A stretch of 64,000 nt of DNA, taken from Candidatus Saccharimonadales bacterium (lineage in GTDB: Bacteria > Patescibacteriota > Saccharimonadia > Saccharimonadales > JAXHNE01). A model generated the notes under the pieces. That model saw nothing but the letters and a program-made list of their open reading frames with translations, was not told the origin of the DNA and searched no databases. The translations under genes were made by a program, and so were the position numbers. Positions 1 to 64,000 of this stretch are shown piece after piece (the first letter of the stretch is position 1; every line of letters begins with the position of its first letter). Where the stretch lies: assembly GCA_041600755.1 (NCBI GenBank), contig JBFIJL010000001.1, positions 56,798 to 120,797 of the forward strand, in the 5' to 3' direction.

Positions 1-12
1 TCAAATTCTTGG

Positions 13-69
13 CAAGAAAAAAGCCCTAGAATTATCTAAGGCTTTCATCATGGTGGAGCTGGCGGGCAC
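13..69 (-). repeat. Direct repeat: partial copy of the tmRNA 3' end (last 19 nt) plus 38 nt of downstream terminator; the 57 nt are identical to 185..241
   Basis: caagaaaaaagccctagaattatctaaggctttcatcatggtggagctggcgggcac occurs at 13-69 and 185-241. Revcomp of the end is GTGCCCGCCAGCTCCACCA, a tmRNA acceptor/CCA end. Copy 1 lacks the upstream T-stem partner, so it is a non-functional fragment. Confidence 0.8.
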
Positions 70-184
70 GAACACTTAATAAGCTGCTCGGCAACCTGGC
101 AAAAGCCAGGCTCGCAGGACAAGCAAGGAAAACTCAAATAGCCGCTGGCTATTTTCGCCCTCTCGGGCAGTGCCCAAACTTAAA

Positions 185-222
185 CAAGAAAAAAGCCCTA
201 GAATTATCTAAGGCTTTCATCA
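185..222 (-). terminator. Rho-independent terminator immediately 3' of tmRNA
   Basis: In RNA sense, directly after CCA: AAAGCCTTAGA-TAAT-TCTAGGGCTTTTTT (8-bp stem with one GU, 4-nt loop, T-run). Confidence 0.6.
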
Positions 223-602
223 TGGTGGAGCTGGCGGGCACCGCCCCCGCGTCCGTAAGTGTTTCAAGTAGTCTATCCTACAGGCTTAGATCATTTAATT
301 ACGATTGTTAGATGAAAAATAATCAAAAACTAACAAAAGTTCATCCAAAAGTCTTAGCAATTACTATGGATTCTCGTAACTGAGCAATCTGAAAAATAGC
401 GCTTTGCACAACTATCAGATATCGTCGGCAAAACGGCTTTTAACAATTAAGCAAAAGCTGGTGCGGCTACTGGCATGCGGAACATGCTAGCAACGCGCTG
501 TACAAAAGATGTTGCATCTAGTGATTTTTATCCTATAACGCGGGATTAGCGACCTGCTGATCTACCTGTAAACGAGCTAACGTCGAGCTTAAAGTCAGCC
601 CC
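223..602 (-). ncRNA. ssrA: tmRNA (SsrA), ~380 nt
   Basis: Revcomp 5' end is GGGGCTGACTTTAAGCTCGACG (E. coli starts GGGGCUGAUUCUGGAUUCGACG). The 3' end is ...GCGGGGGCGGTGCCCGCCAGCTCCACCA with a G3:U wobble in the acceptor stem (alanine identity). An internal tag-like ORF ends GCC GCA CCA GCT TTT GCT TAA (…AAPAFA*), stop at 447-449 on the minus strand. Confidence 0.85.
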
Positions 603-655
603 ATGTCAAAATTGCGCCATTTTACTGACGCAATTTTACTATACCACTTATGTAT

Positions 656-1432
656 TTAATTTGCAATGACTTCTTGTAGCCCAAACCACTGTTGTAGAGA
701 GAGTTCCTGGGGCCGTGCCGAAGGGTTTATGCCGGCCTTGTTTAGTAAAATTTTGACCTCATCTTTATCTAACTGCAAACCGGCGCTTAGTGAGTTCAAG
801 AGCGTTTTTCTACGATTACTAAATCCTGCCTTAACAATTCTAAAGAACTTCTTTTCGTCAATATCGCCAAATAATGGGTCTGTTCGGCGCTTTAATATAA
901 CTGTTTGTGAATCAACTTTTGGTGGCGGCGTAAAGAACTTTGCAGGCACCTCAATGCCGAGCTCACAATTCCAATAATATTGCGCACTAACGCTCAGCAT
1001 CGACATTTTGCCTGGAGCTGCACAGACACGCTGCGCAACTTCTTTTTGCACCAATAAAACTGCAATCTCGGGCGGATTACTAGACTCACTTATCGTACGA
1101 ATGAGCTTGCTCGTAAGATAGTAGGGGATGTTGGCAACAACCTTGTAGGGTGTGGAGACTTCAGAAAAGTTAAACTGCAAGATATCTTGTTGTACGGTCT
1201 TTACTGCTGGAAAGTTATGTTTCATGTCTATAGCCAGCTGCTCATCGAACTCAACAGCCGTAATGTGCGCGCCGGCGGCAATAAGCTCGCGAGTAAGTGT
1301 GCCAGGACCAGGACCAATCTCAACCACATTATCATCCTTGGCAACCATAGCCTCCGCCACTATCTGGGACAAAATAGTTTTGTCGGTAAGCCAGTGCTGA
1401 CCAAGTGATTTGTTGGTTACAGGCAAACTCAT
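656..1432 (-). CDS. rsmA: 16S rRNA (adenine1518/1519-N6)-dimethyltransferase RsmA/KsgA
   Basis: 258-aa ORF with N-term GQHWLTD (KsgA GQNFL-like), SAM-binding VVEIGPGPGTLT and NIPY motif. Confidence 0.85.
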   Translation of the reverse strand: MSLPVTNKSLGQHWLTDKTILSQIVAEAMVAKDDNVVEIGPGPGTLTRELIAAGAHITAVEFDEQLAIDMKHNFPAVKTVQQDILQFNFSEVSTPYKVVANIPYYLTSKLIRTISESSNPPEIAVLLVQKEVAQRVCAAPGKMSMLSVSAQYYWNCELGIEVPAKFFTPPPKVDSQTVILKRRTDPLFGDIDEKKFFRIVKAGFSNRRKTLLNSLSAGLQLDKDEVKILLNKAGINPSARPQELSLQQWFGLQEVIAN

Positions 1433-1848
1433 AAATCGAGCAAATCAAGTCCTATGGCTTCGTCATGACGTCGTGACAGCGATACATCGATCACATCAAG
1501 TTTAATTTCGCAGGTGCCGCTAACTGTTAACTCTTTGACATGCCCTCCAAGCCCGCACATTTTCTCGTCAGAAAAGCTGCCGTGAATATGTAGCTTTGGC
1601 TCGCCATCAACCCACGACACATTACCCTGCAAGCTAGTAATCTCTAGTAATTGATCAAAAATTTTCCAATCGTAATACTTCGTGTCTAACTGGTAAAACC
1701 CCAGCTCAACCGACAGAGATCCGCCCAAACCCGAAATCCATGCACCCTGAATATCTTCTTTTTTGACTAAGCTAGTAAGCGATGCAACGAGCTGCTCCCC
1801 CTTGCTAAGCCGAACTATGTATGACTGATCTTGTGCAATGTAATTCAT
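1429..1848 (-). CDS. PPC/DUF296 domain protein (AT-hook-associated predicted DNA-binding fold)
   Basis: 139 aa; the pattern YIVRLSKGEQLVASLTSL...GLGGSLSVELGF...LLEITSLQGNVS...LHIHGSF is typical of the PPC/DUF296 family. Confidence 0.5.
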   Translation of the reverse strand: MNYIAQDQSYIVRLSKGEQLVASLTSLVKKEDIQGAWISGLGGSLSVELGFYQLDTKYYDWKIFDQLLEITSLQGNVSWVDGEPKLHIHGSFSDEKMCGLGGHVKELTVSGTCEIKLDVIDVSLSRRHDEAIGLDLLDL

Positions 1849-1866
1849 ATCTCTTCTTAGTATAGC

Positions 1867-3114
1867 CTAGTACCAATGATTTACTTGCCAGAATGCATTT
1901 GCGCCACATGGACTGCCGTAGCGCCCAACCATGTAGCCTATTCCCCACCTAATTTGCACGGCTGGATCGGATTCCCAACCTGCTCCCATTTTACTACCTG
2001 GCAAGGCCTGAGGGATGCCGTACGCACCTGAGCTTCGATTGCGCGCCAGATGATTCCAGCCCGACTCCCGCTGGAAAATATCGTATATACAGCTGAATTG
2101 ATCGCCATACCCCATCTCTGCAGCAATCCTTTGCCCCAAAGCTACGTTTTCTGACGGATTACTAATCACAAATTTTGTACCTCGCACAACTACTTGCACT
2201 GCCGGTTCGCTCACAATAACTTCAGAAATTGCATTCCGCGCAACCTCGACGTCATTCTCTAGAACGATCTCATAAGTCACAACCTTCTCACCTGCTCGAC
2301 CGGCAGTTTTAATTGATTCGATTCCTCTTTGTATATTTGCATCGTCGATGTACTCAATTTGCATCGGAATTTCTTCCTCGACAGTCTCTAGTCTAGTTCC
2401 CACGCGCGCAACCGACACCTTGGTTGATGTTTGTAGTTTTGTGCCCAAAGCTGGCTCCAGCGTGTCATCTGGATTTATCTGTATCCCTTTTTCCTCCAAT
2501 AACTCATCGACTGTTGTCGCGTGAGTCCGAATTTGCACCAACTTGCCGTAAAGATTAAGCGAAACAAGGGTGGCACGATCAATAACAATCCGCTCCTCAA
2601 CTCCGCCAGATTTTATAACTTCCGCAGGCGTTTGCTCGGTTAGCGGCTGTCTCTCGACGATATCCTCTGGAAAGACCTCTACGCCAGCAGCTTTGGCAAC
2701 TGCCCGTGGAGAAGGCTCGGCGGTAAGCGTAACTGTACGGCTGCCCGTTTCATCTTCTACTAGAACAGGACGGGCTTTGTATACATTGATCTGGAAGTTA
2801 TTGTCTGTAATCTCGGCATCCAATGCGGGTTCAACTATATCGGCGCTTTCAACTTTAATTTCCAGCCGATTTAGCAGATCTGCCACGTCAACCGCCCTGG
2901 TTGGTACGACTCGCGACCTACCGTCAACAAAAAGTCGCACGACGCGTGTATCCTGCGCACCCTCAGTGCTTCCACCAAGTAACACCAATCCCATAAGTGT
3001 CACAAAAAATAACACCACAAAAACACTCACCGGAACCACGAATGGATGACGGCTCAGCAACTTCAGCTTGCGCTGCGTCTTCTTAGAGCGTAATTTTTTG
3101 AGTGCTTTCTTCAT
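1867..3114 (-). CDS. Membrane-anchored cell-wall protein with repeated DUF348-like segments, a G5 domain and a C-terminal lysozyme/transglycosylase-like domain (YabE/RpfB-like architecture)
   Basis: N-terminal TM helix after the KK-rich start (likely real start MKKALKK). G5-like stretch ...EKVVTYEIV...VVVRGTK. C-terminal IFQRESGWN...SSGAYGIPQALPGSKM...WGIGYMVGRYGSP resembles muralytic transglycosylase domains. Confidence 0.55.
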   Translation of the reverse strand: MKKALKKLRSKKTQRKLKLLSRHPFVVPVSVFVVLFFVTLMGLVLLGGSTEGAQDTRVVRLFVDGRSRVVPTRAVDVADLLNRLEIKVESADIVEPALDAEITDNNFQINVYKARPVLVEDETGSRTVTLTAEPSPRAVAKAAGVEVFPEDIVERQPLTEQTPAEVIKSGGVEERIVIDRATLVSLNLYGKLVQIRTHATTVDELLEEKGIQINPDDTLEPALGTKLQTSTKVSVARVGTRLETVEEEIPMQIEYIDDANIQRGIESIKTAGRAGEKVVTYEIVLENDVEVARNAISEVIVSEPAVQVVVRGTKFVISNPSENVALGQRIAAEMGYGDQFSCIYDIFQRESGWNHLARNRSSGAYGIPQALPGSKMGAGWESDPAVQIRWGIGYMVGRYGSPCGANAFWQVNHWY

Positions 3115-3198
3115 AAAATAGCCACTAGAGTAAAAACAATAACAACAAAATCTAGCAAGCACAAGTATACCAGATTTTAGGCCAATTCTCCAGTGGTG

Positions 3199-5421
3199 CT
3201 AAGTAATTTTTTCCAGTGGTGCAAACTGGATATTGAGCGTCTTATTACCTTTGGATTTGAAATAAATAGTCGCTGTATCGCCATCCATCGATATGATCTT
3301 GCCAATACCAAATAGCTGGTGTTTCACGGTGTCGCCTTCATCAAGGGTTGGGTACTCTTGGCTTTCGTCATAGCTTGGCATGTCGTCAACAAACTGCGGT
3401 GGACGGGGCGGCTTGGGCGCCTCGGTTGGTTTAGTATACCCAGACTGCTGCCTGTCAGCGAACGACTTGAAACTTCCACCAGACAATCCAGCCGCTCGTT
3501 CTGAATCGAGCAATGAACTGTCAATTTCACTCATAAACCTACTAGGTGGATTATGTTGCACTCCTCCGTATAACATTCTGCTCACGGCATGCATCATATA
3601 CAATTCTGATTTTGCACGAGTCATACCCACGTAACACAACCGACGCTCTTCTTCCATTTCTGACTGATCGTATAATGCCCTGGAATGTGGGAATAGCGAC
3701 TCCTCCATGCCCATCATGAACACCACCGGAAACTCCAGACCTTTTGCAGCATGGAGAGTCATAAGCGTAACTGCATTACTATTTTCATCAAAGCTATCCA
3801 GGTCGCTTACGAGCGCAATTTCCTCTAAGAATCCATCAAGTCCTACATCTTGGTATTGTTGTGCTACGCTCAAAAGCTCTTGTACGTTTTCTTTACGCGA
3901 TTCGCCCTGAGCTGAGCCGTCATCTATGAACGCCAAGTAGTCCAAACGCTTCACGAGAGCCTCCAGTAGCTCCGGAAGAGGTCGGTCATTCATGACTTCT
4001 CTGAAGCTGATCAGTAGGTCTGCTATGTCTCTGAAGCCCTTGATGGCTTTTGGTGTTAGTTTCATTGAGTCTACGTCAGCCAGTGCCTGAATTAGGGTAA
4101 CCCCACTCGCATTCATGTAATCATTAAATACTTGCAGCGATTTTGCACCAATGCCTCTCGTCGGTGTATTTACAATCCGCTGAAAACTCACCCGATCTTC
4201 GGGCTGATACAGCAAACGCAAGTACGCCATTATGTCCTTGATCTCCTTGCGATCATAAAATCTAACACCGCCAACAACACGATATGGCACTCCATAGCGT
4301 ACGAAAGCTTCTTCGATGGACCGACTCTGTGCATTCGTTCGGTAAAGAACTGCAAAATCCTTGAACTGCCGGAGTCCATGTTGCAGTGCAGTTTGTACTC
4401 GCGTCACAACGAGCTCTGCCTCTGCGCGCTCATTAAAAGCCTCGATAACCTTAACTGGCTGACCTTTAGCACCATCTGTCCATAGCTGTTTTTTGGAACG
4501 CTGCTCATTCTTGGTAATCACCGCGTGGGCGGCATCCAGAATTGCTTTGGTGCTGCGATAGTTTTGTTCCAGCTTGATTACAGACACGCCTGGATGATCA
4601 TTTTCAAAATTTAGAATATTGCGGAAATCTGCACCACGCCAAGAATAAATACTCTGCCAATCATCGCCAACAACAGCTATATTGTTTGCCGAGCTTGTGA
4701 GCAGTCGCACCAGCTTATACTGCGCAGCATTGGTGTCCTGATACTCATCAATCATCACGTATTTGAATTGCTTTTGCCACTTTGCGCGGATTTCTTCGTG
4801 GTACTCCATGAGATGCACTGTCTTAGAAATCAAGTCGTCAAAATCAAGTGCTCCGTTATCCTTAAGCATCTTTTCGTACAAGGGGTAGACTTTTGCGGCA
4901 GCGACTTGAGTTGGACTTTTAGTCGAGCCGGCAAATTTATCAGGTCCAATCAGGTCATTCTTGGCGCTACTAATAACATGGGATAGGCCACGGGCTGGAA
5001 AAGCTTTCTCGTCAAGCGACAAACGCTTACTGACTTGCTTAATGGCTGACTGTCGATCAGATTCATCAAAGATTACAAAATTTTTAGGCACACCAACGTG
5101 ATCGCCGTCTTGGCGAAGTAACCGCACACAAATACTGTGAAAGGTCCCCATATACGGCATAAAACTTCGGTTATCCGGGTTTTGTCCCAGTAGCTCTGCA
5201 ACGCGAGTTCGCATTTCACCCGCCGCCTTGTTCGTGAACGTCACCGACAATATGTTATATGGTGTAGCCTTTTTGGTATCGATAAGATAGGCAATGCGAT
5301 GAGTAAGGGTTTTTGTCTTGCCAGATCCGGCGCCGGCCTGAATCAGTAATGGACCTTCGGTCGTCTCGACCGCACGTCGCTGTTCATCATTTAATCCTGT
5401 AAGTAAGTCATTTTGCATGCT
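3199..5421 (-). CDS. uvrD: ATP-dependent DNA helicase UvrD/PcrA family
   Basis: LNDEQRRAVETTEGPLLIQAGAGSGKTKTLTHRIAYLI (motif I) and DEYQDTN (motif II). ~740 aa with a C-terminal extension (…GIGKIISMDGDTATIYFKSKG). Confidence 0.9.
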   Translation of the reverse strand, partial: SMQNDLLTGLNDEQRRAVETTEGPLLIQAGAGSGKTKTLTHRIAYLIDTKKATPYNILSVTFTNKAAGEMRTRVAELLGQNPDNRSFMPYMGTFHSICVRLLRQDGDHVGVPKNFVIFDESDRQSAIKQVSKRLSLDEKAFPARGLSHVISSAKNDLIGPDKFAGSTKSPTQVAAAKVYPLYEKMLKDNGALDFDDLISKTVHLMEYHEEIRAKWQKQFKYVMIDEYQDTNAAQYKLVRLLTSSANNIAVVGDDWQSIYSWRGADFRNILNFENDHPGVSVIKLEQNYRSTKAILDAAHAVITKNEQRSKKQLWTDGAKGQPVKVIEAFNERAEAELVVTRVQTALQHGLRQFKDFAVLYRTNAQSRSIEEAFVRYGVPYRVVGGVRFYDRKEIKDIMAYLRLLYQPEDRVSFQRIVNTPTRGIGAKSLQVFNDYMNASGVTLIQALADVDSMKLTPKAIKGFRDIADLLISFREVMNDRPLPELLEALVKRLDYLAFIDDGSAQGESRKENVQELLSVAQQYQDVGLDGFLEEIALVSDLDSFDENSNAVTLMTLHAAKGLEFPVVFMMGMEESLFPHSRALYDQSEMEEERRLCYVGMTRAKSELYMMHAVSRMLYGGVQHNPPSRFMSEIDSSLLDSERAAGLSGGSFKSFADRQQSGYTKPTEAPKPPRPPQFVDDMPSYDESQEYPTLDEGDTVKHQLFGIGKIISMDGDTATIYFKSKGNKTLNIQFAPLEKIT

Positions 5422-5439
5422 CATGTATTCTAACAGCAA

Positions 5440-6093
5440 CTACTGTGCAAAAAGGTTGTGATTTTTCTCAATCACTTGCGACATGAATGTCTCGAGGTTG
5501 GTTTTGGCTTGTAGAGCACGCGCTTCGCACACATTTGCCTTCGCCCCACAATCATTCTGATAGTCTGCGGTCGCCACGAACATGTACTCATGAAACTTTA
5601 TAGGCGCTAGCATCGCAAAGCGACGATAATCATCGCGCACAAACCATCCGGCATGCACACCAACGCTGTTGATTTCGACCCGCTGCAGAGTACAGGCTTC
5701 ACCTGCAAATTGTCGTAGTGCGCCATCGTAGACACAAGCTTGCTGCTCATCGTCAAATGGGTCGTAGGCGGGGTTTCTAGAATCGTAGACAGAAATTGTA
5801 AAGTCGCGCGTGGCATAGCGGCTCTGAATATCTAGGTTGGTGAGCGGCTCAGCGATAAATGGTGCTTGGTGAGAAGGGAAAACTATCCCAAATCCCTGTC
5901 GATCAAAGTAAAAAGCTTCAAATCCCTGGGGTGGCTGCAATGACCCGTCATTATAATCGCGAACAAGCTCAAGTGGAGCGACATGTTTTGGCTGCTGCTG
6001 CAAAGAAATCACTACCCACACGCTTGCTGCGCCAACGGCTACGATAACAAAAAAATATAGCCAGCGAACTGTTGATCGTGAGTAGCCTCGCAT
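5440..6093 (-). CDS. Hypothetical membrane-anchored protein
   Basis: One N-terminal TM segment (WLYFFVIVAVGAASVWVVISL) followed by a soluble domain; no recognisable family. Start trimmed to an internal Met to avoid overlap. Confidence 0.4.
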   Translation of the reverse strand: MRGYSRSTVRWLYFFVIVAVGAASVWVVISLQQQPKHVAPLELVRDYNDGSLQPPQGFEAFYFDRQGFGIVFPSHQAPFIAEPLTNLDIQSRYATRDFTISVYDSRNPAYDPFDDEQQACVYDGALRQFAGEACTLQRVEINSVGVHAGWFVRDDYRRFAMLAPIKFHEYMFVATADYQNDCGAKANVCEARALQAKTNLETFMSQVIEKNHNLFAQ

Positions 6094-6097
6094 GCCC

Positions 6098-6700
6098 CTA
6101 TAGGAACTCAAAAGGTAAATGAATGCCCGGGAGTAACAATTCCGCGTCAATAGCCAAATAAAGACCGATGATTACACACAAAACGAACAGACTTATGAAT
6201 AGCTCAATTCGCAAGCGACGTTTTGTCAGTTGTGCAATTGGCACGAAATAAGTCTTTTGCTCTATGTGATTATTCAAGGCTTCACGAATCTTTGGGTCTT
6301 CCTTCTTGGATTTCTTGGCCTTAATCGCGACATCGGCGAGCGCGTCAACAGCGGCAGAAGACATTGAAGGCGCATCGGTGGATGACTCCTTTTTGGTACT
6401 TTTAGTTTCAGCTTCATCGGACTTTGAATCAGTATCAGCTGGTTGTTCTGATTCTTCATTAGCCAGAGGCTTTATTGTTTTTTTGGGCTCAGATGGAGTC
6501 TGAGCTGCTTCTGTCTCTTCAACTGAAGACTCTTCTACTGCCTGATCAGTTTTAGGAGCATCTGCCATCATGGGATCCTTCATCAGTGAACGACCTTTTA
6601 AAATTACTGGTCGAGATGTGGCGCTAGCTGGTGACTTACCGGGAGCGGCAACATCAAAGACTCGCTTGGTTTCAGTGCTTGGTATACTCTTCTCTGCCAC
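6098..6700 (-). CDS. Hypothetical acidic protein with C-terminal TM anchor
   Basis: 200 aa; E/S/T/K-rich low-complexity N-terminal part and a C-terminal hydrophobic helix (LFISLFVLCVIIGLYLAI). Confidence 0.4.
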   Translation of the reverse strand: MAEKSIPSTETKRVFDVAAPGKSPASATSRPVILKGRSLMKDPMMADAPKTDQAVEESSVEETEAAQTPSEPKKTIKPLANEESEQPADTDSKSDEAETKSTKKESSTDAPSMSSAAVDALADVAIKAKKSKKEDPKIREALNNHIEQKTYFVPIAQLTKRRLRIELFISLFVLCVIIGLYLAIDAELLLPGIHLPFEFL

Positions 6701-6709
6701 AGCTTGGGC

Positions 6710-7510
6710 TTATCCGTTCTTCTCTTGAGTCATGTCGTATGCAGTACTTACCATGCTCGAAAATGCATGATAGTTAAGACTGGCGCCGCCGGGAAGCAAT
6801 CCATCAATACCGGGTACACTCAAATACGATTTAGCATTCTCGGCATTCGTGCTTCCACCATAAAGAATACGGACGGTCTCTGAAGCCTTTTTACCGTATA
6901 GATCCTTAATCACGTGTCGAATGTATGCAGCAATGTTTTCAACATCTTCAGCAGTTGCCACTTCGTGATTGGCGTAATTTTTGCCACCGCTAATAGCCCA
7001 CACTGGTTCGTAAGCAACTACCACTCGCTCGATGTCATCTGAAGTTAAATTACTAAGAGCCGACACAATCTGGTCGTGCACAACTTGCTTGGTTTCGCCT
7101 GCCAATTTTTCGTGTTTAGTTTCGCCAACACAAAGAATCGGTGATATATCATTACGAACGCACGATGCGACCTTATCTCGAACAACCTCAAGTGTTTCAC
7201 CGAATGCATTGCGACGTTCTGAGTGTCCAATAATCACATAATGCACAAGATCGCGAAGCATCGTAAAGCTCACCTCACCAGTAAATGCGCCTTCGTCCTT
7301 ATGGTAAGCGTTCTGAGCTGCTAGCCTAAACTTACGGCGGTCGATCTGCATAGTCAACGGCTGCAAGACTAAGGTGCTTGGAGCCAGCACTACTTCGACA
7401 TCACGATGAATCTTGATTCTCTCATGCAAACGATGAAGTAGCAGACTAGCCTGACTCGCATTCAGATGCATCTTCCAATTTCCTACGATGATTTTTTTTC
7501 TATTATTCAT
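6710..7510 (-). CDS. tpiA: Triosephosphate isomerase
   Basis: IIVGNWKMH N-terminus, ...GHSERR..., ...YEPVWAIG... motifs. Confidence 0.9.
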   Translation of the reverse strand: MNNRKKIIVGNWKMHLNASQASLLLHRLHERIKIHRDVEVVLAPSTLVLQPLTMQIDRRKFRLAAQNAYHKDEGAFTGEVSFTMLRDLVHYVIIGHSERRNAFGETLEVVRDKVASCVRNDISPILCVGETKHEKLAGETKQVVHDQIVSALSNLTSDDIERVVVAYEPVWAISGGKNYANHEVATAEDVENIAAYIRHVIKDLYGKKASETVRILYGGSTNAENAKSYLSVPGIDGLLPGGASLNYHAFSSMVSTAYDMTQEKNG

Positions 7511-7537
7511 AATTCTTATCCTTAGTATAGCATTCTG

Positions 7538-8833
7538 CTACGAATCCTTATTCTGGAGTGCCTCAACACCCGGTAATTGCTTGCCACTCATGAGCTCTAG
7601 ACTCGCACCACCACCTGTAGACACATGATTGAAGTGATCTAGTAAACCCTCCGACTCAACATAACCAACCGTATCTCCACCGCCAACAAGCGTAAATGGC
7701 TTATTTCCATAAGCTCCAAGCATGGCATTCATAATAACGTCGGTTCCATGGGCAAAAGGACCAACGGGGCCCTGCAATCCATCTTGCTCGGTTACGCCCA
7801 TGCCACCGTTCCAAACAACCGTTTCGGAAAGTTGCAAACATCCCGCAATGAACGATCCAGAGAAAGGTCCAATATCTAAAATCATCTCGTCGGCTGCAAT
7901 GGTAGTTGCGCTCTTACTGGCTCTTTTTGGATACGCCTCAATATCTGCAATCACATGTGCGTCCCAATCAACAATTCGAGTCGACGCAGACTTATCAATC
8001 TTTTTCGCTACCACGCCATCTTGGGGAATATAGAATACAAAGTTCTCCTTTGCGGTTCTAGCTTTCGCCTTTGCAATGATTTTTTTGGCGATCGGAACGT
8101 CCTCTGGTTCTACTAAGCTTTTTGCAACATCTATCCCTTCGGCCAATAAGAATGTATTGGCCATTGCGCCGCCAACCGCCACGATGTCTGCGATTTCTAT
8201 AAACCTATTCAAAATCTCTATCTTGTCGCTTATTTTTGCGCCACCAATAATTGCCATCAGCGGACGAGTTGGTCTTTCCATTACATCACTAATCGTTGTC
8301 ACTTCTTTTTCTAACAGCAAGCCCGCAACACTTTGGATATGTCTTGTTACTGCGTCAGTTGAGGCGTGAGCACGGTGCACAACACCAAAAGCATCCTGCA
8401 CAAAAACGTCCGCCAACGAGGCCAGCTGCCGTCCAAAACCATCATCGTTGGCTTCTTCGTCGTCATGATATCGTAAGTTTTCCAGCAATATAATCTCGTC
8501 CTGCTTTGCATGATTAATCAGTTCGACAACTTCTTCTCCGACACAATCTTTTGCTAGTGTAACGTCAGCTCCTGTCAACTTCTGCAACTGCTTAGCAACT
8601 GGCTTCATTGAAACCGACTGATCATCTGCACTTTTGGGTCTACCAAGATGCGAACAGATGACTATCTTGCAGTTCTGTTCACGCAAATATTGAATCGTGG
8701 GCAATGACTGCAAAATTCGATAATCGCTGGTGATTTTTCCATTCTCGAGCGGCACATTATAGTCAGCACGCAATAGGACAGTCTTACCGTGTATGTCGAT
8801 GTCTTTGATTGTTTTTTTATAAAATCCCACCAC
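7538..8833 (-). CDS. pgk: Phosphoglycerate kinase
   Basis: GKTVLLRADYNVP N-terminal motif; C-terminal GGGASLELM; 431 aa. Confidence 0.9.
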   Translation of the reverse strand: MVGFYKKTIKDIDIHGKTVLLRADYNVPLENGKITSDYRILQSLPTIQYLREQNCKIVICSHLGRPKSADDQSVSMKPVAKQLQKLTGADVTLAKDCVGEEVVELINHAKQDEIILLENLRYHDDEEANDDGFGRQLASLADVFVQDAFGVVHRAHASTDAVTRHIQSVAGLLLEKEVTTISDVMERPTRPLMAIIGGAKISDKIEILNRFIEIADIVAVGGAMANTFLLAEGIDVAKSLVEPEDVPIAKKIIAKAKARTAKENFVFYIPQDGVVAKKIDKSASTRIVDWDAHVIADIEAYPKRASKSATTIAADEMILDIGPFSGSFIAGCLQLSETVVWNGGMGVTEQDGLQGPVGPFAHGTDVIMNAMLGAYGNKPFTLVGGGDTVGYVESEGLLDHFNHVSTGGGASLELMSGKQLPGVEALQNKDS

Positions 8834-8850
8834 GGACTCCTTTACGTGAC

Positions 8851-10284
8851 CTACGTAATTACTCGAACTTTTACTGTGTCGGTTGTGCCAACAACTCCTG
8901 GATATTGACCACTTGCGGTAATGACCATATCGCCCTTGCTAAATACTCGGCTTTTTTGAAGCCAGGAAGTTAGTTTTGTTGCGGCTTTGGGATCATCGGG
9001 GCGGATAAAACTTTTAATTCCATAAGATATCGCTAATTGTTGCGCCACGCGCTCATCGGAAGTTACGGCGATGATTGGCAAGCCTGGTCGCCGTGAACTA
9101 ATGTTGATTGCCGTAGATCCAGATTTGGTTTCTGCGACAATTGCTTTTGCTCCAAGATTATCTGCGAGGCTGATGATCGCCAGCGATATTGCATTTTGCC
9201 GCGTTTTGTCATCATATTTAGGAAATGTAACTTGCAGTGGTGCATTTGCCTGTGAATACATGATCACGCGCTTCATGACACGCACTGCTTCAATTGGGTA
9301 CTTGCCAGCGGCTGTTTCGTCCGACAGCATTGTGGCATCAGCTCCGACTATTACAGCCGTCGCAACATCTGACACTTCGGCGCGCGTAGGCTCTGGGAAT
9401 TCCGACATACTTGCAAGCATTTGAGTAGCTACAATAGTTGGTTTGCCGTAACGCATTCCAAGGCCTATGATTTTGCGCTGCACAATTGGCACCGACTCAG
9501 GAGAAGTTTCAATCGCCAAGTCGCCGCGAGCGACCATTACAGCATCGGCTTCCTGGACTATCGCCTCTAGGTTATCTATCGCAGCATTTGTTTCTATCTT
9601 GGCAATGATCTTAGCTTTTGAGCCGTGATTCCGTAGAATTGTGCGAAGTTGACGAATATCTGCAGCAGTCTGGACAAAACTAAGTGCCATGTAATCAACG
9701 TCGTGTGCTGCACCAAAAACTACGTCTTTTTTGTCCTTGCCGGTTATTATGTCACCGCCAAAATCAGTATCCGGCAGGTTTATGCCTTTGCGCTTAATCA
9801 AAATTCCGTCGTTCTCCACTCGTACATGAACCATATCGTCGGAAACGCTGGTAATAGTAGTGCGCACTTTTCCATCATAAATATAAAGACGCTCTCCACG
9901 CTTCACTTTTTTTGATAAATCAAACTGTACTGGAATTGGACCACCTTCGCGGTACTCTCCCTTGTATTGCAGCTGTAGCTGCTGGCCAGCCTTCACGGTG
10001 ACTATGCCCTCAAAGTCACCAAGACGAATTTTTGGACCTTGTAAATCTTGAATGATTGCAACTGGCTTGCTAAGCTCTTTCGAAGCTTTTCTCGCCCAAT
10101 TAATACGAGTCAAGTGCTCATCATAATCGCCATGGCTAAAGTTGAGTCGAATTCCATTCGCGCCATTATCAATCAACGCTCGGACCAATTCATAGGTATC
10201 AGTCGCCGGGCCGGCCGTTGCGATAATCTTTGTTCGCTTGTAATCTTCCACGGCAACGCCCGGAGCTTTCATTGTGCTATTCAT
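8851..10284 (-). CDS. pyk: Pyruvate kinase
   Basis: KIIATAGPAT..., ...NFSHG..., KIIAKIE, MVARGDLAIE motifs; 477 aa. Confidence 0.9.
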   Translation of the reverse strand: MNSTMKAPGVAVEDYKRTKIIATAGPATDTYELVRALIDNGANGIRLNFSHGDYDEHLTRINWARKASKELSKPVAIIQDLQGPKIRLGDFEGIVTVKAGQQLQLQYKGEYREGGPIPVQFDLSKKVKRGERLYIYDGKVRTTITSVSDDMVHVRVENDGILIKRKGINLPDTDFGGDIITGKDKKDVVFGAAHDVDYMALSFVQTAADIRQLRTILRNHGSKAKIIAKIETNAAIDNLEAIVQEADAVMVARGDLAIETSPESVPIVQRKIIGLGMRYGKPTIVATQMLASMSEFPEPTRAEVSDVATAVIVGADATMLSDETAAGKYPIEAVRVMKRVIMYSQANAPLQVTFPKYDDKTRQNAISLAIISLADNLGAKAIVAETKSGSTAINISSRRPGLPIIAVTSDERVAQQLAISYGIKSFIRPDDPKAATKLTSWLQKSRVFSKGDMVITASGQYPGVVGTTDTVKVRVIT

Positions 10285-10404
10285 TACTACCAGTGTAGCG
10301 CCATCTTGAATTAGCGCAAGCGTTATCTTAGCAGAGAGTCACTGTTTTTATACAAATCTACAGCTAAACGCTGGTCATAGTTCGGGTGCTTACTTCTGTT
10401 TCTT

Positions 10405-10578
10405 TTCAGAAACTCACGGGGAATACTTGGGTATATTCTGCTTAAGCTGCGAGTGAGCGAGCTCCCTCGGTCTTGCCTGAATATCGACCCCTCGTTCGCT
10501 ATGCTCACTTATTTCGGGGTTCGCTTCCGCCAGGCAATACAAAGAAAAATAGACCAGCATTAGCTGATCTATTTTTCT
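10405..10578 (-). repeat. tRNA-Glu downstream segment. It begins with a 12-nt partial copy of the tRNA-Glu T-arm/acceptor 3' strand (ctcacggggaat) and ends with the tRNA terminator.
   Basis: ctcacggggaat at 10410-10421 matches tRNA-Glu 10586-10597 and is followed by gtatattctgc, a motif shared with the tRNA-Arg segment at 33485-33598 (tRNA-Gly segment at 39674-39727 has the variant ggtattctc). Terminator hairpin tagaccagc-att-agctgatcta plus T-run abuts the tRNA 3' end. Confidence 0.4.
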
Positions 10579-10653
10579 TGGTGATCTCACGGGGAATCGA
10601 ACCCCGATTGCCAGGATGAAAACCTGGTGTCCTAACCGTTAGACGATGAGACC
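10579..10653 (-). tRNA. tRNA-Glu (anticodon TTC)
   Basis: Revcomp GGTCTCATCGTCTAACGGTTAGGACACCAGGTTTTCATCCTGGCAATCGGGGTTCGATTCCCCGTGAGATCACCA: cloverleaf folds, anticodon loop TTTTCAT, CCA encoded. Confidence 0.85.
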
Positions 10654-10966
10654 ATATTTGAACATATTCATTGTAAGGTGCGGACTGGCAATCTGCCAGT
10701 ATGTCTTGTTTATCGTTCGATACAAGCATCGATAACTGGCTTCCTAGCCGCAAGACAATGAGACCATTGCTACAATGCTTTATGTAGATTTTAACCGCTC
10801 AAGTGTAGCATAACAGAGGCGGAAATGAAACACCCTACATTGTTTATATGCAGGGTGTTTCAAGAATGTTCTTACGAGATAGCGGTCAGTCAATACTCGT
10901 TTGTTGTACCTAGCTAAACTCTAGCATATTTTTGCGATTCTAGCTAGGTACTTATCCACAGCCCTC

Positions 10967-12559
10967 TTAGAGGAAGCGTCGTGAAAGAACAATTTTGTGA
11001 GCGAATCCTGCGGCAATTGTAGCTGCTGCAAAGATGCCGATCATATCTGCTGGGCCTGTCTTTGGAAGTTCAGGCGTAACACAGTCAGGGCTGTTCTTTG
11101 GCAAGTTTTCTTTGCCTGGGATTGGGCAGTTCTCAACTTCTTTTTCGGTGTTGATAACAACCTTACAGCTTTCGCCTGACTTGCTTTGCACTGCACCATC
11201 AACATTGAAGTCAACAGTTAGGGATGCAGCATAGTCGCCAGACTTAGCATATGTGTGCTCAACAACTGTCTTGTCGGTCACCATAACTTCAGTCTTGTCG
11301 CCAAAGTCATATCGGTATTGCTTGATAGTCGCACCGCCAGTAGCAGTAGCTTTCGCAGTGAACTGGTATTTTAGGTTTCCTAGTTTCTTTAGTTCAAGCA
11401 AATCACAGCTGTAAGTAGGCGTTACTTCATCACAGTTTTCTTTTGTGACGATAACTGTAGCGTCATCTTCCTGTTGAGTAACATCATCTGCTCGAACTCG
11501 AGCAATGTTCTTGAGCGTAGTGACACACTCTTCGAGCTCGCTTGCCGCTGCAATCTTGGTGTCGAACGTAATGTAGCCATTCGAACCGCTCGTGTATGAA
11601 CCAGCGTTTACGCCGTTTGAGTCAAACAAATCTTCGTCATCAAGTGCAAGTCCGTTTTTGTGAGCTGCGTCTACTAGCTTTACGCTTCCGTCGACAACAT
11701 CAAGGTTCGCAGGAAGCGTATCCTTAATGGTTGTATTGTTCAACTGTGCAGTTCCAACGTTCTTATATGTAATGAGCCACTTGGCTATGTCACCTGGTTT
11801 TGCGTGAGCTGAATCCTGGTATGATCCATCACCAACTTTCACTTTCTTCTCAAATTCAACGGCAGGGGCCTTTACTTTAACCTTGATGTACACGAACGCC
11901 TGGTATTCGAAACAACCTGGCAATACACCATTCAACTGATTGTAGCCAATCGTTGCGCCGTCAGTCACGATGCTATCGCTAAGAGCAAATCCCGTGCCAC
12001 CGTTATGACCAGTTACGAGCGTTGCAGAGCCTGGAATATATTCAAGACTGAAGGCGTTTTCGCCAACAAACTCAGATGTATCAGATACAACTGCAGGGGT
12101 TGCGTTACTTGCAGAGATATAGCTTGTAGCTTTTAGATTCTGTGCTGTTCCTGTAGGGAGCTTAAATCGCACTTTTGCGTCCTTTGCAACAGTAGGTCCG
12201 TCGTAGTTCTCGCCATTCAAGTCCTGGTTGCCGTTGTTGTGAACATACACACGAAGCGTAAGTTCATCTCCAGCGTCAACGCCGCCAAGAACATCCTTAT
12301 AGTTGTCTGCCGCATCGTTCCCAACACCTTCACGAGCATCAAAGAAATGCCGTTCATCACCGTAGTATGGCGTGTTGACGAACGAGTTGAATACGACCTT
12401 GTCGAATCCACCTCGGTCTGTAGTATTATTCCAATCCTTTATAGGGCGTTCTGGGAAGAAGCCGGCAAAAGCAATGGCAGGAACTGCGATTGCAGTTGCA
12501 GCAAAGATTGCAAGTGTTGCCTTTTTGCTGTTAGCCTTGATGTATTGTAGTACTTTCAT
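10967..12559 (-). CDS. Secreted surface protein with LPXTG cell-wall sorting signal
   Basis: N-terminal signal peptide (MKVLQYIKANSKKATLAIFAATAIAVPAIAFA). C-terminal LPKTGP + hydrophobic stretch + RRFL tail = classical sortase substrate. Confidence 0.75.
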   Translation of the reverse strand: MKVLQYIKANSKKATLAIFAATAIAVPAIAFAGFFPERPIKDWNNTTDRGGFDKVVFNSFVNTPYYGDERHFFDAREGVGNDAADNYKDVLGGVDAGDELTLRVYVHNNGNQDLNGENYDGPTVAKDAKVRFKLPTGTAQNLKATSYISASNATPAVVSDTSEFVGENAFSLEYIPGSATLVTGHNGGTGFALSDSIVTDGATIGYNQLNGVLPGCFEYQAFVYIKVKVKAPAVEFEKKVKVGDGSYQDSAHAKPGDIAKWLITYKNVGTAQLNNTTIKDTLPANLDVVDGSVKLVDAAHKNGLALDDEDLFDSNGVNAGSYTSGSNGYITFDTKIAAASELEECVTTLKNIARVRADDVTQQEDDATVIVTKENCDEVTPTYSCDLLELKKLGNLKYQFTAKATATGGATIKQYRYDFGDKTEVMVTDKTVVEHTYAKSGDYAASLTVDFNVDGAVQSKSGESCKVVINTEKEVENCPIPGKENLPKNSPDCVTPELPKTGPADMIGIFAAATIAAGFAHKIVLSRRFL

Positions 12560-12584
12560 GGTTGTCTCCTTTACTTATTCTGAC

Positions 12585-14141
12585 TTAGTCTTCTAGCTCA
12601 ACTTCAATTGGAGCGAGGCCGTTTGGTGCACTCGAGTATCTTCGACGCTGCTCGAATGTGAGTCCTGCAATGCCTCCGGCTGCAATGACTGACATTGGAA
12701 CCGGCACAGTGCCGTCACTTGGTGATTCAGGTGTATTAATTGGCTCATCAGGAGCTTCTGCTTCAGGGATGCTGGTCGTAGTGTTTGGGTTCTCACCTGG
12801 CAAGTAACCATCCTCGTCTTGACCTTCATTATCAGTGTCAGGAACATTCGGATTCTCGCCTGGATCTCCAGGTTCTTGATCCTCATAACCAGGAATTGTA
12901 GGAAGCGGTTTAGGTGTCTTGGGAGTCGTAGTGGTTGTTGTCTCTGGGGTAGTGGTCGAAGTGGTGGTTGTTGTCTCTGGAGCAGTAGTAGACGTGGTTG
13001 GTGGGGTTGTAGTTGGAGGAGGGGTCGTTGTTGTTGGTGGGGTTGTAGTTGTAGGAGTTTCCTCTTCTGGAGTTTCAGGGATTTCAACAGAATCAAACGG
13101 CTGGAAGCCACAGTCTACGCGTGCTGCAATAGTCTGTACATTGCCGTCTTCGTCCAAGAAGCTAATCAAAGCGATTGCGTCATTGGCGCCAACTGCACGG
13201 TCGAGGTCATATGCTAATACGCCGTTTGCGTTATAAGCCATGTTCTTGTAATTTGCGCTATCAGAATTGAGTGTTACAACCCGAATTTCTGTTATATCAG
13301 AATTAAATATACGAGTATCTTCAAGCATAGACTCAGGTACACCGGCGTTCTTCAATGCTTCCTTGAGTACATCGCCTTGGTTCTGCTCATAACCGTTTTG
13401 TGCAGTCAGCATGTTTTGACCCATTTCAATTGCGCCGTTAGTTGTAATTTCTGAACCATTCCATGTTCCACCATTAAGAGATGAACCACTCATTTCGTGC
13501 ACGCCTGGAAGTTCTGCGTCTTTATCGTTTATAAATGTAACGTCGTCCATAGAGAGACCTATCGATTCAAGTTTTTCAATCTGATCAAGTCGCATCTCGG
13601 CACGGTTTCGGTTGGTTAGTTCACCTGATGCTTCAGCTTCGGATGCATCATTGTCGGCTTGTGTAGTCTCGGTGGTCTCTGAAGTAGTGGTGGTTGACCC
13701 ATCAACAGCGCCAACGATTTCACGGTGCGCTGGCTTATCTGCTTCGTTTTTTGCAAAAGCAAAGATTCCAGCAGCAACAACTGCTCCAAGTGCAGTAGCG
13801 GCTATCAATTTTCTGCCTCGACTCCACTTGCCTTCAGGAGCAGCCTCATCGTCAGTAGCTTCATCGTAATCATTCTCGCGACGCTTTTCACGCTCACCGG
13901 CAAACTTGCCTTTTGTCCCTTGTTCAGGCACCAAAATAGGCTCAATTTCTTTTTGATCCTGATCAAAAAGCTTTACTTCATCCTTTTCGACACTACTCTT
14001 CAGCAATGCGCCACTTTCCATAAAAGTAGCAAGCTGCGCTGACATGGCCTGGACCTGTTCTCGAAGTTCAGCTATTTCTGCACGCATCTGGTTAAGTACT
14101 TCAGATTCTGGATACTGTTTTAAAATTTCTGGGTTGCTCAT
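12585..14141 (-). CDS. Membrane-anchored Thr/Pro-rich (mucin-like) surface protein
   Basis: TM helix near residue 115; long TTTTPPTTTTPPPTTTPPTT low-complexity linker encoded by DNA-level tandem repeats at ~12900-13080; C-terminal hydrophobic segment. Confidence 0.55.
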   Translation of the reverse strand: MSNPEILKQYPESEVLNQMRAEIAELREQVQAMSAQLATFMESGALLKSSVEKDEVKLFDQDQKEIEPILVPEQGTKGKFAGEREKRRENDYDEATDDEAAPEGKWSRGRKLIAATALGAVVAAGIFAFAKNEADKPAHREIVGAVDGSTTTTSETTETTQADNDASEAEASGELTNRNRAEMRLDQIEKLESIGLSMDDVTFINDKDAELPGVHEMSGSSLNGGTWNGSEITTNGAIEMGQNMLTAQNGYEQNQGDVLKEALKNAGVPESMLEDTRIFNSDITEIRVVTLNSDSANYKNMAYNANGVLAYDLDRAVGANDAIALISFLDEDGNVQTIAARVDCGFQPFDSVEIPETPEEETPTTTTPPTTTTPPPTTTPPTTSTTAPETTTTTSTTTPETTTTTTPKTPKPLPTIPGYEDQEPGDPGENPNVPDTDNEGQDEDGYLPGENPNTTTSIPEAEAPDEPINTPESPSDGTVPVPMSVIAAGGIAGLTFEQRRRYSSAPNGLAPIEVELED

Positions 14142-14295
14142 TGTAATGATTCCTCCCCGTAAGGGTTAATTACTATCTCCACCGTGCCACCTCTGTTAGT
14201 AGAGATATTCACGTTCAAAATCTATTCTATCACTAATAAACATAAATGTCAATAGATATCACAATAATATCGTCAATAGCACAAGCGTGATGAAT

Positions 14296-16512
14296 CTAGG
14301 CTTCTTTTTTGAGTTCTTCGGCGATCTGTTCTAGCTTTTTCTTGGCAAACGTAAAGCCAAAAGTGCTGCCCTTGCCTTCTTCGGTTTCAAAGATTATTGC
14401 ACCGCCTTGAGTCACTACAACCTTCTTGGCCATAAATAGACCAAGCCCAGTCCCGTCTGGCCGAGCTTTGCGTGCATTTCCAGCGCGGAAAAATTTGCTA
14501 AACAGATTATGTCGCTCGGATTTTGGAACACCCATACCGGTGTCTTTTACTGTATATTCGATAGTTTCACCCTTGTCCACCAATCCAACCTCAATTTTTC
14601 CACCAGCTGGTGTGTAGTAGATGGCATTGTCTATAAAGTTCATTATCACCTGGCGAATCTTGGTTTCGTCAATCATGACTGACGGGAAGTTCTTTGGCTT
14701 TTTAAAACTCAGTTTCAAATCGCGAGATTTAGCTGTTGGTTGTAGCTGTTCCACCTCTGTTTCAATCACTTTAGCAAGATCAGTTTCTTTAGGATCAATC
14801 ACGAATTTGCCAGTTTTGAGCCGAGATACGTTCAAGAGGTCGGCAATCAGGTACACCATGCGCTGTGAGCTCAGATACGCCTGTTCTAGCATCTTGTTTT
14901 GCTTGTCGTTCACTTCACCCACATCACCCTCAAGAACCATACTCAAATAGCCCTTGACGCTTGTAAGCGGCGTGCGCAGCTGATGCGACGCCATACTAAT
15001 GAACTCATCCTTAGTCTCATCCATCTGTTTGAGCTTTTCATTGGTCCGCTGAAGCTCTTTTGTGGCCGATTCCACCTTGTCCTGGAGTGTACTGGCAAAT
15101 TTCTCAATTTCCTCGTATCGCAAGGCATTTTGAATGGCAATCACTAGTTCGTTCAATATGATAGTCATCATGCGAATATCCTGCTTGTTGTATGGATTTC
15201 CGCTCTTTTTGGCCCCTAAGATAAGGTAACCTAAGCCTTCGAGGTTGGCTTCGCTCTCTGCTGCAAGCCGTCCGAGTACTGCAACATCATACTTTTGCAT
15301 CATGTGCTTTATTTCGCTAGATTCGTCCATTTCATCCGCAATAAATACATTCATGTTCTGTGAAGGCGTCAACTTACGAATCTTCTCTATATCCTCTTTG
15401 TGAAAGTCCTTCGGAACAGTACCTATGACACGTTGCGGTGAATATGCCGTTTCTTTCAGTCCAAACAGGCTAAACTGACTCTTTAGATTGGTGTCAATAA
15501 TCTCGGCACAGCGTCGAAGCAAAAGCTCGAGGTCGACAGTAGACACCAACTCTTTATTGAGCTGATCCAGAAAAACCTGAGGATCATAAGCATCCCTATA
15601 AAAAACGAAGTTAGTTTTTTTGTCGAAAAACCTCTTGAGTCCCTGAAACGACAAACCGATAAATAGTGCCGAAAGAGCGTAGAACACCTGCTCCGATAGT
15701 TTAATCTCATCCCCTGAAAAAATAACAACCGAAAGAGTCACTACGGTTAGAGAATATACAAGACCAAAGGTTAGTATTGATAAAAGATAGGCAGCTGATC
15801 GTGCAATAACAAGACGAACGTCAAATAAACCTTGTCTAAATAATCCATAAATTGTTAATCCTGTATAGAAAAACGGAGCACAATATCCAATAGCATAAAA
15901 CGTAGTATTGTCTCCAAATGCCAATGGAAGAACTATGATAAAAACTATTGCATGTACAATTGTAAGGGTTAAACCAGCCATAAGTGTAGACACCTGGCTT
16001 TTCAGCTTTTTATCTGCGCCACCTCTTAAAGATTTCGCGTTTTCTATATACACACTTGCGCAGACCAAAAGTGCGAGAACTGCCAGGATGGACGAGCCAG
16101 GCCCAGGTATATATTCTGCATTCCCTTCAAAAACGAACTCTCCAGATACAAATACAGTAGGCGAGGCTGCTATAGTTAATGCGGAAATTCCAAAGACTAT
16201 CTTTTGAAGTCTTTTGAACTGCTTCTTTTCAGGAAAATATAGACTAAAGAGATAGATGAAGAAAACTGACATTCCACCAAACATAAAACCAAGAATATTT
16301 GCAAAGTTAAAAAAATGCAGGTTTGAAACTGTTGCGTACGTATCTACATATAGAAGAAAAACATTAATCAGTGTCCATATGAAAATAGTACTGCACAATG
16401 CAGCAAATACTTTTTGTACACTAGAGTTTGACCGACGCCCTTCCAGCGCCATCCCAAGACTAATAAGAAGCTGGAAGACTGCAATTATCAACAATAGGGG
16501 TACTAAAAACAT
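14296..16512 (-). CDS. Sensor histidine kinase with multi-pass membrane N-terminal sensor region
   Basis: ≥7 predicted TM helices in the N-terminal ~380 aa. HisKA motif SHQLRTPLTSVKGY; HATPase_c (…DNAIYYTPAGG…DTGMGVP…GTGLGLF…). Confidence 0.85.
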   Translation of the reverse strand: MFLVPLLLIIAVFQLLISLGMALEGRRSNSSVQKVFAALCSTIFIWTLINVFLLYVDTYATVSNLHFFNFANILGFMFGGMSVFFIYLFSLYFPEKKQFKRLQKIVFGISALTIAASPTVFVSGEFVFEGNAEYIPGPGSSILAVLALLVCASVYIENAKSLRGGADKKLKSQVSTLMAGLTLTIVHAIVFIIVLPLAFGDNTTFYAIGYCAPFFYTGLTIYGLFRQGLFDVRLVIARSAAYLLSILTFGLVYSLTVVTLSVVIFSGDEIKLSEQVFYALSALFIGLSFQGLKRFFDKKTNFVFYRDAYDPQVFLDQLNKELVSTVDLELLLRRCAEIIDTNLKSQFSLFGLKETAYSPQRVIGTVPKDFHKEDIEKIRKLTPSQNMNVFIADEMDESSEIKHMMQKYDVAVLGRLAAESEANLEGLGYLILGAKKSGNPYNKQDIRMMTIILNELVIAIQNALRYEEIEKFASTLQDKVESATKELQRTNEKLKQMDETKDEFISMASHQLRTPLTSVKGYLSMVLEGDVGEVNDKQNKMLEQAYLSSQRMVYLIADLLNVSRLKTGKFVIDPKETDLAKVIETEVEQLQPTAKSRDLKLSFKKPKNFPSVMIDETKIRQVIMNFIDNAIYYTPAGGKIEVGLVDKGETIEYTVKDTGMGVPKSERHNLFSKFFRAGNARKARPDGTGLGLFMAKKVVVTQGGAIIFETEEGKGSTFGFTFAKKKLEQIAEELKKEA

Positions 16513-16552
16513 AACTACTTATGAGTATACATCCATGTCATATTAGACAAAA

Positions 16553-17380
16553 CTAAAGTTCATAGGTGGGCGCTGCAAACAAAGCCATATCATTGAATAC
16601 CTTTACATTATTGGGTGTTGTGGGTATTGATACGGGGCTATACTTGTGGTCAAATCCAAGCGTACCGTCAGTGTCGATAGTTGGCGTCTTGAGATCCTCG
16701 CGGCCAGCTACGGGCTCGTATTCAAGGCCAATCGCCCCCAATGAATGTACAGCCGGTTCGTTAAGATGAGCGAAGACTGCTGCTCGACCATCGGCTACTC
16801 CAGACTTTTCGATTACCTGGAATAATGCAATATATCCTAAATCTGAAACTCTTAGTCCGGTTTCTGTCTCAGACTTTTTCACCCTAAAGTTACTTTCAAC
16901 CGCTATGCATCTAGACAGGTCAACACCTCTGCTTGAGTAATACTCATGGACTTCATCCACAGTCAATCCCTGTCCGGAATCAATCAAATCATCAACGAGT
17001 GCTATACCTATCTCGTTTGAGTCACTATCTTCGACGTCTTCTTGTGACTGAGTTAGGACTTTAGAAGTCAGCCTGAATGCGTGAACAATCCCACGAGATT
17101 CTTCGCGCACGTCTACTAAAGCCAGAAACTTTGATTGATCTTCAAAATGCTCCATAACAGACGGCATTTCCGGGAATCTCTCAGCCTCTAGTGTTCTTAT
17201 CAGATTTGCATATGGCGTATCCTGACTTATCCATACGGCATTAATGGTCTTGGGATCATTTTCAGTGAATGAGTCTATCTCATCCACAAGAAGTTGTTCA
17301 AGGCTATTGAACTGCACTTCGCCTAACTTATAGTCCAGCTCAAAACCTTCTGCCGTGATTTCATTATTTGCTCTCATCAT
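16553..17380 (-). CDS. Hypothetical protein (acidic, 275 aa)
   Basis: No recognised motifs; stop/start overlap with the downstream gene at 17380. Confidence 0.4.
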   Translation of the reverse strand: MMRANNEITAEGFELDYKLGEVQFNSLEQLLVDEIDSFTENDPKTINAVWISQDTPYANLIRTLEAERFPEMPSVMEHFEDQSKFLALVDVREESRGIVHAFRLTSKVLTQSQEDVEDSDSNEIGIALVDDLIDSGQGLTVDEVHEYYSSRGVDLSRCIAVESNFRVKKSETETGLRVSDLGYIALFQVIEKSGVADGRAAVFAHLNEPAVHSLGAIGLEYEPVAGREDLKTPTIDTDGTLGFDHKYSPVSIPTTPNNVKVFNDMALFAAPTYEL

Positions 17381-18015
17381 TACTCCTCGTCCTTGACTAA
17401 ATTGTTTTTAGCTTGCATTTTCCGAATAAGCTTAGAAGCGCCAAATCTAGCACCCACTAAAGCAAATATTCCTGCGCCTATGTGTTCCGGTTCTGGCACC
17501 TCGATACCCTTGGCCATGAAATATCCCTGTACTGCGCAAAAGCCACTCAAACCCACTGCGCTCCTAGCCCCGTATCTTCGATTTTCTGCTTCTGTGCGGT
17601 TTGGGTTTTCCCTGTCAATAAGTAGCATACTGATCGCAGTCCCACCAACTAAGGCAGCTGCCCCTTTAGTGATTGAACTTGTTTTTGCATCTTTAGATAT
17701 TCCAACTTTTTCAAGAAGATTATTAGCTTTATCAAGACTCTTTTTTGCAACATTACTATCAAGTGCTCGAGCAGATGCAAAGCCTGCGGCTCCCTCTATG
17801 GCGAATGTTGCTGCGCCATAGGCACCTGCAGAGATAATCGGATTTCCATATGCTGCTTGCGCTGCACCAAATACACCAAAACGCATTGCTTCATTAGCAA
17901 ACGTCACCTCCGCAGCTATCACTAGTCCGCTAATTGCATCAAGCGCCTTGCTTCTTTCAGACTTCAGTTCAAAATTCTCTGAACCAGACTCAAGATCATA
18001 ATTAACATCAACCAT
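17380..18015 (-). CDS. Hypothetical Gly/Ala-rich membrane protein
   Basis: GxxxG/A-rich hydrophobic segments (FGVFGAAQAAYGNPIISAGAYGAATFAIEGAAGFASA); glycine-zipper-like. Confidence 0.4.
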   Translation of the reverse strand: MVDVNYDLESGSENFELKSERSKALDAISGLVIAAEVTFANEAMRFGVFGAAQAAYGNPIISAGAYGAATFAIEGAAGFASARALDSNVAKKSLDKANNLLEKVGISKDAKTSSITKGAAALVGGTAISMLLIDRENPNRTEAENRRYGARSAVGLSGFCAVQGYFMAKGIEVPEPEHIGAGIFALVGARFGASKLIRKMQAKNNLVKDEE

Positions 18016-18527
18016 TATTTATCTCCGATTAAATGCGCAGCATTCTGCCAGTCACTTGCTTGGAAAACAGCAACAACCATTGCGCACACTGGATGGTGTT
18101 TGCAGGTTTTACCTACGACTTTCATGTTAATTTCACCGAAATCAACGTTTCGAGTAGCCATCAGCGCCTCTAAGCTTTGTCGAATATCGCCTCTTACAGA
18201 TGACTCGCTATTGCCTTCATGCTCTACAAATAGACCCTTTTTGGATCCTTTTTCTTGCACCCAGCCAATGCCAGCCCATGCCTCTTCGTTGGGCTTTTCA
18301 ACTCGCTCTTCAGCCATGACAACATAAAGACGATCGCCCCAGCCACCTGGCATAATTTCGGCAGGGATTGGACCATGTTCATGAACCACAATATTAGTGT
18401 TTGGGGGAACTACTGAACTAAGTTTTAGTAAATTAAAATTAGCAATCCCCGCATCGTTCAATGCTGCGTCAAATGCTGCTAGTTTAGTTGGCCCCGACCC
18501 GATTCCTGGCGCTACATGAATATCCAT
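18015..18527 (-). CDS. pdaD: Pyruvoyl-dependent arginine decarboxylase (PdaD family)
   Basis: MDIHVAPGIGSGPTKLAAFDAALNDAGIANFNLLKLSSVVPP contains the conserved self-cleavage Ser-Ser context of PdaD proenzymes; size ~170 aa. Start moved to the internal Met preceded by AAGGAA. Confidence 0.65.
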   Translation of the reverse strand: MDIHVAPGIGSGPTKLAAFDAALNDAGIANFNLLKLSSVVPPNTNIVVHEHGPIPAEIMPGGWGDRLYVVMAEERVEKPNEEAWAGIGWVQEKGSKKGLFVEHEGNSESSVRGDIRQSLEALMATRNVDFGEINMKVVGKTCKHHPVCAMVVAVFQASDWQNAAHLIGDK

Positions 18528-18667
18528 ACTAATAATTCCTTTCAAATAAAAAACAGCATGTCGTTGCCTCAAATTGAGGACTGACATGCTGTTTTGTTTA
18601 CTAATGTACTGCCTTGCATGATACCACAAGCGGTGTATAATGTCAACTATATAATTAAAACAGAAAA

Positions 18668-19072
18668 TTGCAAACTATGAAAATTGCTATCATTGAAGAT
18701 GACCGACCTATAGCTAGTATGTATCAGCAAAAGCTGAAACTGGCGAACCATCAGGTGCGCTGCGCTTTTGACGGCGAGGAAGGATTGACCATGCTTGAGG
18801 ACTTCCAGCCAGACGTTGCGCTCGTTGACCTCAAAATGCCAAAAATGACCGGCGATGCAATGCTCGAAATTATCCGCAAGACTGAGTGGGGTGCAAGTCT
18901 ACGCGTAATCATCCTTACCAACATCAGCAAAGATGAAGCTCCCAACAACTTACGGTTCATGAGCATTGACAGGTACATCGTTAAGGCACACTACACGCCA
19001 AACCAGGTGCTGGCTGTAGTTAACGAAGTGCTCGGCATTAAGCCACAAAACTTATCCACCAAAACTCAGTAA
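18668..19072 (+). CDS. Stand-alone response-regulator receiver protein (CheY-like), paralog 1 of 4
   Basis: IAIIEDD...VALVDLKMP...VIILTN...YIVKA: acidic pocket, phospho-Asp, T and K positions conserved; no output domain. Confidence 0.8.
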   Translation: MQTMKIAIIEDDRPIASMYQQKLKLANHQVRCAFDGEEGLTMLEDFQPDVALVDLKMPKMTGDAMLEIIRKTEWGASLRVIILTNISKDEAPNNLRFMSIDRYIVKAHYTPNQVLAVVNEVLGIKPQNLSTKTQ

Positions 19073-19198
19073 AAAACCCAACAAAACCAACTTGTGCATC
19101 CATAAGCGCTTTGGTACTGTATAGTTTCCGCGCGAATTTAAACAGAGATTTTTACGAAGGAAAACTAACAACATAAACGACAGAGTTTTGGAGGATTT

Positions 19199-19576
19199 TT
19201 GGTGCAAAAAATAGCCATCGTGCAGCATGATGATGCAATACGCAACATGTACAAGCTCAAGTTTGAGCAAGGACGATTTAGGGTCAAAACCGCCCGCTGC
19301 GGTCAAACTGCATTGGACCTACTGCGTGATTTTTGGCCGGACGTCGTTCTTATGGACATGCACCTGCCATTTTTGAGTGGTCTTGAGGCTGTAGAAAGAC
19401 TCCAAAATTATCCGTTATTTTCTCGGCCTAAAATTATTTTGACTTCAAATCTTGACGAAGAACAGGCGGCCAAAAAGTTTGGACACCTTGGAATTGATGG
19501 CTACATCCTAAAAGCGAACCACACTCCTTCTGAAATTCTTGGTATAGTACAAGGTATGATTGGAGCAACAGCTTGA
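19199..19576 (+). CDS. Stand-alone receiver-domain protein, paralog 2 (divergent acidic pocket QHDD)
   Basis: IAIVQHDD...VVLMDMHLP...IILTSN...YILKA. 4-nt overlap with the next paralog (translational coupling). Confidence 0.75.
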   Translation: MVQKIAIVQHDDAIRNMYKLKFEQGRFRVKTARCGQTALDLLRDFWPDVVLMDMHLPFLSGLEAVERLQNYPLFSRPKIILTSNLDEEQAAKKFGHLGIDGYILKANHTPSEILGIVQGMIGATA

Positions 19577-19938
19577 AAAAAATTATCCTCGTCGAAGATG
19601 ATGAGATGTTGGCAGAAATATACCAAACTAGATTGCAACTTGCAGACTTTGAATGCAAACGAGCCAATAATGGACTGGCTGGACTGGAACTCATCCAAAA
19701 AGAACTACCTGACCTCGTATTACTTGATCTGATGATGCCGATAATGTCAGGCGATCAAGTGCTTGAAGCAATTCGTACCAGCGACTGGGGAAAAGACATG
19801 AAAGTCATAATCCTTACCAATATTAGTGAGGCAGAAGCACCAGACATTATTAACGAGCTCGGTATCGAACGCTACATCGTAAAAGCCAATATTGTCCACG
19901 ATCAACTGGTTGAGGCTGTTAACGAAGTCCTAAAATAG
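19573..19938 (+). CDS. Stand-alone receiver-domain protein, paralog 3
   Basis: IILVEDD...LVLLDLMMP...VIILTN...YIVKA. Confidence 0.8.
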   Translation: MKKIILVEDDEMLAEIYQTRLQLADFECKRANNGLAGLELIQKELPDLVLLDLMMPIMSGDQVLEAIRTSDWGKDMKVIILTNISEAEAPDIINELGIERYIVKANIVHDQLVEAVNEVLK

Positions 19939-19982
19939 TTCAGGCGCTTGAGTTTATCCTTGTGTTGCCCTAGAATCTAAAC

Positions 19983-20348
19983 ATGGCAACTAAGATAGCA
20001 ATTATTGAAGACGACCAAGCTATCTCCCAGATGTACCGCATCAAGTTCGAAGCCGAGGGTTACGAAGTAGAAACTGCGGAAAACGGAAAACTGGGCCTCT
20101 TATTGATTGAAAAAATGAACCCAGACATTATTTTGCTGGATCTTATGATGCCAGAGATGACTGGCGATGAAATGCTAGAAAAGCTTCGGGCTAGCGATTT
20201 CGGCAAAGACACTAAAGTCGTTATTCTTACCAACATGGGCGAACAAGAAGTGCCTCAGAAAGTCAAAGACCTTGGCGTGGTTGACGTCATCCTAAAAGCC
20301 GACATGACCCCTCGGCAAGTAGCCGAACTTGTAAAAGCCAATCTATAA
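19983..20348 (+). CDS. Stand-alone receiver-domain protein, paralog 4
   Basis: IAIIEDD...IILLDLMMP...VVILTN...VILKA. Confidence 0.8.
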   Translation: MATKIAIIEDDQAISQMYRIKFEAEGYEVETAENGKLGLLLIEKMNPDIILLDLMMPEMTGDEMLEKLRASDFGKDTKVVILTNMGEQEVPQKVKDLGVVDVILKADMTPRQVAELVKANL

Positions 20349-20467
20349 GCAGGCTTGATTTGCATAATCTCAATTTTACTGTATAGTTTATTTTCATGTA
20401 TTACTTAGTTATCAATAACACCAAGAAGAAGCTCCTGCCCTAGCCAGAGCTGTTTTTGATGCACTTC

Positions 20468-20497
20468 AAACCCCGCTCCGGCGGGGTTCTTTTTTTG
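20468..20497 (+). terminator. Rho-independent terminator after the receiver-protein array
   Basis: aaccccgc-tccg-gcggggtt followed by ctttttttg. Confidence 0.6.
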
Positions 20498-20589
20498 TCT
20501 TGAACAAAGAACTCACCTAGGGCCAGTCCACAAAGAAAAATCAATCAACAACCATACGAGCATCTTTTTCGCTCGCAAAAGGAAAATAT

Positions 20590-20979
20590 ATGAGAACTTT
20601 AGAACGACAATCAAATCAATTACATCTTCCATCGTGGATGCTCGAAGCAAGAATGAGACCTGAGCCACTCCGCGTCCATGGTAGGCCATTTGTATTCTGG
20701 TCTGCAAACGGCGAGGAAGAAGATCTTTACAACAACAATTGTGAAGTCATAGAGGTGTCCATCAGAGTCGGCAGAATTGCGATTCAAACCGTTTCCGCTA
20801 TTGGTCACAGAGGTATCGATCCTGCCTTTACTGGATCATACCCAGTAATCATAGGGTCAGACGAAGCAACCAACGAGTATATATTTGGTGTACGGCCAGA
20901 GCTTGAATTTCGGGTAGAGGCATTTTCTGACCTCGTACCAGAAGAATTTCAGATGACTGACTGGGGGCAGACATGTTAA
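20590..20979 (+). CDS. Hypothetical protein, first gene of a three-gene operon
   Basis: 129 aa; stop overlaps the start of the next ORF by 7 nt; no recognised motif. Confidence 0.45.
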   Translation: MRTLERQSNQLHLPSWMLEARMRPEPLRVHGRPFVFWSANGEEEDLYNNNCEVIEVSIRVGRIAIQTVSAIGHRGIDPAFTGSYPVIIGSDEATNEYIFGVRPELEFRVEAFSDLVPEEFQMTDWGQTC

Positions 20980-21719
20980 ATGCAGCAACTCAAGCCCATT
21001 TTGAGGCAATTCTATCAAATCCAGAGCGACTTACAGTCGTATCTGAACGAATCGCTTCATCTGTCAGTGCGGCACATGAGGATGGCAACTTCATTCTTGA
21101 ACGTGACGCTTCACAAATTTCACATCAACTTCGTGGCGGTATGGCGACTTTTTTACCAGCGACGACACCCCAGGGAACAGACAGCTTTCTGTACTACATG
21201 GGCGCCCAGTACCTACCCACCCAAAACTACCACAGTGAATATCCTGTAATAGAAGGTGGAACACTGATTGCTAACTCCGACAAAGAACTGCTCGCCTGCT
21301 CGCGTGGTCGCGCGTCTGACGTCGTTCAAAACCTTGGCAGACTGGCATTTATCCCAAGCAATGGGCTCATCATCTACACATCAAGGTCTACCCCAAGCGT
21401 GCGAGCACTTACCGGCGGCGGCGCAAAACTACTTCAGCGTAGAGACTTTCCAATGCTTGATGCACTCACTTGCGATTCTGCATGCCTACCCAGCCCCCAA
21501 GGACCCATCGCTACCATTGGAACTATTGCTGTCTTTGCGGACGGCAGCGACCGCATTGAATGCCCAGTCAATGAAGCATATGCCGACGGGGCACTAGCTG
21601 ATGCCTGCTTTTTGTTAACAAATGACTGTGACCGAGCTTACGAAATGGAATCCCGCCTTTCTGAAGACTTTAATGGCTCGGCTCAAACGGTCCGCGCAAC
21701 ACTCATAGGAGGTGCGTAA
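20973..21719 (+). CDS. Hypothetical protein, second gene of the operon
   Basis: 248 aa; overlaps the downstream gene by 8 nt; Cys-rich C-terminal third; no recognised family. Confidence 0.45.
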   Translation: MLNAATQAHFEAILSNPERLTVVSERIASSVSAAHEDGNFILERDASQISHQLRGGMATFLPATTPQGTDSFLYYMGAQYLPTQNYHSEYPVIEGGTLIANSDKELLACSRGRASDVVQNLGRLAFIPSNGLIIYTSRSTPSVRALTGGGAKLLQRRDFPMLDALTCDSACLPSPQGPIATIGTIAVFADGSDRIECPVNEAYADGALADACFLLTNDCDRAYEMESRLSEDFNGSAQTVRATLIGGA

Positions 21720-22677
21720 CATGCAACATATAGACGACATACTGTTATACAACAACCCGGCTGGTCAACCGGCCTTGTGTCCGGTACTTCAGATTGGGAC
21801 AGGAGCACCACACACCGTACTGGTTGCATTGCAGCATGGCTGGGAGCTCATTGGACTCGATACAGCCCTGCAAACTGTTGCGAACGCCCCAGAAGTTCAA
21901 GGAACAATTACGCTGCTAGCCGCAGCCAATCCACTTGGGTATCTAGATCGCAGTCGATTTGTCGCCGCTCAGCAAGATCCGATGTCTGGAATTACACAAA
22001 ACCTAAATAGAGTGCACCCCGGCAATACAACTGGCACAATTTCAGAACAATCGGCGGCGGCTATTGATGCCTATATTTCCGGCTTGCAACCTGATTTTGT
22101 TCTAGATTTACACGCCTATGCATCTCAATCAGTACCGCACGCAATCCTAGACCCTTGCGATGGCGAACTTCAACATGTCATGCAACGCTACCTTCAAACT
22201 GCGCAGATTGCCTGGTACCGTGAATTTGAAGGCGAAACACTTCAGGAACAAGTACTCACGAGTGCACTAAGCGCAGTCTGGCTAAACAGAGGCGTGCCAG
22301 CATTAACAATCGAGCTCGGGCCGCTAGACAGCTTTAGCGTCGAAGAATCTCAAGCTGCTCAGCAAACACTACGAAATATGCTCATAAGTATCGGCGCAAT
22401 GAATGGTGCAATCGCACCAACAACGTATTTGGATACTTCACAGCCATTTAGTAGGAACGAAATTCGATACACAGGAGCAGCTGGAGGCTATATCCGATAT
22501 CTCGTCCCTATCCTCACGCAAGTTCAGGAAGGTGAGGCTGTGGCTGAAATTATCGCACTTAATGGCAACATTGTAGATATAATGTATGCGGAAAATGATG
22601 GAGTGGTATTTATTTGGCACGATGAGTACCGCGTCATGAGTGGCTCGGTAATTGGAATTTTACTCACCACTCCCTAG
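21712..22677 (+). CDS. Succinylglutamate desuccinylase/aspartoacylase (AstE/AspA) family zinc deacylase-like protein
   Basis: HGWE (family HGNE zinc site), ...NLNRVHPG... (family DLNRxFPG), DLHAY (second His ligand); 321 aa. Confidence 0.5.
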   Translation: MRNMQHIDDILLYNNPAGQPALCPVLQIGTGAPHTVLVALQHGWELIGLDTALQTVANAPEVQGTITLLAAANPLGYLDRSRFVAAQQDPMSGITQNLNRVHPGNTTGTISEQSAAAIDAYISGLQPDFVLDLHAYASQSVPHAILDPCDGELQHVMQRYLQTAQIAWYREFEGETLQEQVLTSALSAVWLNRGVPALTIELGPLDSFSVEESQAAQQTLRNMLISIGAMNGAIAPTTYLDTSQPFSRNEIRYTGAAGGYIRYLVPILTQVQEGEAVAEIIALNGNIVDIMYAENDGVVFIWHDEYRVMSGSVIGILLTTP

Positions 22678-22706
22678 AGTCGAGGTTTATTGCTACAATA
22701 CAGGTT

Positions 22707-24029
22707 ATGAAGATAGCAATTCTGGGATTTGGAGCCCAAGGCAGATCAGCTTATGAGTACTGGAACACTCCAGACAACCAACTGACAATCTGCGATACAA
22801 ATACTGATTTAGAAGCACCTGGTGAGGCTTCAACAAAACTTGGTCCAAATTATCTCAATGATTTAGGCCAGTTTGACATGCTCATCAGAACACCAATATT
22901 ACACCCTCGAGATATCACATCCGCTAATCCAGAATCACCTGACATACTAGCTAAAGTCTGGTCCAATACCAATGAATTCATGAAAGTCTGTCCAACAAGA
23001 AATATCATTGGAGTCACGGGCACCAAAGGCAAAGGCACTACTAGCACCCTCATTACAAAAATGCTCGAAGCCGCAGGCAAAACTGTGCATCTTGGCGGCA
23101 ATATAGGTATTCCGCCGCTCGAAATGCTGCATAGCGACATTCAACCAGATGACTGGGTGGTGCTTGAACTGGCCAACTTCCAGCTCATAGATCTGCAAAT
23201 CTCACCGCACATTGCAGTGTGTCTCATGGTAGAGCCAGAGCACATGGACTGGCACGCAGATTTTAAAGAGTACAAAGCCGCCAAGAAGCAGCTTTTTGCG
23301 CATCAATCTACAAAAGACACTGCTATTTTCTACGCAGATAATGAAACATCGAGAGAGATTGCGAGTCAGTCGCAATCTATGTTGATTCCATACTTTGCAA
23401 AACCCGGCGCAGTTGTTGAAGATGAAACGATAAAAATTGACGGAAATGAAATTTGTTCAGTACATGAACTAAAGCTACTAGGGAAGCACAACTGGCAAAA
23501 TGTCTGCGCTGCGGTAACTGCATTTTGGCAAATATCTCAGGACACCCAAGCTATACGATGGACTATAGACACCTTCTCTGGTCTTGAACATCGCCTGGAG
23601 CATGTAAGCACTATTGAAAAAGTAGATTACTACGATGATTCCTTTGGCACCACCCCAGAAACAGCAGTTGTCGCAATTGAGGCATTCGAACAACCTAAAA
23701 TTGTCATTCTTGGTGGATCAGATAAGCATGCTTCATATGACAAGTTGGCAAGAACGGTCGTAAACCACAATGTTAGATCGGTGATAGTAATTGGAGACAC
23801 GGCTTCAGAAATATCTACAGCCTTGAAGAATGAAGGCTTTTCATCCATAGAATCCGGTCCCCAAACTATGCCAGAAATTGTTGCCTTGGCCAGATCACTT
23901 GCTCAACCCGGAGATGTGGTACTTCTTTCGACTGGCTGTGCAAGCTTTGGTCTATTCAAGAACTACAAGGATCGAGGCGATCAATTTACGCAAGCTGTTC
24001 GATCACTCTCGCAAGCTGACGCACGATAG
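22707..24029 (+). CDS. murD: UDP-N-acetylmuramoylalanine--D-glutamate ligase
   Basis: Mur ligase P-loop IGVTGTKGKGTTSTLI; N-terminal Rossmann MKIAILGFGAQGRSAYEYW typical of MurD; 440 aa. Confidence 0.75.
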   Translation: MKIAILGFGAQGRSAYEYWNTPDNQLTICDTNTDLEAPGEASTKLGPNYLNDLGQFDMLIRTPILHPRDITSANPESPDILAKVWSNTNEFMKVCPTRNIIGVTGTKGKGTTSTLITKMLEAAGKTVHLGGNIGIPPLEMLHSDIQPDDWVVLELANFQLIDLQISPHIAVCLMVEPEHMDWHADFKEYKAAKKQLFAHQSTKDTAIFYADNETSREIASQSQSMLIPYFAKPGAVVEDETIKIDGNEICSVHELKLLGKHNWQNVCAAVTAFWQISQDTQAIRWTIDTFSGLEHRLEHVSTIEKVDYYDDSFGTTPETAVVAIEAFEQPKIVILGGSDKHASYDKLARTVVNHNVRSVIVIGDTASEISTALKNEGFSSIESGPQTMPEIVALARSLAQPGDVVLLSTGCASFGLFKNYKDRGDQFTQAVRSLSQADAR

Positions 24030-24636
24030 CAGACTCAGGCTGTAGCACCACTACGTTGTGAATATTTGCAATTTGCTTAATCTCGTTTTCTATCCAGTGA
24101 TAATGCGTACAGCCCAAAACTATTACATCAGCTCCCTTATCGCAAACAGCTGAAATTGTTTCTGCAATTTTTTCTTCATTTAGAGTTGAGCTCTCGATAA
24201 GTGCCGCCCAGTCCGAGCAGTCTGGCTCGATCACTGTCAGATTCTTTGCATAATTCTGCTTTAACCAAGCATAACGCTTACTTTTAAGTGTCGCTGGTGT
24301 AGCGCAAATTGCTATGACTCCTGATTTTGATTGCATTGAAGCGGGCTTCACCATTGGTTCGATGCCAATAATTGGAATATCTGTGCTGGCTCTGAGAAAT
24401 TCGATAGAATTAGTCGTTGCTGTGTTGCAGGCTAAGACTATGACTTCGCAGCCCTTACTGACAAATTTTACGATAAATGGCAGCAGGAGTTCATTTAGCT
24501 GAGCTACTGATTTATTTCCATAAGGTATGTTTTCACTGTCTTCAAGATATATTACTTCATGTTCCGGATAGGCTCTTGAGATAGCATTGACTACCGATTT
24601 GCCACCAATACCAGAATCGAATACGCCAATTTTCAT
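23986..24636 (-). CDS. murI: Glutamate racemase
   Basis: KIGVFDSGIGGKSV..., ...IPYGNKS..., ...VLACNTAT..., ...LGCTHYH... motifs; 216 aa (short); 3' end overlaps murD 3' end convergently by 44 nt. Confidence 0.75.
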   Translation of the reverse strand: MKIGVFDSGIGGKSVVNAISRAYPEHEVIYLEDSENIPYGNKSVAQLNELLLPFIVKFVSKGCEVIVLACNTATTNSIEFLRASTDIPIIGIEPMVKPASMQSKSGVIAICATPATLKSKRYAWLKQNYAKNLTVIEPDCSDWAALIESSTLNEEKIAETISAVCDKGADVIVLGCTHYHWIENEIKQIANIHNVVVLQPESAIVRQLARVIEQLA

Positions 24637-24641
24637 ACTAC

Positions 24642-25448
24642 TTACTCTATAGATTTTCTAGCAGCCAAGATAACATTCTCGAACAGAGCACAAACAGTTA
24701 GGGGGCCGACTCCGCCCTTGACTGGAGTAAGTGTGAGATCATCTCGCTCATAAACAGTTTCATGCAAATCACCTACAGTTTTGCCGGATTCGCTAGCAAC
24801 ACCTGCATCAACTACAATTGCACCTTGCTTGATCATTTCTGGATAAAGAATTGCGGGGCTGCCGGTAGCGGTAATAATGACATCTGCATCCTGTACTTTA
24901 CCCGACAAATCCTCTACCTCTCTACCAACCACTTCTACATCAAACCCCGAAGCTATCATTAGTTTCTCGAGCGGAGCACCCACTAACTTGCCACGCCCAA
25001 TTAACAAAATGTGCTTACCGCGAAGATCAACATTGAAGCCGCTTAGAAGCCACAAAATAGCCGTAGGAGTTGCTGGATCCATAGTCGCATCTTTGCCAAG
25101 CGCATCTACGTCCTTAGCGGGTGCAACCATATCTACGATTTCATCAGTTTGACTCACATCTGTTATTGGTAGTTGCACAATGATTCCGTGCACAGAATCA
25201 TTTTCATTTAAAGATTGCAATGTGCTCGCAATTTCATCTTGTGAAACAGTATAACTTTCTACCAAAATACCAATGTCTGCACCGTAGCGCTTTTTGAGAT
25301 TTACATAGGTATTGATGACCGGATCGTCTTTGGTCTGGACAATGGCAAGTTTTGGAGTTACGCCTTCGGCTTGGATGAGACCACGAACTTGGTGGCCTTG
25401 ACGTTCTTTGATGAATGCAGCCAATTCGCTGCCACGGAGTAATTTCAT
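24642..25448 (-). CDS. folD: Bifunctional methylenetetrahydrofolate dehydrogenase/cyclohydrolase
   Basis: LLRGSELAAFIKERQ...PKLAIVQTKDDPVINTYVNLKKRYGADIGI...PVKGGVGPLTV motifs. Confidence 0.85.
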   Translation of the reverse strand: MKLLRGSELAAFIKERQGHQVRGLIQAEGVTPKLAIVQTKDDPVINTYVNLKKRYGADIGILVESYTVSQDEIASTLQSLNENDSVHGIIVQLPITDVSQTDEIVDMVAPAKDVDALGKDATMDPATPTAILWLLSGFNVDLRGKHILLIGRGKLVGAPLEKLMIASGFDVEVVGREVEDLSGKVQDADVIITATGSPAILYPEMIKQGAIVVDAGVASESGKTVGDLHETVYERDDLTLTPVKGGVGPLTVCALFENVILAARKSIE

Positions 25449-25520
25449 TTCCCTATTCTAACAGATAGAAAAAAATCGACATGATTTGAAAAAATATAGT
25501 CCTGGGCGTACTATTAAATT

Positions 25521-26993
25521 ATGTTAAAGCGGTTAAGGTATTTAACTTTAAGCTTCTCATTCCTCTTTGTTTTGTGCGGTCCAGGTTTTGTCCACGCTGA
25601 TTCGCCAGAGGCCCCGACAGATCCTAGCCTGCCGATAGTCCTTACAGAAATATATCCTAACGCACCTGGCAGCAAAGAGTCCGGAAACGATCCAACCAGC
25701 GACCCACTAGCAAATGAATACGTTGAACTATTCAATACAACGTCTATTTCTATCGAGCTGTCGTACTTTGTACTCAGCAGGGATGGCAGCGCAACGACAA
25801 CGTCACTTGATGGTCTCACGATTGAACCTCATGGTTACTTGGTGATTCTTCCAGATTTTAGTCTCATCAATGGTGGTGGCACCTTGCACCTCAGCTATGA
25901 ATACCCAGACCTTGACTCTAAAATCGACAGCTACACATATCCCGGCGATATCCCTGATACCCACTCCTGGTCTTTGATTGACAACATTTGGGAGCAGGCA
26001 GTTCCCTCTCCCAATGAAACCAACCCCCCTCCCATCCCCATAGACATTCCCGAGGAAGAGTCCAATGAAGAAGAGACTCCCGAAGAGCCAATCGAAACAT
26101 CCTGTCAAGTTGATGTGACTATCACGGAAATTGTAGCAAATCCAAAGGGGTCAGATAGTGATGGCGGTGAATTTATAGAGTTGTTTAATAACAACGACAA
26201 ACCGGCACTACTCACTGGCTGCATGCTTTCCACCGATAAAGCCCCTGCTATTCAACTAGCAGATATCTCATTGGAGTCAGGCGCATATATCGCAATTATG
26301 TTGAGCAATGACCTACTTAACGGTGGCGGTACAGTGCAGTTTACAAGCGACGACGAAGAAGATGTTGTTACTTACCCCGCACTCAGTGACGATGAATCAT
26401 GGTCACTGATTAATGGCGCATGGCAAATGTCCAAGGTATCAACGCCGAATGCCAAAAATGTATCGACGCCGGCAGAAGAGCCGACTGTCATAAAATCCAC
26501 TGCCCTTGAGCCCTGCCCAGAGGGAAAGTTTAGAAATCCAGAAACCAACAGATGCAAGACGATTGTCGAAACTGTCAGCGAGCTACTTCCCTGCAACCCC
26601 GGATCAACCAGAAATCCCGAGACTAATCGATGTCGTAAGATTGCCAGCTCGATATCTTCGACGCTCACACCATGCAAAGCTAATCAAGAGCGCAATCCTG
26701 AAACCAATCGTTGCAGATCAATTGCCTCAACGACAAGTAGTGAGCCAAAACCATGCGACGAAGGCTATGAAAGAAACTCAGAAACCAACCGCTGCCGCAA
26801 AGTTGCAGAAGTTCTTTCTGGAGCCACTATCGAGACTCCAGATAAAGAGGCAGGCTTGCATACAGGCGTATTTTTATTCATGTCTATACTCGTCATTAGC
26901 TATGGAGTCTATGAATATCGCCTGGACTTTCAAAATTTAATACATAAGATAAGAGAAAGAAGACTCATAAAATTCTTGCCAAAACAGAGGTAA
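25521..26993 (+). CDS. Secreted lamin-tail-domain (LTD) protein with C-terminal Cys-repeat region and TM anchor
   Basis: Signal peptide; two LTD-like segments (LTEIYPNAPGS...EYVELFN; ITEIVANPKGSDSDGGEFIELFN). Four repeats CxxxxxRNPETNRC(K/R); C-terminal TM (VFLFMSILVISYGVY). Confidence 0.7.
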   Translation: MLKRLRYLTLSFSFLFVLCGPGFVHADSPEAPTDPSLPIVLTEIYPNAPGSKESGNDPTSDPLANEYVELFNTTSISIELSYFVLSRDGSATTTSLDGLTIEPHGYLVILPDFSLINGGGTLHLSYEYPDLDSKIDSYTYPGDIPDTHSWSLIDNIWEQAVPSPNETNPPPIPIDIPEEESNEEETPEEPIETSCQVDVTITEIVANPKGSDSDGGEFIELFNNNDKPALLTGCMLSTDKAPAIQLADISLESGAYIAIMLSNDLLNGGGTVQFTSDDEEDVVTYPALSDDESWSLINGAWQMSKVSTPNAKNVSTPAEEPTVIKSTALEPCPEGKFRNPETNRCKTIVETVSELLPCNPGSTRNPETNRCRKIASSISSTLTPCKANQERNPETNRCRSIASTTSSEPKPCDEGYERNSETNRCRKVAEVLSGATIETPDKEAGLHTGVFLFMSILVISYGVYEYRLDFQNLIHKIRERRLIKFLPKQR

Positions 26994-27196
26994 TCTGCTA
27001 AAGTTTTCTTCAGCAATCTGCTCTGGTCTGCCTGAAGTTCGCAGCTGGATGCAGAGCACGGCGTAAATGAAGCGCGCACTGAGCCGTATACACAATACGG
27101 TGAAGGAGCACTGGAATTTACAACACAGCTCTGCGCCAGAAACTTCAGCGGTTCTCAAACTCCGTTTGATAACAGGCTGAAGTAGTGCGCACCTCA

Positions 27197-27273
27197 GGGC
27201 CAGTAGCTCAGCTGGTTAGAGCACCTGCCTCTTAAGCAGGGTGTCGAGGGTTCGAGTCCCTCCTGGCCCTCCA
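27197..27273 (+). tRNA. tRNA-Lys (anticodon CTT)
   Basis: GGGCCAGTAGCTCAGCTGGTTAGAGCACCTGCCTCTTAAGCAGGGTGTCGAGGGTTCGAGTCCCTCCTGGCCCTCCA folds as a cloverleaf; anticodon loop CTCTTAA. Confidence 0.85.
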
Positions 27274-27466
27274 TTAAAGAAGCATCTATCCTCGCCGATA
27301 GGTGTTTCTTTAATTTGTGATAAATTTCTAGGCATGAAGCGCTAGTTACACGAGACATACTCTGATGGTGGCCGATTTGCCAGTCACAAAACTACAGACT
27401 CATAGGAACAAATTGAGTCCCTCGTTGTCATCTAATACGCTTTTACTCTTTTGATATACTATCGAT

Positions 27467-27868
27467 ATGCGTGAAATCTATTTAGCAGGCAAAATCTCAA
27501 GTGACGAAAATTTAACTCGAACTTTTTCTGATGAGCTAGAGCTAAGAGGACATATGGTGCTTCAAAAATGGTGGGAATCCGATAGATTGCTAACCCCCTA
27601 CTTGGACAACATGGACACAACCGGTCCTGCTGCGCGGGCGATGATAGACGCTGCATACGAAAGCGATGTGACTATTCTGTTTCCTTCGGAGAGAATTATT
27701 GGCGCTGCTGTTGAATTTGGTGCAGCCATAGCCAGCACCAAGACAAATCCAGATAAGCTAGTTATAGCCGTGAATCCGTTTGATACCAGACAGTCCGTAT
27801 TCTACGGACATGAATCTGTGATTACGGTTAGTGGGATTGATCAAGTCAGAAAAATGGATTGGTTTTAA
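27467..27868 (+). CDS. Nucleoside 2-deoxyribosyltransferase-like protein
   Basis: 133 aa; N-terminal EIYLAGKIS matches the iYLAGp motif of the family; weak otherwise. Confidence 0.35.
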   Translation: MREIYLAGKISSDENLTRTFSDELELRGHMVLQKWWESDRLLTPYLDNMDTTGPAARAMIDAAYESDVTILFPSERIIGAAVEFGAAIASTKTNPDKLVIAVNPFDTRQSVFYGHESVITVSGIDQVRKMDWF

Positions 27869-28193
27869 GCATTCCATGACACACCCATTGCATAGTTTTT
27901 CCCCAAAACAACGAATCAGCAAAAAAAGAGCAACAAAAGTCATCGACACAATGGCATACATAGTAGGAGTCGGTGGAAACATCGCTGTTATTCCACAAAT
28001 CATTAAAGCCTGGGAGAGTAATGCACCCGGTCTTGCAGTGAGTACATGGTTATTATTCTCGATGATTGGACTAATCTGGCTAGCCTACGCGATACTACAC
28101 AATCAAAAACCACTTATTGTTGCGCAATCAGTTAGTATTGCAGCGAACATGCTAGTGGTATGTGGGTGGGCGTACAACAACTTAGCGCTTTAG
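27831..28193 (+). CDS. PQ-loop / SemiSWEET-like small membrane transporter (probable true start at internal Met ~27954)
   Basis: Three TM helices with the PQ motif in TM1 (NIAVIPQIIKAW); the core MAYIVGVGG...NNLAL is ~79 aa, typical SemiSWEET size. Confidence 0.5.
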   Translation: MGLIKSEKWIGFKHSMTHPLHSFSPKQRISKKRATKVIDTMAYIVGVGGNIAVIPQIIKAWESNAPGLAVSTWLLFSMIGLIWLAYAILHNQKPLIVAQSVSIAANMLVVCGWAYNNLAL

Positions 28194-28336
28194 GGAGCTG
28201 CTCAGTGCCAGGTATATATCCAAAGAAAACATTGCAATAACCTGTACATGAACTAGGTCCTGTGTGCTTGTCGCCTATTTAAGTTCACGAGCTTCATTCA
28301 AGACGGATATTAATAATTTTTTGGTAGACTCTAATT

Positions 28337-28870
28337 ATGGATAAGCCGCCTTCTTACTGTGAATACGTAGCCGACTTCGACGACCTGAACCTGCATAAAA
28401 AATATCATGATACGCAATATGGGTTTGAAATTAACACCGATAACGAGCTTTTTGGTAGGTTGATATTGGAAATTAACCAAGCAGGCCTGTCATGGGAGAC
28501 AATTCTAAAAAAGCAAAATAACTTTCGTAGTGCGTTTGCGAACTTCGATATTCAAACCATAGCCAATTTTTCTGCCAACGATATAAGCAAGCTACTGCAA
28601 AACTCTGGAATTATTAGAAATAAACTAAAGATTAACGCCGTCATTCATAATGCTCGGAAAGTTATTGAGCTACAGTCGGAACATGGGTCGTTCAAGGCTT
28701 GGCTCACTGAAAACTATGGCTTAAGTCTAGATGAATGGGTGAAGCTGTTTCGGGCACAATTTAAGTTTACGGGCGGAGAAATTACCAAAGAATTCCTGGT
28801 CAGCACTGGCTTTCTTCCAGGCGCACATATACCATCGTGCCCCATAGCCAATCGACTGAAAAATATCTAG
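28337..28870 (+). CDS. tag: DNA-3-methyladenine glycosylase I
   Basis: YHDTQYGFEINTDNELFGRLILEINQAGLSWETILKKQNNFRSAF matches the Tag family (HDxEWG / ELFExLxLExxQAGLSW). Confidence 0.8.
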   Translation: MDKPPSYCEYVADFDDLNLHKKYHDTQYGFEINTDNELFGRLILEINQAGLSWETILKKQNNFRSAFANFDIQTIANFSANDISKLLQNSGIIRNKLKINAVIHNARKVIELQSEHGSFKAWLTENYGLSLDEWVKLFRAQFKFTGGEITKEFLVSTGFLPGAHIPSCPIANRLKNI

Positions 28871-29324
28871 TCTAACTTCTGCTATGCTGAACGATACTGT
28901 TAATTGCGATCATATCTATTATATATGGCCAGGCGATCCTTATTTTTTGTGGCAGAGGGACTATACACGTCTAGCGATTTAGAACCTTTTGGACAAAACC
29001 CAATAGCCATACTTTTCAATTCACAGCAAAGAATTTTTACAAAACGGAACATTGCACCCCTTCTCTAGACCTGGAGGCGATTAAATGCGTTGAATCTGGC
29101 AAAAAAAGTGGGGGATATATTAGTTAGAATAATCAGAACCCAAGATAGTTTTGGGCAATGTTTGTGTTTTTTGTGCCAAGGAACTTTCTTGGAGATAATT
29201 CTACGACGAGCTACTTAATTAAATTAAAAACAGAAAAAGTAGAACATTTGCAGCGCCCTCCTCTATAGCGGCGGCTTTACTTGAAGAGTATAATTAAAGA
29301 TGCAACTAAACGAGGGAGGATTAT

Positions 29325-29657
29325 ATGTCTAAGTTTATCCTACTTTACAAAGGTCCAGCCACACCTACAGAGCAAATGAGCGCTGAACAAACAAAAAAAA
29401 TTATGGGGGCATGGCAAGCCTGGATGCAAAAGCTTGGTTCTGCAATGATCGACGTGGGTCAGCCGATGACCAACGGCAAGTCTATGGTCGACGACGGCTC
29501 GAAAGGTCATGCACTCGATCTAACAGGCTACAGCATCATCGAGGCCACAGATATCAACGAGGCAAGTAAGCTAGTGGAAGGTCATCCATTCTTGAGTGAT
29601 AAATCCGGTAAGTTTAGTGTGGAATTGTTTGAACTTGCTCCAGTACCTGACATGTAA
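29325..29657 (+). CDS. YciI-like (DGPF domain) protein
   Basis: 110 aa; KFILLYKG...HPFL pattern and size fit the YCII-related dimeric alpha/beta-barrel family; RBS GGGAGG upstream. Confidence 0.45.
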   Translation: MSKFILLYKGPATPTEQMSAEQTKKIMGAWQAWMQKLGSAMIDVGQPMTNGKSMVDDGSKGHALDLTGYSIIEATDINEASKLVEGHPFLSDKSGKFSVELFELAPVPDM

Positions 29658-29902
29658 CTTCTTCTTTAGATATTTTTTACGTCACTAAGATAGTAGTGAT
29701 CCGTTACCAGCCCTGTTCTCTGCATTCCGTAGTACATATGGCATGGGCAAGATAGCTGTCAGTGCATCTAGGGCAACATACAGTTAGGATCACACTACTC
29801 AAAATGGCATTGATGACGTCTTTACCTCAACTATAATTTCACATTCTGGCCTCCTGGCCATTTGCTCTTAAGCCTCTTGGCTATCTGCTATACTGATTCG
29901 TA

Positions 29903-30880
29903 ATGCTAATAAGTATCTTCTCTGTTGCTGTTGGTCTCGCGATCTTAATTCTGGGGGCAGAAGGGCTGGTTCGTGGAGCGGCATCACTGGCGGCCCGCTT
30001 TCATGTTTCGCCTCTTGTTATTGGCCTGACTATAGTATCCTTCGGAACATCTGCTCCGGAACTTACCGTCAACCTCATATCTGCCATAAATGGATCGTCT
30101 GAGCTGGCGATCGGCAACGTAATTGGTAGCAGCATTGCCAATATTCTACTCGTACTCGGCATTAGCTCGCTGATTGTGCCGCTCACCGTTAAGGCGTCTA
30201 CAATTTATAAAGAAATTCCATTTGCACTGCTCGGTGTCAGTTTGGTGTTTGTAATGGCGAATGACCATCTCTTTGATGGCACTGTCGGTAACGTATTGAG
30301 CCGCACAGATGGTATTGCGCTTATCTCTATGATGGGTATTTTTATATACTACATTTACGGACTTGCAAAAGACGAAAAGAGGCAACAAGAGCAAATAACT
30401 GAAGCTGGCGACGAGGCCAATCGCTACGACACCTTTGCATCTGTACTTCTAGCAGTCGGAGGGCTCGCAGGGCTCGTCCTGGGGGGTCGACTACTTGTCA
30501 ATGGAGCAGTTTCAATTGCCGGCTCGTTTGGAGTATCTGAATCGCTGATTGGGCTAACCGTAGTAGCCCTTGGGACCTCGCTACCAGAACTTGCCACCTC
30601 GATCATTGCTGCACTCAAAAAACACTCTGACATCGCAATTGGTAACGCTGTCGGATCTAACATCTTCAACGTATTTTTTGTACTTGGCACAACCAGTACA
30701 ATCTTGCCACTACCTTTCACGACTGCCATAAATGTTGACGTACTCTTCGCCGTTGCCGCTATGATCATGCTGTTTATTTTTATGTTTATCGGCAGCAAGC
30801 ATAAGCTTACAAAGTTTGAAGGTTCAATTCTTTTAAGTACTTATATCATCTATATGATTTCACTAGCAATAAGAAGCTAG
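29903..30880 (+). CDS. Na+/Ca2+ exchanger (CaCA family) membrane protein
   Basis: Two alpha-repeats GTSAPELTVN...GNVIGSSIANIL and GTSLPELATSI...GNAVGSNIFNVF; ~10 TM helices. Confidence 0.85.
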   Translation: MLISIFSVAVGLAILILGAEGLVRGAASLAARFHVSPLVIGLTIVSFGTSAPELTVNLISAINGSSELAIGNVIGSSIANILLVLGISSLIVPLTVKASTIYKEIPFALLGVSLVFVMANDHLFDGTVGNVLSRTDGIALISMMGIFIYYIYGLAKDEKRQQEQITEAGDEANRYDTFASVLLAVGGLAGLVLGGRLLVNGAVSIAGSFGVSESLIGLTVVALGTSLPELATSIIAALKKHSDIAIGNAVGSNIFNVFFVLGTTSTILPLPFTTAINVDVLFAVAAMIMLFIFMFIGSKHKLTKFEGSILLSTYIIYMISLAIRS

Positions 30881-30950
30881 ACTCATAAAGTCCGAAGCAC
30901 AAATAAAAACACCCCACCTAAGTGGGGTGTTTTTATGACTTGTTACTAAA

Positions 30951-31237
30951 TTAGTAACGAGGCCGGTCGTCACGACGTGGACGCTCTTCACGAGGTCGCG
31001 CTTCGTTAACGATAATGCTTCGTCCACCCATGTCTGAGTTGTTAAGCTGATCGATTGCTTTCTTAGCATCGTCGTCGCCTTCCATCTCGACAAAACCAAA
31101 TCCTTTAGATCGGTTTGTGTCACGGTCTACGATGACTTTAGCTGACTTTACTGCACCGATAGCTGCAAAAGCCTCTTCGAGTTGTGCATCGTCAACTGAG
31201 TACGGAAGACCGCCTACAAATAGATTAGTTGCCATTA
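30951..31237 (-). CDS. RRM-type RNA-binding protein
   Basis: MATNLFVGGLPYS (RNP2) ...KGFGFVEM (RNP1) with Arg/Asp-rich tail; RBS AAAAGGAGAATC upstream of the internal Met, so the longer ORF N-terminus is probably not translated. Confidence 0.8.
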
Positions 31238-31461
31238 TTGATTCTCCTTTTGTTCTACTAAGGAATCTTGCAACCCATTTTACTGAGAATTCAGATAGCT
31301 GCCCCTTGACGTGAACGTTGATTGTTAAACCTAGAACACTTCTTCTTACGAATTCGTAGCAGCTATTTTCTAGTACCAGCATTATAACAGTAGTCAGCAA
31401 TATCACCAACAAATAAATTTAACTTTATGTAAAGTGATTCTGCTTGGTATACTAGGATGCA

Positions 31462-31902
31462 ATGAGGGCAGCACGAGCAATTATTATCAAAGACGGCAAG
31501 CTTCTTGTCATGTTTCGCAACAAGCACGGAAACAAATACTACACATTGGTCGGTGGCAAGGTTGATGACGACGAGACCATTGAACAGGCGTTAATCCGTG
31601 AGACCCACGAAGAAACTGGCATGAAGATAATTGCCGCTACGCATGTCTTCACCGAGCTACATAAGCCACCATACAACGAACAATATATCTACTACTGTAA
31701 TTTCACTGAAGATTCCGACATGAAGATTCAAACCTATGCCGAGGAAGCAATCATGAACAAGATCGGCATCAATACCCATAAACCGATGTGGGTTGACCTG
31801 AGAAATATACGATCGATCCCTTTCCGCACCCCACAATTACTTGATGCAGTTCTGGGCGGAATAAAAGACGGCTTTCCCGAAACCCCACAACAAATTAACT
31901 AA
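31462..31902 (+). CDS. NUDIX hydrolase
   Basis: Nudix box GGKVDDDETIEQALIRETHEETG. Confidence 0.8.
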   Translation: MRAARAIIIKDGKLLVMFRNKHGNKYYTLVGGKVDDDETIEQALIRETHEETGMKIIAATHVFTELHKPPYNEQYIYYCNFTEDSDMKIQTYAEEAIMNKIGINTHKPMWVDLRNIRSIPFRTPQLLDAVLGGIKDGFPETPQQIN

Positions 31903-31913
31903 AAGGAGTTGTT

Positions 31914-32414
31914 ATGCAGCGAACTACATACTTGGCCGGTGGTTGCTTCTGGGGGCTAGAGGAGCTATTCAGAGCGGAGCCAGGCGTCATTCAAACCGAG
32001 GTTGGCTACTGTGGAGGAAGTAATGAAAATCCAACTTACGAAAATCATCCAGGTCACGCAGAAACCTTGGCAGTCACCTATGACGATGCAGCGACAAGCC
32101 TAGAGTTGCTTTTGGATTTCTTTTTTCGCATACATGATCCAACAACACTCAATCAACAGGGCAATGACCGCGGCACCTCATACCGCTCTACGATTTTCTA
32201 TCAAAGCGATGAAGAACTATCAATCGCCAAGATGATGATTGCGCGAGTTGATGCATCGGATCGCTGGCCGCACCCCGTAGTTACATCACTTGAACCGTTC
32301 ACCAAATTCTGGACCGCCGAAGATTATCACCAGGATTATTTGCAAAAAAATCCTGGTGGCTATACCTGTCATTCGCTCAGGTTTGAAGATGTTTTTCCTG
32401 ACACTGCCCAATAG
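31914..32414 (+). CDS. msrA: Peptide methionine sulfoxide reductase MsrA
   Basis: GGCFWGLEELF active-site motif; ...HDPTTLNQQGNDRGTSYRS...; RBS AAAAGGAG upstream. Confidence 0.85.
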   Translation: MQRTTYLAGGCFWGLEELFRAEPGVIQTEVGYCGGSNENPTYENHPGHAETLAVTYDDAATSLELLLDFFFRIHDPTTLNQQGNDRGTSYRSTIFYQSDEELSIAKMMIARVDASDRWPHPVVTSLEPFTKFWTAEDYHQDYLQKNPGGYTCHSLRFEDVFPDTAQ

Positions 32415-32422
32415 ACAGATAT

Positions 32423-32938
32423 CTAAAGTTTTCTACTGTCATACGCCCAATGAAGCAATGCCTGACGTTGACGCGGGCGGCATGATTCATCACCTACGTT
32501 ACAGTTTTTCTTTAGCTGCGACACGTGACGTCGCATTGCCTTCCAGCGCTTGATTTGCCTCTCGTCTTCTTTGGTTATTCTTCGCCCCAGATAGTATCGG
32601 CAATACCACAAAAACCAACCTTTTGGGTCTTCAAAGTATATCCATCCCCTTTTTTGCCACTCTTCTAAAGATTTACTAGCGTTAATTTTGAAATAATTCA
32701 ACTGCTTATCTGAAGTTCCAATTTTTGAAAACCTCACTCCGTCAAACCATTCATCTGGAAACTCATGGGGTGGTTCTGTGAAATAGTCACCCCCAAATAC
32801 TCCAAGACTCAGCATTTCGCTTGGAGTTAAATCTGGAGTAAAGTTGTGTGAAAAATGCTTACCAGCCGATTCGGTCAATGTATACGAATACCCTGATTGA
32901 TACAGCTCGTTGACTTCGACAACTGAGCCTTTCTGCAT
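32423..32938 (-). CDS. Hypothetical protein (171 aa, Trp/Tyr-rich)
   Basis: No recognised family; 1-nt stop/start overlap with the upstream 2H phosphoesterase gene. Confidence 0.4.
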   Translation of the reverse strand: MQKGSVVEVNELYQSGYSYTLTESAGKHFSHNFTPDLTPSEMLSLGVFGGDYFTEPPHEFPDEWFDGVRFSKIGTSDKQLNYFKINASKSLEEWQKRGWIYFEDPKGWFLWYCRYYLGRRITKEDERQIKRWKAMRRHVSQLKKNCNVGDESCRPRQRQALLHWAYDSRKL

Positions 32939-33465
32939 CAGACAAGCTCGATTAATTCAACAACTTGTCGCATGCGGTGATTGTCGTCAGGAAACATATC
33001 AATAAGTCCAACTGACTTTAGCGTAAACTGTTCACCCTCTTGGACGCGCCCGCTACGCTGAGCAGTCACATGGGGAGTATTATTTTCACCTGTGTAATGA
33101 GACTCAACAAACTTTATGCCTAGAGGCAAGAAACTGTTGATGACTGCTTGGTGCTGGAACAGTAAGTCCTCGTTGGCTTCAACAAGATTCGCTCGTGTTG
33201 CTCCCCATACTACCTCGTGGGACGCAACACGTTTGCGCCGTATGTTGAATTTGATGTCTCGAAATACTTCAATAACTTCTGGGGCTTCAGCATCAACGCC
33301 AAATGCCGGCGCAATCGTACAGTGCAGCGGCCATTCGCTTGCAAGAAACAACGATCCTTTTGCTGTACGGTCAATAAATCCAACGATACACCATTTTTGT
33401 GAATAGGCAGTCATGCTCTTAATAATAACAAAACTCAACCATTGGTTGAGTTCAATTTGGTGCAC
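32938..33465 (-). CDS. 2H phosphoesterase superfamily protein (LigT-like 2'-5' RNA ligase / cyclic phosphodiesterase)
   Basis: Two H-x-T-x motifs (PLHCTIAPAF and TPHVTAQRS) spaced as in LigT/2H enzymes. Confidence 0.6.
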   Translation of the reverse strand: MHQIELNQWLSFVIIKSMTAYSQKWCIVGFIDRTAKGSLFLASEWPLHCTIAPAFGVDAEAPEVIEVFRDIKFNIRRKRVASHEVVWGATRANLVEANEDLLFQHQAVINSFLPLGIKFVESHYTGENNTPHVTAQRSGRVQEGEQFTLKSVGLIDMFPDDNHRMRQVVELIELV

Positions 33466-33484
33466 CCGGTAGGATTACATAGTA
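33466..33484 (-). repeat. Partial direct copy (19 nt) of the tRNA-Arg(TCG) 3' end, located 115 bp downstream of the gene
   Basis: tggtgcacccggtaggatt is identical to 33599-33617; the copy boundary falls in the T-loop. Confidence 0.75.
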
Positions 33485-33598
33485 TATTCTGCCCGTATTG
33501 CCTGTAAATTCAGGCGGGAGAATATCGAACCTTGACGGTTCGACTTGCCTAGGCAAGTAAACCAAGTAAAATACCCATCCAAAGATGGGCACTTTACT
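33485..33598 (-). repeat. tRNA-Arg downstream segment between the 3'-end copies (contains the tRNA terminator and the shared motif gtatattctgc)
   Basis: Terminator cccatc-caaag-atggg + T-run abuts the tRNA; segment also has gtattgcctg, which appears inverted in the tRNA-Glu segment. Confidence 0.45.
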
Positions 33599-33675
33599 TG
33601 GTGCACCCGGTAGGATTCGAACCTACGACACCTGGTTCCGAAGACCAGTGCTCTAATCCGCTGAGCTACGGGTGC
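33599..33675 (-). tRNA. tRNA-Arg (anticodon TCG)
   Basis: Revcomp GCACCCGTAGCTCAGCGGATTAGAGCACTGGTCTTCGGAACCAGGTGTCGTAGGTTCGAATCCTACCGGGTGCACCA; anticodon loop CTTCGGA. Confidence 0.85.
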
Positions 33676-33709
33676 ATATTGCGACTAACGGAGGTAAATT
33701 ATAGCAGGT

Positions 33710-34303
33710 TTATTCTGTTTTGTCTTTTTTTTGGTCTGTGGGAGGTAGCTGCTTTTGATCGTTCAACTCTAAAGTTTTAGTCAGGACATCCAACACGCTT
33801 CTGGCATGTTCTTTGCTCATGCCGACTCGAGATACAATAATTGGCTGATTGCCAGGTCCGGAGCCCTGCATGAAATTCATGATGACGCCATAGTTGTTCA
33901 CGCTTACGTGCACCATATCTGTGTAAGAAATCTTGAGCTCATCTGGAGACACGATCGCCGTGCCCTTCACAAAAGAATCATTTGTTGACTCGCCGCCAGA
34001 CAGTGAGGTCTTATCAAACTCTGCCAATTCCCAGACTCTAACTGCTTCGTCTTCTTTGATGCTGAAATGACTAATTAGAAGTAGAAGTATGTCTTCGCTA
34101 GGACGTTTTACTCCGAGCTCAATATCGCTTAACTGAGATGGGTCAACTTCAACAGCACCCGAAACTTCAGCGAGAGATTCCTGTAGATTCACACGAAGTT
34201 GTTTCAGGTAACGACCGAGTCGTTTATAAGGATATTGCTCTTGTTGCTTTCCCATTGCACCATAATGGTACGAAAGTGTGAGCCAGGTTGCAAGCAGAAC
34301 CAT
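33710..34303 (-). CDS. Membrane-anchored HTH (XRE-like) domain protein
   Basis: N-terminal hydrophobic segment, then YLKQLRVNLQESLAEVSGAVEVDPSQLSDIELGVKRPSEDILLLLISHF (helix-turn-helix-like). Confidence 0.4.
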   Translation of the reverse strand: MVLLATWLTLSYHYGAMGKQQEQYPYKRLGRYLKQLRVNLQESLAEVSGAVEVDPSQLSDIELGVKRPSEDILLLLISHFSIKEDEAVRVWELAEFDKTSLSGGESTNDSFVKGTAIVSPDELKISYTDMVHVSVNNYGVIMNFMQGSGPGNQPIIVSRVGMSKEHARSVLDVLTKTLELNDQKQLPPTDQKKDKTE

Positions 34304-34347
34304 AAAACAAACTAGAAAAATACTCCAACTCGTGCCAGACTAGTGCC

Positions 34348-35376
34348 ATGTTGGTGCTTAATAACGTCCCTTTGCAAGCCTATTCAACCATGCGACTTGG
34401 TGGTGAGGCGGCATATCTTGTAGAAGTAACGAACAAGTTCGAAATCAGTGAAGCTGTTACATGGGCAGAAAACAGAAATCTACCCGTTACTACCGTAGGT
34501 GAAGGAAGTAACGTTATCTGGAGCGATGACGGCTTTCCAGGCCTTGTAATAGTTAACAAAATACCAGGATTTGAAGTTCAAGAGCGAGATGATGAAAACG
34601 TCTACATAACTGTTGGTGCAGGCGAGAATTGGGATGAAGTCGTTAAACGAAGCGTCGAGCTGGGCTTATCGGGCATCGAAACACTCTCTCTTATACCGGG
34701 GACTGCTGGCGCAACACCAATACAGAATGTTGGCGCCTACGGCACAGAAATAGCCGACGTTTTGGTGACCATTGAAGCCTACGACGTAACCGCTAAATCT
34801 CTTGTTACGCTGCGTGCCAGCGATTGCGATCTTGGCTACAGAACTAGTATGTTCAAAACAACCAAGAAAGATGCGTACATCATCTCTGCCATAACGATTA
34901 GACTTTCAAGAATAAACATGGAGCCTCCATTTTACGCATCACTTCAAACCTACATTGAAGCTCACGACATCTCTAACTTATCTCCATCGGCAATTCGCGA
35001 AGCAGTTATTTCAATCAGGACAAGCAAGCTTCCAGATCCAAAATCTATCGCAAACAATGGGTCTTTTTTTCAAAATCCAATAATCACAGCTGAGGTGCAG
35101 CGCAATATTCTTGCAAGGTTTCCTGACATTCCATACTGGCAGGCCGGCGACGATGGAAGCTACAAGCTTTCTGCAGCTTGGCTTGTAGAACAAGTTGGTT
35201 TTAAAGATTTTCACGATACAGTAACCGGCATGGGTACATGGAGCAAGCAACCACTCGTGCTCGTAAATGAGCATGCGAAATCAACGGCAGATTTATTAAA
35301 GTTCCGAGATAAAATTACAGATGCTGTTCACCAAAAATTCGGCATTAAACTAATCCAAGAGCCAGAATTGAAGTAG
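34348..35376 (+). CDS. murB: UDP-N-acetylenolpyruvoylglucosamine reductase
   Basis: FAD-binding N-terminal domain YSTMRLGGEAAYLVEV...VTTVGEGSNVIW; C-terminal MurB substrate domain; 342 aa. Confidence 0.8.
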   Translation: MLVLNNVPLQAYSTMRLGGEAAYLVEVTNKFEISEAVTWAENRNLPVTTVGEGSNVIWSDDGFPGLVIVNKIPGFEVQERDDENVYITVGAGENWDEVVKRSVELGLSGIETLSLIPGTAGATPIQNVGAYGTEIADVLVTIEAYDVTAKSLVTLRASDCDLGYRTSMFKTTKKDAYIISAITIRLSRINMEPPFYASLQTYIEAHDISNLSPSAIREAVISIRTSKLPDPKSIANNGSFFQNPIITAEVQRNILARFPDIPYWQAGDDGSYKLSAAWLVEQVGFKDFHDTVTGMGTWSKQPLVLVNEHAKSTADLLKFRDKITDAVHQKFGIKLIQEPELK

Positions 35377-35379
35377 TCC

Positions 35380-35817
35380 ATGGACGAAAGCAAACAGTTT
35401 GAAGCATTGAACGAGCTCAATAGTATTGAAGACTTGAGCCAAATCAGACACCTAGTGGCTCGAACTGCCGTGCAGCGAACAGTTCTCGAACTTTGGCACC
35501 CCTGCAGTTCGAAGGCCGAGACTATATGGCAAAGCGAAATGGTAAAAAATGCCTATCGACGTCTCGTTCAAATAGATTTTTATAATCCATCTATCGACGA
35601 AATCGATCCAGCCAACGAAGCCCAGAAGAGAAATGATCAATACCTTCAAATTCTTGATTTTCGTGGCTGTCCACTAGAGCCGGCAGCGCTCGCACCGCTC
35701 CAGCCAGATTCATTTTTGAGCTTGCCACGTGACTTATTTATCGAAAGCCAACAAATGAGATTATCTCTTACTGCAATCTATGGTCATGAATCACCACTCA
35801 GTGATGACCTTGCGTAG
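35380..35817 (+). CDS. Hypothetical protein (145 aa)
   Basis: No recognised motif; follows murB after a 3-nt gap. Confidence 0.4.
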   Translation: MDESKQFEALNELNSIEDLSQIRHLVARTAVQRTVLELWHPCSSKAETIWQSEMVKNAYRRLVQIDFYNPSIDEIDPANEAQKRNDQYLQILDFRGCPLEPAALAPLQPDSFLSLPRDLFIESQQMRLSLTAIYGHESPLSDDLA

Positions 35818-35823
35818 TCTGCT

Positions 35824-37083
35824 CTAGCTTGGCAATGGAAACCCTTTTGCAAAATCTATCACTTCATTGCGAATAGATTGCAATTTGTCTTGATTCTCGT
35901 AATTTTTTATAGCCTGGTTGATCCATTCAGCAACCAGTACCATTTCCGCTTCTTTCATTCCACGCGTCGTGAGTGCTGGCGTGCCTAGGCGTAGACCACT
36001 CGGATCGAATGGCTTACGCGTATCAAAAGGCACCGTGTTCTTATTTGCAGTAATGCCGACAGCGCCAAGTGCATTCTCTGCCTGCTTGCCAGTAATGCTT
36101 TTATTTTGCAAGTTTATCAGCAGTAGATGATTGTCTGTGCCACCGGTTATCAGCTGGAAATCCTTTTTATTGAGCTCATCTGCCAACACCTGTGCGTTTT
36201 TCACCACCTGTGCTCCATATTGCCTAAACTCATCAGTTGCCGCTTCCTTGAGCGCCACTGCGATCGCTGCGGTCTGATGATTGTGTGGACCGCCCTGAAG
36301 CCCAGGAATTATCGCCCGATCAATCAACGATGGGATGTTCTCTTTGGTTCGCTCCACCTTCTTTAGTGGCGTCGATGGGTTCCCATTACTCATAATCAGT
36401 GCTCCACGTGGGCCTCGAAGAGTTTTATGAGTAGTCGTAGTAATCACATCTGCAATGCCCGCTGGCGAAGGATGTACGCCCGCTACAACTAATCCTGCAA
36501 TGTGCGAAATATCTGCCAAAAACCATGCGCCAACAGAATCAGCAATTTCACGCAGTCGTTGCCAATCAAAAATTCTTGGATAGGCCGTAGCCCCGGCAAT
36601 CAATAAACGTGGCTTATGTTCAAGAGCCAGCGCAGCTATGGCATCATAGTCAAGATACCCATCCTTGCCTGTCTGATAACCAACTGAATTGTAAAGTGTG
36701 CCTGAAAAATTCACTTTCAATCCATGAGTTAAATGTCCGCCAAAATACATATCTAGCCCCATGACTGTGTCACCCGGATCTAACAACGCATAATAGGCTG
36801 CGAGATTCGCAGGAGAACCTGAATAAGCCTGAACGTTCACATGATCGACTCCAAAAAGCTTCTTGGCGCGATCACGTGCAATGTTCTCTACCTGATCCAC
36901 ATACTCACATCCACCGTAGTATCGTGATCCTGGATAACCTTCTGAGTATTTATCTGTAAGTCGAGAGCCAAGTGCCTTCAACACCGCTCCAGACGTATGA
37001 TTTTCACTAGGAATCATTTCAAGACCCTCGGCTTGTCGTGCAGTTTCTTTCGCAATAAGTGTTTCAATCTCTGTATCGTGCAT
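35824..37083 (-). CDS. glyA: Serine hydroxymethyltransferase
   Basis: LEMIPSENHTSGAVLKALGSRLTDKYSEGYPGSRYYGGCEYVD and the PLP-lysine region TTTTHKTLRGPRG. Confidence 0.9.
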   Translation of the reverse strand: MHDTEIETLIAKETARQAEGLEMIPSENHTSGAVLKALGSRLTDKYSEGYPGSRYYGGCEYVDQVENIARDRAKKLFGVDHVNVQAYSGSPANLAAYYALLDPGDTVMGLDMYFGGHLTHGLKVNFSGTLYNSVGYQTGKDGYLDYDAIAALALEHKPRLLIAGATAYPRIFDWQRLREIADSVGAWFLADISHIAGLVVAGVHPSPAGIADVITTTTHKTLRGPRGALIMSNGNPSTPLKKVERTKENIPSLIDRAIIPGLQGGPHNHQTAAIAVALKEAATDEFRQYGAQVVKNAQVLADELNKKDFQLITGGTDNHLLLINLQNKSITGKQAENALGAVGITANKNTVPFDTRKPFDPSGLRLGTPALTTRGMKEAEMVLVAEWINQAIKNYENQDKLQSIRNEVIDFAKGFPLPS

Positions 37084-37208
37084 AAAATCTCCTGTGTTTA
37101 ATAGCCTGAAAATTAAGTGGAAAACTATATCATGAGTCTATTTTAGCACTACCCACAGCACAAGAATCATTATTGATTCTAATATCACATTTGATATAAT
37201 TACAGACT

Positions 37209-38729
37209 ATGATGAACACCAACGAAAAAATAGGCAATCTTATTTACCAACTACGACAAGAGCGCGGTTTAACTCAAGCAGAGTTTGCGCGCAAGATGGG
37301 CACCAGCCAAAGTGCCATAAACCGCATCGAAAAAGGTAGACAAAATCTCAGCCTAGAAACACTTGGACGAATAAGTGACGTATTACAGAAACCAATAATC
37401 ACTATTTCAGGCCAGTCAATAAACTTTCGGGTTGAAGGTGGACACGAGCTTTCAGGCACCATAGAAACAAAAAGCGCAAAGAATAGCGCAGTTGCTTTGC
37501 TGTGCGCAAGCTTACTAAACAAAGGGACGACAAAGCTTATTAACGTTCCTCGCATTGAGGAAGTAAATCGTATAGTTGAAGTGCTTCAGAGTATTGGAGT
37601 GAGCATAAAATGGTTCAACGGAAACTCTCTCGAGATTAAGCCGCCAGAAACACTGGACCTTAGCAACATTGACGCACAGTCGGCACGACGCACCAGAAGC
37701 GTAATCATGCTTGCAGGACCCCTGCTGCACGAATTCAAAGAATTCAAAATACCATATGCCGGTGGATGCAAGCTCGGCAAACGATCTGTTCAGGCCCACC
37801 TATACGCTCTTGAGGACTTTGGGGTTGAAACAGACGTTGTAGTTGGTCACTACAAAATGACTGTCAAAGACCCCTCGGCTGCCGATGTCGTTCTATACGA
37901 AATGGGTGAAACACCGACTGAGAACATCTTGATGGCTGCGGCTCGCGCAACCGGCACATCAACTATCAAAATGGCGTCGTCAAACTATAACATTCAAGAC
38001 CTTTGTTATTTCCTTAAGAAATTAGGCGTGAAGATTCAGGGCATTGGCACATCAAATCTTACTATTACTGGTGTTCCAGAAATCAGAAAGAATATTTCAT
38101 ACCATGTATGTGAGGACCCGCTCGATTCAATGTTCTTCATATCTGCGGCAGTTGCAACTAATTCGCAAATTACCATTACCAACACACCAACAGATTTTCT
38201 TGAAGTTGAGCTTATGAAGCTCGATAAAATGGGACTTGAAATCAAACGAGAGAACACTCACACCAGCCCCAATGGCTGGACCCACCTTGAGGACATAACA
38301 ATCCACAAGCACGATGGAAAATTAAAAGCTCCTGTAGAAAAATTACATCCTTTGCCTTTCCCAGGATTACTCCCAGACAACTTGCCGTTCTTTGTGCCAA
38401 TAGCAGCTGTAGCCAAAGGCCAGACATTGCTGCACGATTGGATGTACGAAAACCGAGCCATATACTTTACTGAACTCAGTCGACTTGGGGCAAACGTGGA
38501 GCTAATCGATGCACACCGAGTTTACGTCAAAGGCGCCACCAAGTTCTCACCGGCCGACATTACATGCCCACCCGCACTTCGTCCTGCTGCAATCCTACTC
38601 ATCGGCATGCTTGCAGCCGACGGTACAAGCAAGCTACGTAATATCTACTCTATTGCGCGCGGTTATGAAAACATAGCTGAACGCCTCAATAGCATCGGTG
38701 CAAAAGTCGAAGTTCTCAACGAACTTTAA
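37209..38729 (+). CDS. murA: UDP-N-acetylglucosamine 1-carboxyvinyltransferase fused to an N-terminal XRE-type HTH domain
   Basis: Residues ~5-70: LIYQLRQERGLTQAEFARKMGTSQSAINRIEKGRQNLSLETL (HTH_XRE). Remainder is EPT-fold MurA (KSAKNSAVALLCASLL...; total 506 aa vs ~420 for MurA alone). Confidence 0.7.
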   Translation: MMNTNEKIGNLIYQLRQERGLTQAEFARKMGTSQSAINRIEKGRQNLSLETLGRISDVLQKPIITISGQSINFRVEGGHELSGTIETKSAKNSAVALLCASLLNKGTTKLINVPRIEEVNRIVEVLQSIGVSIKWFNGNSLEIKPPETLDLSNIDAQSARRTRSVIMLAGPLLHEFKEFKIPYAGGCKLGKRSVQAHLYALEDFGVETDVVVGHYKMTVKDPSAADVVLYEMGETPTENILMAAARATGTSTIKMASSNYNIQDLCYFLKKLGVKIQGIGTSNLTITGVPEIRKNISYHVCEDPLDSMFFISAAVATNSQITITNTPTDFLEVELMKLDKMGLEIKRENTHTSPNGWTHLEDITIHKHDGKLKAPVEKLHPLPFPGLLPDNLPFFVPIAAVAKGQTLLHDWMYENRAIYFTELSRLGANVELIDAHRVYVKGATKFSPADITCPPALRPAAILLIGMLAADGTSKLRNIYSIARGYENIAERLNSIGAKVEVLNEL

Positions 38730-38772
38730 TCCAAAATATGATATAAATAGATATTTCTGACTTGCTCTAATA

Positions 38773-39048
38773 TCATTTTTTCATATGCTTCACTACGATA
38801 TAGGTTCCTAACCATGAACCTGCTGCAAGTGGAATTATATACAGATAGTTTTTTACGTAGCTAATTACACCCAGTGCAAGCAAAAAATGCATTGCAGCAC
38901 CCGTAGTGGCCGACTTAAAGGCATCCCGGTTGACTACAGCTATCGTATAGTACGCGTACAGTCCATCCACTAAAGTGTATGCAACAAATACTCCAATTAC
39001 TAAAAGTAAATTATAGCCATCCATTAAAGTTATCATATCAAAAAACAA
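38773..39048 (-). CDS. Small membrane protein (91 aa)
   Basis: Three hydrophobic helices; basic C-terminus. Confidence 0.4.
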   Translation of the reverse strand: MFFDMITLMDGYNLLLVIGVFVAYTLVDGLYAYYTIAVVNRDAFKSATTGAAMHFLLALGVISYVKNYLYIIPLAAGSWLGTYIVVKHMKK

Positions 39049-39079
39049 AAACTTCTCCGATGAGAAGTTTTATGTAATT

Positions 39080-39157
39080 TGGGGCGAATGAGGGGAATCG
39101 AACCCCCGACCTTCTGAACCACAACCAGACGCTCTAACCAACTGAGCTACATCCGCC
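39080..39157 (-). tRNA. tRNA-His (anticodon GTG) with genomically encoded G-1
   Basis: Revcomp G-GCGGATGTAGCTCAGTTGGTTAGAGCGTCTGGTTGTGGTTCAGAAGGTCGGGGGTTCGATTCCCCTCATTCGCCCCA; extra 5' G pairs with discriminator C73; anticodon loop TTGTGGT. Confidence 0.85.
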
Positions 39158-39229
39158 AAGATATACGCGCTGAACTCCGCAATTATAGCCTTTTACCCCA
39201 ATAAAATCAATTATACATATACAAAATTA

Positions 39230-39307
39230 TGGTACCCCGGGAGGGACTCGAACCCCCGACCTAATGGTTAGAACCCACTTGCTCTAATCCAGCTGAGCTA
39301 CCGGGGC
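39230..39307 (-). tRNA. tRNA-Arg (anticodon TCT)
   Basis: Revcomp GCCCCGGTAGCTCAGCTGGATTAGAGCAAGTGGGTTCTAACCATTAGGTCGGGGGTTCGAGTCCCTCCCGGGGTACCA; anticodon loop GTTCTAA. Confidence 0.8.
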
Positions 39308-39314
39308 GTACCTT

Positions 39315-39632
39315 TTAATGTGAAATTTGACGCAAGTGATGCGCAATTACATCTGCTGCAGGTATATAGTCTTTCGACCATTGCTGTGCTATAGAATCAT
39401 CATCCTTGACGATCATCGCTACTGGGAGCGTCTCTGGCATTATGTCATAGAAGTCACGAACCTTTTCACCGTCTGGCGTACGCACATTAAGCACGACTAC
39501 CTGGTGTGGACAATGTTGAGCTATCTCGGATTTGAGCCGCTCAAACTTTCGTGTTTCCATCATCGAGGCATTGCTCAAAACATAAAGTGCAGCGCCTTCA
39601 TTGTCTGAAATGCTAGTGAAATCTAAACCCAT
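39315..39632 (-). CDS. Hypothetical protein (105 aa)
   Basis: No recognised motif; good-length ORF between tRNA genes. Confidence 0.35.
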   Translation of the reverse strand: MGLDFTSISDNEGAALYVLSNASMMETRKFERLKSEIAQHCPHQVVVLNVRTPDGEKVRDFYDIMPETLPVAMIVKDDDSIAQQWSKDYIPAADVIAHHLRQISH

Positions 39633-39653
39633 TAATGCTCCGATTTTATACCT

Positions 39654-39672
39654 TGGTGCGGGTGGAGAGAAT
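39654..39672 (-). repeat. Partial direct copy (19 nt) of the tRNA-Gly 3' end, 55 bp downstream of the gene
   Basis: tggtgcgggtggagagaat is identical to 39728-39746; boundary again in the T-loop; followed by ggtattctc (related to gtatattctgc in the Arg/Glu segments). Confidence 0.75.
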
Positions 39673-39727
39673 ACTTTGGTATTCTCATTCCCTTACAGAA
39701 AATATTCAAGTGAACTTGACTGCTTTC

Positions 39728-39802
39728 TGGTGCGGGTGGAGAGAATCGAACTCTCGTTTCCAGCTTGGAAGGCTAGCATATTAACCACTATAAGACACCC
39801 GC
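39728..39802 (-). tRNA. tRNA-Gly (anticodon TCC)
   Basis: Revcomp GCGGGTGTCTTATAGTGGTTAATATGCTAGCCTTCCAAGCTGGAAACGAGAGTTCGATTCTCTCCACCCGCACCA; anticodon loop CTTCCAA. Confidence 0.75.
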
Positions 39803-39854
39803 GTACTGTATTAACTCGCGTATTATATCAATTTTACCTGCTATCTGGAAGAGT

Positions 39855-40412
39855 CTAAGTGATTATTCGCTCGAGAAGATCGCCAAGTACATATGAGAGC
39901 ACTGCAGCTATCACTCCAAGAATCACAGTTTCGGCTATCGCTTTTGGAACGCTAGACTTCGCAACTTTACTTTTCAGTAATCCAATACCTACGAATGCAA
40001 GTGTAGTTAGCCCACATGCTATTGCGAATAAATTATCGACCCCTGTGTCAAAAATAGTCGCATAGGTGTATGCCATCAGAGGCACAAGTCCAACAACTAT
40101 AAATGAAATATAAGTCGTAACCCCATTGATCACCGGAGAAGGTTCATCGCTTGTTGACTGCCCTTTCTTCGCCATTAGCTCATGTTCTGATTTCGTAGAC
40201 AAATATGAGCCAACCCCCATCGAGAAACCATCAGCGATCAAGTTAGCAAATCCTAGGACTAATAAGATTTTAATATCGAATCGAGCACCCGTAGCGCCGG
40301 CTACCACAGCAAAAGTAGTAACAGCACCATCAATGCCCCCATAGACAAACTCACTTAAATAATCTTCAAAATGTTGCCTAATGCCCGCAACTAGGCCAGT
40401 TTTCTTTTTCAT
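39855..40412 (-). CDS. VIT1/CCC1-family (DUF125) membrane transporter-like protein
   Basis: YGGIDGAVTTFAVVAGATGA N-terminal signature plus 4-5 TM helices. Confidence 0.6.
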   Translation of the reverse strand: MKKKTGLVAGIRQHFEDYLSEFVYGGIDGAVTTFAVVAGATGARFDIKILLVLGFANLIADGFSMGVGSYLSTKSEHELMAKKGQSTSDEPSPVINGVTTYISFIVVGLVPLMAYTYATIFDTGVDNLFAIACGLTTLAFVGIGLLKSKVAKSSVPKAIAETVILGVIAAVLSYVLGDLLERIIT

Positions 40413-40429
40413 ATACGTTTATTGTACCA

Positions 40430-41080
40430 TCAGATGATAATTTGCAGCATACCCAATAAAGCAACAACTGTCAGAGGCACGAAAAGATTGTCCGAACCCC
40501 AAGGTGCAATGTTCTCGATATACGCCGAGACAAACGGAATAATGAATAACGCGGGTAGTGATATAGGTGTAAAGCCGACCTCGCCTCGAACAAACAGCCA
40601 AACTAGAATGTTGAATGACATCACAATAAAGGTGGCAGTACCAATGACCGACTTCTTATTCCATAACACTTTGTAAGTATTTTTGCTTCCGTAGCGCGTG
40701 CCGATAACCGCCGCAAGACCATCGGCTAAAGCTATGTGCAAAACTGCAGCCGTAAATACGAGCTTACTTGGCTGCAGGGTAGCCAGGAGTCCAATCGTCG
40801 CGGGCGCCACTAGATCTCCCCAGCTTTTGCGCCTAACCGAATAAACGCTATGAAAAATACCAGAAAAGCGCATAAATATAATGAAAACTACCGCCAAGAA
40901 GGCCACAAACTGAATCTGTCGCCAGGTCATGAAAAATGGCCAAAACGCCCCAAAACTTCCGATTAGAATGTGCATGAACTTACGAGAGCCTTCACCTTTG
41001 AGTATCTTTTTCTTCCACAGGTACTCATTCAGTAGAAGTGTCGCAAATACAAACGTGAGCGTGCTGAATACGACAATCAT
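40430..41080 (-). CDS. Integral membrane protein of the CTP-dependent polyprenol/dolichol kinase-like (DUF92/CdsA-like) superfamily
   Basis: Multi-TM; ...RKFMHILIGSFGAFW... and ...VLHIALADGLAAVIGTRYGS... resemble the cytidylyltransferase-like family. Confidence 0.4.
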   Translation of the reverse strand: MIVVFSTLTFVFATLLLNEYLWKKKILKGEGSRKFMHILIGSFGAFWPFFMTWRQIQFVAFLAVVFIIFMRFSGIFHSVYSVRRKSWGDLVAPATIGLLATLQPSKLVFTAAVLHIALADGLAAVIGTRYGSKNTYKVLWNKKSVIGTATFIVMSFNILVWLFVRGEVGFTPISLPALFIIPFVSAYIENIAPWGSDNLFVPLTVVALLGMLQIII

Positions 41081-41436
41081 GGCTACAGTATAGCAACCAT
41101 GGCAAATTGTTGCATTTCTTTAGATTGGAAATATTTCACAATCATGCCATTGCGTCGATGCTTCTGCCAATAGGCGATGGGCTTTGTGAATAAATTGCAC
41201 CAGATGTATTTACATTGCTCGACGATGGACTTGCTTATGTCAAAGATGGCGACGAAGTTTTTCAAAAACCAGGTGGCTCCGCCAGCATGGCCCCGATTCC
41301 GCCCAACCTACTAGATGCGGTAATTGAGTCCGCAGACGAATACCCTGGCGAGTGTATTTTTATAGAGTCTGGGTAGATTTAGGGTTAAACCATGAAGCCG
41401 TAAACACATTCCTCAGTCTGTGAGATAATTATCTGG

Positions 41437-41985
41437 ATGAACAAATACCAACTCTCCAACAAAGAACTTCCTGCAAGCTTTCGTATTGATAGAGCCAGGG
41501 AGAGTGACTTCTCAGAATTCATGCAAGTATATGAAAAGTCTTTTAGAGATGCATACGAAACTAAAGAAGTTCCAATTAGCCAACTTCATCATAGTCACTT
41601 TATTAAATCTAACATCTCCGAACAGATTCACAATGCATTTTTTGGAGTCAATTCAATTAGTGATTTTGCATATGTCAATGATCGTGTAATCGGTGGTATT
41701 TCTACAACCTGGATTCCTAAAATGCAGGCTGTGGAGCTGCACGGGCTATACATTGACCCTGCCTATCAAAAGCTTGGAGTCGGGACGCAGTTACTGATTC
41801 GTCAATTGAGAATTAATAGCTCCAGACGAATATATCTTGATGTTGCAAAATCATTTAAATTCCAGCAGATCATGTACGAAAACTATGGATTTAAAAAACA
41901 AATCATTGGGGGAAATAAATCATTTTCATGGCCTTCTTGGTCGAGCGAATACAAAATAAAGACTATTAGGATGTGGAAGAAATGA
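41437..41985 (+). CDS. GNAT family N-acetyltransferase
   Basis: Motif A ...LYIDPAYQKLGVGTQLL... Confidence 0.65.
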   Translation: MNKYQLSNKELPASFRIDRARESDFSEFMQVYEKSFRDAYETKEVPISQLHHSHFIKSNISEQIHNAFFGVNSISDFAYVNDRVIGGISTTWIPKMQAVELHGLYIDPAYQKLGVGTQLLIRQLRINSSRRIYLDVAKSFKFQQIMYENYGFKKQIIGGNKSFSWPSWSSEYKIKTIRMWKK

Positions 41986-42737
41986 CCAAGTGGAATTCAG
42001 TTTTTGAAATAAGTGCAGGTCTTGAAGGTCTTGAAAGAATGCCTAATAAACTTGTGGAATCGTCGAGTACGATAAAACTTCCTATAATGCTACTGGTTCT
42101 TGAAAAGATTGATTCAGGAAAGCTGCATTATTGGTCGCGATTCAAAATTTATCAACGACATTTTTCAAGTGGATCAGGCATCTTAAACTGGATGAACAAA
42201 AAATCAATCTCTGTCTTTGAGGCTCTACGCTTAATTGCAAAATATAGTGATTGTGTAGCAACAAACGTCTTAATAGATTACCTGGGTGGAGCAAAACAAA
42301 TTAATAAACAAATGGCTGATCGAGGCTATAAAACAAGATTACATATGGACGTTCTCGATTTCGAAGAAGATGATGAATCGATGCCTCATATTGGCACCAC
42401 TAGTGCGCACGAAATGATGGAATTAATGCAAGATGTATTCGAGCGCACTAAACGCAGAGACAAGCTGGCGGTTCGTTTAATATTCAGAAATATAGACACG
42501 TCTTGGTTTGAACTCGGACTAGGAAAAGATATACCCTCCCTGTACCACAAGACTGGTTCAATGATCGCTGTAGGCCCAACAAAAGATACAGTATTTAACG
42601 TTGTAGGTGTAGTAGACGGTTCTCCAAGAGTTTATTTTGCCTATCTTAGCAGGGGTCATCTAACAGAAACTACAACTGCAAACGAGCAAAAATCGGAACT
42701 TGCGAACGAACTATGGAGCTTGATCGAGCGCTTGTGA
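41973..42737 (+). CDS. Class A beta-lactamase-like serine hydrolase
   Basis: S-x-x-K (SSTIKLPIML) and KTG (YHKTGS) motifs in the correct order/spacing; lacks an obvious signal peptide. Confidence 0.55.
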   Translation: MEEMTKWNSVFEISAGLEGLERMPNKLVESSSTIKLPIMLLVLEKIDSGKLHYWSRFKIYQRHFSSGSGILNWMNKKSISVFEALRLIAKYSDCVATNVLIDYLGGAKQINKQMADRGYKTRLHMDVLDFEEDDESMPHIGTTSAHEMMELMQDVFERTKRRDKLAVRLIFRNIDTSWFELGLGKDIPSLYHKTGSMIAVGPTKDTVFNVVGVVDGSPRVYFAYLSRGHLTETTTANEQKSELANELWSLIERL

Positions 42738-42786
42738 TTTTAGTTTTGCCGTAATCATGTAAAAGTCGCTAACCATCACTCATTAA

Positions 42787-42803
42787 TTGGTCGGGGTGAG
42801 AGG
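42787..42803 (-). repeat. Partial direct copy (17 nt) of the tRNA-Pro 3' end (outer copy)
   Basis: ttggtcggggtgagagg is identical to 47667-47683 (the same sequence at the tRNA-Pro 3' end). Confidence 0.7.
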
Positions 42804-42950
42804 GATCGCTAGAGTACTCACACTTCAGCTTCCCTGCGCTCGAGGCCAAGCAAGGAAAACTCAATATGCCACAGGCATATTTCGCCTGTCGGTTCGAGTC
42901 CCTAAACTCAAAGCAAATAAAAATACACAGACATATGCCTGTGTATTTTT
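42804..42950 (-). repeat. Ancestral tRNA-Pro downstream segment, now displaced; its internal ~50 nt are homologous to tmRNA downstream segment 70-184
   Basis: ctcgaggccaagcaaggaaaactcaatatgccacaggcatatttcgcc matches ctcgcaggacaagcaaggaaaactcaaatagccgctggctattttcgcc at 112-160. Palindromic terminator acacagacatatgcctgtgt + T-run abuts the 10-nt tRNA-end copy at 42951-42960. Confidence 0.5.
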
Positions 42951-43252
42951 ATTGGTCGGGTCAGAACGACACTCAGCGAACCTACCTACAAGCCAGCCTT
43001 TATGGGATTTTGCGAAACCATCAACAATTTAGGGATAAGGTCGAGAAGCTACAACGCATTGTCGATAACGCCGTAAAGCCAGAGGGCTTGGAGCTTATCA
43101 AGTTCGTGTAGCGTATAATGTAGATAATATGAGCGACGCCGACGAAACCAAAGAAAACGCAATGCTTCAAGAAAGTGAAGTTGTAGAGTTGCCACCGCAA
43201 CAATCAGCGACCGATACGAGCAACTGGGACAATAAAGTCTTTACTGACCCAA

Positions 43253-44530
43253 GTGGTGAAAAGTATATCCGAACTCTACCTAACGAAGATAGCGAATAGT
43301 CATAACGGGTACAATTTTATGCCAACTATTGACCAGCAGATTGCACAAGAAGAAGCACGAATAAAAAGTACTCTTGGAAACTTCTCTTCAATTATTACCA
43401 ACGCCCAAAAATCTACTAAAGAGAGCCATAATTACAAAATCCTTACAATTCAATTTGATGAGTGTAGGCTTGTTGCCTACGTTCTTGAACACTTGCTGAA
43501 TTGCAAAACAGCTTGGCTTCCTATAGAGAAAGTTCATTGGTGGTCTAGCTTCTCGTACGACGGAGTATACTGTTCAATTGCTCATCAAAAGTTCGGATTT
43601 AATTTGTATATCTCTGGTGGACTAAATAAAAACGATGCTGACAAGTTAGCTAAAAAGTTAATAGCTGAGTTAGAGACAATCGTTGCAACGCTAAGCAAAG
43701 TTACGACGCTCTATGCGAAAAAAGCCGTGAAGGTTGGTAATATCATCCTTCACAATAAGATGCAAAGCCTTGAGGATAGGTACGTATATTATCGTGATGC
43801 TAGCTTTGTTGAGCTTGATACCAAAGCAGAACTTGACAGTATAATGGGCGAAAATGATGGAGAAGTCGTTGAGTTGGGTGTACACGACGAAAAAGACGAC
43901 AAGGACTTAGACAAGAAAGTAGTCGAGACTATGGAGCGTCTTGCTGTATATAGGCGAAAATCGAGTGTTCATCTCTATAATCAGGAGGTTGCAATCATAT
44001 ACTTCTTGAGCTTGGTTGAGCACATATGCCTACTTCTTTATGCGTTTAATCACGATGGAGGCAGTGTAGTTGATTTAGCGATGAAGGGTTGGGGCGAAAA
44101 GTTTGAAAAGGTTATTGGTACTGCGGATAAAGATATTGAAGAGGGGTATCTGTATCTAAGGAAAGTCGCCCTATATAAACGAAACCCTATCACTCACGGC
44201 TTCTTAACTCCTAAGATGACCGAAGCGAGCTTCTACTTTAAGCCAGCACGGCAACGGACGCCAATAAACTTATTTGATGGAGAGCTTTTGGGTGAATATG
44301 GCTACGAGGTAGATTTAGCAAAACTTGACAAGCTACTGGCAGATATAAGGAAAAGTCCGAAGTTTCACAACGCTATGCGCTATATAGGAAATAGTGAGTT
44401 TGATATTAGCTATGATACTGGCAGTATGGCAGAGTTTGAATTAGTGAATAAGATGACCGAAGGCGATTTAGTGGAATACCTCGATGCAGTATCGTGGAGA
44501 TATAATAACGCCGCTAATATGGACTGGTAA
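43253..44530 (+). CDS. Hypothetical island cargo protein (425 aa)
   Basis: Long clean ORF, AT-rich, no recognisable catalytic motif; preceded by ~290 bp non-coding. Confidence 0.5.
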   Translation: MVKSISELYLTKIANSHNGYNFMPTIDQQIAQEEARIKSTLGNFSSIITNAQKSTKESHNYKILTIQFDECRLVAYVLEHLLNCKTAWLPIEKVHWWSSFSYDGVYCSIAHQKFGFNLYISGGLNKNDADKLAKKLIAELETIVATLSKVTTLYAKKAVKVGNIILHNKMQSLEDRYVYYRDASFVELDTKAELDSIMGENDGEVVELGVHDEKDDKDLDKKVVETMERLAVYRRKSSVHLYNQEVAIIYFLSLVEHICLLLYAFNHDGGSVVDLAMKGWGEKFEKVIGTADKDIEEGYLYLRKVALYKRNPITHGFLTPKMTEASFYFKPARQRTPINLFDGELLGEYGYEVDLAKLDKLLADIRKSPKFHNAMRYIGNSEFDISYDTGSMAEFELVNKMTEGDLVEYLDAVSWRYNNAANMDW

Positions 44531-44739
44531 GCCCCCACCCATCGAACACGTCATTTTAGAAAAGCTTGTAAACGCACTTGTAGGCTAAAAATACGTCAGT
44601 GACAAAAAATGGTTTGTTTTGCCGTTTTACCCAACAATTATGAACAGAGGTCGGAGTTAAAAAATCGCCCAACAAACCAGAAGAACAGTAACAGGGGTGG
44701 ACTGTTGGCTACTTACAAAATCTGTTGGGAATAAAAGAT

Positions 44740-45402
44740 TTAGTTCTTGATGAGATGCTTCGTAAATCCGTTTTCCACAAGAACATTAAAGGACTGCCAA
44801 ACACTCTCTGGAATATCCTGTTCAATCTGAAAGCCTAGTGATGGAAAGACTTTAATACGCTGTAAGTCACCAACCATAATGTTTATAAACTGTTCTTTAG
44901 AGCTACTATCGGTTAACATATCGTCATAGCTGAGAGCAGGAGACGTGACGATAACCTCAGTGGAGCTATCTGACCATTGCTTCTTAAATGTTGCATATGC
45001 CCTACGCTCCATATAGGGTTTTGTAACGATAATTAAAGACTTGGGCTGTACGCTTTTACTGTCGAGTAGTTCTTGTGTAAATCGAATATTTTCACCTGTG
45101 TTTGTAGACTTTTCCTCGATAAGGATTTTATCTTCAGACACTCCATTGCCGATAGCAATATCCCTAAATAATTCTGCCTCAGTCGTATTGTTGCTGTGCT
45201 GGGTTATCTTGCCGTAACCACCCGAAAATATAAGCAAATCACTATAACCATCAAGAAAGAGTTGGCTCGCTCGCTCGGCAACCCTGCTTTCTGATGAACC
45301 TAGCCCTAATATTACATCGGCTTTCTCAATCGGCATATTGAGTAGCATATAGTCGAATACGACTTTTGCGTGCTCGTCTACGTTCATTAAATCTCTTTCC
45401 AA
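44740..45402 (-). CDS. DUF218 (YdcF/ElyC-like) domain protein
   Basis: ...VILGLGSSESRVAERASQLFLDGYSDLLIFSGGYG...EKSTNTGENIRFTQELL matches the DUF218 core. Confidence 0.55.
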   Translation of the reverse strand: MERDLMNVDEHAKVVFDYMLLNMPIEKADVILGLGSSESRVAERASQLFLDGYSDLLIFSGGYGKITQHSNNTTEAELFRDIAIGNGVSEDKILIEEKSTNTGENIRFTQELLDSKSVQPKSLIIVTKPYMERRAYATFKKQWSDSSTEVIVTSPALSYDDMLTDSSSKEQFINIMVGDLQRIKVFPSLGFQIEQDIPESVWQSFNVLVENGFTKHLIKN

Positions 45403-45803
45403 AAGCAGGTGTAATCACTGCCCTTAGTAAAGCCCAATTGGTTATATCGACTATCTAAGTCGGCATTTCCTACTGGCGTGTAGACTAGCACTTGAGAGTG
45501 ACCACGACCCCTTAGAACCTCTACGGCTTTATCGTGGAGAGCTTTGGTTACGTCTCCGTTTGCTAGATGTACAGCAAAACGAAATAGCCAAGCAACACGA
45601 CCATCGTCGACAAGAGATACAGTGCCCACAATCTTTTCGTCTTCAACAGCAACAAGGATTGCATCGGTGTCTACTTCAATCTTTTTTCTAAGTCTGTCGC
45701 TAGCGTCACGCGCTTCGTCGAACTGACCACCAAGCGTATCGCTATCTAAGTAGAGAGCTTTGAGTTGCTCGTAATCAGATGGCTCGTAACTCCTTATAAT
45801 CAT
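45387..45803 (-). CDS. GNAT family acetyltransferase
   Basis: 138 aa, ...ILVAVEDEKIVGTVSLV...RGRGHSQVL... acetyl-CoA-binding-like motif; 16-nt overlap with the DUF218 gene. Confidence 0.5.
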   Translation of the reverse strand: MIIRSYEPSDYEQLKALYLDSDTLGGQFDEARDASDRLRKKIEVDTDAILVAVEDEKIVGTVSLVDDGRVAWLFRFAVHLANGDVTKALHDKAVEVLRGRGHSQVLVYTPVGNADLDSRYNQLGFTKGSDYTCFWKEI

Positions 45804-45850
45804 AGTTTTATTATATACCAGAAAACCGTTGAACCTATTTACAAGCTATA

Positions 45851-47679
45851 ATGATGGACAGTATGGCTACAGGAGATAAGAAAACCAGAACACGCAAGAA
45901 GCAAGTGCTTGTACCGCTTAGTGATAAGCAGTTGAAGCAAGCCGAGAGTGTAGTAGCCGAAAGCCTAAAAGATAACCCTGAACTGTTCAACCTGCCAGAG
46001 AGTAGATACACGGTTGAGGGTCTCGTAGACTTCTACGTGCAGTCGATAGCGGGTAGCAGAAAGATACTACCTAAAGAGAAACGACGCTATGTAGTCTACT
46101 TACGTAAATCCACTGATGACGAACGTAAACAAGTGAGGTCGATTGACGACCAGAGAAAAGAGTGCCTAGATTTAGCCAAGAGGCTTGATATTAAAGTACG
46201 ACCTGAGGATATTTTCGAGGAAAGACAGTCGGCAAAAATCTCTGGCAAACGTGACATATTCAATGACATTATGGAGGGTTTTGAGAGAGGTAAATATCAC
46301 GGTTAAATCTCGTGGTCACCTGACCGATTGTCACGCAATATGTTAGGGGTGGCCAGATTATCGAGCACGTAGATTACGAGAAGATACAGGATTTACTATT
46401 CTGCACTTACGCTTTCGACAACACACTAAACGGCAAAATGATGCTTGGTATTTTGTTTGCTACGTCAAAGCAATATAGCGACAAACTAGCGGTTGATGTG
46501 GCTCGTGGCATTACAGGTGCTATCCACGAGGGCAAGTATGTTGGTCTAGTCAAAAAGGGCTACTATGCTGACACTGACAATGGACGGTTTATGCCAGACG
46601 GCGTACATTGGCAGTTATTACGCCAAGCCGTTGTTATGCGACTAAAAGACCGCAAGACCAATCAAGAGATAGCAGACTTCTTAAACGCCTCAAACTTTAG
46701 CTTTCGCAAAAGCCAAGATGACCCCTACAAAAAAGCAAAAATGGACAAAAAGACAGTTGCAACAATGTTTGCCGACCCCTTTTACACGGGTGCTTACAAG
46801 TATGGCGATAACATAGCCAACCTAAAAGACACCTATAACTTTTTGCCCCTGATGACACCCGACGAGTTTATAGCGTTAAGCAAGAATATGTCGGATAGTT
46901 TCAATAAAGAGTTTGTTGGTCGCAGTAACGTTGCTAAACGGCTAGATTTCGGATTGCTTCGAGAAAAGGTTATTTGCGACTATTGCGATAAACCGATGGG
47001 CTTCCAGAGGACAAAGATACCAAGAGGCAAAAACCAAGGTCGCTATATGATAAGTTTCTATTGCCGAGATAATGGTCAGGGCTGTCTACGTCATAATAAC
47101 GAAGAAGCTATAAAACAGTACGGAAAGAAGCTCAGCAAGAGTGTTAGGCTCAAAGATATAACGCCACACATCGCTTGGACGATACAGAACTGCACTAAAG
47201 ACAGCAAGAAAGCCTACGACTACTACATTGAACGTCTGAAAAGTGAGGTTGCCGTTAAACGTGAGACTGCTAAACGCAAGCTGGCTGATGCTAAAAAAGA
47301 AGTTGCTAAGCAAGAAGAGATGCTAGCCCAGTATCAGAACTTTCAAGTAAAGCACCCTGAAGATTATCAGAAGTACCACAAGAATAAGCTAGAGGAGCAT
47401 CAACAACTCCTTGATGTACATAGTGTAAGTGTCTCTAAACTAGAGAAAGAACTCGAAAAACTCAAACAAGATTTACCAACCCGCAAAGAGTTTGCTGAAC
47501 TCGTCCAATCGTATCTGTTAATACTACGTACAACCCGTGATTTGGTGGAAGAGGACGAAGTGTACAAAGAGATGGTGTTGAACCTGCGTGTTAGGGACGA
47601 CTCCGCCCCTGTTATAAAGCTAAATCCACCATACGATATGATGGTGGATTTTAGCGAAAATACTTCTTGGTCGGGGTGA
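45851..47679 (+). pseudogene. Large serine recombinase (integrase) disrupted by an in-frame TAA (46304-46306) and a frameshift (~46335-46365)
   Basis: N-terminal YVVYLRKSTDDERKQVRSIDDQ (catalytic Ser region); after the TAA the same frame continues ISWSPDRLSRN (resolvase DRLxR motif). A different frame then reads GGQIIEHVDYEKIQD...MMLGILFATSKQYSDKLAVDVARG, followed by the recombinase domain and Cys zinc ribbon (CDYCDKPMG...FYCRDNGQGC) and a coiled coil. Last codons TSWSG* are encoded by the tRNA-Pro 3' end. Confidence 0.6.
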
Positions 47680-47742
47680 GAGGACTCGAACCTCCGACCT
47701 CACGGTCCCAAACCGCGCGCGCTAGCCAACTGCGCCACACCC
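47668..47742 (-). tRNA. tRNA-Pro (anticodon TGG)
   Basis: Revcomp CGGGGTGTGGCGCAGTTGGCTAGCGCGCGCGGTTTGGGACCGTGAGGTCGGAGGTTCGAGTCCTCTCACCCCGACCA; anticodon loop TTTGGGA. Confidence 0.85.
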
Positions 47743-47813
47743 CGTTAGTCTAGTGGCTTTTGCCACTAGAAAACTTACAGTATTATAACAGAAATTATTG
47801 TACTGACCAGTGT

Positions 47814-48299
47814 TTATTCAGTTACTTGACCGACGGCGTCCGTGTTGAAATCAACAAACTGCACATAGTAGTCCCACTGGGCAATTGTAGCTGCGTCAAG
47901 TTCTTTCGCCATATCGATCACCGCACGAACTGCTGTTTCGTCTACCTTAACGCTCTCCCCAACGTTCAACTCTGGAGTTCCGGCTTCTTGTGTTAGCTTG
48001 GTTTCGACATAAATTATTTGAGCTTGTGACAAGTCGACATCATTCAAGATTCCAAATGTCTGAACTGCTTTACGAGCCATCTTAGTGTATGAATCGCCAG
48101 ATTGAGCGACATAAGCGTACGGACCAGTTTCAGCTTCTGTCGCCTCCTCTGAATCGTCAACCTCGGCCTCATGAACCGCAGCTGCAGCCTCGTCGGCATG
48201 CTCTTCACCCTCATGAGCAATTGTTCTTGGTGCCGTAGCAAATCCAATTACAAAGACACCTACAAATAGCGCAACAAATATTGCTGTTAGTTTTTTCAT
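47814..48299 (-). CDS. Secreted acidic protein with LysM-like segment
   Basis: Signal peptide MKKLTAIFVALFVGVFVIGFATA; YAYVAQSGDSYTKMARKAV resembles the LysM core (YtVkkGDTLssIA). Confidence 0.4.
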   Translation of the reverse strand: MKKLTAIFVALFVGVFVIGFATAPRTIAHEGEEHADEAAAAVHEAEVDDSEEATEAETGPYAYVAQSGDSYTKMARKAVQTFGILNDVDLSQAQIIYVETKLTQEAGTPELNVGESVKVDETAVRAVIDMAKELDAATIAQWDYYVQFVDFNTDAVGQVTE

Positions 48300-48360
48300 C
48301 TCCAATACCCTCACTTCTTGCCCACCACGTTATTTTGGTTATGCCTACTATTCTAGCAGA

Positions 48361-49155
48361 TTATTGCGCTTCTAGCACACGTATTCGCTTGATGCTTTTT
48401 GCCAGCTGCGTGGACTCGTCCACGGACACCAGCAATGCATTAAACTGCAGATCACCCGACTCTTCTAGAGCGTTGGAATTCTTCTTGTCGTCACGCCATC
48501 TATCAATAATTACCTGAGTTTTCACTCCAAGGCTTGCATGCAAGACCCCACACATTCCTACGTCAGACTGGAAAGCAGTGTTGCCCGGCAAAATCATCTC
48601 ATCTGCTGTTGGAACATGCCAATGATCGCCAATCACCATGCTTACTCTGCTGTCTACATACTGACCAAAAACAACTTTTTCGCTGCTGTAATCACCGTGG
48701 ATATTTACAACTCTGGCTGCCACCGGCACATCAGATGTCTTGGCTAATATCTCATCTATTTTTTGCAGTGGGTTTGTAGACTCGACCTTCATGCCTACGG
48801 TTTGTCCGAGTATAGAGATCACCAAAACTCGACCTTTTGGCGTGTCGATGAATTTCCAACCTGGGCCAGGGCACACCGGCATATTTGCAGGCCCGATAAC
48901 TGGCTCGTTCTGATCCTTCAGCAAATCGTGAAGCTCGCTTCGTTTAGGGGTGTGATTTCCCCCAGTGAAAAAGTCCACTCCTATATTTTGAAGCTGTCGC
49001 ATATCTGCAACCTTCATACTCTTTCCGTCACTGACGTTTTCGGCTTGGGCGATAACCAAGTCTATGGAATGTTGCGACTTAAGATTCGGCAACACCGATT
49101 CCACGATCTCTATGCCCTTATCGCCCATGATGTCGCCGATGTATAAAATATTCAT
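48361..49155 (-). CDS. ymdB: YmdB-family metallophosphoesterase (2',3'-cyclic-nucleotide phosphodiesterase)
   Basis: MNILYIGDIMGDKG...TGGNHT...VVNIHGD...GDHWHVPTAD metallophosphatase motifs; located downstream of rny (with two intervening genes) (conserved rny-ymdB pairing in Firmicutes). Confidence 0.75.
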   Translation of the reverse strand: MNILYIGDIMGDKGIEIVESVLPNLKSQHSIDLVIAQAENVSDGKSMKVADMRQLQNIGVDFFTGGNHTPKRSELHDLLKDQNEPVIGPANMPVCPGPGWKFIDTPKGRVLVISILGQTVGMKVESTNPLQKIDEILAKTSDVPVAARVVNIHGDYSSEKVVFGQYVDSRVSMVIGDHWHVPTADEMILPGNTAFQSDVGMCGVLHASLGVKTQVIIDRWRDDKKNSNALEESGDLQFNALLVSVDESTQLAKSIKRIRVLEAQ

Positions 49156-49748
49156 TATTGCCTGTCCTTTAGGTAGGGCGGAGTTTCTCTATTGAACACA
49201 ACCTCATTAACGCCACCTATAGAGTCACCTTCAGTCCATTTCTTGTAATCATATGCGTAGGCGTTGTCCACACTGCCTGTGACAGCTTTGCTCCATTCAA
49301 AACCAAGCTCATCTGCAACCTTTTTGATGCCCGCTTCATTATTGCCCTCGATTTCGATATAAGGACTGAGCCATGGCCATTCATCTAACACTATTTCTAT
49401 ACCATTCATGCTCCACTCTTCACGCTTCGACTCCTGCACACTTATCGACTCATATCCAAGCGCATTCAAAAGCTGAATAGAGTTATCGTATGAATCAACA
49501 ACGATCTCAATTTCATTATCGTAATCACCGTCACCATCACTCTTGTATGTAATGGTGACCTTATTGCCTTCATCGCGAACTCTCAACCTCTGACCATTAA
49601 CCTTAAAAAAATCGCTTTTGACGGAGTCAAATATAGTGCGACGCATCAGCCTCATTGGTTGCTCGCAGGTTGCACCAATAGACTTCAGCTTTTCTCGCAC
49701 ATCATCAAAATCCACATTCAAAAATTTAACTTCTATTTCTTGCTGCAT
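49155..49748 (-). CDS. CYTH-domain protein (triphosphate tunnel metalloenzyme / class IV adenylate cyclase-like)
   Basis: N-terminal EIEVKFL signature (CYTH ExExK) and size ~195 aa. Confidence 0.65.
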   Translation of the reverse strand: MQQEIEVKFLNVDFDDVREKLKSIGATCEQPMRLMRRTIFDSVKSDFFKVNGQRLRVRDEGNKVTITYKSDGDGDYDNEIEIVVDSYDNSIQLLNALGYESISVQESKREEWSMNGIEIVLDEWPWLSPYIEIEGNNEAGIKKVADELGFEWSKAVTGSVDNAYAYDYKKWTEGDSIGGVNEVVFNRETPPYLKDRQ

Positions 49749-49757
49749 GCGTTCATT

Positions 49758-50390
49758 CTACCATTTGACATCTTGTTTAGAGTCTCCGGACAGAAGAGAA
49801 AATAATTCAGTCAGAAACTGTGCGTTAGCAATATGATCCAGGGCAAAATCGTAAACCTCCTCATCGCTTAGGTCTTGTAGCGATCCATCAAATGGCTCAG
49901 CAAACTTGTAATTTGGCGAGTGTGTGCGCTTCACCTCTCCATCCCTCATAAAAAGCAGCGGAGCATTTAACTCTGCGGCCCCAGAGAACATACTCATGCC
50001 AGGATCTATTTTCATTTGACCATAATTTAAGACAAGTGCATTTGCGTCACGCTTATACGCAAAGTAATATAGCTCTAGTCTAGTTCCACCGTTCGGTAGA
50101 ATGGTCTCATAATTGGCCCAAATTCTACTGTACCTACCAATACCTTTTTCTATGCGATTTTCATAGAACAATCGTACTTGTCCGCCTTCTCTGTTTGGAC
50201 CTTGATGATACGATCTGCGAGTAAAATCATCTTCACCCAAAAGCTCAACTCGCTCCAAACCTTCCCTGAGCTCATCAAATACCTCTTGATACTCTTGGAA
50301 AAGCTCGATAAACAGCGTTCTAACCGAGTAGTCCTCTGTAGTTGTCACTTCGTCCCACCCCCAGTCTGGTAGTTTTTCTGGGGAACTCAT
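49758..50390 (-). CDS. Hypothetical protein (210 aa)
   Basis: No recognised motif; sits between the CYTH gene and rny. Confidence 0.4.
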   Translation of the reverse strand: MSSPEKLPDWGWDEVTTTEDYSVRTLFIELFQEYQEVFDELREGLERVELLGEDDFTRRSYHQGPNREGGQVRLFYENRIEKGIGRYSRIWANYETILPNGGTRLELYYFAYKRDANALVLNYGQMKIDPGMSMFSGAAELNAPLLFMRDGEVKRTHSPNYKFAEPFDGSLQDLSDEEVYDFALDHIANAQFLTELFSLLSGDSKQDVKW

Positions 50391-50402
50391 TTGCTCGTCC
50401 TT

Positions 50403-51917
50403 CTATTTAGCGAATTCTATTGCTCGTGTTTCACGAATGACATTTACTTTGACGGTCCCTGGATATTGCATAGTTGATTCGATCTTGTTGGCGATATCAC
50501 GCGCCAATCGAATTGCTGACAAATCGTCAATTTCACCAGGCTTCACAAACACCCGAACTTCACGTCCAGCGCTAATTGCATAAGACTTCGTGATGCCCGG
50601 GAAGCCATTTGTGATGTTTTCGAGGTCACGCATGCGCTCTGCAAAGTTTTCTGCAGACACGTTGCGCGCACCAGGCCGAGCGGCACTAATTGCATCAACA
50701 ACGCGCACAATCAATGCTTCTGTAGTTGTAGCCTCCATGTCATCGTGATGTGCTTCTGCGGCGTGGCATACTGCCTCTGGAGCACCGTACTTACGGAGCA
50801 TCTCGCCGCTTATGTGATGGTGCTTGCCTTCCATCTTGTGTGTAAGGGCCTTGCCAAGGTCATGTACGAGCGCTGCGTACTTGGCAATCTTCACATCCGC
50901 ACCAAGCTCTTCGGCGATAATCCCGGCAATATGTGCCATCTCGGTACTGTGTTTGAGTACGTTTTGTCCATAGCTTGTTCGGTATTTGAGTTCACCAAGC
51001 AGCTGCAATACTTCTTTTGGAATGCCAATAATGCCCACTTCTCGGGCTGCATCTTCACCGGCTCGCATAACGTCTTTTTGGACCTGCTTTTGAGCTTTCT
51101 CGACAATTTCTTCGATTCGGCCTGGGTGAATGCGACCATCCTTCATGAGCATCTCAACGGTAACTCGCGCGACTTCACGGCGAATTGGATCAAAACTGCT
51201 TAACACAATCATTCCTGGAGTATCATCAACCATGATGTCAACACCGGTTGCGCGCTGCAGCGCCTGGATGTTGCGACCCTCCTTGCCAATGAAGCGACCT
51301 TTCATGTCGTCGTCAGAAAGCTTAACGGCACTCACTGTGCGCTCAGCTGTAACTTCACTGGCCATGCGCTCCATCGCTCCGACCAAAATTGCAGAGGCCT
51401 TTTCTTCGGCATCTTCTTTCGCCTCATTCTGAAGCTTAGAAACCAAACCAGTTAGATCTTCACGAATGTCGCGCTCGGTCATTTTCATAAGCTTCTCGGC
51501 TGCATCTTCTTTTTTCAGCTTAGCAACTTTTTCCAACTTTTCTTGCTGCTTGACACGAATGTCGCGAATCTCGTTCTTGAGGCTCTCTACTTCGTCTTCG
51601 CCTTTCCGAAGTCGCTCAGCTCGCTTATCCAGCTCGTCCAGTTTGTTGTCGAGTGTTTGTTCGCGCTTGGCAAGGCGTTGCTCGGTTTCTTTTAATTCTT
51701 TTCGACGAGACTCTTCGTCTTTACGGGCTTGGTCACTAACTTTGGCGGCCTCTTTTTTTGCTTCTTCCAACGCTTTTTCGGCTTCTTTTTTAGCCTTGGC
51801 TCTTTCTTTGTCGGCGGCAGATTTTGCAGCCCCCATTTTTTTGCTCGTAACTGCATTGCTTGCGCCAAATCCAGCAACTACTCCGCCGATGGCGAGTATT
51901 ATCGTCAGTGGTTCCAT
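50403..51917 (-). CDS. rny: Ribonuclease Y
   Basis: N-terminal TM, Lys/Glu-rich coiled coil, KH domain (FIGKEGRNIQAL...), HD domain (…HSTEMAHIAGIIAEELGADVKIAKYAALVHDLGK). Confidence 0.9.
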   Translation of the reverse strand: MEPLTIILAIGGVVAGFGASNAVTSKKMGAAKSAADKERAKAKKEAEKALEEAKKEAAKVSDQARKDEESRRKELKETEQRLAKREQTLDNKLDELDKRAERLRKGEDEVESLKNEIRDIRVKQQEKLEKVAKLKKEDAAEKLMKMTERDIREDLTGLVSKLQNEAKEDAEEKASAILVGAMERMASEVTAERTVSAVKLSDDDMKGRFIGKEGRNIQALQRATGVDIMVDDTPGMIVLSSFDPIRREVARVTVEMLMKDGRIHPGRIEEIVEKAQKQVQKDVMRAGEDAAREVGIIGIPKEVLQLLGELKYRTSYGQNVLKHSTEMAHIAGIIAEELGADVKIAKYAALVHDLGKALTHKMEGKHHHISGEMLRKYGAPEAVCHAAEAHHDDMEATTTEALIVRVVDAISAARPGARNVSAENFAERMRDLENITNGFPGITKSYAISAGREVRVFVKPGEIDDLSAIRLARDIANKIESTMQYPGTVKVNVIRETRAIEFAK

Positions 51918-52097
51918 CTTTTTTCCTTTCGTTAAAACCTCTGAAACCGCCAGCATCACTATCACTTCATTAGTTGGTCGAAATCAGAGAAAATCAAAAA
52001 TTCAGTGGACTCTCAAAATAAATCCTACCCATAACTATACGTGCCCGCGGCCTCATTCGCAATCAAAACTATTGCAACATATCGACCCGTTGTTTAA

Positions 52098-52916
52098 CTA
52101 CTGCTGTACAGCAAACACGATGATGCGCTGGTCGTATGAGCTTTCTGCGTAATTTACATTCCCCGTACAGGTTATTAGGCTTAGACCGGGCACACCTTGC
52201 TCGGCAGATATTAAAGCAGCATTCATGTTCACCTCGCTGGTCGGTGATATCTCGCTTCTCACAACTCGATAATTAAACACCTTGCCGTCGCCACGCTCAA
52301 CCTCAATCACGTCTCCTGCTACTAAATCTCTAATACCGTAGAAGACCCCTTTCGTACTTGGGCCATGCACATGACCATCAATTAATACGGCGCCATGCTC
52401 ACCAGGCTTAGAACTGCCTTCATACCATCCAGTGTCATATATATTTGAAGGTGCTTCTAGCTCATTCTTAGAGTTGACTCCCAGCTGCAATATACGAGCC
52501 TCGACTCCAAGTTTCTTTATCCTTATAAATCTTGGCTGATCTGGCGCCACAGCATAACTTCCGACATTGCTTGGTGGCGTCTCATCTGGTACAACGCGAT
52601 CCGAGCTACCCTCCTCTGCACTTTGTTGCAGGTTATGAATCTGGGCTTCAACTTGCTGATTTACCTGGTCGCCTTGCAACGCGACGAATGCTCCAATTAC
52701 AAATATTGCGCACGCCATCACCGGAAATGTGAGCTTCATTAATGCAAAACGCCTTTTTATAGCCCTCTTCGTTGACTCATACTCGTAGAATACCTTCCGT
52801 GTGATTGTCGCCCTTTCTTCGTAAGGACGCCTTACGATTCGCTGCGCACCACGGCCACGAAGCGCCACAGACGGGCGCTTCGCATAGTCGAATTTGTCTC
52901 GAGATGTACGTTGCAT
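52098..52916 (-). CDS. Sortase family transpeptidase
   Basis: N-terminal TM; catalytic His (LIDGHVHGP), TLxTC-type Cys motif (LSLITCTG) and downstream Arg (DQRIIVFAV). Confidence 0.75.
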   Translation of the reverse strand: MQRTSRDKFDYAKRPSVALRGRGAQRIVRRPYEERATITRKVFYEYESTKRAIKRRFALMKLTFPVMACAIFVIGAFVALQGDQVNQQVEAQIHNLQQSAEEGSSDRVVPDETPPSNVGSYAVAPDQPRFIRIKKLGVEARILQLGVNSKNELEAPSNIYDTGWYEGSSKPGEHGAVLIDGHVHGPSTKGVFYGIRDLVAGDVIEVERGDGKVFNYRVVRSEISPTSEVNMNAALISAEQGVPGLSLITCTGNVNYAESSYDQRIIVFAVQQ

Positions 52917-52945
52917 ATTATTGACTGCTCAGTTCGTCTTTATGG

Positions 52946-54610
52946 CTATGCGGAAAACTTGCTGTAGCGTCGACCAAGGAACATGATCGCTCCGGCTGCC
53001 AAGGTGGCTGCAGCGAACATGATGGTAGGGCTGGCGCCAAGTAGACCAAAGCCAGTGTCTGGAGCAGTTGGTGCAGATACGACAGTAATCTCTACATCGT
53101 TACCATCACCACCTACATAACTTACTCTAAAAACTCCACCATTAGCTTCAAAAGTTTCACCCTCGGGCAAGTTTTGGAAGGTTCCCTGAACCGCATCTGT
53201 ACCTTCGTTGTTTATGACAACAAACTTCGTTCCAGCAGCAGGTAAATAATCCCCACTAGGGAAGCTCAGACTTAGTTTAGCGTCGAACAGATGCACATCC
53301 TCGAAGTCTGCAGCTTCAGCATCTGCATTTGTCACCTGCAGCTGGTCATAGCCAGTGCAGGCATCAGCGCCAGCAACTTCTACTATAAAGTTAGCAGCGC
53401 TCATATTTACTCCATCGGTTTTGAGACAGCCAGGGCTATTGCCTACAGCGACATTACTATTCGGATGAGCATTAAAGCCATTAACCACAGTACCTGAACC
53501 CATTAAAGTTGATCCATCATGCAACTCCACGAAGCCGGTAGTACCGTTTACCACTAGGGTGTCCCCAGGAATTACAGAATTAAAGCTAGTATTTTCATCA
53601 CTAGGCGCTATTGTTATTGTTTTATTCTTATACGCTAACGTTTCGTTATTGTAAACAATTGTTCCAGTAGACGATGACGTTTGAATTAAGCTATTCCCGC
53701 CTAGTACCATGTTTTCGAAAACTATCCTCTGCGTGAAGTACGTTGACATATAGGTGTCATCGGTTAGGGTAACGGCACCTGTGAAAGTTGTTGTACTTAC
53801 GCTAATTGGAGCGATTTTTGATACAGCAACGCCTCCGCCACCACCCCCAGAGCATCCGCCAATATATAGAGCTGATTCTGGTAGGCTGCCTGCGATAGAT
53901 ATAGGCTCAGCGTATGCTGTATTAGCTCTGACTATTAGCAGCCCGCCGTCAGATATCGTGGTCGAACCGGCACTAGTTCCTAGTGCGGTACTGTCTTCTG
54001 CGCATGCTACGTCCAACCTACCCAAATCAGCAACTGTAATGTTTCCGGTGAAAGTATTCTTAGCATTTAAGGTTAGGGTAGCGCTCACTAATACATCAAA
54101 TCCACCACTCCCACTTACGATTCCGTCAATTGTAGTATCTCCACTAACGTCAACCGTGTTCGCACCCAGGGCAACGTCACCATCAAGGTTAACTCGGCCA
54201 AAATCAACACCCGCTGTAATAGTAAGGTCGTTTTCTATTGTTAATCCTGCTGTTGTGGAAATAATGTCACCACTTAAAGAAAAAGCAGTGCCGGAAATTG
54301 TAGCAGCATCAGAGTTTGAAGCGTCTTCTGTCCAAGTAATGCTGGTGAATGTAGCACCCACCATGTCGTTTACTGGGTCTTTGACATTAAAGTCTACTGT
54401 TGATGCATCAAAAACTAATGCATCACCAGTTGTATCGAGCTGGTCAACAGAACAGCTCCAGTTACCAGCGGTTGAGAAGTTAGCGTCAGCGCCGCCGCCG
54501 GTCCAGGTGCAGGTGTCAGCTGCCGCGCTAACCATGACTGGCGCAAAGACAAAGAGTGACGACATCCCCAGTACAATGGATGTGCTTAAATTTACTACTC
54601 GTTTTAGCAT
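52946..54610 (-). CDS. Large secreted Gly/Thr/Ser-rich beta-type surface protein with C-terminal sorting-signal-like tail
   Basis: Signal peptide; repetitive G/T/S/V-rich body; C-terminus ...APTAPDTG + hydrophobic helix + RRYSKFSA (LPXTG-like architecture with a non-canonical APDTG motif). Confidence 0.55.
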   Translation of the reverse strand: MLKRVVNLSTSIVLGMSSLFVFAPVMVSAAADTCTWTGGGADANFSTAGNWSCSVDQLDTTGDALVFDASTVDFNVKDPVNDMVGATFTSITWTEDASNSDAATISGTAFSLSGDIISTTAGLTIENDLTITAGVDFGRVNLDGDVALGANTVDVSGDTTIDGIVSGSGGFDVLVSATLTLNAKNTFTGNITVADLGRLDVACAEDSTALGTSAGSTTISDGGLLIVRANTAYAEPISIAGSLPESALYIGGCSGGGGGGVAVSKIAPISVSTTTFTGAVTLTDDTYMSTYFTQRIVFENMVLGGNSLIQTSSSTGTIVYNNETLAYKNKTITIAPSDENTSFNSVIPGDTLVVNGTTGFVELHDGSTLMGSGTVVNGFNAHPNSNVAVGNSPGCLKTDGVNMSAANFIVEVAGADACTGYDQLQVTNADAEAADFEDVHLFDAKLSLSFPSGDYLPAAGTKFVVINNEGTDAVQGTFQNLPEGETFEANGGVFRVSYVGGDGNDVEITVVSAPTAPDTGFGLLGASPTIMFAAATLAAGAIMFLGRRYSKFSA

Positions 54611-54675
54611 TTTATTATCCTTTTGTATTAATTTTTTTATTTTTTGTAGTTAATATTGCTAACATGCTAGCGCTT

Positions 54676-55734
54676 TTATAAATTCATGTCAAATGCTCGG
54701 CTTGATGATGGAGTTGGTCCAGACGGTGTCTGCAGCGAATTTTGGGATGCATTTTCACTGGTGCTGCCCTTCTCCACCGCAAAGACTGCTAGCTGTTTTG
54801 TTGACGAGCTATTGGATTCATACGATGCCATTGTAGACAGCAGATTTAATCCCGGTTGGCTAGCTACAGCTGATTGGGTTAATTCCTGAAAATTTACTGC
54901 ATTCCTGTCATAGGTTTGCATTTTTGCAACGTAATAATGCCTGATGGTACCGTCTCCAAGCCGCACCTGAAAAGTGTCGCCTACAACTAAGCGTGTTAAA
55001 TCATAAAAGACTCCTTGTTTTTCTACGCCGCGCACATGGCCGATGAGTAACGAAGCGCCAGTCTCTCCTGGCTTTGCACTATTTTCGTACCAGCCAACGT
55101 CGTAAATATTCTGAGGCGATTTAGGCTCGCTATTCTGGCGCGTCGTCAATCGAGTTATTCTGGCGTTTATGCCAAGCTTTGTAATTATTAAATTCTGCGG
55201 AAGATCAGACGCCACGGCGTAGTTTTCTTGACCGTACGGCTGCTTGCTGCTTGGTGTGTCACCGTTATCTTCTAATATTTCCTGTAAATCTCTGGTTGCA
55301 GTCACAGAAGCCTGGCGACGATTAGACACCAATACTGTGAGTGAAATGATCAGAATAATGGCAATGAAAGCCACTTTGGGAATCTGTGTAATTTTTGGAA
55401 GCTTCAGATTTAGCTTTTTGAATTTGGTTGTCAACTTGTTCGCCTGTAGCTTAGCTTTTGTCTGCCAACTTGACGAAACTTGAGTTGACGGCGACTCTTC
55501 TCGTCGTGATGCACGATTGCCGAGCGCAATCATATATTCTTGCTCGGTTCCAGGAAGAATCCCAGATGAACGTCGGGCGTACTGTGCTTGTGGGTGCCGA
55601 CGTGGAACCTGCTTGCCAGGCGTGGGCTGCAAAATATGTGGCTTCTTTACCTGGGGAAGTGGGGGTGCAACAAAAACACCATCCATCGAAGATGTTCTGA
55701 CTGGTCGACTTGGTCGAGTAGGTTTGTGCTGCAT
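54676..55734 (-). CDS. Sortase-homologous protein lacking the catalytic cysteine (pseudo-sortase)
   Basis: Aligns with the adjacent sortase: LLIGHVRGV (His kept); the LSLITCTG position reads LNLLSTMA (Cys→Thr/Ser) and DQRIIVFAV reads TKQLAVFAV (Arg→Lys); long Pro/Gln-rich N-terminal region and a TM helix. Confidence 0.6.
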   Translation of the reverse strand: MQHKPTRPSRPVRTSSMDGVFVAPPLPQVKKPHILQPTPGKQVPRRHPQAQYARRSSGILPGTEQEYMIALGNRASRREESPSTQVSSSWQTKAKLQANKLTTKFKKLNLKLPKITQIPKVAFIAIILIISLTVLVSNRRQASVTATRDLQEILEDNGDTPSSKQPYGQENYAVASDLPQNLIITKLGINARITRLTTRQNSEPKSPQNIYDVGWYENSAKPGETGASLLIGHVRGVEKQGVFYDLTRLVVGDTFQVRLGDGTIRHYYVAKMQTYDRNAVNFQELTQSAVASQPGLNLLSTMASYESNSSSTKQLAVFAVEKGSTSENASQNSLQTPSGPTPSSSRAFDMNL

Positions 55735-55789
55735 GTTTATTTTTAGTTTACAGCTTCTACTTTACAAGAATTATTGTAAAGTGACAATG

Positions 55790-56179
55790 CTAGCGCTTTT
55801 GTACAGTGATATGCGGATCAGATCCATAAACAGGAACAATAAACGCTGATCCTGAACCCTCAGCCAATAATTTAACACCACGAATAAGCCAATCGTCCCC
55901 GCTGACACCTGCAATAGGGATTGAATAGCTGTTGGCAATAGCGTTAACGACCGACGCACCAATGCGCAACCCAGTGAAGCTTCCTGGGCCGCTATAAAAA
56001 ACAATGCCATTTATATTTTTCAAGCTTTGAGATTGACGAAGCAATATAGTGTCGATGCGATTCGATATAGTTTCGCCTAGCATACGATGCGCCTTCCACA
56101 CCTCAGAATCAATAACGTTACCTTCTTGCAATAAGTGTAGCTCCGCGTCGGGCTGATCAGTTCGAATAGCCAATATCAC
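55790..56179 (-). CDS. tsaB: tRNA threonylcarbamoyladenosine biosynthesis protein TsaB-like (short, N-terminal domain only)
   Basis: MILAIRTDQPDAELHLL...YSGPGSFTGLRIGASVVNAIANSYSIPIAGVS matches the YeaZ/TsaB N-terminal half; 129 aa. Confidence 0.6.
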   Translation of the reverse strand: MILAIRTDQPDAELHLLQEGNVIDSEVWKAHRMLGETISNRIDTILLRQSQSLKNINGIVFYSGPGSFTGLRIGASVVNAIANSYSIPIAGVSGDDWLIRGVKLLAEGSGSAFIVPVYGSDPHITVQKR

Positions 56180-56196
56180 GTAATGTACACCTATTA

Positions 56197-57288
56197 CTAA
56201 AGTCCTGAACCACTAGTGGACACACTGCAGTCCGTTAAAACCTCAATGCTGACGGATACATTTCTCTCTGAGCCACTATTGCCATCATTTGAATATACAT
56301 AGCTCTTGGGCTGCTGGTACTTGAACCTATTCTGAGGAACGCCACGCTTTACAAGTTCATCCTCGATTTTTTTGGCACGTTGCTCTGCTAAAATCTTACC
56401 AGCTGAACTTTGAGATGATTCATACGCACTGCCCTGTAGTGATATGTTGAAAGCCTTGGATGAATTCTCGTTATATATACGAGCTAGTTCGTCTAGATGA
56501 TCCACTTCAACGTCTGGGTACTTAAACTGGGTGGAGTCTGGCAAGAAAAAGTACGATTGGACGCTATAGCTAGTTATTGAAACCGCCAACTCATTGCCTT
56601 CATCGTCATAATTCTTTTCATATCCAATTGGCTGAAGAGGAATGATTTTTTTAATGTCATCGTGAGTCAGGCAGGCCAGATCATTGACCGGCTGAATTGC
56701 TGTCGGCGCCTCCTCTTGAACCTCTTCTTCTTTGTTGGAATTACTGCTTTCACTAGGAATTAGTTTTAAATCATCTCCAACGAATACAGCTGTAACTTCC
56801 CAAGTGTCATCATTTTTTTCAACGTGTGTTCTGATTTGACCCACCTTGGCACCGCTCAACTCATACAAATAATAGCGAGTACTGTCCTTTGTTGCTGAGT
56901 CAATTAGCTTAAAGCCGTCACCACGTACGCTTTCAGATATTCCAGCAAAGAATTTCTCTGTACTGGCGTCACCTTCGGCAAGATTCTTGACTTCTTCGAC
57001 AGTACCCTTCTGAAGAGTGGTAACAAAGAAGTCCGAAGCTGCACGAGCACGTGCGGCCTGCAATCCAGTCAGCACCATGAAGACAAATATTAATCCTATG
57101 ATCACCGCCAATGCACCAATGGCAATTAAGACAACCTTCAAAATTGAGTTTTTCTTATGAACCGGGTTCGGGACAGTTAGCGGGGGTTGAGGGGGTTGTA
57201 TTGGTTGAGATGGCTGTACTGGTTGAGGGGGTTGTATTGGTTGAGGGGGCTGTATTGGTTGAGGCGTTGGGGTGTTCTGCTGATCCAT
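56197..57288 (-). CDS. Proline-rich membrane protein with C-terminal OmpA-like domain
   Basis: N-terminal PQPIQPPQP repeats (DNA tandem repeats ~57170-57280), TM helix, C-terminal ...LAEQRAKKIEDELVKRGVPQNRF... (OmpA/MotB-like peptidoglycan-binding motif). Confidence 0.5.
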   Translation of the reverse strand: MDQQNTPTPQPIQPPQPIQPPQPVQPSQPIQPPQPPLTVPNPVHKKNSILKVVLIAIGALAVIIGLIFVFMVLTGLQAARARAASDFFVTTLQKGTVEEVKNLAEGDASTEKFFAGISESVRGDGFKLIDSATKDSTRYYLYELSGAKVGQIRTHVEKNDDTWEVTAVFVGDDLKLIPSESSNSNKEEEVQEEAPTAIQPVNDLACLTHDDIKKIIPLQPIGYEKNYDDEGNELAVSITSYSVQSYFFLPDSTQFKYPDVEVDHLDELARIYNENSSKAFNISLQGSAYESSQSSAGKILAEQRAKKIEDELVKRGVPQNRFKYQQPKSYVYSNDGNSGSERNVSVSIEVLTDCSVSTSGSGL

Positions 57289-57339
57289 AAAAAATACTCC
57301 TTATATACTCTTAACAAAATAATAACATAACCGAAATTA

Positions 57340-57795
57340 TCAAATTTTATTCGCCAGCAAATAAGCTAGCGAGGATTCGTACTCAAGATGTATTTCTCGC
57401 ACTGAATCATCTACTGCACTCAAACGTATTGCAAGTCGATTTTCTGGAAGCACATGCTGAGCTCCGTCAGCCCACTCTACGACTACTACCGCACTGGGGT
57501 CTCCAACGAGATCTTCTAGCTCGTGTGCATTCAACCCAGGGTCATTAAGCCTATAGAAATCAAAATGATGAATTTCAAACTTTGGTGTTTCGTATACTTT
57601 GCTAACTGTAAAGGTTGGGCTTGATACTGCATCAGAACTTCCCGCTCCGCGAGCTAGTCCACGCGTAAAAGTTGTCTTGCCGCCGCCAAGATCTGCAATA
57701 AGCTCTATCACTTCACCTCCTTGCAAGCGCTGACCAATATTCATAGCAAAAGCTTCGGTTTCCTCTGGTGATACGGTCGTGATCGTGTATTTCAT
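57340..57795 (-). CDS. tsaE: tRNA threonylcarbamoyladenosine biosynthesis protein TsaE (YjeE ATPase)
   Basis: P-loop LIADLGGGKTTFTRGLARG and overall 151-aa size. Confidence 0.8.
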   Translation of the reverse strand: MKYTITTVSPEETEAFAMNIGQRLQGGEVIELIADLGGGKTTFTRGLARGAGSSDAVSSPTFTVSKVYETPKFEIHHFDFYRLNDPGLNAHELEDLVGDPSAVVVVEWADGAQHVLPENRLAIRLSAVDDSVREIHLEYESSLAYLLANKI

Positions 57796-57870
57796 AACTT
57801 TAGAGACTAATAATAGCCTGAAAACTCACTTCGCACCAAACACACAGGATGCGGTACAATAAACTGCGAA

Positions 57871-58404
57871 ATGCTACAGCTTAGTGCCGCCTACTACAAT
57901 CGACCAATCATGAGCCTTCGTACCGGGGGTGAAATTGCCACTGCCATAGAGCCATTAATTGACCCTAATAACCTAAAAATCGTCGGCTACTTTTGCCAAG
58001 ATAAATTTAGTGGCGCAGAGCTCATCCTATTGAGCCAGGATATTCGTGACGTATTGCCTCAAGGTTTTGCGGTCAATGATCATGATGTGCTTGCTGAAGC
58101 CGAAGACCTTGTCAGGCACAAAAAAATTATCGAAATCCGATACCAACTACTCGGCCAGCCAGTTATTGCAGGTAAAAGAAAAAGGCTCGGCAGGGTTGTA
58201 GATTACGCTGTAGAAGCGGAGACAATGTACGTTCAAAAACTATACGTTGGTCAGCACCTGCTTAAAAGCTTCACGAATGGGCAGCTCAGCGTGACTCGGG
58301 ACCGAATAGTTGAAATCTCACCAAAACACATTCAAGTCAAAGATCCAAAAGAGAAAATTAAGCAAACCAATTCGGTTCGACGCGTCGCACCCGCTACGAC
58401 TTAA
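57871..58404 (+). CDS. PRC-barrel-like domain protein
   Basis: Two PRC-barrel-like halves (…IMSLRTGGEIATAIEPLID…; …VIAGKRKRLGRVVDYAVEAE…). Confidence 0.35.
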   Translation: MLQLSAAYYNRPIMSLRTGGEIATAIEPLIDPNNLKIVGYFCQDKFSGAELILLSQDIRDVLPQGFAVNDHDVLAEAEDLVRHKKIIEIRYQLLGQPVIAGKRKRLGRVVDYAVEAETMYVQKLYVGQHLLKSFTNGQLSVTRDRIVEISPKHIQVKDPKEKIKQTNSVRRVAPATT

Positions 58405-59009
58405 TCAGTCTGTTCATCTAAAACTGATTTAATATCCCCATAATTAAAGCCTTGTCTAGCCAGGAATTGCATAAATTTTTGCTTGTCTGCCTTAAAGCGC
58501 GATAAGTGTTTTTTACGATCAACAAGTGCACGAAGCACCTCCAGCTCATCTGTCTCATCTTCCCTGAGCGCTTCATCAATAATATTCGAAGCTACTCTTT
58601 TTTGCTGCAACTCCATGCGCAGCTTTCGCTCGCTAGTTGGCTTTAGTAATCTACGATTCTCAATCCAGCGACGTGCGAATGAACTATCGTCGATCAGCTT
58701 CAGTGATTCTAGTTTTTTGAGCAATGACTCTGCCGTTTCTGAATCTGTTTTTTTACGGTCTAAATAACTTTGCAGCTCCCACCTACTTCTCGGACGCGTC
58801 GCCAGTAAACCCAACAAGCGATCATATAGCTTGCCGTCTTCTGAGGCTTTTTTAAGTTTGGCAATGTCCGACTCCTGCAACTCATCGCCAATACGTAGTC
58901 CTGCCTCCAGCAGGCCATCTTGACTGAGTGAGAAACTGTACTTCTCGTCTATAAAAATCGAAAACCGTGACTTATTTTTAACCTGCACGGAAATTGCAGT
59001 TACCTTCAA
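58401..59009 (-). CDS. recX: RecX-like regulatory protein
   Basis: Helical-repeat, Arg/Lys-rich 202-aa protein two genes downstream of recA (separated by a membrane-hydrolase-like gene and a small ORF); ...AESLLKKLESLKLIDDSSFARRWIENR... resembles RecX repeats. Confidence 0.55.
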   Translation of the reverse strand: MKVTAISVQVKNKSRFSIFIDEKYSFSLSQDGLLEAGLRIGDELQESDIAKLKKASEDGKLYDRLLGLLATRPRSRWELQSYLDRKKTDSETAESLLKKLESLKLIDDSSFARRWIENRRLLKPTSERKLRMELQQKRVASNIIDEALREDETDELEVLRALVDRKKHLSRFKADKQKFMQFLARQGFNYGDIKSVLDEQTD

Positions 59010-59458
59010 GCAACACTCCAGAACATCGCAGCAAGCACAACTCCAATCACTAACTCAATATATATGCCGCTTTTAAATTCATAACGTTGGATATCTTTAT
59101 GAAACTGCGACAATCTGCCTTTTGGAGCAGGAGGCAACTTGCCAAATTGCTCTTGTATGGAAAATTTATAAAGCCAAACAAAATCAGGAGATAGCGCTAC
59201 CAACATGCACACTCCAACTAGCCACGGTTGAGCCATGAATGCAAACGCCAGTAAAGCAAGAGCGATAAAAGTATCGATGCGCGTCACAGTAGTAAAAATT
59301 TCAGGGCGTCTTCCGATGCTTTTATCAAACTTCACACCAAAGTGCGGCAGTGCATCGAGCACGAAGTGGCTCAAAAAGGCCAACGGCACGGCGGCAAATG
59401 GGTTTGTGATCGTTAGCCCAATCAGCCCACCGGTCAAAAAATGATTCGTCCCAGTCAT
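59006..59458 (-). CDS. Membrane-bound metal-dependent hydrolase-like protein (DUF457/YdjM-like)
   Basis: MTGTNHFLTGGLIGL...LSHFVLDALPHFG N-terminal His-rich motif and 3-4 TM helices as in YdjM. Confidence 0.4.
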   Translation of the reverse strand: MTGTNHFLTGGLIGLTITNPFAAVPLAFLSHFVLDALPHFGVKFDKSIGRRPEIFTTVTRIDTFIALALLAFAFMAQPWLVGVCMLVALSPDFVWLYKFSIQEQFGKLPPAPKGRLSQFHKDIQRYEFKSGIYIELVIGVVLAAMFWSVA

Positions 59459-59724
59459 TATTCTACAGTCTCGACCTCAACTGAAGATCGGACCCAAACT
59501 CTACCCAAAACTTGACCAGTATCATCAAGCTTCTCAATACATGACACACCCTGAACCGATACGTCATCTGCTCTTTTATGCGTTTCAAGGAAAAGCAACG
59601 CCGCTTCCGAGCGCGACTCTTCATGATCAATATCTGCCGCAACCCTAGGTTTAATAGATGATCTATCTAGGAATAATCTATGCGGAAAATCTGTATTCGG
59701 AGTTTTATGCTGCTCCGATGCCAT
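59458..59724 (-). CDS. Small hypothetical protein
   Basis: Start trimmed to the internal Met so as not to overlap recA. Confidence 0.3.
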   Translation of the reverse strand: MASEQHKTPNTDFPHRLFLDRSSIKPRVAADIDHEESRSEAALLFLETHKRADDVSVQGVSCIEKLDDTGQVLGRVWVRSSVEVETVE

Positions 59725-59725
59725 A

Positions 59726-60769
59726 CTATGCCTCAGCCTTTGCTGCTGCAGCGCGAACTTTTTTATCAATTTCTTTTAGTACTTTTGGATTTTCTTCTAG
59801 GTATGTCTTGGTTGCTTCACGACCTTGGCCGATTTTTGCATCAGCGTAGGCGTACCAAGCACCGGCTTTTTCGACGATGTCGTATTTAACAGCGAGGTCA
59901 AGTACATCTCCAGAAATCGAGATTCCCTTGTTGTACATGATGTCAAATTCAGCAACGCGGAACGGAGGCGCGATCTTGTTCTTTACCACTTTTACCTTAA
60001 CGTGGTTACCAATAATGTCGTCACCATTTTTGATTTGGGCAGCCCGGCGAATATCCATGCGAACGCTTGCGTAAAACTTCAGTGCATTTCCGCCAGTAGT
60101 GGTTTCTGGATTACCAAACATAACACCAATCTTCATGCGTATCTGGTTGATGAAGATAACTGTAGTCTTGCTGCGAGAAATTACGCCCGTTAGCTTACGT
60201 AGCGCCTGGCTCATCAAACGAGCCTGGAGCCCCATGTGGCTATCGCCCATGTCGCCTTCGATTTCTGCACGTGGCGTTAGCGCTGCAACAGAGTCAACAA
60301 CAATCAAATCGACTGCATTTGAACGAACAAGAGTCTCGACAATTTCTAGCGCCTGCTCACCATTATCTGGCTGCGAAAGAAGTAGGTTATCGACATCTAC
60401 GCCAATTCGGCGAGCATAAGACGGGTCAAGTGCGTGCTCTGCGTCAATAAATGCAGCAGTGCCACCAGTTTTCTGAACTTCTGCAATGGCGTGAAGCGTA
60501 AGCGTTGTTTTACCACTAGATTCTGGACCATAGACCTCTACGATTCGTCCACGCGGAATTCCTCCGCCGAGTGCCAGGTCAAGCCCTAGACTACCTGTGC
60601 CAGTTGTTTCTACGTCAATCTTGTGCGATTCGCCAAGCTTCATGATTGAGCCTTTGCCGAACTGTTTTTCAATTTGATCAAGCGCCAAGCCCAAGGCTTT
60701 ATTTTTTCCTTCAGAATCTCCAGTTACGTCTTTTCCAATAACTTTTTTCTCTTTTTCAGCCTTTGCCAT
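59726..60769 (-). CDS. recA: Recombinase RecA
   Basis: [17 protein letters not shown] (Walker A), ...IDAEHALDP..., ...VDSVAAL..., L2 loop region; 347 aa. Confidence 0.95.
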
Positions 60770-60795
60770 AAGTTGTATTCCCTCCGTCAGTAGTT

Positions 60796-62616
60796 ATGAG
60801 TCTTATTATAACATCCAGGTGTAGACCAGACACCAATAAAGCTTTATACTTACCAACCGTAAGCACTATGAGAATTTCAGATTCATTCGTCGAACAACTA
60901 CTCCAAAAAATGGACGTCAAGAAAGATCAACTTGATGATCTGCATGCACGTGTCAAAGAAGAAAAGAAGCCACTTCAGGATGTTGTATTATCCTCAAATC
61001 TGATAAGCGAAGCTGAGCTAACTAAGGCCTATGCCGAAGAAATTGATGTACCGTTTGTAGAAATTGACGTCAAAGGCCTCAACAAAGAACTCCTTCACCT
61101 TGTGCCTGAGAGAATTGCTCGTCAATATAGCGCTGTCATTACAGGAGTCGACGACGATGGCTCCAAGCAAATTGCACTAGCCGATCCAGATGACGTTCAG
61201 GCAATTAACTTCCTGCAGAAACTACTTGGCAGTCAAATTATTATAAGCGTCGCTACGCGAACCAACATACTAAACGCACTTGATCAATACCGCGGAAACA
61301 TTGGCAGCGAAATCACCAAAGCCGCTGGCGAAACAGGCGATGATGAAGATGACGAGGACGTCAGCGATGAAGATGTGGCTGAGGATTCACCAATTGCCCA
61401 AACCGTAAACTTGATCATCGAGTATGCGATCAAGTCTGGGGCCAGCGATATTCATATCGAACCTCGCGACAAGCATTTGCAAATCCGCTATCGAATCGAT
61501 GGCGTACTGCGCGAAGCCAATAAATTACCACGCAAGACTCAATCAGCCCTAGTGTCACGTATTAAAATTTTATCTAACCTGAAGATTGACGAACGCCGCG
61601 CACCACAAGACGGTCGCTTCAAAATAAATCTCAACGACCGGATTTTTGCATTCCGCGTCTCTACCCTCCCAGTTCAAGATGGCGAAAAGGTAGTTATGCG
61701 TGTACTTGACGAGTCGAGTGAACCGCTCAGCCTTCAAAAGCTTGGCTTCTGGGGATTGGCACTTGAAAATATTCAAAAAGCCATCAAGCAGCCTCACGGG
61801 ATGCTTCTTGTTACCGGCCCAACAGGATCTGGTAAATCTACTACGCTGCACAGTGTTCTGAATATTCTAAATAAGCCCGACGTCAACATTTCCACCGTTG
61901 AAGATCCTGTAGAATACCGGCTAGAAGGCGTCAATCAAACTCAGGTGAACGTCAAGGCTGGTATGACTTTTGTAAATGGTCTGCGTGCACTTCTCAGACA
62001 AGATCCGAACGTCATCATGGTGGGGGAAATTCGTGACGGCGAAACTGCAGGTCTTGGTGTTCAGGCTGCGCTAACTGGCCACCTCGTGTTCTCAACTCTG
62101 CACACCAACAACGCTGCCACTTGTTTGCCGCGTCTCCTTGACATGAACATCGAGCCCTTCCTGATTGCCAGCGTGGTTCGCGTTGTTATAGGTCAACGTC
62201 TTGTGCGTCGTATTGTGCCTGAAGAATGCGAAGAGTACGAACCAGATGCCAAGCAAAAGGCTGAAATTGAGCGTGCATTTGGAATCAAAACTGCAGCCGA
62301 TTGGAAGCAGATTCAAGATCTTGTAGACAAGGCACGTGAGGCATTTGATACACCAAAATCAAACAAAATAACTTTCTGGCGACCAAAGAGCGACCTTAAA
62401 GACACCCACACTGGCTACCGAGGGCGAATGGGCATCTATGAAGTGCTTGCGATTAGTAGTGAAATCGAAAAAATGATTGTCGCAAATGCAACTAGTGATG
62501 ACATTCAAAATCAAGCAATAAAGGACGGCATGTCCACCATGCAGCTTGATGGTCTTATTAAAGCCGCGATTGGCATGACGAGTATTGAAGAGATCCTGCG
62601 AGTAACCAGAGAGTAG
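60796..62616 (+). CDS. pilB: Type IV pilus assembly / type II secretion ATPase (PilB/GspE family)
   Basis: Walker A LVTGPTGSGKSTTL, Asp box, Walker B ...VIMVGEIRD..., His box ...GHLVFSTLHTN...; N1 domain with EAELTKAYAEEIDVPFVEI. Confidence 0.9.
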   Translation: MSLIITSRCRPDTNKALYLPTVSTMRISDSFVEQLLQKMDVKKDQLDDLHARVKEEKKPLQDVVLSSNLISEAELTKAYAEEIDVPFVEIDVKGLNKELLHLVPERIARQYSAVITGVDDDGSKQIALADPDDVQAINFLQKLLGSQIIISVATRTNILNALDQYRGNIGSEITKAAGETGDDEDDEDVSDEDVAEDSPIAQTVNLIIEYAIKSGASDIHIEPRDKHLQIRYRIDGVLREANKLPRKTQSALVSRIKILSNLKIDERRAPQDGRFKINLNDRIFAFRVSTLPVQDGEKVVMRVLDESSEPLSLQKLGFWGLALENIQKAIKQPHGMLLVTGPTGSGKSTTLHSVLNILNKPDVNISTVEDPVEYRLEGVNQTQVNVKAGMTFVNGLRALLRQDPNVIMVGEIRDGETAGLGVQAALTGHLVFSTLHTNNAATCLPRLLDMNIEPFLIASVVRVVIGQRLVRRIVPEECEEYEPDAKQKAEIERAFGIKTAADWKQIQDLVDKAREAFDTPKSNKITFWRPKSDLKDTHTGYRGRMGIYEVLAISSEIEKMIVANATSDDIQNQAIKDGMSTMQLDGLIKAAIGMTSIEEILRVTRE

Positions 62617-62618
62617 TC

Positions 62619-63833
62619 ATGAAATTCACTTATACAGCAATAAATGCCGACGCCAAACGGACATCAGGATCAATCGAAGCTCCCAACCAGACTCTTGCAA
62701 ATGAGTACCTACAAAAACGTGGCCTAAAGCCACTGGTAGTCAAACAAGCGAAGAAAGGTGGGATTGACCTCAAGAACCTCTCAATCGGCAACAAAATAAA
62801 ACTACGCGATCTTGTCATATTCACCCGCCAGCTTTCAACAATGATTAACGCAGGAGTGCCGCTTGTTAAATCCTTAGCAACCCTCAATCAGCAGACTGAA
62901 AATCCAAAATTCAAAGAACACATCGATGACATAACCAAAGAAGTTGAAGGCGGCATGTCCTTTGCTGACACTCTCGAAAAACACAAAGAAGTATTTTCCC
63001 CAATTTATATAAATATGGTGCGAGCTGGTGAAGCGGGAGGAATCCTAGATGATATTCTAAAGAAACTTGCCATACAGCAAGAAAAAGACGCCTCGATTCG
63101 CGCTAAGTTCAAGAGCGCTATGACCTATCCTATAATTTTGCTATCAATCACACTACTGGTTTTCCTTGGACTCATGTTAATTGCCATGCCTAAAATTGGT
63201 GGCATTATTACCGATCTTGCTGGACCCGACGCAGAACTACCCCAGCTCACTCAAATTATGCTTAATATAAGCGCTGCAATGGTTAATTTCTGGTACATTA
63301 TCATCTTTGGTGGCATTGGGCTTGGAATCTTCCTTAAGCGCTATACCAAAACTGAGCGCGGCCGCATGCAAAAAGACAAGTTCCTGCTAAAAGTACCGGT
63401 GCTGGGTGTTGTTGTTACCAAGGTCGCAATTGCCAGATTTTCACGTATTTTCGCGTCGCTCATGAGTGCTGGTGTATCTGTTACAGAAACACTGATTGTC
63501 ACCTCTGGCGCAATCGGCAATGCAGTCATCGAGCAAGAACTGAAACAGGCTGCGAAAGAAGTAACCAACGGCCGACAGCTTTCTGAACCACTGCTTGAGA
63601 GTAAAATATTTCCACCAATTGTTGGGCAAATGTTATCAATTGGTGAAGAAACGGGTCAAACAGATCAGATTTTAATAAAGGTTGCTGATTTTTATGAAGA
63701 AGAGATTGATGCAGTGGTTGAAAGCCTAAGTTCAATATTGGAGCCGATCATGATCGTCGTCATGGGTGCAATGGTTGCGCTAATTGCTGCCAGTGTCATC
63801 GGCCCTATCAGCAGCCTCTCGAGTCAGATATAG
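62619..63833 (+). CDS. pilC: Type IV pilus inner-membrane platform protein (PilC/GspF family)
   Basis: Two GspF repeats (…FTRQLSTMINAGVPLVKSL… and …FSRIFASLMSAGVSVTETL…) and 3 TM helices; 404 aa. Confidence 0.9.
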   Translation: MKFTYTAINADAKRTSGSIEAPNQTLANEYLQKRGLKPLVVKQAKKGGIDLKNLSIGNKIKLRDLVIFTRQLSTMINAGVPLVKSLATLNQQTENPKFKEHIDDITKEVEGGMSFADTLEKHKEVFSPIYINMVRAGEAGGILDDILKKLAIQQEKDASIRAKFKSAMTYPIILLSITLLVFLGLMLIAMPKIGGIITDLAGPDAELPQLTQIMLNISAAMVNFWYIIIFGGIGLGIFLKRYTKTERGRMQKDKFLLKVPVLGVVVTKVAIARFSRIFASLMSAGVSVTETLIVTSGAIGNAVIEQELKQAAKEVTNGRQLSEPLLESKIFPPIVGQMLSIGEETGQTDQILIKVADFYEEEIDAVVESLSSILEPIMIVVMGAMVALIAASVIGPISSLSSQI

Positions 63834-63941
63834 AAAAATATACTTGCAAGCCATTGCGCTTATGGTAGTCTATAGACATAAGTCTACACATGTGACTTCA
63901 AACGTAACATTACAAATAAATTCAAGGAGGGTGGGAACCCA

Positions 63942-64000
63942 TGCTTAAAACATTAAAAAATAGTAAAGGTTTTACAATTATCGAACTTTTGATCGTGATT
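63942..64000 (+). CDS. Type IV pilin/pseudopilin (5' partial, truncated by window end)
   Basis: MLKTLKNSKGFTIIELLIVI: class III signal peptide with the G|FTxxE prepilin cleavage/methylation motif; RBS AGGAGG upstream. Confidence 0.75.

Follow-up and report, generated by a model that had tools for sequence, protein, structure and literature searches.

An apparently undescribed folded element of about 100 bases behind tRNA and tmRNA genes of Saccharibacteria

We report a folded element of about 100 bases, termed E, which lies behind many tRNA and tmRNA genes of Saccharibacteria and is apparently undescribed; a full-text literature search that included the core sequence found no description of it. 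The best reading of positions 13-241 of the window (the whole stretch of 64,000 nucleotides that was analysed) is that they are one unit of this Saccharibacteria-specific family, whose members of about 100-115 nt adjoin tRNA and tmRNA genes at the 3' end. Genome and metagenome scans gave a total of 72 non-redundant copies of E in 77 loci, and E was found behind two of the eight tRNA and tmRNA genes of the window.

Results

The tmRNA gene and its repeated 3' end

The initial annotation placed a tmRNA gene at the start of the window, and a covariance model confirms it: Infernal gave a full-length match to RF00023 at 223-602 on the minus strand (model positions 1-374) that scored 64.2 bits, well over the gathering score of 47. 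The CCA of this ssrA gene lies at 223-225, and the tag reading frame at 447-515 encodes ATSFVQRVASMFRMPVAAPAFA, followed by a stop codon. ARAGORN made no tmRNA call at 223-602 despite the Infernal score well above threshold; it was also silent at most related ssrA loci and called only those of L200 and L201.

The last 19 nt of ssrA (223-241) and the adjoining 38 nt, which contain the ssrA terminator (a terminator-like hairpin at 191-218, then a U-run), make up the proximal copy of a direct repeat (185-241, minus strand), which begins in the T-loop of the gene. The distal copy (13-69, minus strand) consists of a sense copy of the ssrA 3' end (51-69) and a copy of the terminator (13-50). As the initial annotation had read from the letters, the two copies are identical at 57 of 57 positions and enclose only 115 nt (70-184), a spacer without an ORF. 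The 18-nt tmRNA end occurs exactly twice within the window, against 0.01 occurrences expected from shuffles. Moreover, a Logan contig from an independent read set (SRR29257383), which is 100% identical to window 212-3673, stops 30 nt into the repeat, that is, at k-1 for a k=31 assembler. Because such a break is expected at a true repeat, this contig answers the concern, raised together with the original observation, that the assembly might be at fault, and the 57-nt repeat is genuine.

Two copies of the element in the window

The spacer is a copy of E (70-184, minus strand, about 115 nt; nhmmer 55.9 bits). Its 5' segment GGGCAC (170-175, minus strand) is antisense to the tmRNA T-arm and is able to pair with GUGCCC of either repeat copy, which forms helix P1. 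It is followed on the same strand by hairpin P2 (AAAUAGCC-AGC-GGCUAUUU, 136-154), where both-sided changes occur across 33 copies, by the conserved 18-nt strand UUGAGUUUUCCUUGCUUG (120-137), which served as the motif for the collection scans and from which variant E copies are one base off, and by the P3 region (85-119), with a base helix UGCUUG/CGAGCA and a distal hairpin CCUGGC-UUUU-GCCAGG at 95-110.

The second copy is linked to tRNA-Pro (42809-42917, minus strand; nhmmer 58.5 bits) and has the same parts, namely an antisense T-arm (42891-42902), P2 (42864-42880) and the 18-mer (42847-42864). This second unit is closed by 21 nt (42788-42808, minus strand) that repeat the 3' end of tRNA-Pro(tgg) in sense orientation, with two mismatches in the T-loop part. 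By the canonical architecture of the units, 42918-42959 (minus strand) are presumed to hold the native tRNA-Pro terminator and the displaced last 9 nt of the gene, CCCGACCAA. The resemblance that had been noticed between the spacer and the segment beside the tRNA-Pro fragment is well founded: segments 70-184 and 42807-42917 have the exact 18-mer CAAGCAAGGAAAACTCAA in common, both score in the profile search, and both contain the P2 hairpin, with stems that differ by paired changes. A profile built from other E copies had no match in the window beyond these two.

The tRNA-Pro end had initially been regarded as displaced. Homologous E sequence adjoins it, and the fragment 42788-42808 does not mark the distal boundary of the 4.7-kb island, whose limits are set by TTGGTCGGG. 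The 4.7 kb between the tRNA-Pro end and the intact tRNA-Pro(tgg) gene (47668-47744, minus strand) are an insert separate from E. This insert in the tRNA-Pro(tgg) 3' end (42951-47674) carries the 9-bp repeat TTGGTCGGG at 42951-42959 and 47666-47674. Its large serine recombinase is split between a Resolvase ORF (PF00239, 45851-46306) and a Recombinase ORF (PF07508, 46438-47679) that runs into tRNA-Pro, and the insert otherwise carries genes for a GNAT and a DUF218 protein as well as an ORF of 425 aa without a Pfam match. With Resolvase and Recombinase at one end and a short junction repeat, it has the features of a large-serine-recombinase island. Since it has its own 9-bp boundary repeat and the surrounding sequence has the layout of an E unit, the island landed inside a pre-existing tRNA-Pro/E unit.

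Size and distribution of the family

When one genome per species was scanned with the 18-mer, 72 loci were obtained; the profile search found the whole E in 35, and the remaining loci were chance matches of the 18-mer alone. The titles of the 35 loci name Saccharibacteria, Saccharimonadales/Saccharimonadia or 'Patescibacteria group', with the exception of L032 ('bacterium'), and all named source genomes of E copies are Saccharibacteria or Patescibacteria. A further 39 loci came from the metagenome scan. A tRNA or tmRNA gene lies on the same strand at most 110 nt upstream of 45 of the 72 copies, and an exact downstream repeat of at least 13 nt of the gene 3' end is present in 33 of these 45; several loci initially scored as having no gene upstream proved to be ssrA-linked. 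E is carried by 19 gene species (tmRNA, five Leu, three Pro, three Arg and two Val tRNAs, and one each for Met, Lys, Glu, Ser and Tyr). A complete end from T-loop to CCA is kept in 36 of 70 copies, some of them not beside the cognate tRNA, compared with 37 of 1400 control windows. The bodies of E group by genome, not by tRNA; for example, the Arg, Leu and Pro bodies of one MAG are 81-88% identical. Behind ssrA, E occurs in several body types whose ends fit the local gene.

Rfam 15 contains no family that matches E, as searched with the whole window at gathering scores, with positions 1-700 at E-values up to 10 and with six other loci at E-values up to 1; the only matches were weak, spurious and driven by terminators. 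Two scans of viral contigs returned chance matches only and no copy of E, and no autonomous relative was found. Pfam scans of the ORFs around 35 units (150 in all, at distances of up to 3 kb) showed no recurrent family of integrases, transposases, TnpB proteins or reverse transcriptases, and spot checks of 20 ORFs in or near units returned only small cargo, housekeeping genes and the unrelated serine recombinase island.

Architecture of the unit

On the strand of the tRNA or tmRNA, a typical unit runs from the gene through its terminator, the antisense T-arm, the conserved junction GGCGAAAA, P2, UUGAGUUUUCCUUGCUUG, the variable P3 and a short A-rich linker to a sense copy of the gene end, which extends from T-loop position 55-58 (about 56) to CCA. 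In many loci, a second terminator-like hairpin follows this distal copy. The antisense segment comprises 6-15 nt, of which a median of 9.5 nt, and at most 15, match the upstream gene exactly. This match usually begins at position 52, four bases upstream of the start of the repeat at about 56, and the antisense segment therefore spans the junction. The segment varies with its target: it is GGACUCGAACC for tRNAs with the loop UUCGAGU, GACUUGAACC for those with UUCAAGU, and GGGCGGUACCCGCC or GGGCAC behind tmRNA genes. Helix P1 can form between this segment and the portion of the downstream copy that derives from the T-loop and T-stem; 11-14 nt (the acceptor strand plus NCCA) are then left as a free tail.

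The usual repeat in the family has 19-23 nt, and only the 62-nt repeat of L154 (98% identical) is comparable to that of the window. The window repeat reaches 57 nt because the copy of the gene end continues through the terminator, as in L154. At other ssrA loci, the duplicated terminators are partly diverged (L120, L006, L010, L013 and L015), and elsewhere they are unrelated; from this gradient of terminator identity, the duplication often included the terminator at first.

Exceptions to this architecture also exist. E directly follows a non-cognate tRNA and has no antisense segment in L090, L116, L141 and L186, and in four loci E is divergent from tRNA-Glu, with a unit end that is similar, not equal, to the tRNA-Glu end. 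In a separate observation, E of L012 (6890-7140) is fused on its 5' side to the initial ~35 nt of a sequence that resembles tRNA-Glu; this locus also has a partial E-like core ~100 nt upstream of E and an intact tRNA-Glu downstream. The motif CTTATGCT(TAAA) stands directly after the distal CCA in four to five loci (L031, L032, L052, L184 and L058); counting all matches, CTTATGCT is found in 7 of 72 windows, where about 1.4 are expected.

A fold specific to one strand

The alignment of 33 copies with MAFFT and RNAalifold recovered P2, and P3 was not alignable. In P2, five pairs are changed on both sides and still paired, and its closing pair is G-U on the t(m)RNA strand in 11 of the 33 copies, which on the opposite strand would give a mismatch of A and C. 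In 29 of 36 copies, the fold of the t(m)RNA strand is the more stable, with a mean advantage of 4 kcal/mol. For E of the window, the minus strand folds with -47.2 kcal/mol (z -3.8) and the plus strand with -34.0 kcal/mol (z -1.5). The thermodynamic signal of P3 is modest across the family (mean z -1.2), and for that reason no claims are rested here on a general stability of P3, although P3 of the window does show a compensatory change from C-G to U-A relative to L046. Such a strand-specific fold excludes a purely double-stranded protein-binding site and fits RNA and single-stranded DNA alike.

Age and turnover

A related genome, in which RsmA is 70% identical, has the orthologous RsmA-ssrA-E locus (L046). 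Between the window and L046, E is 83.5% identical, compared with 69% for the tmRNA gene, 58% for the proximal terminator and 15 of 19 nt for the distal tmRNA-end copy, and three base pairs of P2 and P3 are changed on both sides with pairing retained. The presence of a conserved orthologous E in L046 means that E predates the split of the lineages and has been conserved since. It follows that the perfect 57-nt identity in the window is younger than E itself, and it probably goes back to a recent gene conversion or re-insertion.

Turnover is visible at several loci. Tandem units of different body type stand behind one tRNA-Pro in L068 and L066, where the proximal repeat is perfect and the distal one truncated or decayed, and in L162 a second unit comes after the first behind tRNA-Tyr. 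In L066 and L108, the second unit lies ~3 kb downstream, past three ORFs, with 2.9 kb of cargo. The 3' tail is decayed and E intact in L046, L018 and L202. A 96%-identical block occurs twice on contig JBBQAZ010000002.1 (L008, 6380-6830, and L029, 1290-1760) and comprises the last 7 nt of tRNA-Met, the terminator, E and the initial 13 nt of the tRNA-end copy. The intact tRNA-Met adjoins one occurrence of the block on the left, and the full tRNA-end copy with a terminator adjoins the other on the right, so that the block boundaries split the repeat at complementary points (circularly permuted). These blocks look like reciprocal products, as expected of a circular form opened inside the repeat.

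Presence and absence of E were followed at ssrA loci of distant lineages that had been fetched through RsmA homologues, irrespective of E. The element is intact in L207 and L208, diverged with a decayed repeat in L202, reduced to a remnant cut after P2 in L210, and absent from L205. L200 (3232-3642, from the Saccharibacteria MAG GCA_034520885.1) instead carries a different 101-nt unit in four tandem copies behind ssrA, each of which ends in the tmRNA-like 19-mer GTGCCTGCCAGCTCCACCA, whose T-loop part is unlike the one in the resident tmRNA. The 82-nt spacer of L200 was not detected by the profile of the 5' half of E, although its last ~15 nt resemble the end of E. Regarding the gene neighbourhood of these loci, a 2',5' RNA ligase-like ORF is located just upstream of rsmA in L200, and a UvrD/PcrA helicase gene with an intein (PF14890, from a precomputed domain list) upstream of rsmA in L205 and L206.

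Discussion

Comparison with known systems

Tyrosine-integrase islands that occupy tRNA and tmRNA genes are classically recognised by a direct repeat of the gene 3' end that starts in the T-loop, and Williams reportedly classified in 2002 the integration in these genes, including the T-loop sublocation. E shares with such islands the tRNA and tmRNA targets, the repeat from the T-loop to the 3' end (57 nt here; 19-23 nt, starting at 55-58, in the family), the intact gene, the tandem units and the decay of distal repeats. However, it is ~100 nt instead of kilobases long and has no integrase in or near any unit: the 115 nt in the window hold no ORF, and no recombinase family is recurrent among the 150 neighbouring ORFs. 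Its covarying single-strand fold, its internal antisense T-arm and the similar bodies behind many tRNAs also set it apart from these islands.

Compared with the CIMEs of streptococcal ICEs and with MITE-like elements, E is likewise short, non-coding, flanked by a target repeat and multi-copy, and would need mobilisation in trans, but the parent autonomous element was not found. MITE-type target duplications have 2-10 bp. E, by contrast, is flanked by a repeat that duplicates 19-62 nt from the end of a functional gene, and the only inverted repeat is target sequence, the antisense T-arm set against the T-loop part of the flank; we therefore rejected an assignment to MITEs.

Parallels also exist with sites that recombine as folded single strands. 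Like integron attC, the attP of CTX phage and the ends of IS200/IS605 with their PATE derivatives, E has a strand-specific structure with G-T/G-U tolerance on one strand only and contains an internal complement of the target or cleavage site, and the enzyme need not be in the element. Unlike them, it has a P1 of only 6-15 bp and no shown link to IntI, Xer or a Y1 transposase. IS200/IS605 elements, moreover, have no flanking repeat, in which they differ from E. An IS200/IS605 derivative or an omega RNA was rejected, with no Rfam match and no TnpA/TnpB family recurrent among the 150 ORFs nearby.

Guide RNAs offer a third comparison. In TnpB omega RNA, the 3' guide is taken from the flank, and E resembles this RNA, the IS110 bridge RNA and the internal guide of group I introns in that a scaffold of ~100 nt is followed by ~20 nt equal to the adjacent target. 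As in guide RNAs, a second segment of E complements the target across the junction, and both target strands are thereby represented. E differs from guide-RNA systems in that no TnpB, IS110 or intron core was found with it, and in having no Rfam match and no conserved G before the 3' segment. A group I intron was rejected, with no Rfam intron match, a body of ~100 nt against at least ~200, a variable base before the 3' segment and an uninterrupted upstream gene; the group I introns described in tRNA genes of Patescibacteria are anticodon-loop introns and not relevant to E (PMC13011429).

Other identities were also discarded. Compared by eye, E does not fit a hammerhead core, a hairpin ribozyme, group II domain V, SRP RNA, RNase P CR-I, retron msr/msd or Y RNA. 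A tRNA-like gene on the opposite strand is contradicted by an unpaired T-stem, an inconstant ACCA spacing and G-U pairs that favour the t(m)RNA strand, and a phage or plasmid origin by the viral-contig scans with their chance matches only.

Origin and function of the units

Among the explanations considered, we favour the one, to which we give a little less than an even chance, that an E unit is a non-autonomous insertion cassette for tRNA and tmRNA 3' ends which folds as a single strand. The mechanism that we infer for such a cassette has several steps. First, a small molecule consisting of E and a copy of a t(m)RNA 3' end would recombine with the resident 3' end, with the left recombination boundary in the T-loop. 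Second, this would leave the gene intact and duplicate the gene end on the far side of E. Third, units would accumulate in tandem, some with cargo, and then decay or vanish. The enzyme would act in trans, and what the machinery recognises might be the antisense T-arm along with the conserved fold that the t(m)RNA strand adopts, either as RNA or as single-stranded DNA. The extent and architecture of the family and its single-strand fold speak for the cassette. The tandem units, the cargo, the variable states of ssrA loci, the terminator gradient, the genome-wise grouping of bodies and the permuted L008/L029 block are the dynamics expected of an inserting cassette. Of the names proposed initially, a miniature att-flanked element comes closest to the data. 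The family, the antisense T-arm segment and the family norm of 19-23 nt for the repeat, beside which the 57-nt identity is unusual, were not visible to the initial annotation.

Several points count against the cassette. No linked mobility enzyme, autonomous relative or viral copy was found; some units are not beside a cognate tRNA, or are divergent from an imperfectly matching tRNA-Glu; and a free circle of ~170 nt would be very small for double-strand recombination. In addition, the cassette gives no account of how the internal antisense T-arm comes to fit each new target. Finally, E is better conserved than the tmRNA gene and shows compensatory changes, which points to host selection rather than a passive insert.

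These last features suit the main rival explanation, which is compatible with the first and not exclusive of it, and which we regard as unlikely yet worth serious attention. Here, E and the t(m)RNA-end copy would form a host small-RNA gene family, with a scaffold, a 5' antisense T-arm and a 3' sense acceptor end with CCA. As part of this unlikely scenario, the RNA might serve as a decoy, a regulator or a guide for a protein encoded elsewhere and act on the cognate t(m)RNA or its gene, and the copies would be paralogues homogenised by gene conversion, not insertions. A host small RNA is favoured by the P2 covariation and the asymmetry towards the t(m)RNA strand, by the terminator-like hairpin behind the distal tRNA-end copy at many loci, by the excess of complete T-loop-to-CCA ends over control windows, and by the higher identity of orthologous E than of the tmRNA gene. 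A conserved scaffold with locus-specific ends is also the pattern of guide-RNA families, and no mobility gene lies nearby. On the other hand, in the typical arrangement the upstream terminator and E lie too close together for a promoter to fit between them. E is also dispensable, as several lineages have a truncated or decayed copy at ssrA or none at all, and in L046, L018 and L202 it is the 3' tail that decays next to an intact E. Different body types stand in tandem behind one tRNA, and few tRNAs per genome carry E, as illustrated by the two genes in the window.

Two further proposals fare considerably worse. In the first, which we consider improbable, E would be a small catalytic or protein-assisted RNA that uses the antisense T-arm as a guide, attacks the T-loop of the cognate transcript at about 55/56 and becomes joined to its 3' part, which extends from the T-loop to the point of termination. 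The joined molecule would then either recombine with the resident 3' end and so return to the genome, as a retro-type mobile RNA needing no integrase, or give fresh CCA-bearing 3' ends to damaged t(m)RNAs. Such an attack by RNA would account for the start of the repeat in the T-loop, its end past the terminator in the window and in L154, the guide that spans the junction, the lack of a recombinase and the folding of the t(m)RNA strand.

The second, more improbable still, was the main reading of the initial annotation: an integrase island once present in ssrA, all but 115 bp of which has been deleted or has decayed. The direct repeat does cover the ssrA 3' end from the T-loop, as such an island would leave it. 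However, random deletion would not give the same body of ~100 nt with the same boundaries in 72 copies at 19 genes, the body is conserved with compensatory changes, and integrase remnants were not found in or near units. With constant boundaries, conservation, as in the E of L046, and no recurrent integrase, the decayed island fails as an explanation, and the spacer is a complete member of the family rather than a remnant. An assembly artefact, in the form of a collapsed or duplicated contig end, would suit a window that starts only 12 nt before the distal repeat copy, but its probability is negligible, given the independent and identical contig break k-1 nt into the repeat, the identical architecture in dozens of unrelated assemblies, and an identical RsmA on record on a 283-kb contig, by which coordinate 1 of the window need not be a contig end.

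Conclusions

In conclusion, we found that the repeated ssrA end in the window belongs to a family of units built around E, for which the insertion cassette is our preferred, if tentative, explanation. For practical work, the copies of tRNA ends will mislead software for the detection of att sites and islands, which would take them for island boundaries, and at tRNA and tmRNA genes they cause breaks in assemblies from short reads. If the family is what it seems to be, E is a widespread, uncatalogued structured element in Saccharibacteria, whose tiny genomes have little spare DNA. It is tied to the T-arm and acceptor end, the sole part that tRNA and tmRNA have in common. If it is a cassette, it may be the smallest known at tRNA genes and has no integrase of its own, which would bear on the role of tRNA genes as insertion hot spots. 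If it is an RNA, it may represent a new class of small RNA with tRNA-specific modules.

Follow-up and report, generated by a model that had tools for sequence, protein, structure and literature searches.

The window analyzed here, 64,000 nucleotides (64 kb) in its entirety, comes from a Saccharibacterium. The Saccharibacteria are very small organisms whose lifestyle is one of attachment to other bacteria. The region of interest holds a sensor histidine kinase and four stand-alone receivers, with several further genes and regulatory elements around them:

14296..16512, minus strand: sensor histidine kinase (HK), 738 aa; 7-9 TM segments (residues 1-290), a cytoplasmic linker/sensor, HisKA (H509, within SHQLRTP) and HATPase_c
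16553..17380, minus strand: unk275, predicted soluble GNAT-fold protein (AF2 model, Foldseek, hhalign)
17380..18015, minus strand: mem211, Gly/Ala-rich protein of 211 aa (hydropathy); its ends abut pdaD and unk275
18015..18527, minus strand: pdaD, predicted pyruvoyl-dependent arginine decarboxylase (PF01862)
18550..18595, minus strand: attenuator-like leader hairpin and U-run; 13-bp perfect inverted repeat
18618..18646, minus strand: promoter-like site of the pdaD-HK operon; TTGACA-17-TATCAT, TG-extended
18677..19072, plus strand: R1, stand-alone receiver, 131 aa; Response_reg, canonical E-D/D/T/K, Tyr at K-3
19101..19127, plus strand: conserved promoter-like motif before R2-R3, kept in the window, L082 and L083
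19202..19576, plus strand: R2, atypical stand-alone receiver, 124 aa; Q-H for the acidic pair, phospho-Asp, Thr and Lys present
19573..19938, plus strand: R3, stand-alone receiver, 121 aa; TTG start overlapping the R2 stop, canonical residues
19983..20348, plus strand: R4, stand-alone receiver, 121 aa; RR468-like, the most conserved and universal copy
20363..20497, plus strand: second copy of the promoter-like motif, ~100-nt structured unit and terminator
22707..24029, plus strand: murD; three inserted genes (20590-22677) lie between it and R4

The kinase gene closes a pdaD-mem211-unk275-HK operon. A sequence-only reading of this DNA had placed it about 2 kb from the receivers with unknown membrane genes in between; it is indeed present there, but on the opposite strand and divergent from R1. 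Only one of these two presumed membrane genes is plausible as such by hydropathy, and weakly; the other, at 16553-17380, instead specifies a predicted soluble GNAT fold. The likely start of R1 is the ATG at 18677 (131 aa) and that of R2 the GTG at 19202 (124 aa), with the Shine-Dalgarno sequence GGAGG; the public annotation of the R2 gene (P0121) is shortened to 109 aa. The start of pdaD is probably at 18527, because the promoter-like site at 18646-18618 falls within the longer ORF, and this agrees with the 170-aa gene call in locus L001.

The -35 element of the pdaD-HK promoter-like site overlaps TGTATAAT (18635-18642, plus strand) upstream of R1, and the pdaD-R1 intergenic region shows 86% mean column identity with the related locus L082, even though synonymous sites of the flanking receiver genes are saturated. 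The leader hairpin (-24.3 kcal/mol, z -4.0) lies downstream of the operon promoter, ahead of the pdaD start; in L082 its arms are changed yet complementary. The motif preceding R2-R3 (19101-19127, …GCTTTGGTACTGTATAGTTT) recurs as a 27-nt direct repeat at 20363-20389, ahead of a ~100-nt structured unit (z -3.1) that is closed by a strong terminator (20469-20488) with a T-run, the sole terminator-like site past the receiver array.

The four receivers

The four receivers are complete, separate genes of 121-131 aa, each with its own start and stop, and Response_reg is the sole Pfam match in each (E-values for R1-R4 of 7.8e-16, 8.8e-18, 8.3e-20 and 2.6e-22; PF00072 bit scores of 58.7, 64.9, 71.5 and 79.5 against a gathering score of 30.2). 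That they might be pieces of one frameshifted gene is contradicted by their intactness and by the same separate genes in L082 and in a second relative, L083. Their mutual similarity, remarked upon in the sequence-only reading, amounts to 28-46% pairwise identity with ILTN and [IV][VL]KA in common, and the coupling it proposed for R2 and R3 corresponds to a 4-nt overlap (TTGA, 19573-19576) that is also present in L082 and L083, with GGAG 8 nt before the R3 start.

These identities, and a phylogeny in which each paralog clusters with its positional counterpart in L082 and L083 (bootstrap 90-97%; 91.5% for the R1 trio), settle the age of the four copies as ancient; bootstrap values are low for which sequences exactly belong to the large R1 and R4 clades. 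R3 is 78-82% and R4 88-93% identical to these counterparts. The R1 ortholog group is found in about 25 related loci and R2 orthologs in the genomes of L082 and L083 only. R1-R3 are faster-evolving than R4, whose median identity over 38 genomes is 76%, as against 55% for MurD and 46% for the kinase. Among receiver orthologs dN is 0.06-0.34 with dS saturated, and the paralogs are under purifying selection. Each has its own conserved surface signatures, for example LAEIYQTRL in R3 and RFL.VDRYIVKAHHTP in R1.

The catalytic quintet E-D/D/T/K is present in R1, R3, R4 and 99/106 related receivers. The altered QHDD pocket noticed in R2 is real and is kept in both orthologs found: its Mg2+-binding E-D pair is replaced by Q-H, with Asp53, Thr and Lys retained. 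The second acid or the Thr is also lost in related receiver representatives. Judging by its profile match, R2 has the receiver fold without being a canonical phospho-receiver, and it is most likely phosphorylated poorly or not at all. HP1043, FrzS and ChxR are atypical or pseudo-receivers lacking the metal-binding acids; R2 resembles them in the absence of both acidic-pocket residues and the conservation of this state in orthologs, but differs in keeping the phospho-acceptor Asp, Thr and Lys and in standing alone amid canonical paralogs.

Since the receivers match Response_reg alone, the cluster lacks a DNA-binding output, as had been noted; hence, each would have to work through contacts with other proteins, and protein-protein output is the natural reading. 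ORFs of at least 110 aa in the window encode no further receiver, kinase, Hpt or Spo0B-like domain and no output domain of the OmpR/NarL type, and neither CheA, CheW and MCP partners nor a DivL-type partner were detected in the 64 kb. The sequence-only reading had also entertained a His-Asp-His-Asp phosphorelay, whereby a Spo0F-like receiver would pass the phosphoryl group to an Hpt/Spo0B-like protein and thence to a final regulator encoded elsewhere. The best PDB matches of R4 include Spo0F next to the RR468 chains (E 2e-16 to 5e-16), and a cluster devoid of output domains would suit such a scheme. Nevertheless, we regard it as highly improbable: it is unsupported because the 64 kb contain no Hpt or output domain, PF01627 is absent from the Pfam-annotated genome table of Southlakia epibionticum, a cultivated relative, and the ancestral arrangement (see below) seems to have been one kinase with one receiver.

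Receiver-only proteins acting through protein contacts or as sinks are typified by DivK of the Caulobacter DivJ/PleC-DivK system, Bacillus Spo0F and Sinorhizobium CheY1/CheY2, in whose branched pathways there are several receivers per kinase; here, in contrast, the four paralogs are arrayed in tandem. All four share the α1 residues I/L14, M/I17, Y18, K/R21 and F/L22. Because this docking face is common to them, R1-R4 are probably served by the same kinase, which would make for a one-to-many branched pathway. The α1 hydrophobic pattern is itself widespread among receivers, which counts against inferring a shared kinase from it.

The shared docking face and the presence of several receiver-only proteins beside one kinase would equally suit a phosphate sink, with the signal running via R4 only and R1-R3 competing for phosphoryl groups to shorten or tune the response, as Sinorhizobium CheY1 does. 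The faster evolution of R1-R3 and the lineage-variable number of receivers point the same way. We consider such an arrangement rather unlikely, in that the distinct surface signature of each paralog suggests specific partners over passive sinks, and R2 lacks the residues for efficient phosphate acceptance.

The kinase and its module across Saccharibacteria

The kinase matches the Pfam HisKA (2.9e-16) and HATPase_c (5.6e-23) domains and has at least seven strong transmembrane segments by hydropathy in residues 1-264; its homologs bear PF16927 (HisKA_7TM). The H, N, G1, F and G2 boxes are present, their residues are invariant over 27 homologs, and the DHp helix is invariant among the kinase homologs. 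The best PDB match of the core is HK853 (E 7e-37), so that the best solved-structure matches of the kinase core and R4 are the cognate pair HK853-RR468 of Thermotoga maritima. The two systems agree in domain types, in the H-box context SH.LRTPLT and in having a receiver that lacks an output domain. HK853 has a small sensor region, its gene lies in one operon with that of RR468, Glu occupies its H+1 position and Lys is found in its N-box, and it is paired with one receiver; here there are 7-9 transmembrane segments, divergent transcription across a variable cassette, Gln and Tyr at these positions, and four receivers.

The Gln, which the sequence-only reading had passed over, is a fixed feature of the family: SHQLRTP is found in all 202 members examined (120/120 and 82/82), whereas SHELRTP or AHELRNP is the sequence in other kinases encoded at these loci. 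In terms of the H-E/D-x-x-T/N motif, the H+1 acid is absent and the H+4 Thr present in 202/202 (H-Q-L-R-T); when the sequence is aligned with HK853, the Gln falls at E261 and the Tyr at the N-box Lys. Kinase activity alone depends on the H+1 acid in CrdS, HK853, HK1190 and HK4262, as it does in NtrB judging by phenotype; CrdS and NtrB proteins with the E-to-Q change are deficient in kinase but competent in phosphatase activity, for which the H+4 Thr is required (PMC3510030). The family-wide Gln at H+1 means that the sensor may be phosphatase-biased, and Gln and Tyr together may make for a weak kinase.

Taken further, this pattern would allow the 7TM protein to be mainly a signal-controlled phosphatase, the receivers being phosphorylated by another kinase or by acetyl or carbamoyl phosphate. 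The uniform SHQLRTP, the behavior of the model-kinase mutants with the H+4 Thr retained here, and the two substitutions relative to HK853 all favor this possibility, which we hold to be unlikely but deserving of some weight. Against it, no variation is seen in the phospho-His, in the Asn residues of the N-box or in the G1, F and G2 boxes, as expected with ATP use, and the alternative donor is only hypothetical. Moreover, some active HisKA kinases do without the acid, PhoQ having Ser there.

We compared 80 Saccharibacteria loci, 54 of them species-level with enough flank. In 51/54, one to three divergent stand-alone receivers lie upstream of the same kinase, at a median distance of 2.5 kb, and an R4-type receiver is usually just before murD (median gap 31 nt; ≤100 nt in 30/41 loci). 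Overlooked in the sequence-only reading, this conserved synteny defines a kinase and stand-alone receiver module of Saccharibacteria, for which the gene orders suggest an ancestral state of one kinase and one receiver adjoining murD. Receiver copy number differs among lineages; four occur only here and in L082 and L083, and the three genes inserted at 20590-22677 are absent from all other loci compared. The locus is thus a real but only moderately unusual variant, with four old copies, one of them degenerate at its active site, of switch proteins that commonly number one or two.

In Southlakia epibionticum the 7TM kinase SEML1_0678 follows tRNA-Glu, and after it come a hypothetical gene, SEML1_0680 (a response regulator of 372 bp) and FolD. 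With the same synteny and PF16927, HisKA and HATPase_c in the kinase, this is evidently an orthologous module, differing in its single receiver, its methyltransferase-like cassette gene and the lack of an adjoining murD. Three more REC-only regulators are encoded in that genome, two of them each beside another kinase and one without an adjacent kinase; other kinases may therefore exist outside the present window as well. Patescibacteria carry few two-component genes, only about 5, and a mean of 0.7 genes per genome for motility and chemotaxis (PMC7137472).

We infer the pairing of kinase and receivers from synteny and analogy. The receivers could conversely have their kinases elsewhere, with nothing but gene order conserved here: they lie 2 kb away on the opposite strand across a variable cassette, the four receivers of L083 are on a contig that lacks this kinase, and S. 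epibionticum has REC-only regulators with adjacent kinases of their own. This strikes us as quite improbable, given that the linkage is kept in 51/54 species-level genomes although the intervening genes have turned over heavily, that the pair matches HK853/RR468, and that the divergent promoter region is conserved.

The enzyme cassette and the proposed pathway

The genes between kinase and receivers appear from their arrangement to be co-transcribed with the kinase, which had also been overlooked. PdaD matches PF01862 (7.6e-27; 94.6 bits, threshold 22.7) and its sequence includes an LSSV motif; its scores against NCBIfam equivalog models are under the cut-off (68.9 versus 106.95; 59.1 versus 207). 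For mem211 there is no family match in Pfam or NCBIfam; it has weakly hydrophobic helices by hydropathy, its single-sequence AF2 model (pLDDT 42) is not usable, and it occurs again with pdaD in about 10 related loci. No Pfam match at E ≤ 0.01 (PF00765 and PF13444 included) and no NCBIfam match was obtained for unk275. However, its AF2 model (pLDDT 89.8) has AHL synthases, BjaI, MesI, RpaI and EsaI among them, as the top nine Foldseek matches (E 1.4e-5 to 4.8e-4, probability 1.0), with TM scores of only 0.37-0.53, and profile-profile comparison with hhalign matches it to the PF13444-positive Acetyltransf_5 cluster c11 (probability 97.1%). We accordingly predict from the model that unk275 is a member of the LuxI/FeeM-like (Acetyltransf_5) acyltransferase group with a GNAT-derived fold.

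The cassette varies among relatives, the acyltransferases of the variants being homologous, and its type co-varies with the transmembrane sensor region of the kinase, another point that the sequence-only reading had missed. With phylogeny controlled through MurD or C-terminal identity only, N-terminal identity at matched MurD identity differs by cassette (28-36% versus ~20%), and C-terminal identity is about equal. The locus resembles polymorphic loci that join signal synthesis to a polytopic kinase (agrBDCA, comQXPA), and also the LuxI-like/sensor-kinase pairs proposed for CPR (PMC7567580): an enzyme cassette is apparently co-transcribed with a multi-pass kinase, the sensor part diverges with cassette type over a conserved kinase core, and a LuxI/FeeM-like fold adjoins the kinase. 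LuxI-like genes beside CPR sensor kinases, one Saccharibacterium included, have been proposed as candidate quorum sensing systems (Bernard et al. 2020, PMC7567580). Unlike agr and com, the kinase here is of the HisKA rather than the HPK10 type, the regulators are receiver-only rather than LytTR or NarL DNA binders, and neither a peptide precursor nor an AgrB/ComQ homolog was identified at the locus.

We lean, a little beyond even chances, towards a lineage-specific expansion of a core two-component module into a branched pathway, running from one kinase/phosphatase to several receivers through protein contacts. In this branched pathway, a polytopic sensor with an HK853-like HisKA/ATPase core would be the last product of an operon opened by a small-molecule enzyme cassette, in which PdaD (converting arginine to agmatine) is joined by a membrane-associated protein rich in Gly and Ala and by an acyltransferase of LuxI/FeeM-like type. 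Its transmembrane sensor region would most likely answer to the cassette product or a linked envelope state, and its cytoplasmic core would set the phosphorylation level of the RR468-like single-domain receivers. R4 would be the ancestral cognate partner, R1, R2 and R3 old duplicates retained by selection, and R2 most likely a modulator or competitor. We count against the branched pathway that the orthologs SEML1_0678 and SEML1_0680 were non-essential at all three time points of Tn-seq in laboratory co-culture (PMC10633639).

A more speculative extension, which taken as a whole we think has a low probability, is a Saccharibacteria-specific, polymorphic circuit, quorum-sensing-like or tuned to a host cue, with a swappable signal cassette, a matching sensor and receiver hubs. 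The arginine decarboxylase and the LuxI/FeeM-like acyltransferase would make a lineage-specific signal, possibly an N-acylated amine, to be read by the matching transmembrane region of a natural Glu-to-Gln, phosphatase-biased kinase. This would set the phosphorylation of CheY-like hubs, R4 being universal and R1-R3 lineage additions, with R2 as a non-phosphorylatable modulator. If so, the hubs would act by direct binding to proteins, steering envelope growth, in keeping with the linkage to murD, or whether cells switch from the attached to the free state or back.

The receiver array, its boundaries and its age

The sensor kinase and the four receiver-only genes recognized by the sequence-only reading are real, as established by ORF listing and Pfam scans. 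The kinase has HisKA (2.9e-16) and HATPase_c (5.6e-23) domains detectable with Pfam and at least seven strong transmembrane segments by hydropathy in residues 1-264, consistent with the multi-TM sensor first proposed; its homologues bear the HisKA_7TM domain (PF16927), and those of full length (700-750 aa) number in the hundreds. In each of R1-R4, the tandem CheY-like proteins, the receiver domain is the sole Pfam match (E 7.8e-16 to 2.6e-22), and the mutual similarity first noticed among them holds in an alignment without large gaps, with ILTN and [IV][VL]KA in common. The gene starts were refined from a reading of the DNA together with gene predictions for Logan contig L001, which is identical:

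14296-16512, - strand: sensor histidine kinase, 738 aa
18677, + strand: ATG start of R1, 131 aa
19202 (to 19576), + strand: GTG start of R2, 124 aa, with GGAGG ahead of the start
19573, + strand: TTG start of R3, with GGAG 8 nt upstream, overlapping the R2 stop
19983, + strand: ATG start of R4

The R3 start and the R2 stop share the TTGA, an overlap that fits the translational coupling suggested for this pair. The NCBI protein for R2 (P0121; 19202-19576) is annotated from an internal methionine as 109 aa and thereby loses strand β1 and the QHDD motif; the Shine-Dalgarno site and the orthologues support the longer reading. The possibility that the array is a frameshifted multi-domain regulator is rejected, as each ORF is a complete receiver domain with its own start, and further by the observation that two four-receiver relatives, L082 and L083, keep the same four genes separate. 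The sole terminator-like site 3' of the array is at 20469-20488.

A scan with one genome per species yielded 80 loci, mostly labeled Saccharibacteria or Saccharimonadales, with the rest under generic or other labels (Patescibacteria group, Nevskiaceae, Parcubacteria). ORFs were called in all of them and queried with a receiver profile as well as the proteins of the window, revealing a conserved order of FolD, MurI, MurD, receiver(s), a variable stretch, the kinase, an LPXTG/PKD surface protein and glycolytic genes. A full-length kinase and 7 kb or more of upstream flank were available in 54 loci, and 51 of these carry at least one divergent stand-alone receiver—one in 27, two in 18 and three in 6—and the median gap from MurD to the nearest receiver is 31 nt. 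Three inserted genes, not present in any of 82 related loci, stand between R4 and murD in the window. This insertion (20590-22677, + strand) codes for unknown proteins of 129 and 248 aa and an AstE/AspA-family deacylase-like protein, with a GC content of 0.475 versus about 0.43. The region downstream of the kinase (10967-14141, - strand) encodes a Thr/Pro-rich protein of 518 aa and a PKD/DUF7619 surface protein with LPKTG plus a transmembrane anchor at its end; the LPXTG/PKD protein is kept beside the kinase in 54 loci. Two sortase genes (52098-52916 and 54676-55734, - strand) occur 40 kb away.

Four receivers were found only in the window and in the two relatives detected via R2 homologues; one of these, L082, also has the kinase and the same cassette of pdaD (pyruvoyl-dependent arginine decarboxylase) and mem211 (a Gly/Ala-rich 211-aa protein). 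Of the two histories that had been left to phylogeny, recent tandem duplication is rejected: within-window identity is just 28-46%, and in neighbor-joining trees the window paralogs cluster not with their neighbors but with their positional counterparts, in trios with 90.5-97% bootstrap. Across the three four-receiver genomes, counterpart identity is 88-93% for R4, 78-82% for R3, 62-69% for R1 and 56-70% for R2, with dN of 0.06-0.34 and saturated dS. A wider R3 group has 76.5% bootstrap; just which sequences belong to the large R1 and R4 clades has little bootstrap support (9% and 7.5%), and these groupings thus rest on gene position and on clade consensus sequences, which show distinct and strongly conserved signatures. 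R4 orthologs from 38 genomes have a median identity of 76% to the window copy, against 46% for the kinase and 55% for MurD in the same genomes, which marks R4 as the ancestral and most constrained receiver. The duplications are thus old, and purifying selection acts on each of the four genes.

Active sites of the kinase and of R2

For the kinase core, the closest match is Thermotoga maritima HK853 (E 7e-37), and for R4 it is RR468, the cognate stand-alone receiver of HK853. The array is an expanded form of a conserved Saccharibacterial kinase/single-domain-receiver module related to HK853/RR468. HisKA kinases usually have Glu or Asp immediately after the phosphorylated His (H+1). The H-box of this family instead reads SHQLRTP in 120 of 120 database homologs and in all 82 locus copies, placing Gln at H+1 (Q510, codon 14984-14986), whereas three unrelated kinases encoded in these loci read SHELRTP or AHELRNP. 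Aligned with HK853, the window kinase also has Tyr in place of the N-box Lys. In CrdS, HK853, HK1190 and HK4262, the H+1 acid is indispensable to kinase activity alone, and the H+4 T/N to phosphatase activity alone; the mutants CrdS E372Q and, judged by phenotype, NtrB E140Q are kinase-deficient and phosphatase-competent (Willett and Kirby, PMC3510030). Set against these mutants, the SHQLRTP motif indicates that the 7TM family naturally bears the kinase-deficient substitution with the phosphatase Thr retained. A possible bias of the family toward phosphatase activity is a serious rival to, or modifier of, a conventional kinase role; an outright dead kinase is at odds with the invariance of the His, the N-box Asn residues and the G1, F and G2 boxes.

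On the receiver side, the E-D/D/T/K pattern is intact in 99 of 106 related receivers, and R2 is the sole group with a degenerate acidic pair. The modified pocket (QHDD) reported for R2 recurs as Q-H in all three four-receiver genomes, at positions aligning with RR468 D9 and D10; the acceptor Asp, the Thr (in T-[SA]-N) and the Lys are retained. As this acidic pair binds the Mg2+ required for phosphoryl transfer in CheY-type receivers, R2 is probably impaired in phospho-chemistry. An exhaustive R2-profile search was dominated by multi-receiver proteins and recovered only a few further small, informative R2-like representatives, two of which have lost the Thr as well as the second acid (DND, EGD), in keeping with relaxed phospho-chemistry in this lineage.

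The variable cassette, the sensor region and the regulatory DNA

The genes for pdaD, mem211, unk275 (a GNAT-fold protein) and the kinase lie on one strand with abutting or short boundaries and hence form one operon divergent from R1. Its pdaD start is most likely at 18527, since a near-consensus promoter-like site (18646-18618) falls inside the longer ORF. No family match was recovered for unk275, nor any match for its profile among PDB sequences; its predicted structure (pLDDT 89.8, 17 homologs) best matches acyl-homoserine-lactone synthases and then other GNAT enzymes, including FeeM, at E 1e-5 to 5e-4 with modest TM scores of 0.37-0.53. Profile-profile comparisons link unk275 to the Acetyltransf_5-positive cluster c11 (97.1%) and c11 to cluster c28 (97.6%); BLASTP similarity between unk275 and the c11 GNAT representative is absent. 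For mem211, no family matches were found, and a single-sequence AlphaFold model was unusable (pLDDT 42).

Across the related loci (L002-L082), the co-oriented genes corresponding to window positions 16553-18527 vary: they encode LuxI/FeeM-like acyltransferases (GNATs), ThiF-like, methyltransferase-like or MprF-C-like proteins, or pdaD with mem211. Mean pairwise identity in the kinase is 21% for the transmembrane part and 49% for the cytoplasmic part, and the correlation with MurD identity is r 0.10 for the N-terminal and 0.44 for the C-terminal region. At matched MurD identity, N-terminal identity is 28-36% in same-cassette pairs and about 20% in different-cassette pairs, whereas C-terminal identity is similar in both; in a permutation of cassette labels, which ignores relatedness and is hence liberal, 0 of 1000 reached the observed difference. 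We conclude from these comparisons that the sensor region is coupled to cassette type, as judged by sequence divergence. Under the simplest reading, the kinase would sense the product of its cassette. LuxI-like genes beside sensor kinases have been described in CPR genomes, one Saccharibacterium included, as candidate quorum-sensing systems (Bernard et al., PMC7567580).

The pdaD-R1 intergenic region, with promoter-like elements arranged back to back, aligns with that of L082 at a mean column identity of 86%, against saturated synonymous sites in the receiver genes. Promoters are predicted at 18635 and 19120, and the further predicted elements are:

18550-18595, - strand: hairpin with U-run in the pdaD-kinase operon leader (-24.3 kcal/mol, z -4.0)
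19101-19127 and within 20363-20497, + strand: copies of a promoter-like motif (27 nt, 78% identical, 13 nt exact)
19948-19976, + strand: promoter-like TTGAGT-17-TAGAAT just upstream of the R4 start

The arms of the leader hairpin differ in L082 yet remain complementary, and such compensatory differences suggest an attenuation or protein-binding RNA element; at the Rfam gathering threshold only tRNAs and tmRNA were detected, with the leaders lacking a match. A 21-nt motif including TGTATAGT is kept upstream of R2 in all three four-receiver genomes and is repeated 3' of R4, where the second copy precedes an approximately 100-nt structured unit (20394-20497) ending with a strong terminator. This unit is a candidate small RNA, or may code for a leaderless peptide of 15 aa, MYYLVINNTKKKLLP. 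Enrichment of the 13-mer TACTGTATAGTTT in the window is not significant (4 matches versus 1.5 expected, with 6 of 100 shuffles reaching 4), and only its two local copies and their conservation in L082 and L083 are noteworthy.

Partners and the place of the module in Saccharibacteria

Pfam searches of essentially all window ORFs of at least 110 aa revealed no additional receiver or kinase, and neither an Hpt, a che gene nor an output domain linked to a receiver, in keeping with the earlier caution on outputs. The phosphorelay then entertained is unsupported, with no Hpt among these ORFs and no PF01627 entry listed for the cultivated Southlakia epibionticum. A chemotaxis CheY set is rejected, as che genes were not found in the window. 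At the window end (60796-63833, + strand) are PilC and a type IV pilus ATPase, PilB, that bears at its N-terminus MshEN, a domain that binds c-di-GMP in MshE; pili would be a plausible target of CheY-like proteins. At 37209-38729 (+ strand), a MurA-like enzyme of the EPSP_synthase family carries a fused HTH_3 (Cro/C1-type) domain, a fusion also found in S. epibionticum (SEML1_0687) and essential there. The region 40430-47744 (GC 0.41-0.42), with GNATs, a beta-lactamase-family protein, DUF218, an apparently split serine recombinase (ORFs 45851-46306 and 46438-47679) and tRNA-Pro at its end, may be the remnant of an integrated element.

Saccharibacteria have genomes of about 1 Mb with a handful of signaling genes. 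For S. epibionticum, five kinases are listed, with six response regulators of which four are receiver-only and two OmpR-type. Its layout matches—tRNA-Glu, SEML1_0678 (7TM kinase), one gene, SEML1_0680 (372-bp response regulator) and FolD—and Tn-seq (PMC10633639), in which MurD was scored essential, classed both SEML1_0678 and SEML1_0680 as non-essential at each of three time points. The average Patescibacteria genome carries about five two-component genes (PMC7137472), CheY-like genes reach about double the frequency in ultra-small genomes attached to sediment (PMC9938205), and the regulation of attachment, growth on the host and differentiation in Saccharibacteria is stated to be unknown (PMC11665869). 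Full-text searches combining Saccharibacteria or Patescibacteria with response regulator, histidine kinase or two-component returned no description of the module.

Were all the inferred steps to fail, an ordinary two-component system with extra CheY-like paralogs would remain. The invariant H+1 Gln, the cassette-linked sensor divergence and the four-receiver array with its degenerate member offer testable entry points, and S. epibionticum is now genetically tractable. The module occurs in nearly every genome examined, and its receiver is more conserved than the essential MurD. Hence, it is likely a central signaling route of these bacteria, though one dispensable in laboratory co-culture.

Follow-up and report, generated by a model that had tools for sequence, protein, structure and literature searches.

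A 141-bp gene-less insert at the T-loop of tRNA-Arg(TCG) in a Saccharimonadales genome and its relatives at other tRNA and tmRNA genes

When the 3′ end of a tRNA gene is found a second time shortly downstream of that gene, with neither an integrase nor cargo in between, is it the remnant of a lost island, the product of a local duplication, or the mark of something small that inserted as it stands? The question is raised by the tRNA-Arg(TCG) gene in a stretch of 64,000 nucleotides from Candidatus Saccharimonadales bacterium (contig JBFIJL010000001.1), referred to here as the window. The last 19 nt of this tRNA (33599-33617) lie within the proximal copy of a direct repeat, and the 19-mer TGGTGCACCCGGTAGGATT occurs exactly twice in the window, there and at 33458-33476 in the same orientation, where 0.01 copies are expected by chance and none of 100 shuffled sequences contained at least two. 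An earlier note on this DNA had recognized the direct duplication but had placed the second copy at 33466-33484, which is 8 nt off. The full repeat, AATCCTACCGGGTGCACCAA, is one nucleotide longer than the 19 nt then reported and comprises tRNA nt 58-76 plus one further base (CCA+1); its copies start 141 bp apart and are separated by 121 bp, rather than by 114-115 bp. The bases preceding the repeat are TCG in the tRNA and TGT at the distal copy, and the repeat begins at the canonical T-loop position A58, and the boundary does lie in the T-loop as had been claimed. The 121 bp contain no open reading frame, nor does any other part of the insert defined below, which bears out the absence of integrase and cargo between the copies, and a terminator and motifs common to other tRNA loci are indeed present there.

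Comparison with related loci (numbered L below) shows that the feature is an insertion. The tRNA-Arg gene of a Saccharimonadales MAG (L002) is identical to that of the window at 77/77 positions, its CCA is directly followed by AATTAAATCG, and homologues of both downstream genes of the window come after this flank in conserved synteny. In L131 the tRNA is followed by its terminator and then by TTTTGTTATTATTAAG, the flank that in the window comes after the distal copy. Since both loci have the tRNA and the downstream flank with nothing between them, the window has gained 141 bp relative to the empty sites, and the original 3′ end and terminator have been shifted 141 bp downstream. We infer that the proximal copy of the repeat is the one delivered by the insert and that the distal copy is the original tRNA 3′ end; the tRNA itself stays intact and now has a new terminator. 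The 19-mer turned up in 33 genomes when one genome per species was scanned, about half of the 33 belonging to Saccharibacteria or other Patescibacteria, and in none of them was it present in two exact copies. The insertion looks recent. Neither presence/absence polymorphism within the species nor an excised circle was observed, the comparison at that level consisting of a single identical contig, and the downstream 158-aa gene, tried as a comparative anchor, is an orphan carried only by the source genome and one identical Logan contig. The tRNA-Arg(TCG) site is thus empty in L002 and L131, and in a third relative, L125, the orthologous gene holds a different type of mini-insert with the same architecture, which indicates that the site has been struck independently. 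The empty sites uphold the integration-type footprint described in the earlier note, but not the tyrosine integrase that had been invoked for it, as no Phage_integrase domain was detected in the 19 window ORFs scanned. The features are collected in Table 1.

Table 1. Coordinates of the tRNA-Arg(TCG) insert and of related features in the window
Feature	Position	Strand	Remarks
Intact tRNA-Arg(TCG)	33599..33675	-	ARAGORN; Rfam tRNA 70.7 bits; 77/77 identical to L002 tRNA
Proximal copy of 20-nt direct repeat AATCCTACCGGGTGCACCAA	33598..33617	-	repeat comparison
Insert terminator AGTAAAGTGCCCATCTTTGGATGGGTATTTTACTT	33564..33598	-	directly after CCA; hairpin flanked by complementary A-/T-tracts
Hairpin H1, ACTTGCC TAGG GGCAAGT-type palindrome	33543..33558	-	
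Hairpin H2, (T)CGAACC-GTCAA-GGTTCG(A)	33526..33542	-	
Hairpin H3, long, imperfect, ATATTCTCCCGCCTG..CAGGCAATACGGGCAGAATAT	33484..33525	-	
Junction tail ACTATGT	33477..33483	-	type A inserts all end ..GT right before A58 of the displaced copy
Distal (displaced) copy of 20-nt repeat	33457..33476	-	then the flank that directly follows the tRNA in empty sites
Original tRNA terminator GAACTCAACCAATGGTTGAGTTT, then TGTTATTATTAAG	33431..33453	-	equals the flank after the tRNA in empty-site locus L131
Type A mini-insert at tRNA-Glu (10579-10653)	10413..10578	-	truncated displaced copy ATTCCCCGTGAG at 10413-10424
tRNA-Glu repeat, 12-nt truncated copy	10586-10597 and 10413-10424		
Short type A-like mini-insert at tRNA-Gly (39728-39802)	39654..39727	-	55 nt plus 19-nt repeat; ends ..GAGAATACCAAAGT / ATTCTCTCC
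tRNA-Gly 19-nt repeat	39728-39746 and 39654-39672		55 nt between
Mini-insert at tmRNA gene (223-602)	13..222	-	interior related to element E but diverged
tmRNA perfect repeat of 57 nt with the terminator in it	185-241 and 13-69		
Outer mini-insert at tRNA-Pro, beyond serine-recombinase island	42788..42952	-	terminator, inverted T-arm GGGACTCGAACC, E-like module
tRNA-Pro 16-nt displaced copy	47668-47683 and 42788-42803		4.9 kb away
Serine-recombinase island at tRNA-Pro (47668-47744)	42953..47667	.	context, outside the Arg insert
Recombinase pseudogene in tRNA-Pro island	45851-47679	+	one stop, one frameshift
Island far junction GGTTCGCTGAGTGTCGTTCTGA / CCCGACCA	42953-42982		

Downstream of the tRNA the insert consists, in this order, of a terminator, three hairpins (H1, H2, and H3), a 7-nt tail, and the displaced copy. 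The design of the terminator is shared with the inserts at tRNA-Glu and tRNA-Gly of the window and at tRNA-Lys of L125, and the H1 motif TTGCCT..AGGCAAG is also present in the Glu insert. H2 is made of the 5′ half of the tRNA T-arm plus the T-loop (nt 52-58) paired with its own reverse complement, and both fragments end at tRNA nt 57/58. The earlier note had seen no further tRNA similarity upstream of the copy; H2, formed by AGGTTCGA and the inverse TCGAACC, lies 49 nt upstream of it. The ends of H3 constitute what we call the type A signature, TCGATATTC ... GCAGAATATAC. H3 also holds a sigma70-like TTTACA-16-TATACT (33508-33481) facing the displaced copy, but by sequence reading this outward promoter is not conserved in the Glu and Lys type A copies and so carries no weight. 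The 87-nt interior folds into the three adjacent hairpins at −33.6 kcal/mol, compared with −17.8 ± 2.9 kcal/mol for shuffled sequences (z = −5.4), and none of 200 shuffles folded as well. In a search with Rfam 15 only tRNA and tmRNA reached the gathering score in the window, and relaxed searches (E ≤ 10 on 33380-33700, E ≤ 5 on L033) gave sub-threshold matches only, far below gathering scores. Local alignment of the interior to tRNA nt 1-48 was no better than chance, with shuffles scoring at least as high in 422/500 and 335/500 cases, and AGGTTCGA, the T-arm 5′ half, is the only part of the interior that matches the tRNA (12/500 shuffles). The lack of similarity to nt 1-48 means that the insert is not a tandem tRNA pseudogene, the one explanation that the earlier note had named as fatal to its reading.

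The same architecture recurs at five of the eight t(m)RNA genes of the window (tmRNA, Glu, Arg-TCG, Gly, and Pro), with no partial copies at tRNA-Lys, tRNA-His, or tRNA-Arg(TCT), and it is also found in L004, L018, L029, L033, L036, L037, and L125, with the copy boundary at nt 58 throughout the related inserts. The short-range repeats in the window all start at nt 58 after ..GT and are perfect (20/20, 19/19, and 57/57). The type A signature is common to the Arg, Glu, and shortened Gly inserts, and the type A interior occurs at four tRNAs in two genera, the fourth being the tRNA-Lys(CTT) of L125, a relative with conserved synteny that carries a clear type A insert there. From the terminator through to the junction, the inserts at Arg, Glu, and L125-Lys keep one and the same order and differ solely by indels in the hairpins, and the Glu insert of the window is closer to that at L125-Lys than to that at tRNA-Arg of the window. 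All tRNA-derived pieces in type A inserts break at nt 57-59. The inverted fragments fit, in most cases, their own tRNA better than other tRNAs, over 10 nt at Glu, 11 at L125-Lys, 11 at L125-Arg, 11 at Pro, and 10 at L036-Pro, and the piece at L125-Lys, CTCGAACCCAC, is an exact match to tRNA-Lys. A third type of insert lies at tRNA-Arg(GCG) and tRNA-Ser(GCT) in L004, L018, and L029, and L033 has two units in tandem after tRNA-Lys. Among some 172 t(m)RNAs surveyed, about 15 or more mini-inserts were seen, but not a single large island of the T-loop type with a different integrase. The presence of one interior at different tRNAs and in different genera, with fragments matched to each target and with empty orthologous sites, shows that the insert behaves as a mobile unit rather than as the outcome of independent decay.

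Matches to the interior of the L033-type units were also found upstream of tRNA genes at other loci, and from them emerges a discrete unit of about 95 nt with three hairpins, element E, which is embedded in partial tRNA copies. It lies between nt 53 and 57 of the T-loop in L033, L105, L082, L036, and L108, after the D-arm in L093 and L062, and in the anticodon loop in L054. The partial copy that bears it is either a 3′ fragment downstream of the intact tRNA or a 5′ fragment upstream of it, the upstream fragments being followed by a promoter-like TTxACA..TAxxxT, and on its truncated side tRNA sequence folds back to close it, in L036 as a perfect palindrome at the truncated edge (CTTCGACCTC / GAGGTCGAAGG). 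In an alignment of E, 96.4% of the cells are paired, and compensatory double changes occur in 24 of 32 pairs (7 copies), a number that slid controls (0-4) and 500 shuffles never reached. The pairs include 8 G-U and 0 A-C, which points to folding of the tRNA-sense strand. A covariance model of E found 10 good copies in 0.94 Mb and matched the tmRNA and outer tRNA-Pro inserts of the window weakly (E about 0.07), and no Rfam family matched E. H3 of the Arg insert and E take up equivalent places in the architecture, and no homology between the two was detected.

We propose that the Arg feature is a cargo-less miniature integrative element, here called type A, that depends on a recombinase acting in trans, and we consider this reading, on balance, a probable one. 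The unit extends from 33457 to 33597 (in tRNA orientation, the new 3′ end, terminator, H1-H3, and tail) and is positioned at nt 57/58 of tRNA-Arg(TCG). [quoted passage not shown] The insert's own copy of nt 58-76 would restore the tRNA and the insert would supply the new terminator, while the direct and inverted T-arm pieces of H2 may be either half-site mimics or by-products of exchange at a symmetric site. Such a mechanism predicts a circle or tandem junction of the form ..ACTATGT / AATCC..CCA / AGTAAAG, in full ..GAATATACTATGT / AATCCTACCGGGTGCACCA / AGTAAAGTGCCC, and an empty-site junction ..GGTGCACCA / AATTGAACTCAACC. No recombinase lies in or adjoins the Arg insert, and an autonomous parent with the same ends was found neither in the window, nor in about 1.1 Mb of related loci, nor in viral, phage, and plasmid collections. 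Specifically, the Arg 19-mer had no match in the viral collection, the Gly 19-mer matched complete phage tRNA-Gly genes only, not attP fragments, and the single match to the type A end motif (L132) falls in an AT-rich coding region without tRNA sequence and is thus a chance match. Searches by blastn of the Arg insert against phage records, and of E against phage and plasmid records, likewise returned no match. Two further observations speak against the miniature integrative element as proposed: a classical integrase does not account for retargeting to tRNAs with matching fragments, and covarying hairpins, as seen for E, are unusual for double-stranded arms that bind protein.

Alternatively, the feature could be the decayed scar of a larger island that had its own integrase, integrated in the T-loop, and was reduced by deletions to its two ends. 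Islands do decay here, as is evident from the disabled recombinase of the tRNA-Pro island, the Gly insert resembles a shortened type A copy, and the displaced copy at tRNA-Glu is truncated. Patescibacteria also have small genomes. However, independent random deletions would not be expected to yield collinear inserts at Arg, Glu, and L125-Lys, the many mini-inserts are not accompanied by any matching larger island among the t(m)RNAs surveyed, and the interiors are far more structured than shuffled sequence. In addition, the perfect repeats mean that the inserts are young or constrained, which again counts against decay, and we regard such an origin as unlikely. A different possibility, which we put forward only tentatively, is that the miniature integrative element belongs to a new class of non-autonomous, gene-less units of 75-200 bp that home to the loops of t(m)RNA genes in Saccharibacteria and related Patescibacteria by a new tRNA-directed insertion mechanism that uses a structured module, and that it is not the footprint of a classical integrase. 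Each unit would then combine a terminator or promoter, a restoring piece of tRNA, and a module with single-strand structure (the type A hairpin or the E element), which as RNA or folded single-stranded DNA would set recombination or targeting, and the target-matched direct and inverted T-arm pieces would be guides or by-products.

Could a structured RNA or a single-stranded DNA element insert into tRNA loops with no classical double-strand integrase at all? Such insertions would survive only where an intact tRNA copy was kept or regenerated, and snap-back or template-switch synthesis would leave the fold-back palindromes of target sequence behind as by-products. E provides most of what favors this, namely the compensatory changes throughout its three-hairpin unit, the G-U/A-C count indicating sense-strand folding, its occurrence in the T-loop, in the anticodon loop, or after the D-arm on either side of an intact tRNA, and the perfect palindrome of L036, to which the variable length of the repeats (12 to 57 nt) can be added. 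Nevertheless, no signature of a reverse transcriptase, HUH enzyme, or intron-type ribozyme was detected nearby, nor was there an Rfam match, and the repeats always reach the very end of the tRNA, which is a hallmark of gene-restoring integrative elements. Type A, moreover, shows conservation of sequence rather than covariation, and group II introns are reported to be absent from Patescibacteria (PMC13011429). We find this origin of the inserts doubtful and rather improbable.

One recombinase family, the only one seen, is encoded in the window itself and has to be considered as the agent. The tRNA-Pro island, which also encodes a GNAT protein, a DUF218 protein, and one ORF without assigned function, carries a pseudogene of a large serine recombinase with 481 relatives at E<1e-10, each about 600 aa. 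Among 80 metagenome loci, the recombinase gene ends in, or at most 15 nt from, a convergent tRNA at about 60 of the roughly 66 with enough sequence, and the targeted tRNAs are mostly Pro, with some Gln, Leu, and Val. [quoted passage not shown] However, at the conserved far junction of the family, ..TTGTAGGTAGGTTCGYTGAGTGTCGYTCTGA joined to (G/C)YCGACCA, no more than the final 7-8 nt of the tRNA are displaced, so that exchange takes place near the 3′ end and not at nt 58, which would move nt 58-76. Within the window the junction motif GGTTCGYTGAGTGTCGYTCTGA occurs at the tRNA-Pro island only and is lacking in the inserts at Arg, Glu, Gly, and tmRNA, and what comes after tRNA-Arg is a terminator instead of recombinase coding sequence. 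At none of these four targets was a member of the family seen, and the recombinase loci L035-L114 (about 0.8 Mb) yielded no mini-insert with a displaced 3′ copy of 17 nt at non-targeted tRNAs. With both the junction motif and the crossover zone differing, the serine recombinase was rejected as the direct agent, and we hold it quite improbable that the Arg insert is a product of this family. In the window, L036, and L037, the location of the mini-insert directly outside the island suggests an older event that was pushed outward.

A purely local event, whether a tandem tRNA pseudogene, replication slippage, or a chance repeat, would account for the short T-arm piece upstream of the copy, but with nt 1-48 unmatched, the sequence between the copies not duplicated downstream, an interior that has homologous counterparts at other tRNAs and in another genus, and a negligible chance expectation for the repeat, it is essentially excluded and can be considered effectively refuted. 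It should be added that several known kinds of mobile DNA were considered and set aside. A transposase with a fixed-length target-site duplication does not agree with repeats of 12, 16, 19, 20, and 57 nt that always run to the tRNA end or beyond, and a MITE would have terminal inverted repeats, which are absent from the insert ends, as well as the fixed-length duplication. The boundary at nt 58 led us to consider a retroviral-type primer-binding site (an 18-nt complement of the tRNA 3′ end that stops at nt 58), but the copy is sense-oriented and directly beside its own intact tRNA, with no reverse transcriptase near. An integron-like G/TT exchange does not fit the junction sequences.

The feature is one of a widespread family of mini-inserts, and it is this that shifts the view of it from a lost island to a miniature element. 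Fragments of tRNA 3′ ends routinely delimit genomic islands, and present tools drop items that lack an integrase or are shorter than 2 kb. In the reduced Saccharibacteria genome analysed here, most of the t(m)RNA genes in the window are flanked, after or before the gene, by gene-less units of 0.1-0.2 kb that swap the tRNA end and its terminator or promoter, recur across genera and tRNA identities, and contain conserved structured modules. Should the units be active miniature elements, Patescibacteria would possess an unnoticed layer of mobile DNA by which tRNA transcription units are rewired, and the sites and recombinases of the units might be useful for engineering organisms that lack genetic tools. 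If E is the active determinant, it would represent a novel type of RNA or DNA for recombination or targeting. Independently of this, the window documents a large family of tRNA-targeting serine integrases, a type that is rare according to the literature: the count given for serine integrases at t(m)RNA genes is 14 of 297, described as "not reported previously to our knowledge" (PMC7192596).

How does the Arg insert relate to systems that are already known? We found no description in the literature of gene-less units of 0.1-0.2 kb at tRNA genes. Non-canonical tRNA introns (archaeal BHB introns and the group I introns of Patescibacteria; PMC13011429) are similar in that structured inserts occupy the T-loop, anticodon loop, or D region, but the interrupted copies seen here are truncated fragments beside an intact, uninterrupted tRNA. 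To date, the tRNA introns known from Patescibacteria belong to group I and sit in the anticodon loop (PMC13011429), whereas the present inserts, of about 50-95 nt, are far too small for that class and have no Rfam intron match. Gene-less integron cassettes and attC sites resemble the mini-inserts in being units of about 60-140 nt with an imperfect hairpin whose structure is conserved over its sequence (as seen for E), and in forming arrays that grow at one insertion point; here, in contrast, there is no integron integrase, attI, or R/L box consensus, and the insertion point is the tRNA T-loop.

Cis-mobilizable elements (CIMEs) derived from ICEs or IMEs (PMC5704250) come closer, as they keep attL and attR without genes for recombination or transfer and are presumed to be mobilised in trans by the recombinase of a related element. 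They are, however, kilobase-sized and can be recognised as having arisen by deletion from a known ICE that has the same att sites, whereas the Arg insert, which does keep both att copies without genes, has no related autonomous element in the collections searched, and the same interior occurs at different tRNA targets. [quoted passage not shown] Those islands are kilobases long, carry genes, have the recombinase adjoining attL, and are found only at ssrA, while here many tRNAs are targeted by units of about 0.1 kb without a linked recombinase.

The integrative elements of tRNA and tmRNA genes, with the T-loop sublocation defined by Williams and as identified by Islander (PMC7192596), share with the present inserts an intact tRNA whose 3′ part, from the T-loop on, recurs downstream in direct orientation, a new 3′ end contributed by the incoming DNA, empty sites in relatives, and tandem arrays, and partial tRNA copies are a known by-product of their integration (PMC9897764; PMC7192596). 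Both Islander and TIGER call for an int gene and a length of 2 kb or more. The Arg insert has the displaced direct 3′ fragment and the empty site, but not a Phage_integrase gene between them: the whole element, at 74-173 bp across the inserts considered here, contains neither an integrase nor any other gene, and its interior, unlike that of islands of the Islander type, contains direct and inverted fragments of the target T-arm together with strongly structured hairpins. The Arg insert is best filed, accordingly, as a previously undescribed form of a known thing, a cargo-less miniature integrative element at the T-loop of a tRNA gene.

Element E, the structured module found in one type of gene-less mini-insert at tRNA genes, spans ~95 nt, forms three hairpins and is sited within partial tRNA copies, where it occupies the T-loop, the anticodon loop or a position 3' of the D-arm. 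The pairing is near complete (96% of cells paired), compensatory changes occur in 24 of the 32 pairs, and the non-Watson-Crick combinations comprise eight G-U versus no A-C. A search of Rfam returned no family matching the element.

Several other pieces were seen in and near such partial copies. At locus L105 (~1560-1600 (-)), the T-loop of a partial tRNA-Pro copy carries E, and part of the D-loop of this copy is replaced by a second, separate 17-nt hairpin, TCCGCTGTCCAGCGGAG. The insertion of small hairpins into loops of tRNAs may therefore be more general. At locus L062 (~10600-10700 (-)), the partial copy with E is preceded, upstream, by an extra short tRNA-Pro 5' fragment (nt 1-15), suggesting that successive events took place on the 5' side, as a mirror image of the 3'-side tandem units of L033. 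At L127:4632-4660, a 9-nt piece, TCGCCACCC, lies ten nt past the CCA of tRNA-Gly and matches the 3' part of the same tRNA; it could be a mini-insert that is almost erased, or a match by chance.

Coordinates of element E, the ~52-aa coding segment and the GIY-YIG ORFs in the window and in related loci (L-numbers)
Feature	Location	Strand
Element E	L033:5910-6010, 6099-6198, 1607-1706	
Element E	L105:1455-1555	
Element E	L062:10458-10557	
Element E	L082:2680-2779	
Element E	L093:4028-4127	
Element E	L036:572-687	
Element E	L108:416-515	
Element E	L054:2312-2426	
Element E, weak matches	window 126-162, 42812-42889	
~52-aa segment	window 42953-43111	+
~52-aa segment	L036 ~771-932	
~52-aa segment	L037 ~4501-4659	
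~52-aa segment	L070 1396-1554	
~52-aa segment	L087, L040	
GIY-YIG nuclease-domain ORFs	L125:7848-8084, 8794-9075; L127:4665-4928	

The tmRNA gene (window 223-602 (-)) was detected by Rfam (64 bits) and not by an ARAGORN run, and its T-loop reads GGCGGTG in place of the usual TTCRANY-type sequence. In the sole other assembly of this organism (L001:1-80, Logan SRR29257383), the contig breaks 3 nt ahead of the 5' end of tRNA-Arg(TCG), which occupies L001:4-80; the break could reflect a repeat or a variable site at which assembly stopped.

Small ORFs with a GIY-YIG nuclease domain (78-93 aa) immediately adjoin tRNA genes in relatives. The one in L127 sits between tRNA-Gly and tRNA-Arg(TCT), the position that in the window holds the mini-insert at tRNA-Gly and a 105-aa ORF (39315-39632). 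Elsewhere in the window, four successive ORFs of ~121-134 aa (18668-20348 (+)) have N-termini (..IAIIEDD..) that, by eye, resemble the receiver domains of response regulators.

The far junction of the recombinase islands is the exact point at which a conserved ~52-aa coding segment (WS.Q.DTQRTY..LRNHQQFRDKV.KLQRI.DNAVKPEGLELIKF*) begins. In L070 this segment comes immediately after the 3' end of the recombinase, forming an attP-like or tandem junction. Its fusion partner or its upstream sequence is thus altered by integration, and this alteration could act as a switch between the integrated and the excised state. The ~600-aa serine recombinases themselves form a large family in Patescibacteria (window 45851-47679 (+) and L035-L114), and the copy in the window is a pseudogene, interrupted by one stop and one frameshift. 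The recombinase gene ends within or beside a convergent tRNA at about 60 of 66 loci; this is mostly tRNA-Pro, and at some loci tRNA-Gln, tRNA-Leu or tRNA-Val. Serine integrases that target tRNA genes are regarded in the literature as rare (PMC7192596).

Follow-up and report, generated by a model that had tools for sequence, protein, structure and literature searches.

Why should MurA, the enzyme of the first committed step of peptidoglycan synthesis, carry a domain of the kind that transcriptional repressors use to bind DNA? The question is raised by a gene in the genome of a Candidatus Saccharimonadales bacterium, within a stretch of 64,000 nucleotides that was analyzed as a whole and that we call the window. 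The product of this gene, HTH-MurA, joins an N-terminal helix-turn-helix (HTH) domain to an enolpyruvyl transferase. The features of the locus are collected in Table 1.

Table 1. Features of the HTH-murA locus, with positions numbered from the first nucleotide of the window.
Feature	Position	Strand	Description and evidence
HTH-murA gene	37209..38729	+	506 codons and stop, one ORF, ATG start (ORF list, sequence)
XRE/Cro-C1-type HTH domain, residues 4-63	37218..37397	+	Pfam HTH_3, AlphaFold2 helices
Inter-domain linker, residues 60-71, ~10 residues	37386..37421	+	pLDDT dip
Complete MurA (UDP-GlcNAc enolpyruvyl transferase) domain, residues 72-503	37422..38717	+	NF006873, PDB alignment, Foldseek
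Cys187 codon TGC	37767..37769	+	equivalent of E. coli MurA Cys115 (sequence, alignments)
Candidate operator O1, 18-bp palindrome AATATCAcattTGATATA	37181..37198		ends 10 nt before ATG; inverted repeat, PWM, orthologues
Possible auxiliary site O2, perfect palindrome AGAATCAttatTGATTCT	37163..37180		inverted repeat; ATCA-N4-TGAT core as in O1
Predicted promoter	37173..37200	+	-35 TTGATT 37173-78, 16-nt spacer, TG 37192-93, -10 TATAAT 37195-37200

The preliminary description of this DNA had proposed an HTH domain fused at the N-terminus of a full-length MurA. We find exactly the ORF it gave (506 amino acids from an ATG start), and both domains are matched by Pfam and NCBIfam models. The N-terminal domain belongs to the XRE/Cro-C1 type in both score and predicted fold. 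Pfam HTH_3 matches residues 12-63 (E = 4e-18, 65.5 bits against a cut-off of 23) and HTH_31 scores 45.3 bits against 27, while the helices in the AlphaFold2 model span residues 4-18, 23-30, 34-41 and 49-59. The predicted recognition helix, residues 34-41, lies inside the invariant segment TSQSA(I/V)xR(I/M)E, and T32, Q34, S35, R39, E41, G43 and N46 are invariant in 44 sequences. The peptide QAEFARKMGTSQSAINRIEKG quoted earlier occupies residues 23-43. The closest solved relatives of the domain are HipB, SinR and PezA. The linker that follows has a pLDDT of ~51 at residues 61-70, falling below 50 at residues 64-68.

The C-terminal 435 residues are predicted to be a catalytically competent MurA (UDP-N-acetylglucosamine 1-carboxyvinyltransferase, EC 2.5.1.7). 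The Pfam EPSP_synthase model matches residues 75-493 (E = 3e-50), and with 349.3 bits the protein clears the 297-bit cut-off of the NCBIfam MurA subfamily NF006873; at 324.8 bits it stays below the 392.7 required by the more stringent murA equivalog TIGR01072. MurA chains in the PDB align with residues 72-505, with homology beginning at residue 72, and the identity to solved MurAs is only ~26-31%. The AlphaFold2 monomer model (pLDDT 88, pTM 0.82) has the two-lobed inside-out alpha/beta-barrel of the enolpyruvyl transferases and resembles MurA more closely than AroA or NikO: the top 43 Foldseek matches are all MurA entries, with TM scores on the target of 0.87-0.93, and NikO and AroA rank lower.

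The active site is conserved as well. K91, N92, R163, C187, R192, D390, R416 and R458 correspond to E. coli K22, N23, R91, C115, R120, D305, R331 and R371, and R484 (in RGYE) to R397, as mapped on an E. coli reference sequence that agrees with the PDB alignments. The catalytic and substrate-binding residues are invariant across 44 aligned sequences, and the signature K22/N23/R91/C115/R120/D305/R331/R371 is kept in 91 of the 92 active fusions. Cys115 of E. coli MurA is the catalytic residue and the target of fosfomycin. Its equivalent Cys187 falls in the GGC motif of the PDB MurA alignment and is invariant in both family alignments. HTH-MurA has the predicted fold and the catalytic residues of a stand-alone MurA.

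Is the combination maintained in other organisms? Both domains are present in all of the 120 best database relatives and in all 80 genome loci retrieved. Between phyla the identity of the HTH (0.49-0.54) is about equal to that of the enzyme (0.56-0.60), and with helix 3 invariant these comparisons indicate a true fusion that is strongly selected, with catalytic and DNA-binding domains residing in one selected polypeptide. The loci come from Saccharibacteria and other Patescibacteria and, which was not expected, also from cultured Actinomycetota. An earlier suggestion that the fusion might be lineage-specific does not hold, given its wide occurrence in Patescibacteria and in many Actinomycetota besides. 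Around HTH-murA lie glyA, murB, small unknown ORFs and tRNAs; murB is 1.8 kb upstream, an arrangement kept in Saccharibacteria. No second murA was found within the 64-kb window.

A candidate target for the HTH lies directly upstream of the gene. O1 follows an 18-bp consensus, TAT-xy-CA-N4-TG-y'x'-ATA, that is shared by dozens of species belonging to two phyla; of 81 orthologous loci, 67 have it with its end 8-13 nt ahead of the start codon. In its strict form the palindrome occurs in 40 of the 81 upstream regions, against a single occurrence in 974,750 nt of flanking DNA elsewhere. The pattern was defined after inspection of the data and the exact figures hinge on that definition, but the enrichment is too large for this to matter. 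O1 is the sole strong PWM match in 64 kb (19.6 bits, the runner-up reaching 12.9), and neither PWM nor strict scans gave further convincing sites in the window or in ~975 kb of flanks. The core ATCA-N4-TGAT occurs three times in the window, two of these at O1 and O2. O2 is centered 18 bp upstream of O1 and overlaps the -35 element; similar upstream half-sites are found at loci L002, L022, L025 and L028 but are not general.

The palindrome varies between lineages. Actinomycetota, at 60-76% GC, keep it as TATCTCAtatcTGAGATA. The half-site TATAGCA occurs solely with TTQS or STQS helices and never with TSQS, a co-variation that may have originated in a single evolutionary event. The left half-site is degenerate in several Saccharibacteria loci (L004, L007 and L019, for example). 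In Saccharibacteria the right half-site is in part the -10 or extended -10 element (TGnTATAAT), so that some of its conservation is promoter conservation.

The predicted promoter is the best in the region, matching at 10 of 12 positions with a TG. The scan alone is not significant, with 5 matches found and 4.6 expected, and we rely on it only jointly with the geometry across species. This arrangement is repeated in Saccharibacteria and in Actinomycetota loci, the latter with a TAnnGT -10 element. The palindrome occupies the spacer between -35 and -10, and the -10 element is separated from the start codon by 6-8 nt across loci. Here the distance is 8 nt, which implies a leaderless transcript; with the transcription start placed from this geometry, the HTH-murA mRNA is apparently leaderless. 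The ribosome binding site mentioned in the preliminary description could not be found, no Shine-Dalgarno sequence being present in the 10 nt preceding the ATG (attacagact).

We consider that these observations are best explained if HTH-MurA is a bifunctional enzyme and autorepressor, that is a 'trigger enzyme', and we regard this as probable. The N-terminal 63 residues, a HipB/Cro-like HTH, would bind the 18-bp palindrome as a dimer. The half-sites are 11 bp apart, and both therefore lie on the same face of the DNA. Dimerization is an assumption of this scheme; the structure model is a monomer, as is E. coli MurA. Bound within the -35/-10 spacer, HTH-MurA would block RNA polymerase, and a block at its own promoter would allow the level of enzyme to be self-set by negative autoregulation. 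We infer repression as opposed to activation. The possibility had been raised that the fusion might autoregulate cell-wall genes. The palindrome conserved across phyla supports this for its own promoter, but the wider targets are not borne out, as neither the window nor the DNA flanking active fusions yielded one. As judged from sequence, the enzyme very probably switches off its own gene.

Deeper members of the family have taken a different course. In 12 out of 12 the MurA active site is lost while the 10-residue HTH signature is identical, and these pseudoenzyme relatives (P0128-type) score under the MurA cut-off. In each of the five loci examined the pseudoenzyme gene is divergent from an adjoining operon of unfused murA and Mur-ligase (and in some cases murB), and the palindrome sits in the short intergenic region between them. 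Sites identified by comparison are thus located at a pathway promoter in the pseudoenzyme loci as well as at the promoter of the active fusions. The catalytically dead members are apparent dedicated regulators within mur gene clusters. The unfused murA beside them could be ruled out as a recent duplicate, its identity to the fused family being no more than 25-29%. The whole MurA fold is retained in the dead members, which is at most suggestive of control by ligand state.

The association of gene and site is also preserved where the surroundings are not. The neighborhoods of the Actinomycetota fusions are unrelated (thiolase/FadB, DXS and aconitase; ABC transporter and GCS2), and an atp-operon neighborhood was sought and found to be absent in the loci examined. 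Gene and palindrome are nevertheless found together, indicating a self-contained module. In a neighbor-joining tree the Actinomycetota genes are apparently nested among those of Saccharibacteria, which is relevant to gene exchange between epibionts and their hosts.

If HTH-MurA acts as an enzyme and autorepressor, what might set its activity? DNA binding could be governed by the ligand or conformation of the MurA domain, with UDP-GlcNAc, PEP or the tight feedback ligand UDP-MurNAc as candidates. This is plausible but speculative, and we hold it tentatively. It would couple murA transcription to the status of cell-wall precursors. According to the PDB entry descriptions, many MurA structures are in tight ligand states, with UDP-MurNAc and a PEP-Cys adduct. 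A broader reading, which we put forward with similar reserve, is that the MurA fold serves as a metabolite sensor through its occupancy and its open or closed state, that this is the main transcriptional control of precursor synthesis across Patescibacteria, that the dead repressors are derived, and that the fusion and its operator moved together horizontally between Saccharibacteria and Actinomycetota hosts.

The strongest competitor departs from the trigger enzyme only in the ligand-sensing step. HTH-MurA might be a plain homeostatic autorepressor, with the MurA part providing catalysis and perhaps dimerization. The operator and promoter evidence fits this equally well. However, an HTH of 70 residues would alone be sufficient for simple autoregulation, and the pseudoenzymes retain the full 430-residue MurA fold with no catalytic purpose. 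A dead fold is easier to explain if it senses something or serves regulated assembly. We therefore think the plain autorepressor unlikely, though worth keeping in mind.

It is less credible still that the HTH does not bind DNA at all, serving instead in protein contacts or persisting as a vestige, with the palindrome belonging to the promoter itself or being bound by some other regulator. There is a precedent in RodZ, whose XRE-like HTH makes a protein-protein contact with MreB, and the palindrome does coincide partly with the -10 element in Saccharibacteria. Yet it follows the gene into Actinomycetota of 70% GC with unrelated neighborhoods, and in its strict form is essentially missing from 975 kb of flanks that contain hundreds of promoters. 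Moreover the half-site varies along with the helix residues. The Pfam matches are to the DNA-binding HTH_3 and HTH_31; a RodZ-type domain was rejected, with no such model among the nine Pfam matches, residues 72-506 all MurA, and the membrane segment absent. For a vestige, an invariant helix 3 across phyla would be unexpected. Taken together these points make a non-DNA-binding HTH improbable.

We see very little prospect that the palindrome acts independently of the HTH as an RNA hairpin, an element of translation or stability in a 5' leader. A stem of 7 bp with a 4-nt loop is possible, and its inner positions co-vary among lineages. But the hairpin is predicted to be only weakly stable (-3.1 to -5.6 kcal/mol), the outer positions are conserved by sequence beyond pairing, and no Rfam family matched at the promoter. 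Furthermore, with the -35 and -10 elements beside the palindrome or overlapping it, and only 6-8 nt remaining to the start codon, it is probably untranscribed. Finally, the idea that the fusion is an artefact of assembly or annotation, or a small HTH gene and a murA wrongly joined or separately translated, can be put aside as negligible: as the preliminary description held, the ORF is continuous with no frameshift, proteins of ~500-520 amino acids in the same frame are found in >200 independent sequences, which come from many different assemblies, RefSeq isolates among them, and a scan of residues 30 to 97 found no ATG, GTG or TTG codon. A separate MurA therefore cannot begin at the junction, and the internal start or split gene named in that description as the refuting case is ruled out.

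Returning to the trigger enzyme, HTH-MurA may be compared with known examples. BirA, PutA and NadR each have their own DNA-binding domain and a palindromic operator over the promoter of a pathway gene, likewise here. BirA is both the biotin protein ligase and the repressor of the bio operon, with the ligand state driving dimerization and DNA binding, and by analogy it is probably the closest match for the working mode of HTH-MurA. The components differ, with an enolpyruvyl transferase and an XRE/Cro domain in HTH-MurA, a winged helix in BirA and a ribbon-helix-helix in PutA. The target of HTH-MurA is seemingly its own gene, and there is no sequence relationship to BirA, PutA or NadR, whose families are absent from all matches. 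In sequence the HTH itself is closest to XRE antitoxins of the HipB/Y4mF type (TIGR03070, E = 6e-14; HipB(Lp), 8ezt, E = 6e-7). The operator of E. coli HipB is TATCC-N8-GGATA, and its 18-bp layout is shared by TATCT-N8-AGATA upstream of Actinomycetota fusion genes. HTH-MurA was rejected as an antitoxin of this type, with 51.7 bits against the TIGR03070 cut-off of 71.65, no toxin-like neighbor, and an HTH fused to an enzyme.

Two further systems place an HTH on an enzyme fold. In PRK08154, described as an 'anaerobic benzoate catabolism transcriptional regulator', an XRE HTH is likewise N-terminal to a small-molecule enzyme, shikimate kinase, but only the HTH is matched, at 26.6 bits where the cut-off is 204, and the enzyme is unrelated to MurA. 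In MocR/GabR proteins an HTH is fused to an aminotransferase-like domain, and the whole fold is used for effector binding or oligomerization (PMC4944035). The P0128-type pseudoenzyme branch parallels this end state. MocR domains are generally non-catalytic, whereas HTH-MurA and nearly all of its active relatives have the full catalytic signature. With catalytic and dead members in one family, the bifunctional and the regulator-only stages are both extant.

MurA is a recognized control point of its pathway, and the known controls are post-translational: activation by phosphorylated CwlM in mycobacteria, feedback by UDP-MurNAc in E. coli, and differently regulated paralogues in Gram-positive bacteria (PMC4946905). 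Among solved structures in the PDB no chain spans both domains, and in the literature that we found there is no MurA with a DNA-binding domain, nor any description of HTH-MurA or its operator sequences; murA is unmentioned in the main text of a paper on Saccharibacteria genetics (PMC10633639). Control of cell-wall synthesis in this manner is thus apparently undescribed. If MurA does bind its own promoter, this adds direct transcriptional self-control to the known post-translational regulation, and would be relevant to the Patescibacteria, a huge and poorly understood phylum with few recognizable regulators. The series of stand-alone enzyme, bifunctional enzyme-repressor and pseudoenzyme regulator would be a rare record of a transcription factor arising from an enzyme. 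The fusion protein and an operator-like palindrome are present in culturable strains of Arthrobacter, Nocardioides and Janibacter, where both are experimentally accessible at once.

The HTH-murA gene is a single open reading frame read from its ATG, as the preliminary description had stated. Pfam assigns residues 12-63 to HTH_3 with 65.5 bits (cut-off 23; E = 4e-18) and residues 75-493 to EPSP_synthase (E = 3e-50). Since the protein passes the NCBIfam MurA subfamily model (349 > 297 bits) but narrowly misses the strict murA equivalog (324.8 < 392.7 bits), its sequence is that of a divergent MurA. Residues 72-505 align with solved MurA chains, the closest solved relatives of the N-terminus are the small HTH proteins HipB, SinR and PezA, and PDB searches found no chain spanning both parts. 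An AlphaFold2 model (pLDDT 88, pTM 0.82) has a four-helix HTH at residues 4-59, a low-confidence linker at residues 60-69 and a complete MurA fold, with the Cys loop (187-190) the sole disordered stretch besides the linker. No ATG, GTG or TTG codon occurs between residues 30 and 97, which leaves no place at the junction for translation of a separate MurA to begin, and the reading as one gene stands. The ribosome binding site attributed to it was not found, the 10 nt before the ATG containing no Shine-Dalgarno sequence.

The preliminary description had raised the question of whether the fusion is conserved, and it is. The 120 top-ranking database relatives, at 64-100% identity and about 505 aa long, have both Pfam domains without exception. 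When one genome was scanned per species, at least 573 loci proved to encode relatives; for each of the 80 best, the match runs from residue 1-8 to the end of the protein, and all 80 translations contain the HTH. These 80 loci come from Saccharibacteria, from other Patescibacteria (Parcubacteria, Paceibacterota, Doudnabacteria and Taylorbacteria) and, unexpectedly, in many cases from Actinomycetota of 60-76% GC; a separate search added Liptonbacteria and Colwellbacteria. Cultured Actinomycetota with the fusion include Nocardioides, Arthrobacter, Janibacter, Knoellia, Brachybacterium, Ornithinimicrobium and Kineococcus, where public records name it 'UDP-N-acetylglucosamine 1-carboxyvinyltransferase' or 'helix-turn-helix domain-containing protein'.

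Judged by its residues, the enzyme part is intact. K91, N92, R163 and C187 align with E. coli MurA K22, N23, R91 and C115, and R192, D390, R416 and R458 with R120, D305, R331 and R371; E. coli R397 corresponds to the invariant R484. The E. coli sequence used agrees with the PDB alignments. Of the 92 catalytically intact fusions, 91 share the eight-residue catalytic signature unchanged; the exception, the fused gene starting at 4782 of the Saccharimonadales locus L020, encodes Asp for Cys, with AGGD rather than AGGC in the catalytic loop. The same Cys-to-Asp change confers natural fosfomycin resistance on the MurA of mycobacteria and chlamydiae.

Sequence comparison indicates that the HTH is constrained too. 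Across 44 sequences T32, Q34, S35, R39, E41, G43 and N46, in and around helix 3, do not vary, and between Saccharibacteria, other Patescibacteria and Actinomycetota the mean identity is about as high in the HTH (0.49-0.54) as in the enzyme domain (0.56-0.60). Decay of the opposite kind to that of the pseudoenzymes below is seen in P0127 (529 aa), where the catalytic signature is kept and the HTH is degenerate (ITLEE replacing TSQSA). Several close relatives (P0122, P0124, P0126, P0130 and P0131; 429-462 aa, 44-57% identity) have no HTH at all, and only P0122 falls within the fused Patescibacteria proteins in a neighbor-joining tree without support values.

Directly upstream of HTH-murA lie two perfect palindromes, 18 bp apart, with the core ATCA-N4-TGAT, which occurs only three times in the 64 kb. 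Alignment of the upstream regions of 80 related loci revealed a common 18-bp palindrome, TAT-xy-CA-N4-TG-y'x'-ATA, taking the form TATATCA..TGATATA in Saccharibacteria, TATCTCA..TGAGATA in Actinomycetota and TATAGCA..TGCTATA in a group of other Patescibacteria. Under a strict definition, 40 of 81 loci have the palindrome in the 150 nt ahead of the gene, and the other 974,750 nt of these loci contain it a single time. In 67 of the 81 the best site stops 8-13 nt short of the start codon, and wrongly assigned start codons seem to account for several of the rest. The window site is the only strong match to the position weight matrix in the 64 kb (19.6 bits; next best 12.9). The half-site centers lie 11 bp from each other, the spacing that would let a dimeric HTH contact a single face of the DNA, and the HipB operator, TATCC-N8-GGATA, has a similar layout. 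The TATAGCA half-site occurs only with TTQS or STQS helices and never with TSQS, a pairing that protein-DNA co-evolution would predict, though one event might account for it. If transcribed, the element would fold into a hairpin of low stability (-3.1 to -5.6 kcal/mol), and it has no Rfam match.

In Saccharibacteria the left half-site directly adjoins a -35 element (TTGAnt), and the right one enters an extended -10 (TGnTATAat); its Actinomycetota counterpart continues into TAcgGT. The -10 lies just 6-8 nt ahead of the start codon in both groups, so that the transcript is predicted to be leaderless and the palindrome, which fills the promoter spacer, to remain untranscribed. The spacer is a classic site for repression by occlusion.

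Exhaustive search of cluster representatives reached deep fused members at 34-41% identity. Twelve of these are pseudoenzymes, from which the GGC-x-G-x-R loop and the counterpart of R91 are missing; in all except P0139 (11 of 12) that of R371 is missing too. They score 160-235 bits against the MurA family cut-off of 297, and their MurA domain stands at 0.33-0.35 identity; the HTH is still at about 0.5, with a ten-residue signature identical to that of the active proteins. At five of five loci examined the pseudoenzyme gene is divergent from an adjoining Mur-ligase operon with an unfused murA, and with murB where the contig reaches that far; ddl or Mur-ligase genes follow the pseudoenzyme gene, and each short divergent intergenic region contains the 18-bp palindrome. 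The unfused MurA exceeds the MurA cut-off, yet shares no more than 25-29% identity with the fused family. Where a separate MurA is available, then, the fused copy would have been retained purely as a regulator. Among the indirect evidence that the HTH of the fused family has a regulatory function tied to murA, these loci are the strongest.

In the unfused MurA of L082, L084 and L085, Gly stands in place of E. coli R331 and Gln in place of R371, and these proteins look like an unusual MurA lineage. At L082 and L088 the D-Ala-D-Ala ligase encoded after the pseudoenzyme gene is fused to a Peptidase_C39_2 domain, a further uncommon fusion of a cell-wall enzyme in these Patescibacteria.

HTH-MurA is thus most likely, on sequence evidence, a bifunctional MurA repressing its own promoter. 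The protein would dimerize, bind the palindrome and repress by occlusion. By analogy with trigger enzymes of the BirA type, repression may depend on the ligand state of the enzyme part; tight MurA ligand complexes, such as that with UDP-MurNAc and the PEP-Cys adduct, are well documented in PDB entry descriptions. The MurA control known so far is post-translational (PMC4946905), and full-text literature searches found no description of an HTH-MurA fusion or of its operator sequences.

Features of the window and of loci encoding pseudoenzyme relatives (L-numbers)
Feature	Position	Strand	Remarks
HTH-murA	37209-38729	+	506 codons, ATG start
Second XRE-type HTH protein, unrelated	33710-34303	-	196 aa; HTH_31/HTH_3 plus DUF3467
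glyA (serine hydroxymethyltransferase)	35824-37083	-	divergent neighbor of HTH-murA
glyA/HTH-murA intergenic region	37084-37208		
Palindrome AATATCAcattTGATATA	37181-37198		Saccharibacteria form
tmRNA and seven tRNA genes	223-602 (-); 39083-39307; 39731-39802 (-)		
Unfused murA beside pseudoenzymes	L082 8598-9914; L084 4275-5588; L085 8619-9971	-	
D-Ala-D-Ala ligase + Peptidase_C39_2 fusion	L082 11467-13056; L088 7225-8916	+	529-563 aa

The Actinomycetota copies lie in unrelated neighborhoods (thiolase/FadB, DXS and aconitase in Janibacter; an ABC transporter and GCS2 in Arthrobacter), yet the palindrome is at an unchanged distance, a pattern indicating that gene and palindrome travel together. 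In a rough neighbor-joining tree of the MurA domain, without support values, all 39 Actinomycetota fusions form one clade (L031-L081 versus L002-L032), nested within those of Saccharibacteria beside the L022-L030 group. Because cultured Saccharibacteria live on Actinomycetota, this nesting hints at transfer of HTH-murA with its operator between epibiont and host phylum.

Saccharibacteria have a different, conserved order: the HTH-DUF3467 gene, murB, divergent glyA and then HTH-murA. The HTH-DUF3467 gene is divergent from murB, a pairing kept in 22 Saccharibacteria loci, and glyA is the divergent neighbor of HTH-murA in 27 of 27 with enough sequence. The glyA/HTH-murA gaps are short, down to about 55-115 nt in the L022-L030 group, so the candidate operator might also affect glyA. 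The tmRNA gene and the seven tRNA genes of the window, three of the latter directly downstream of HTH-murA, look ordinary.
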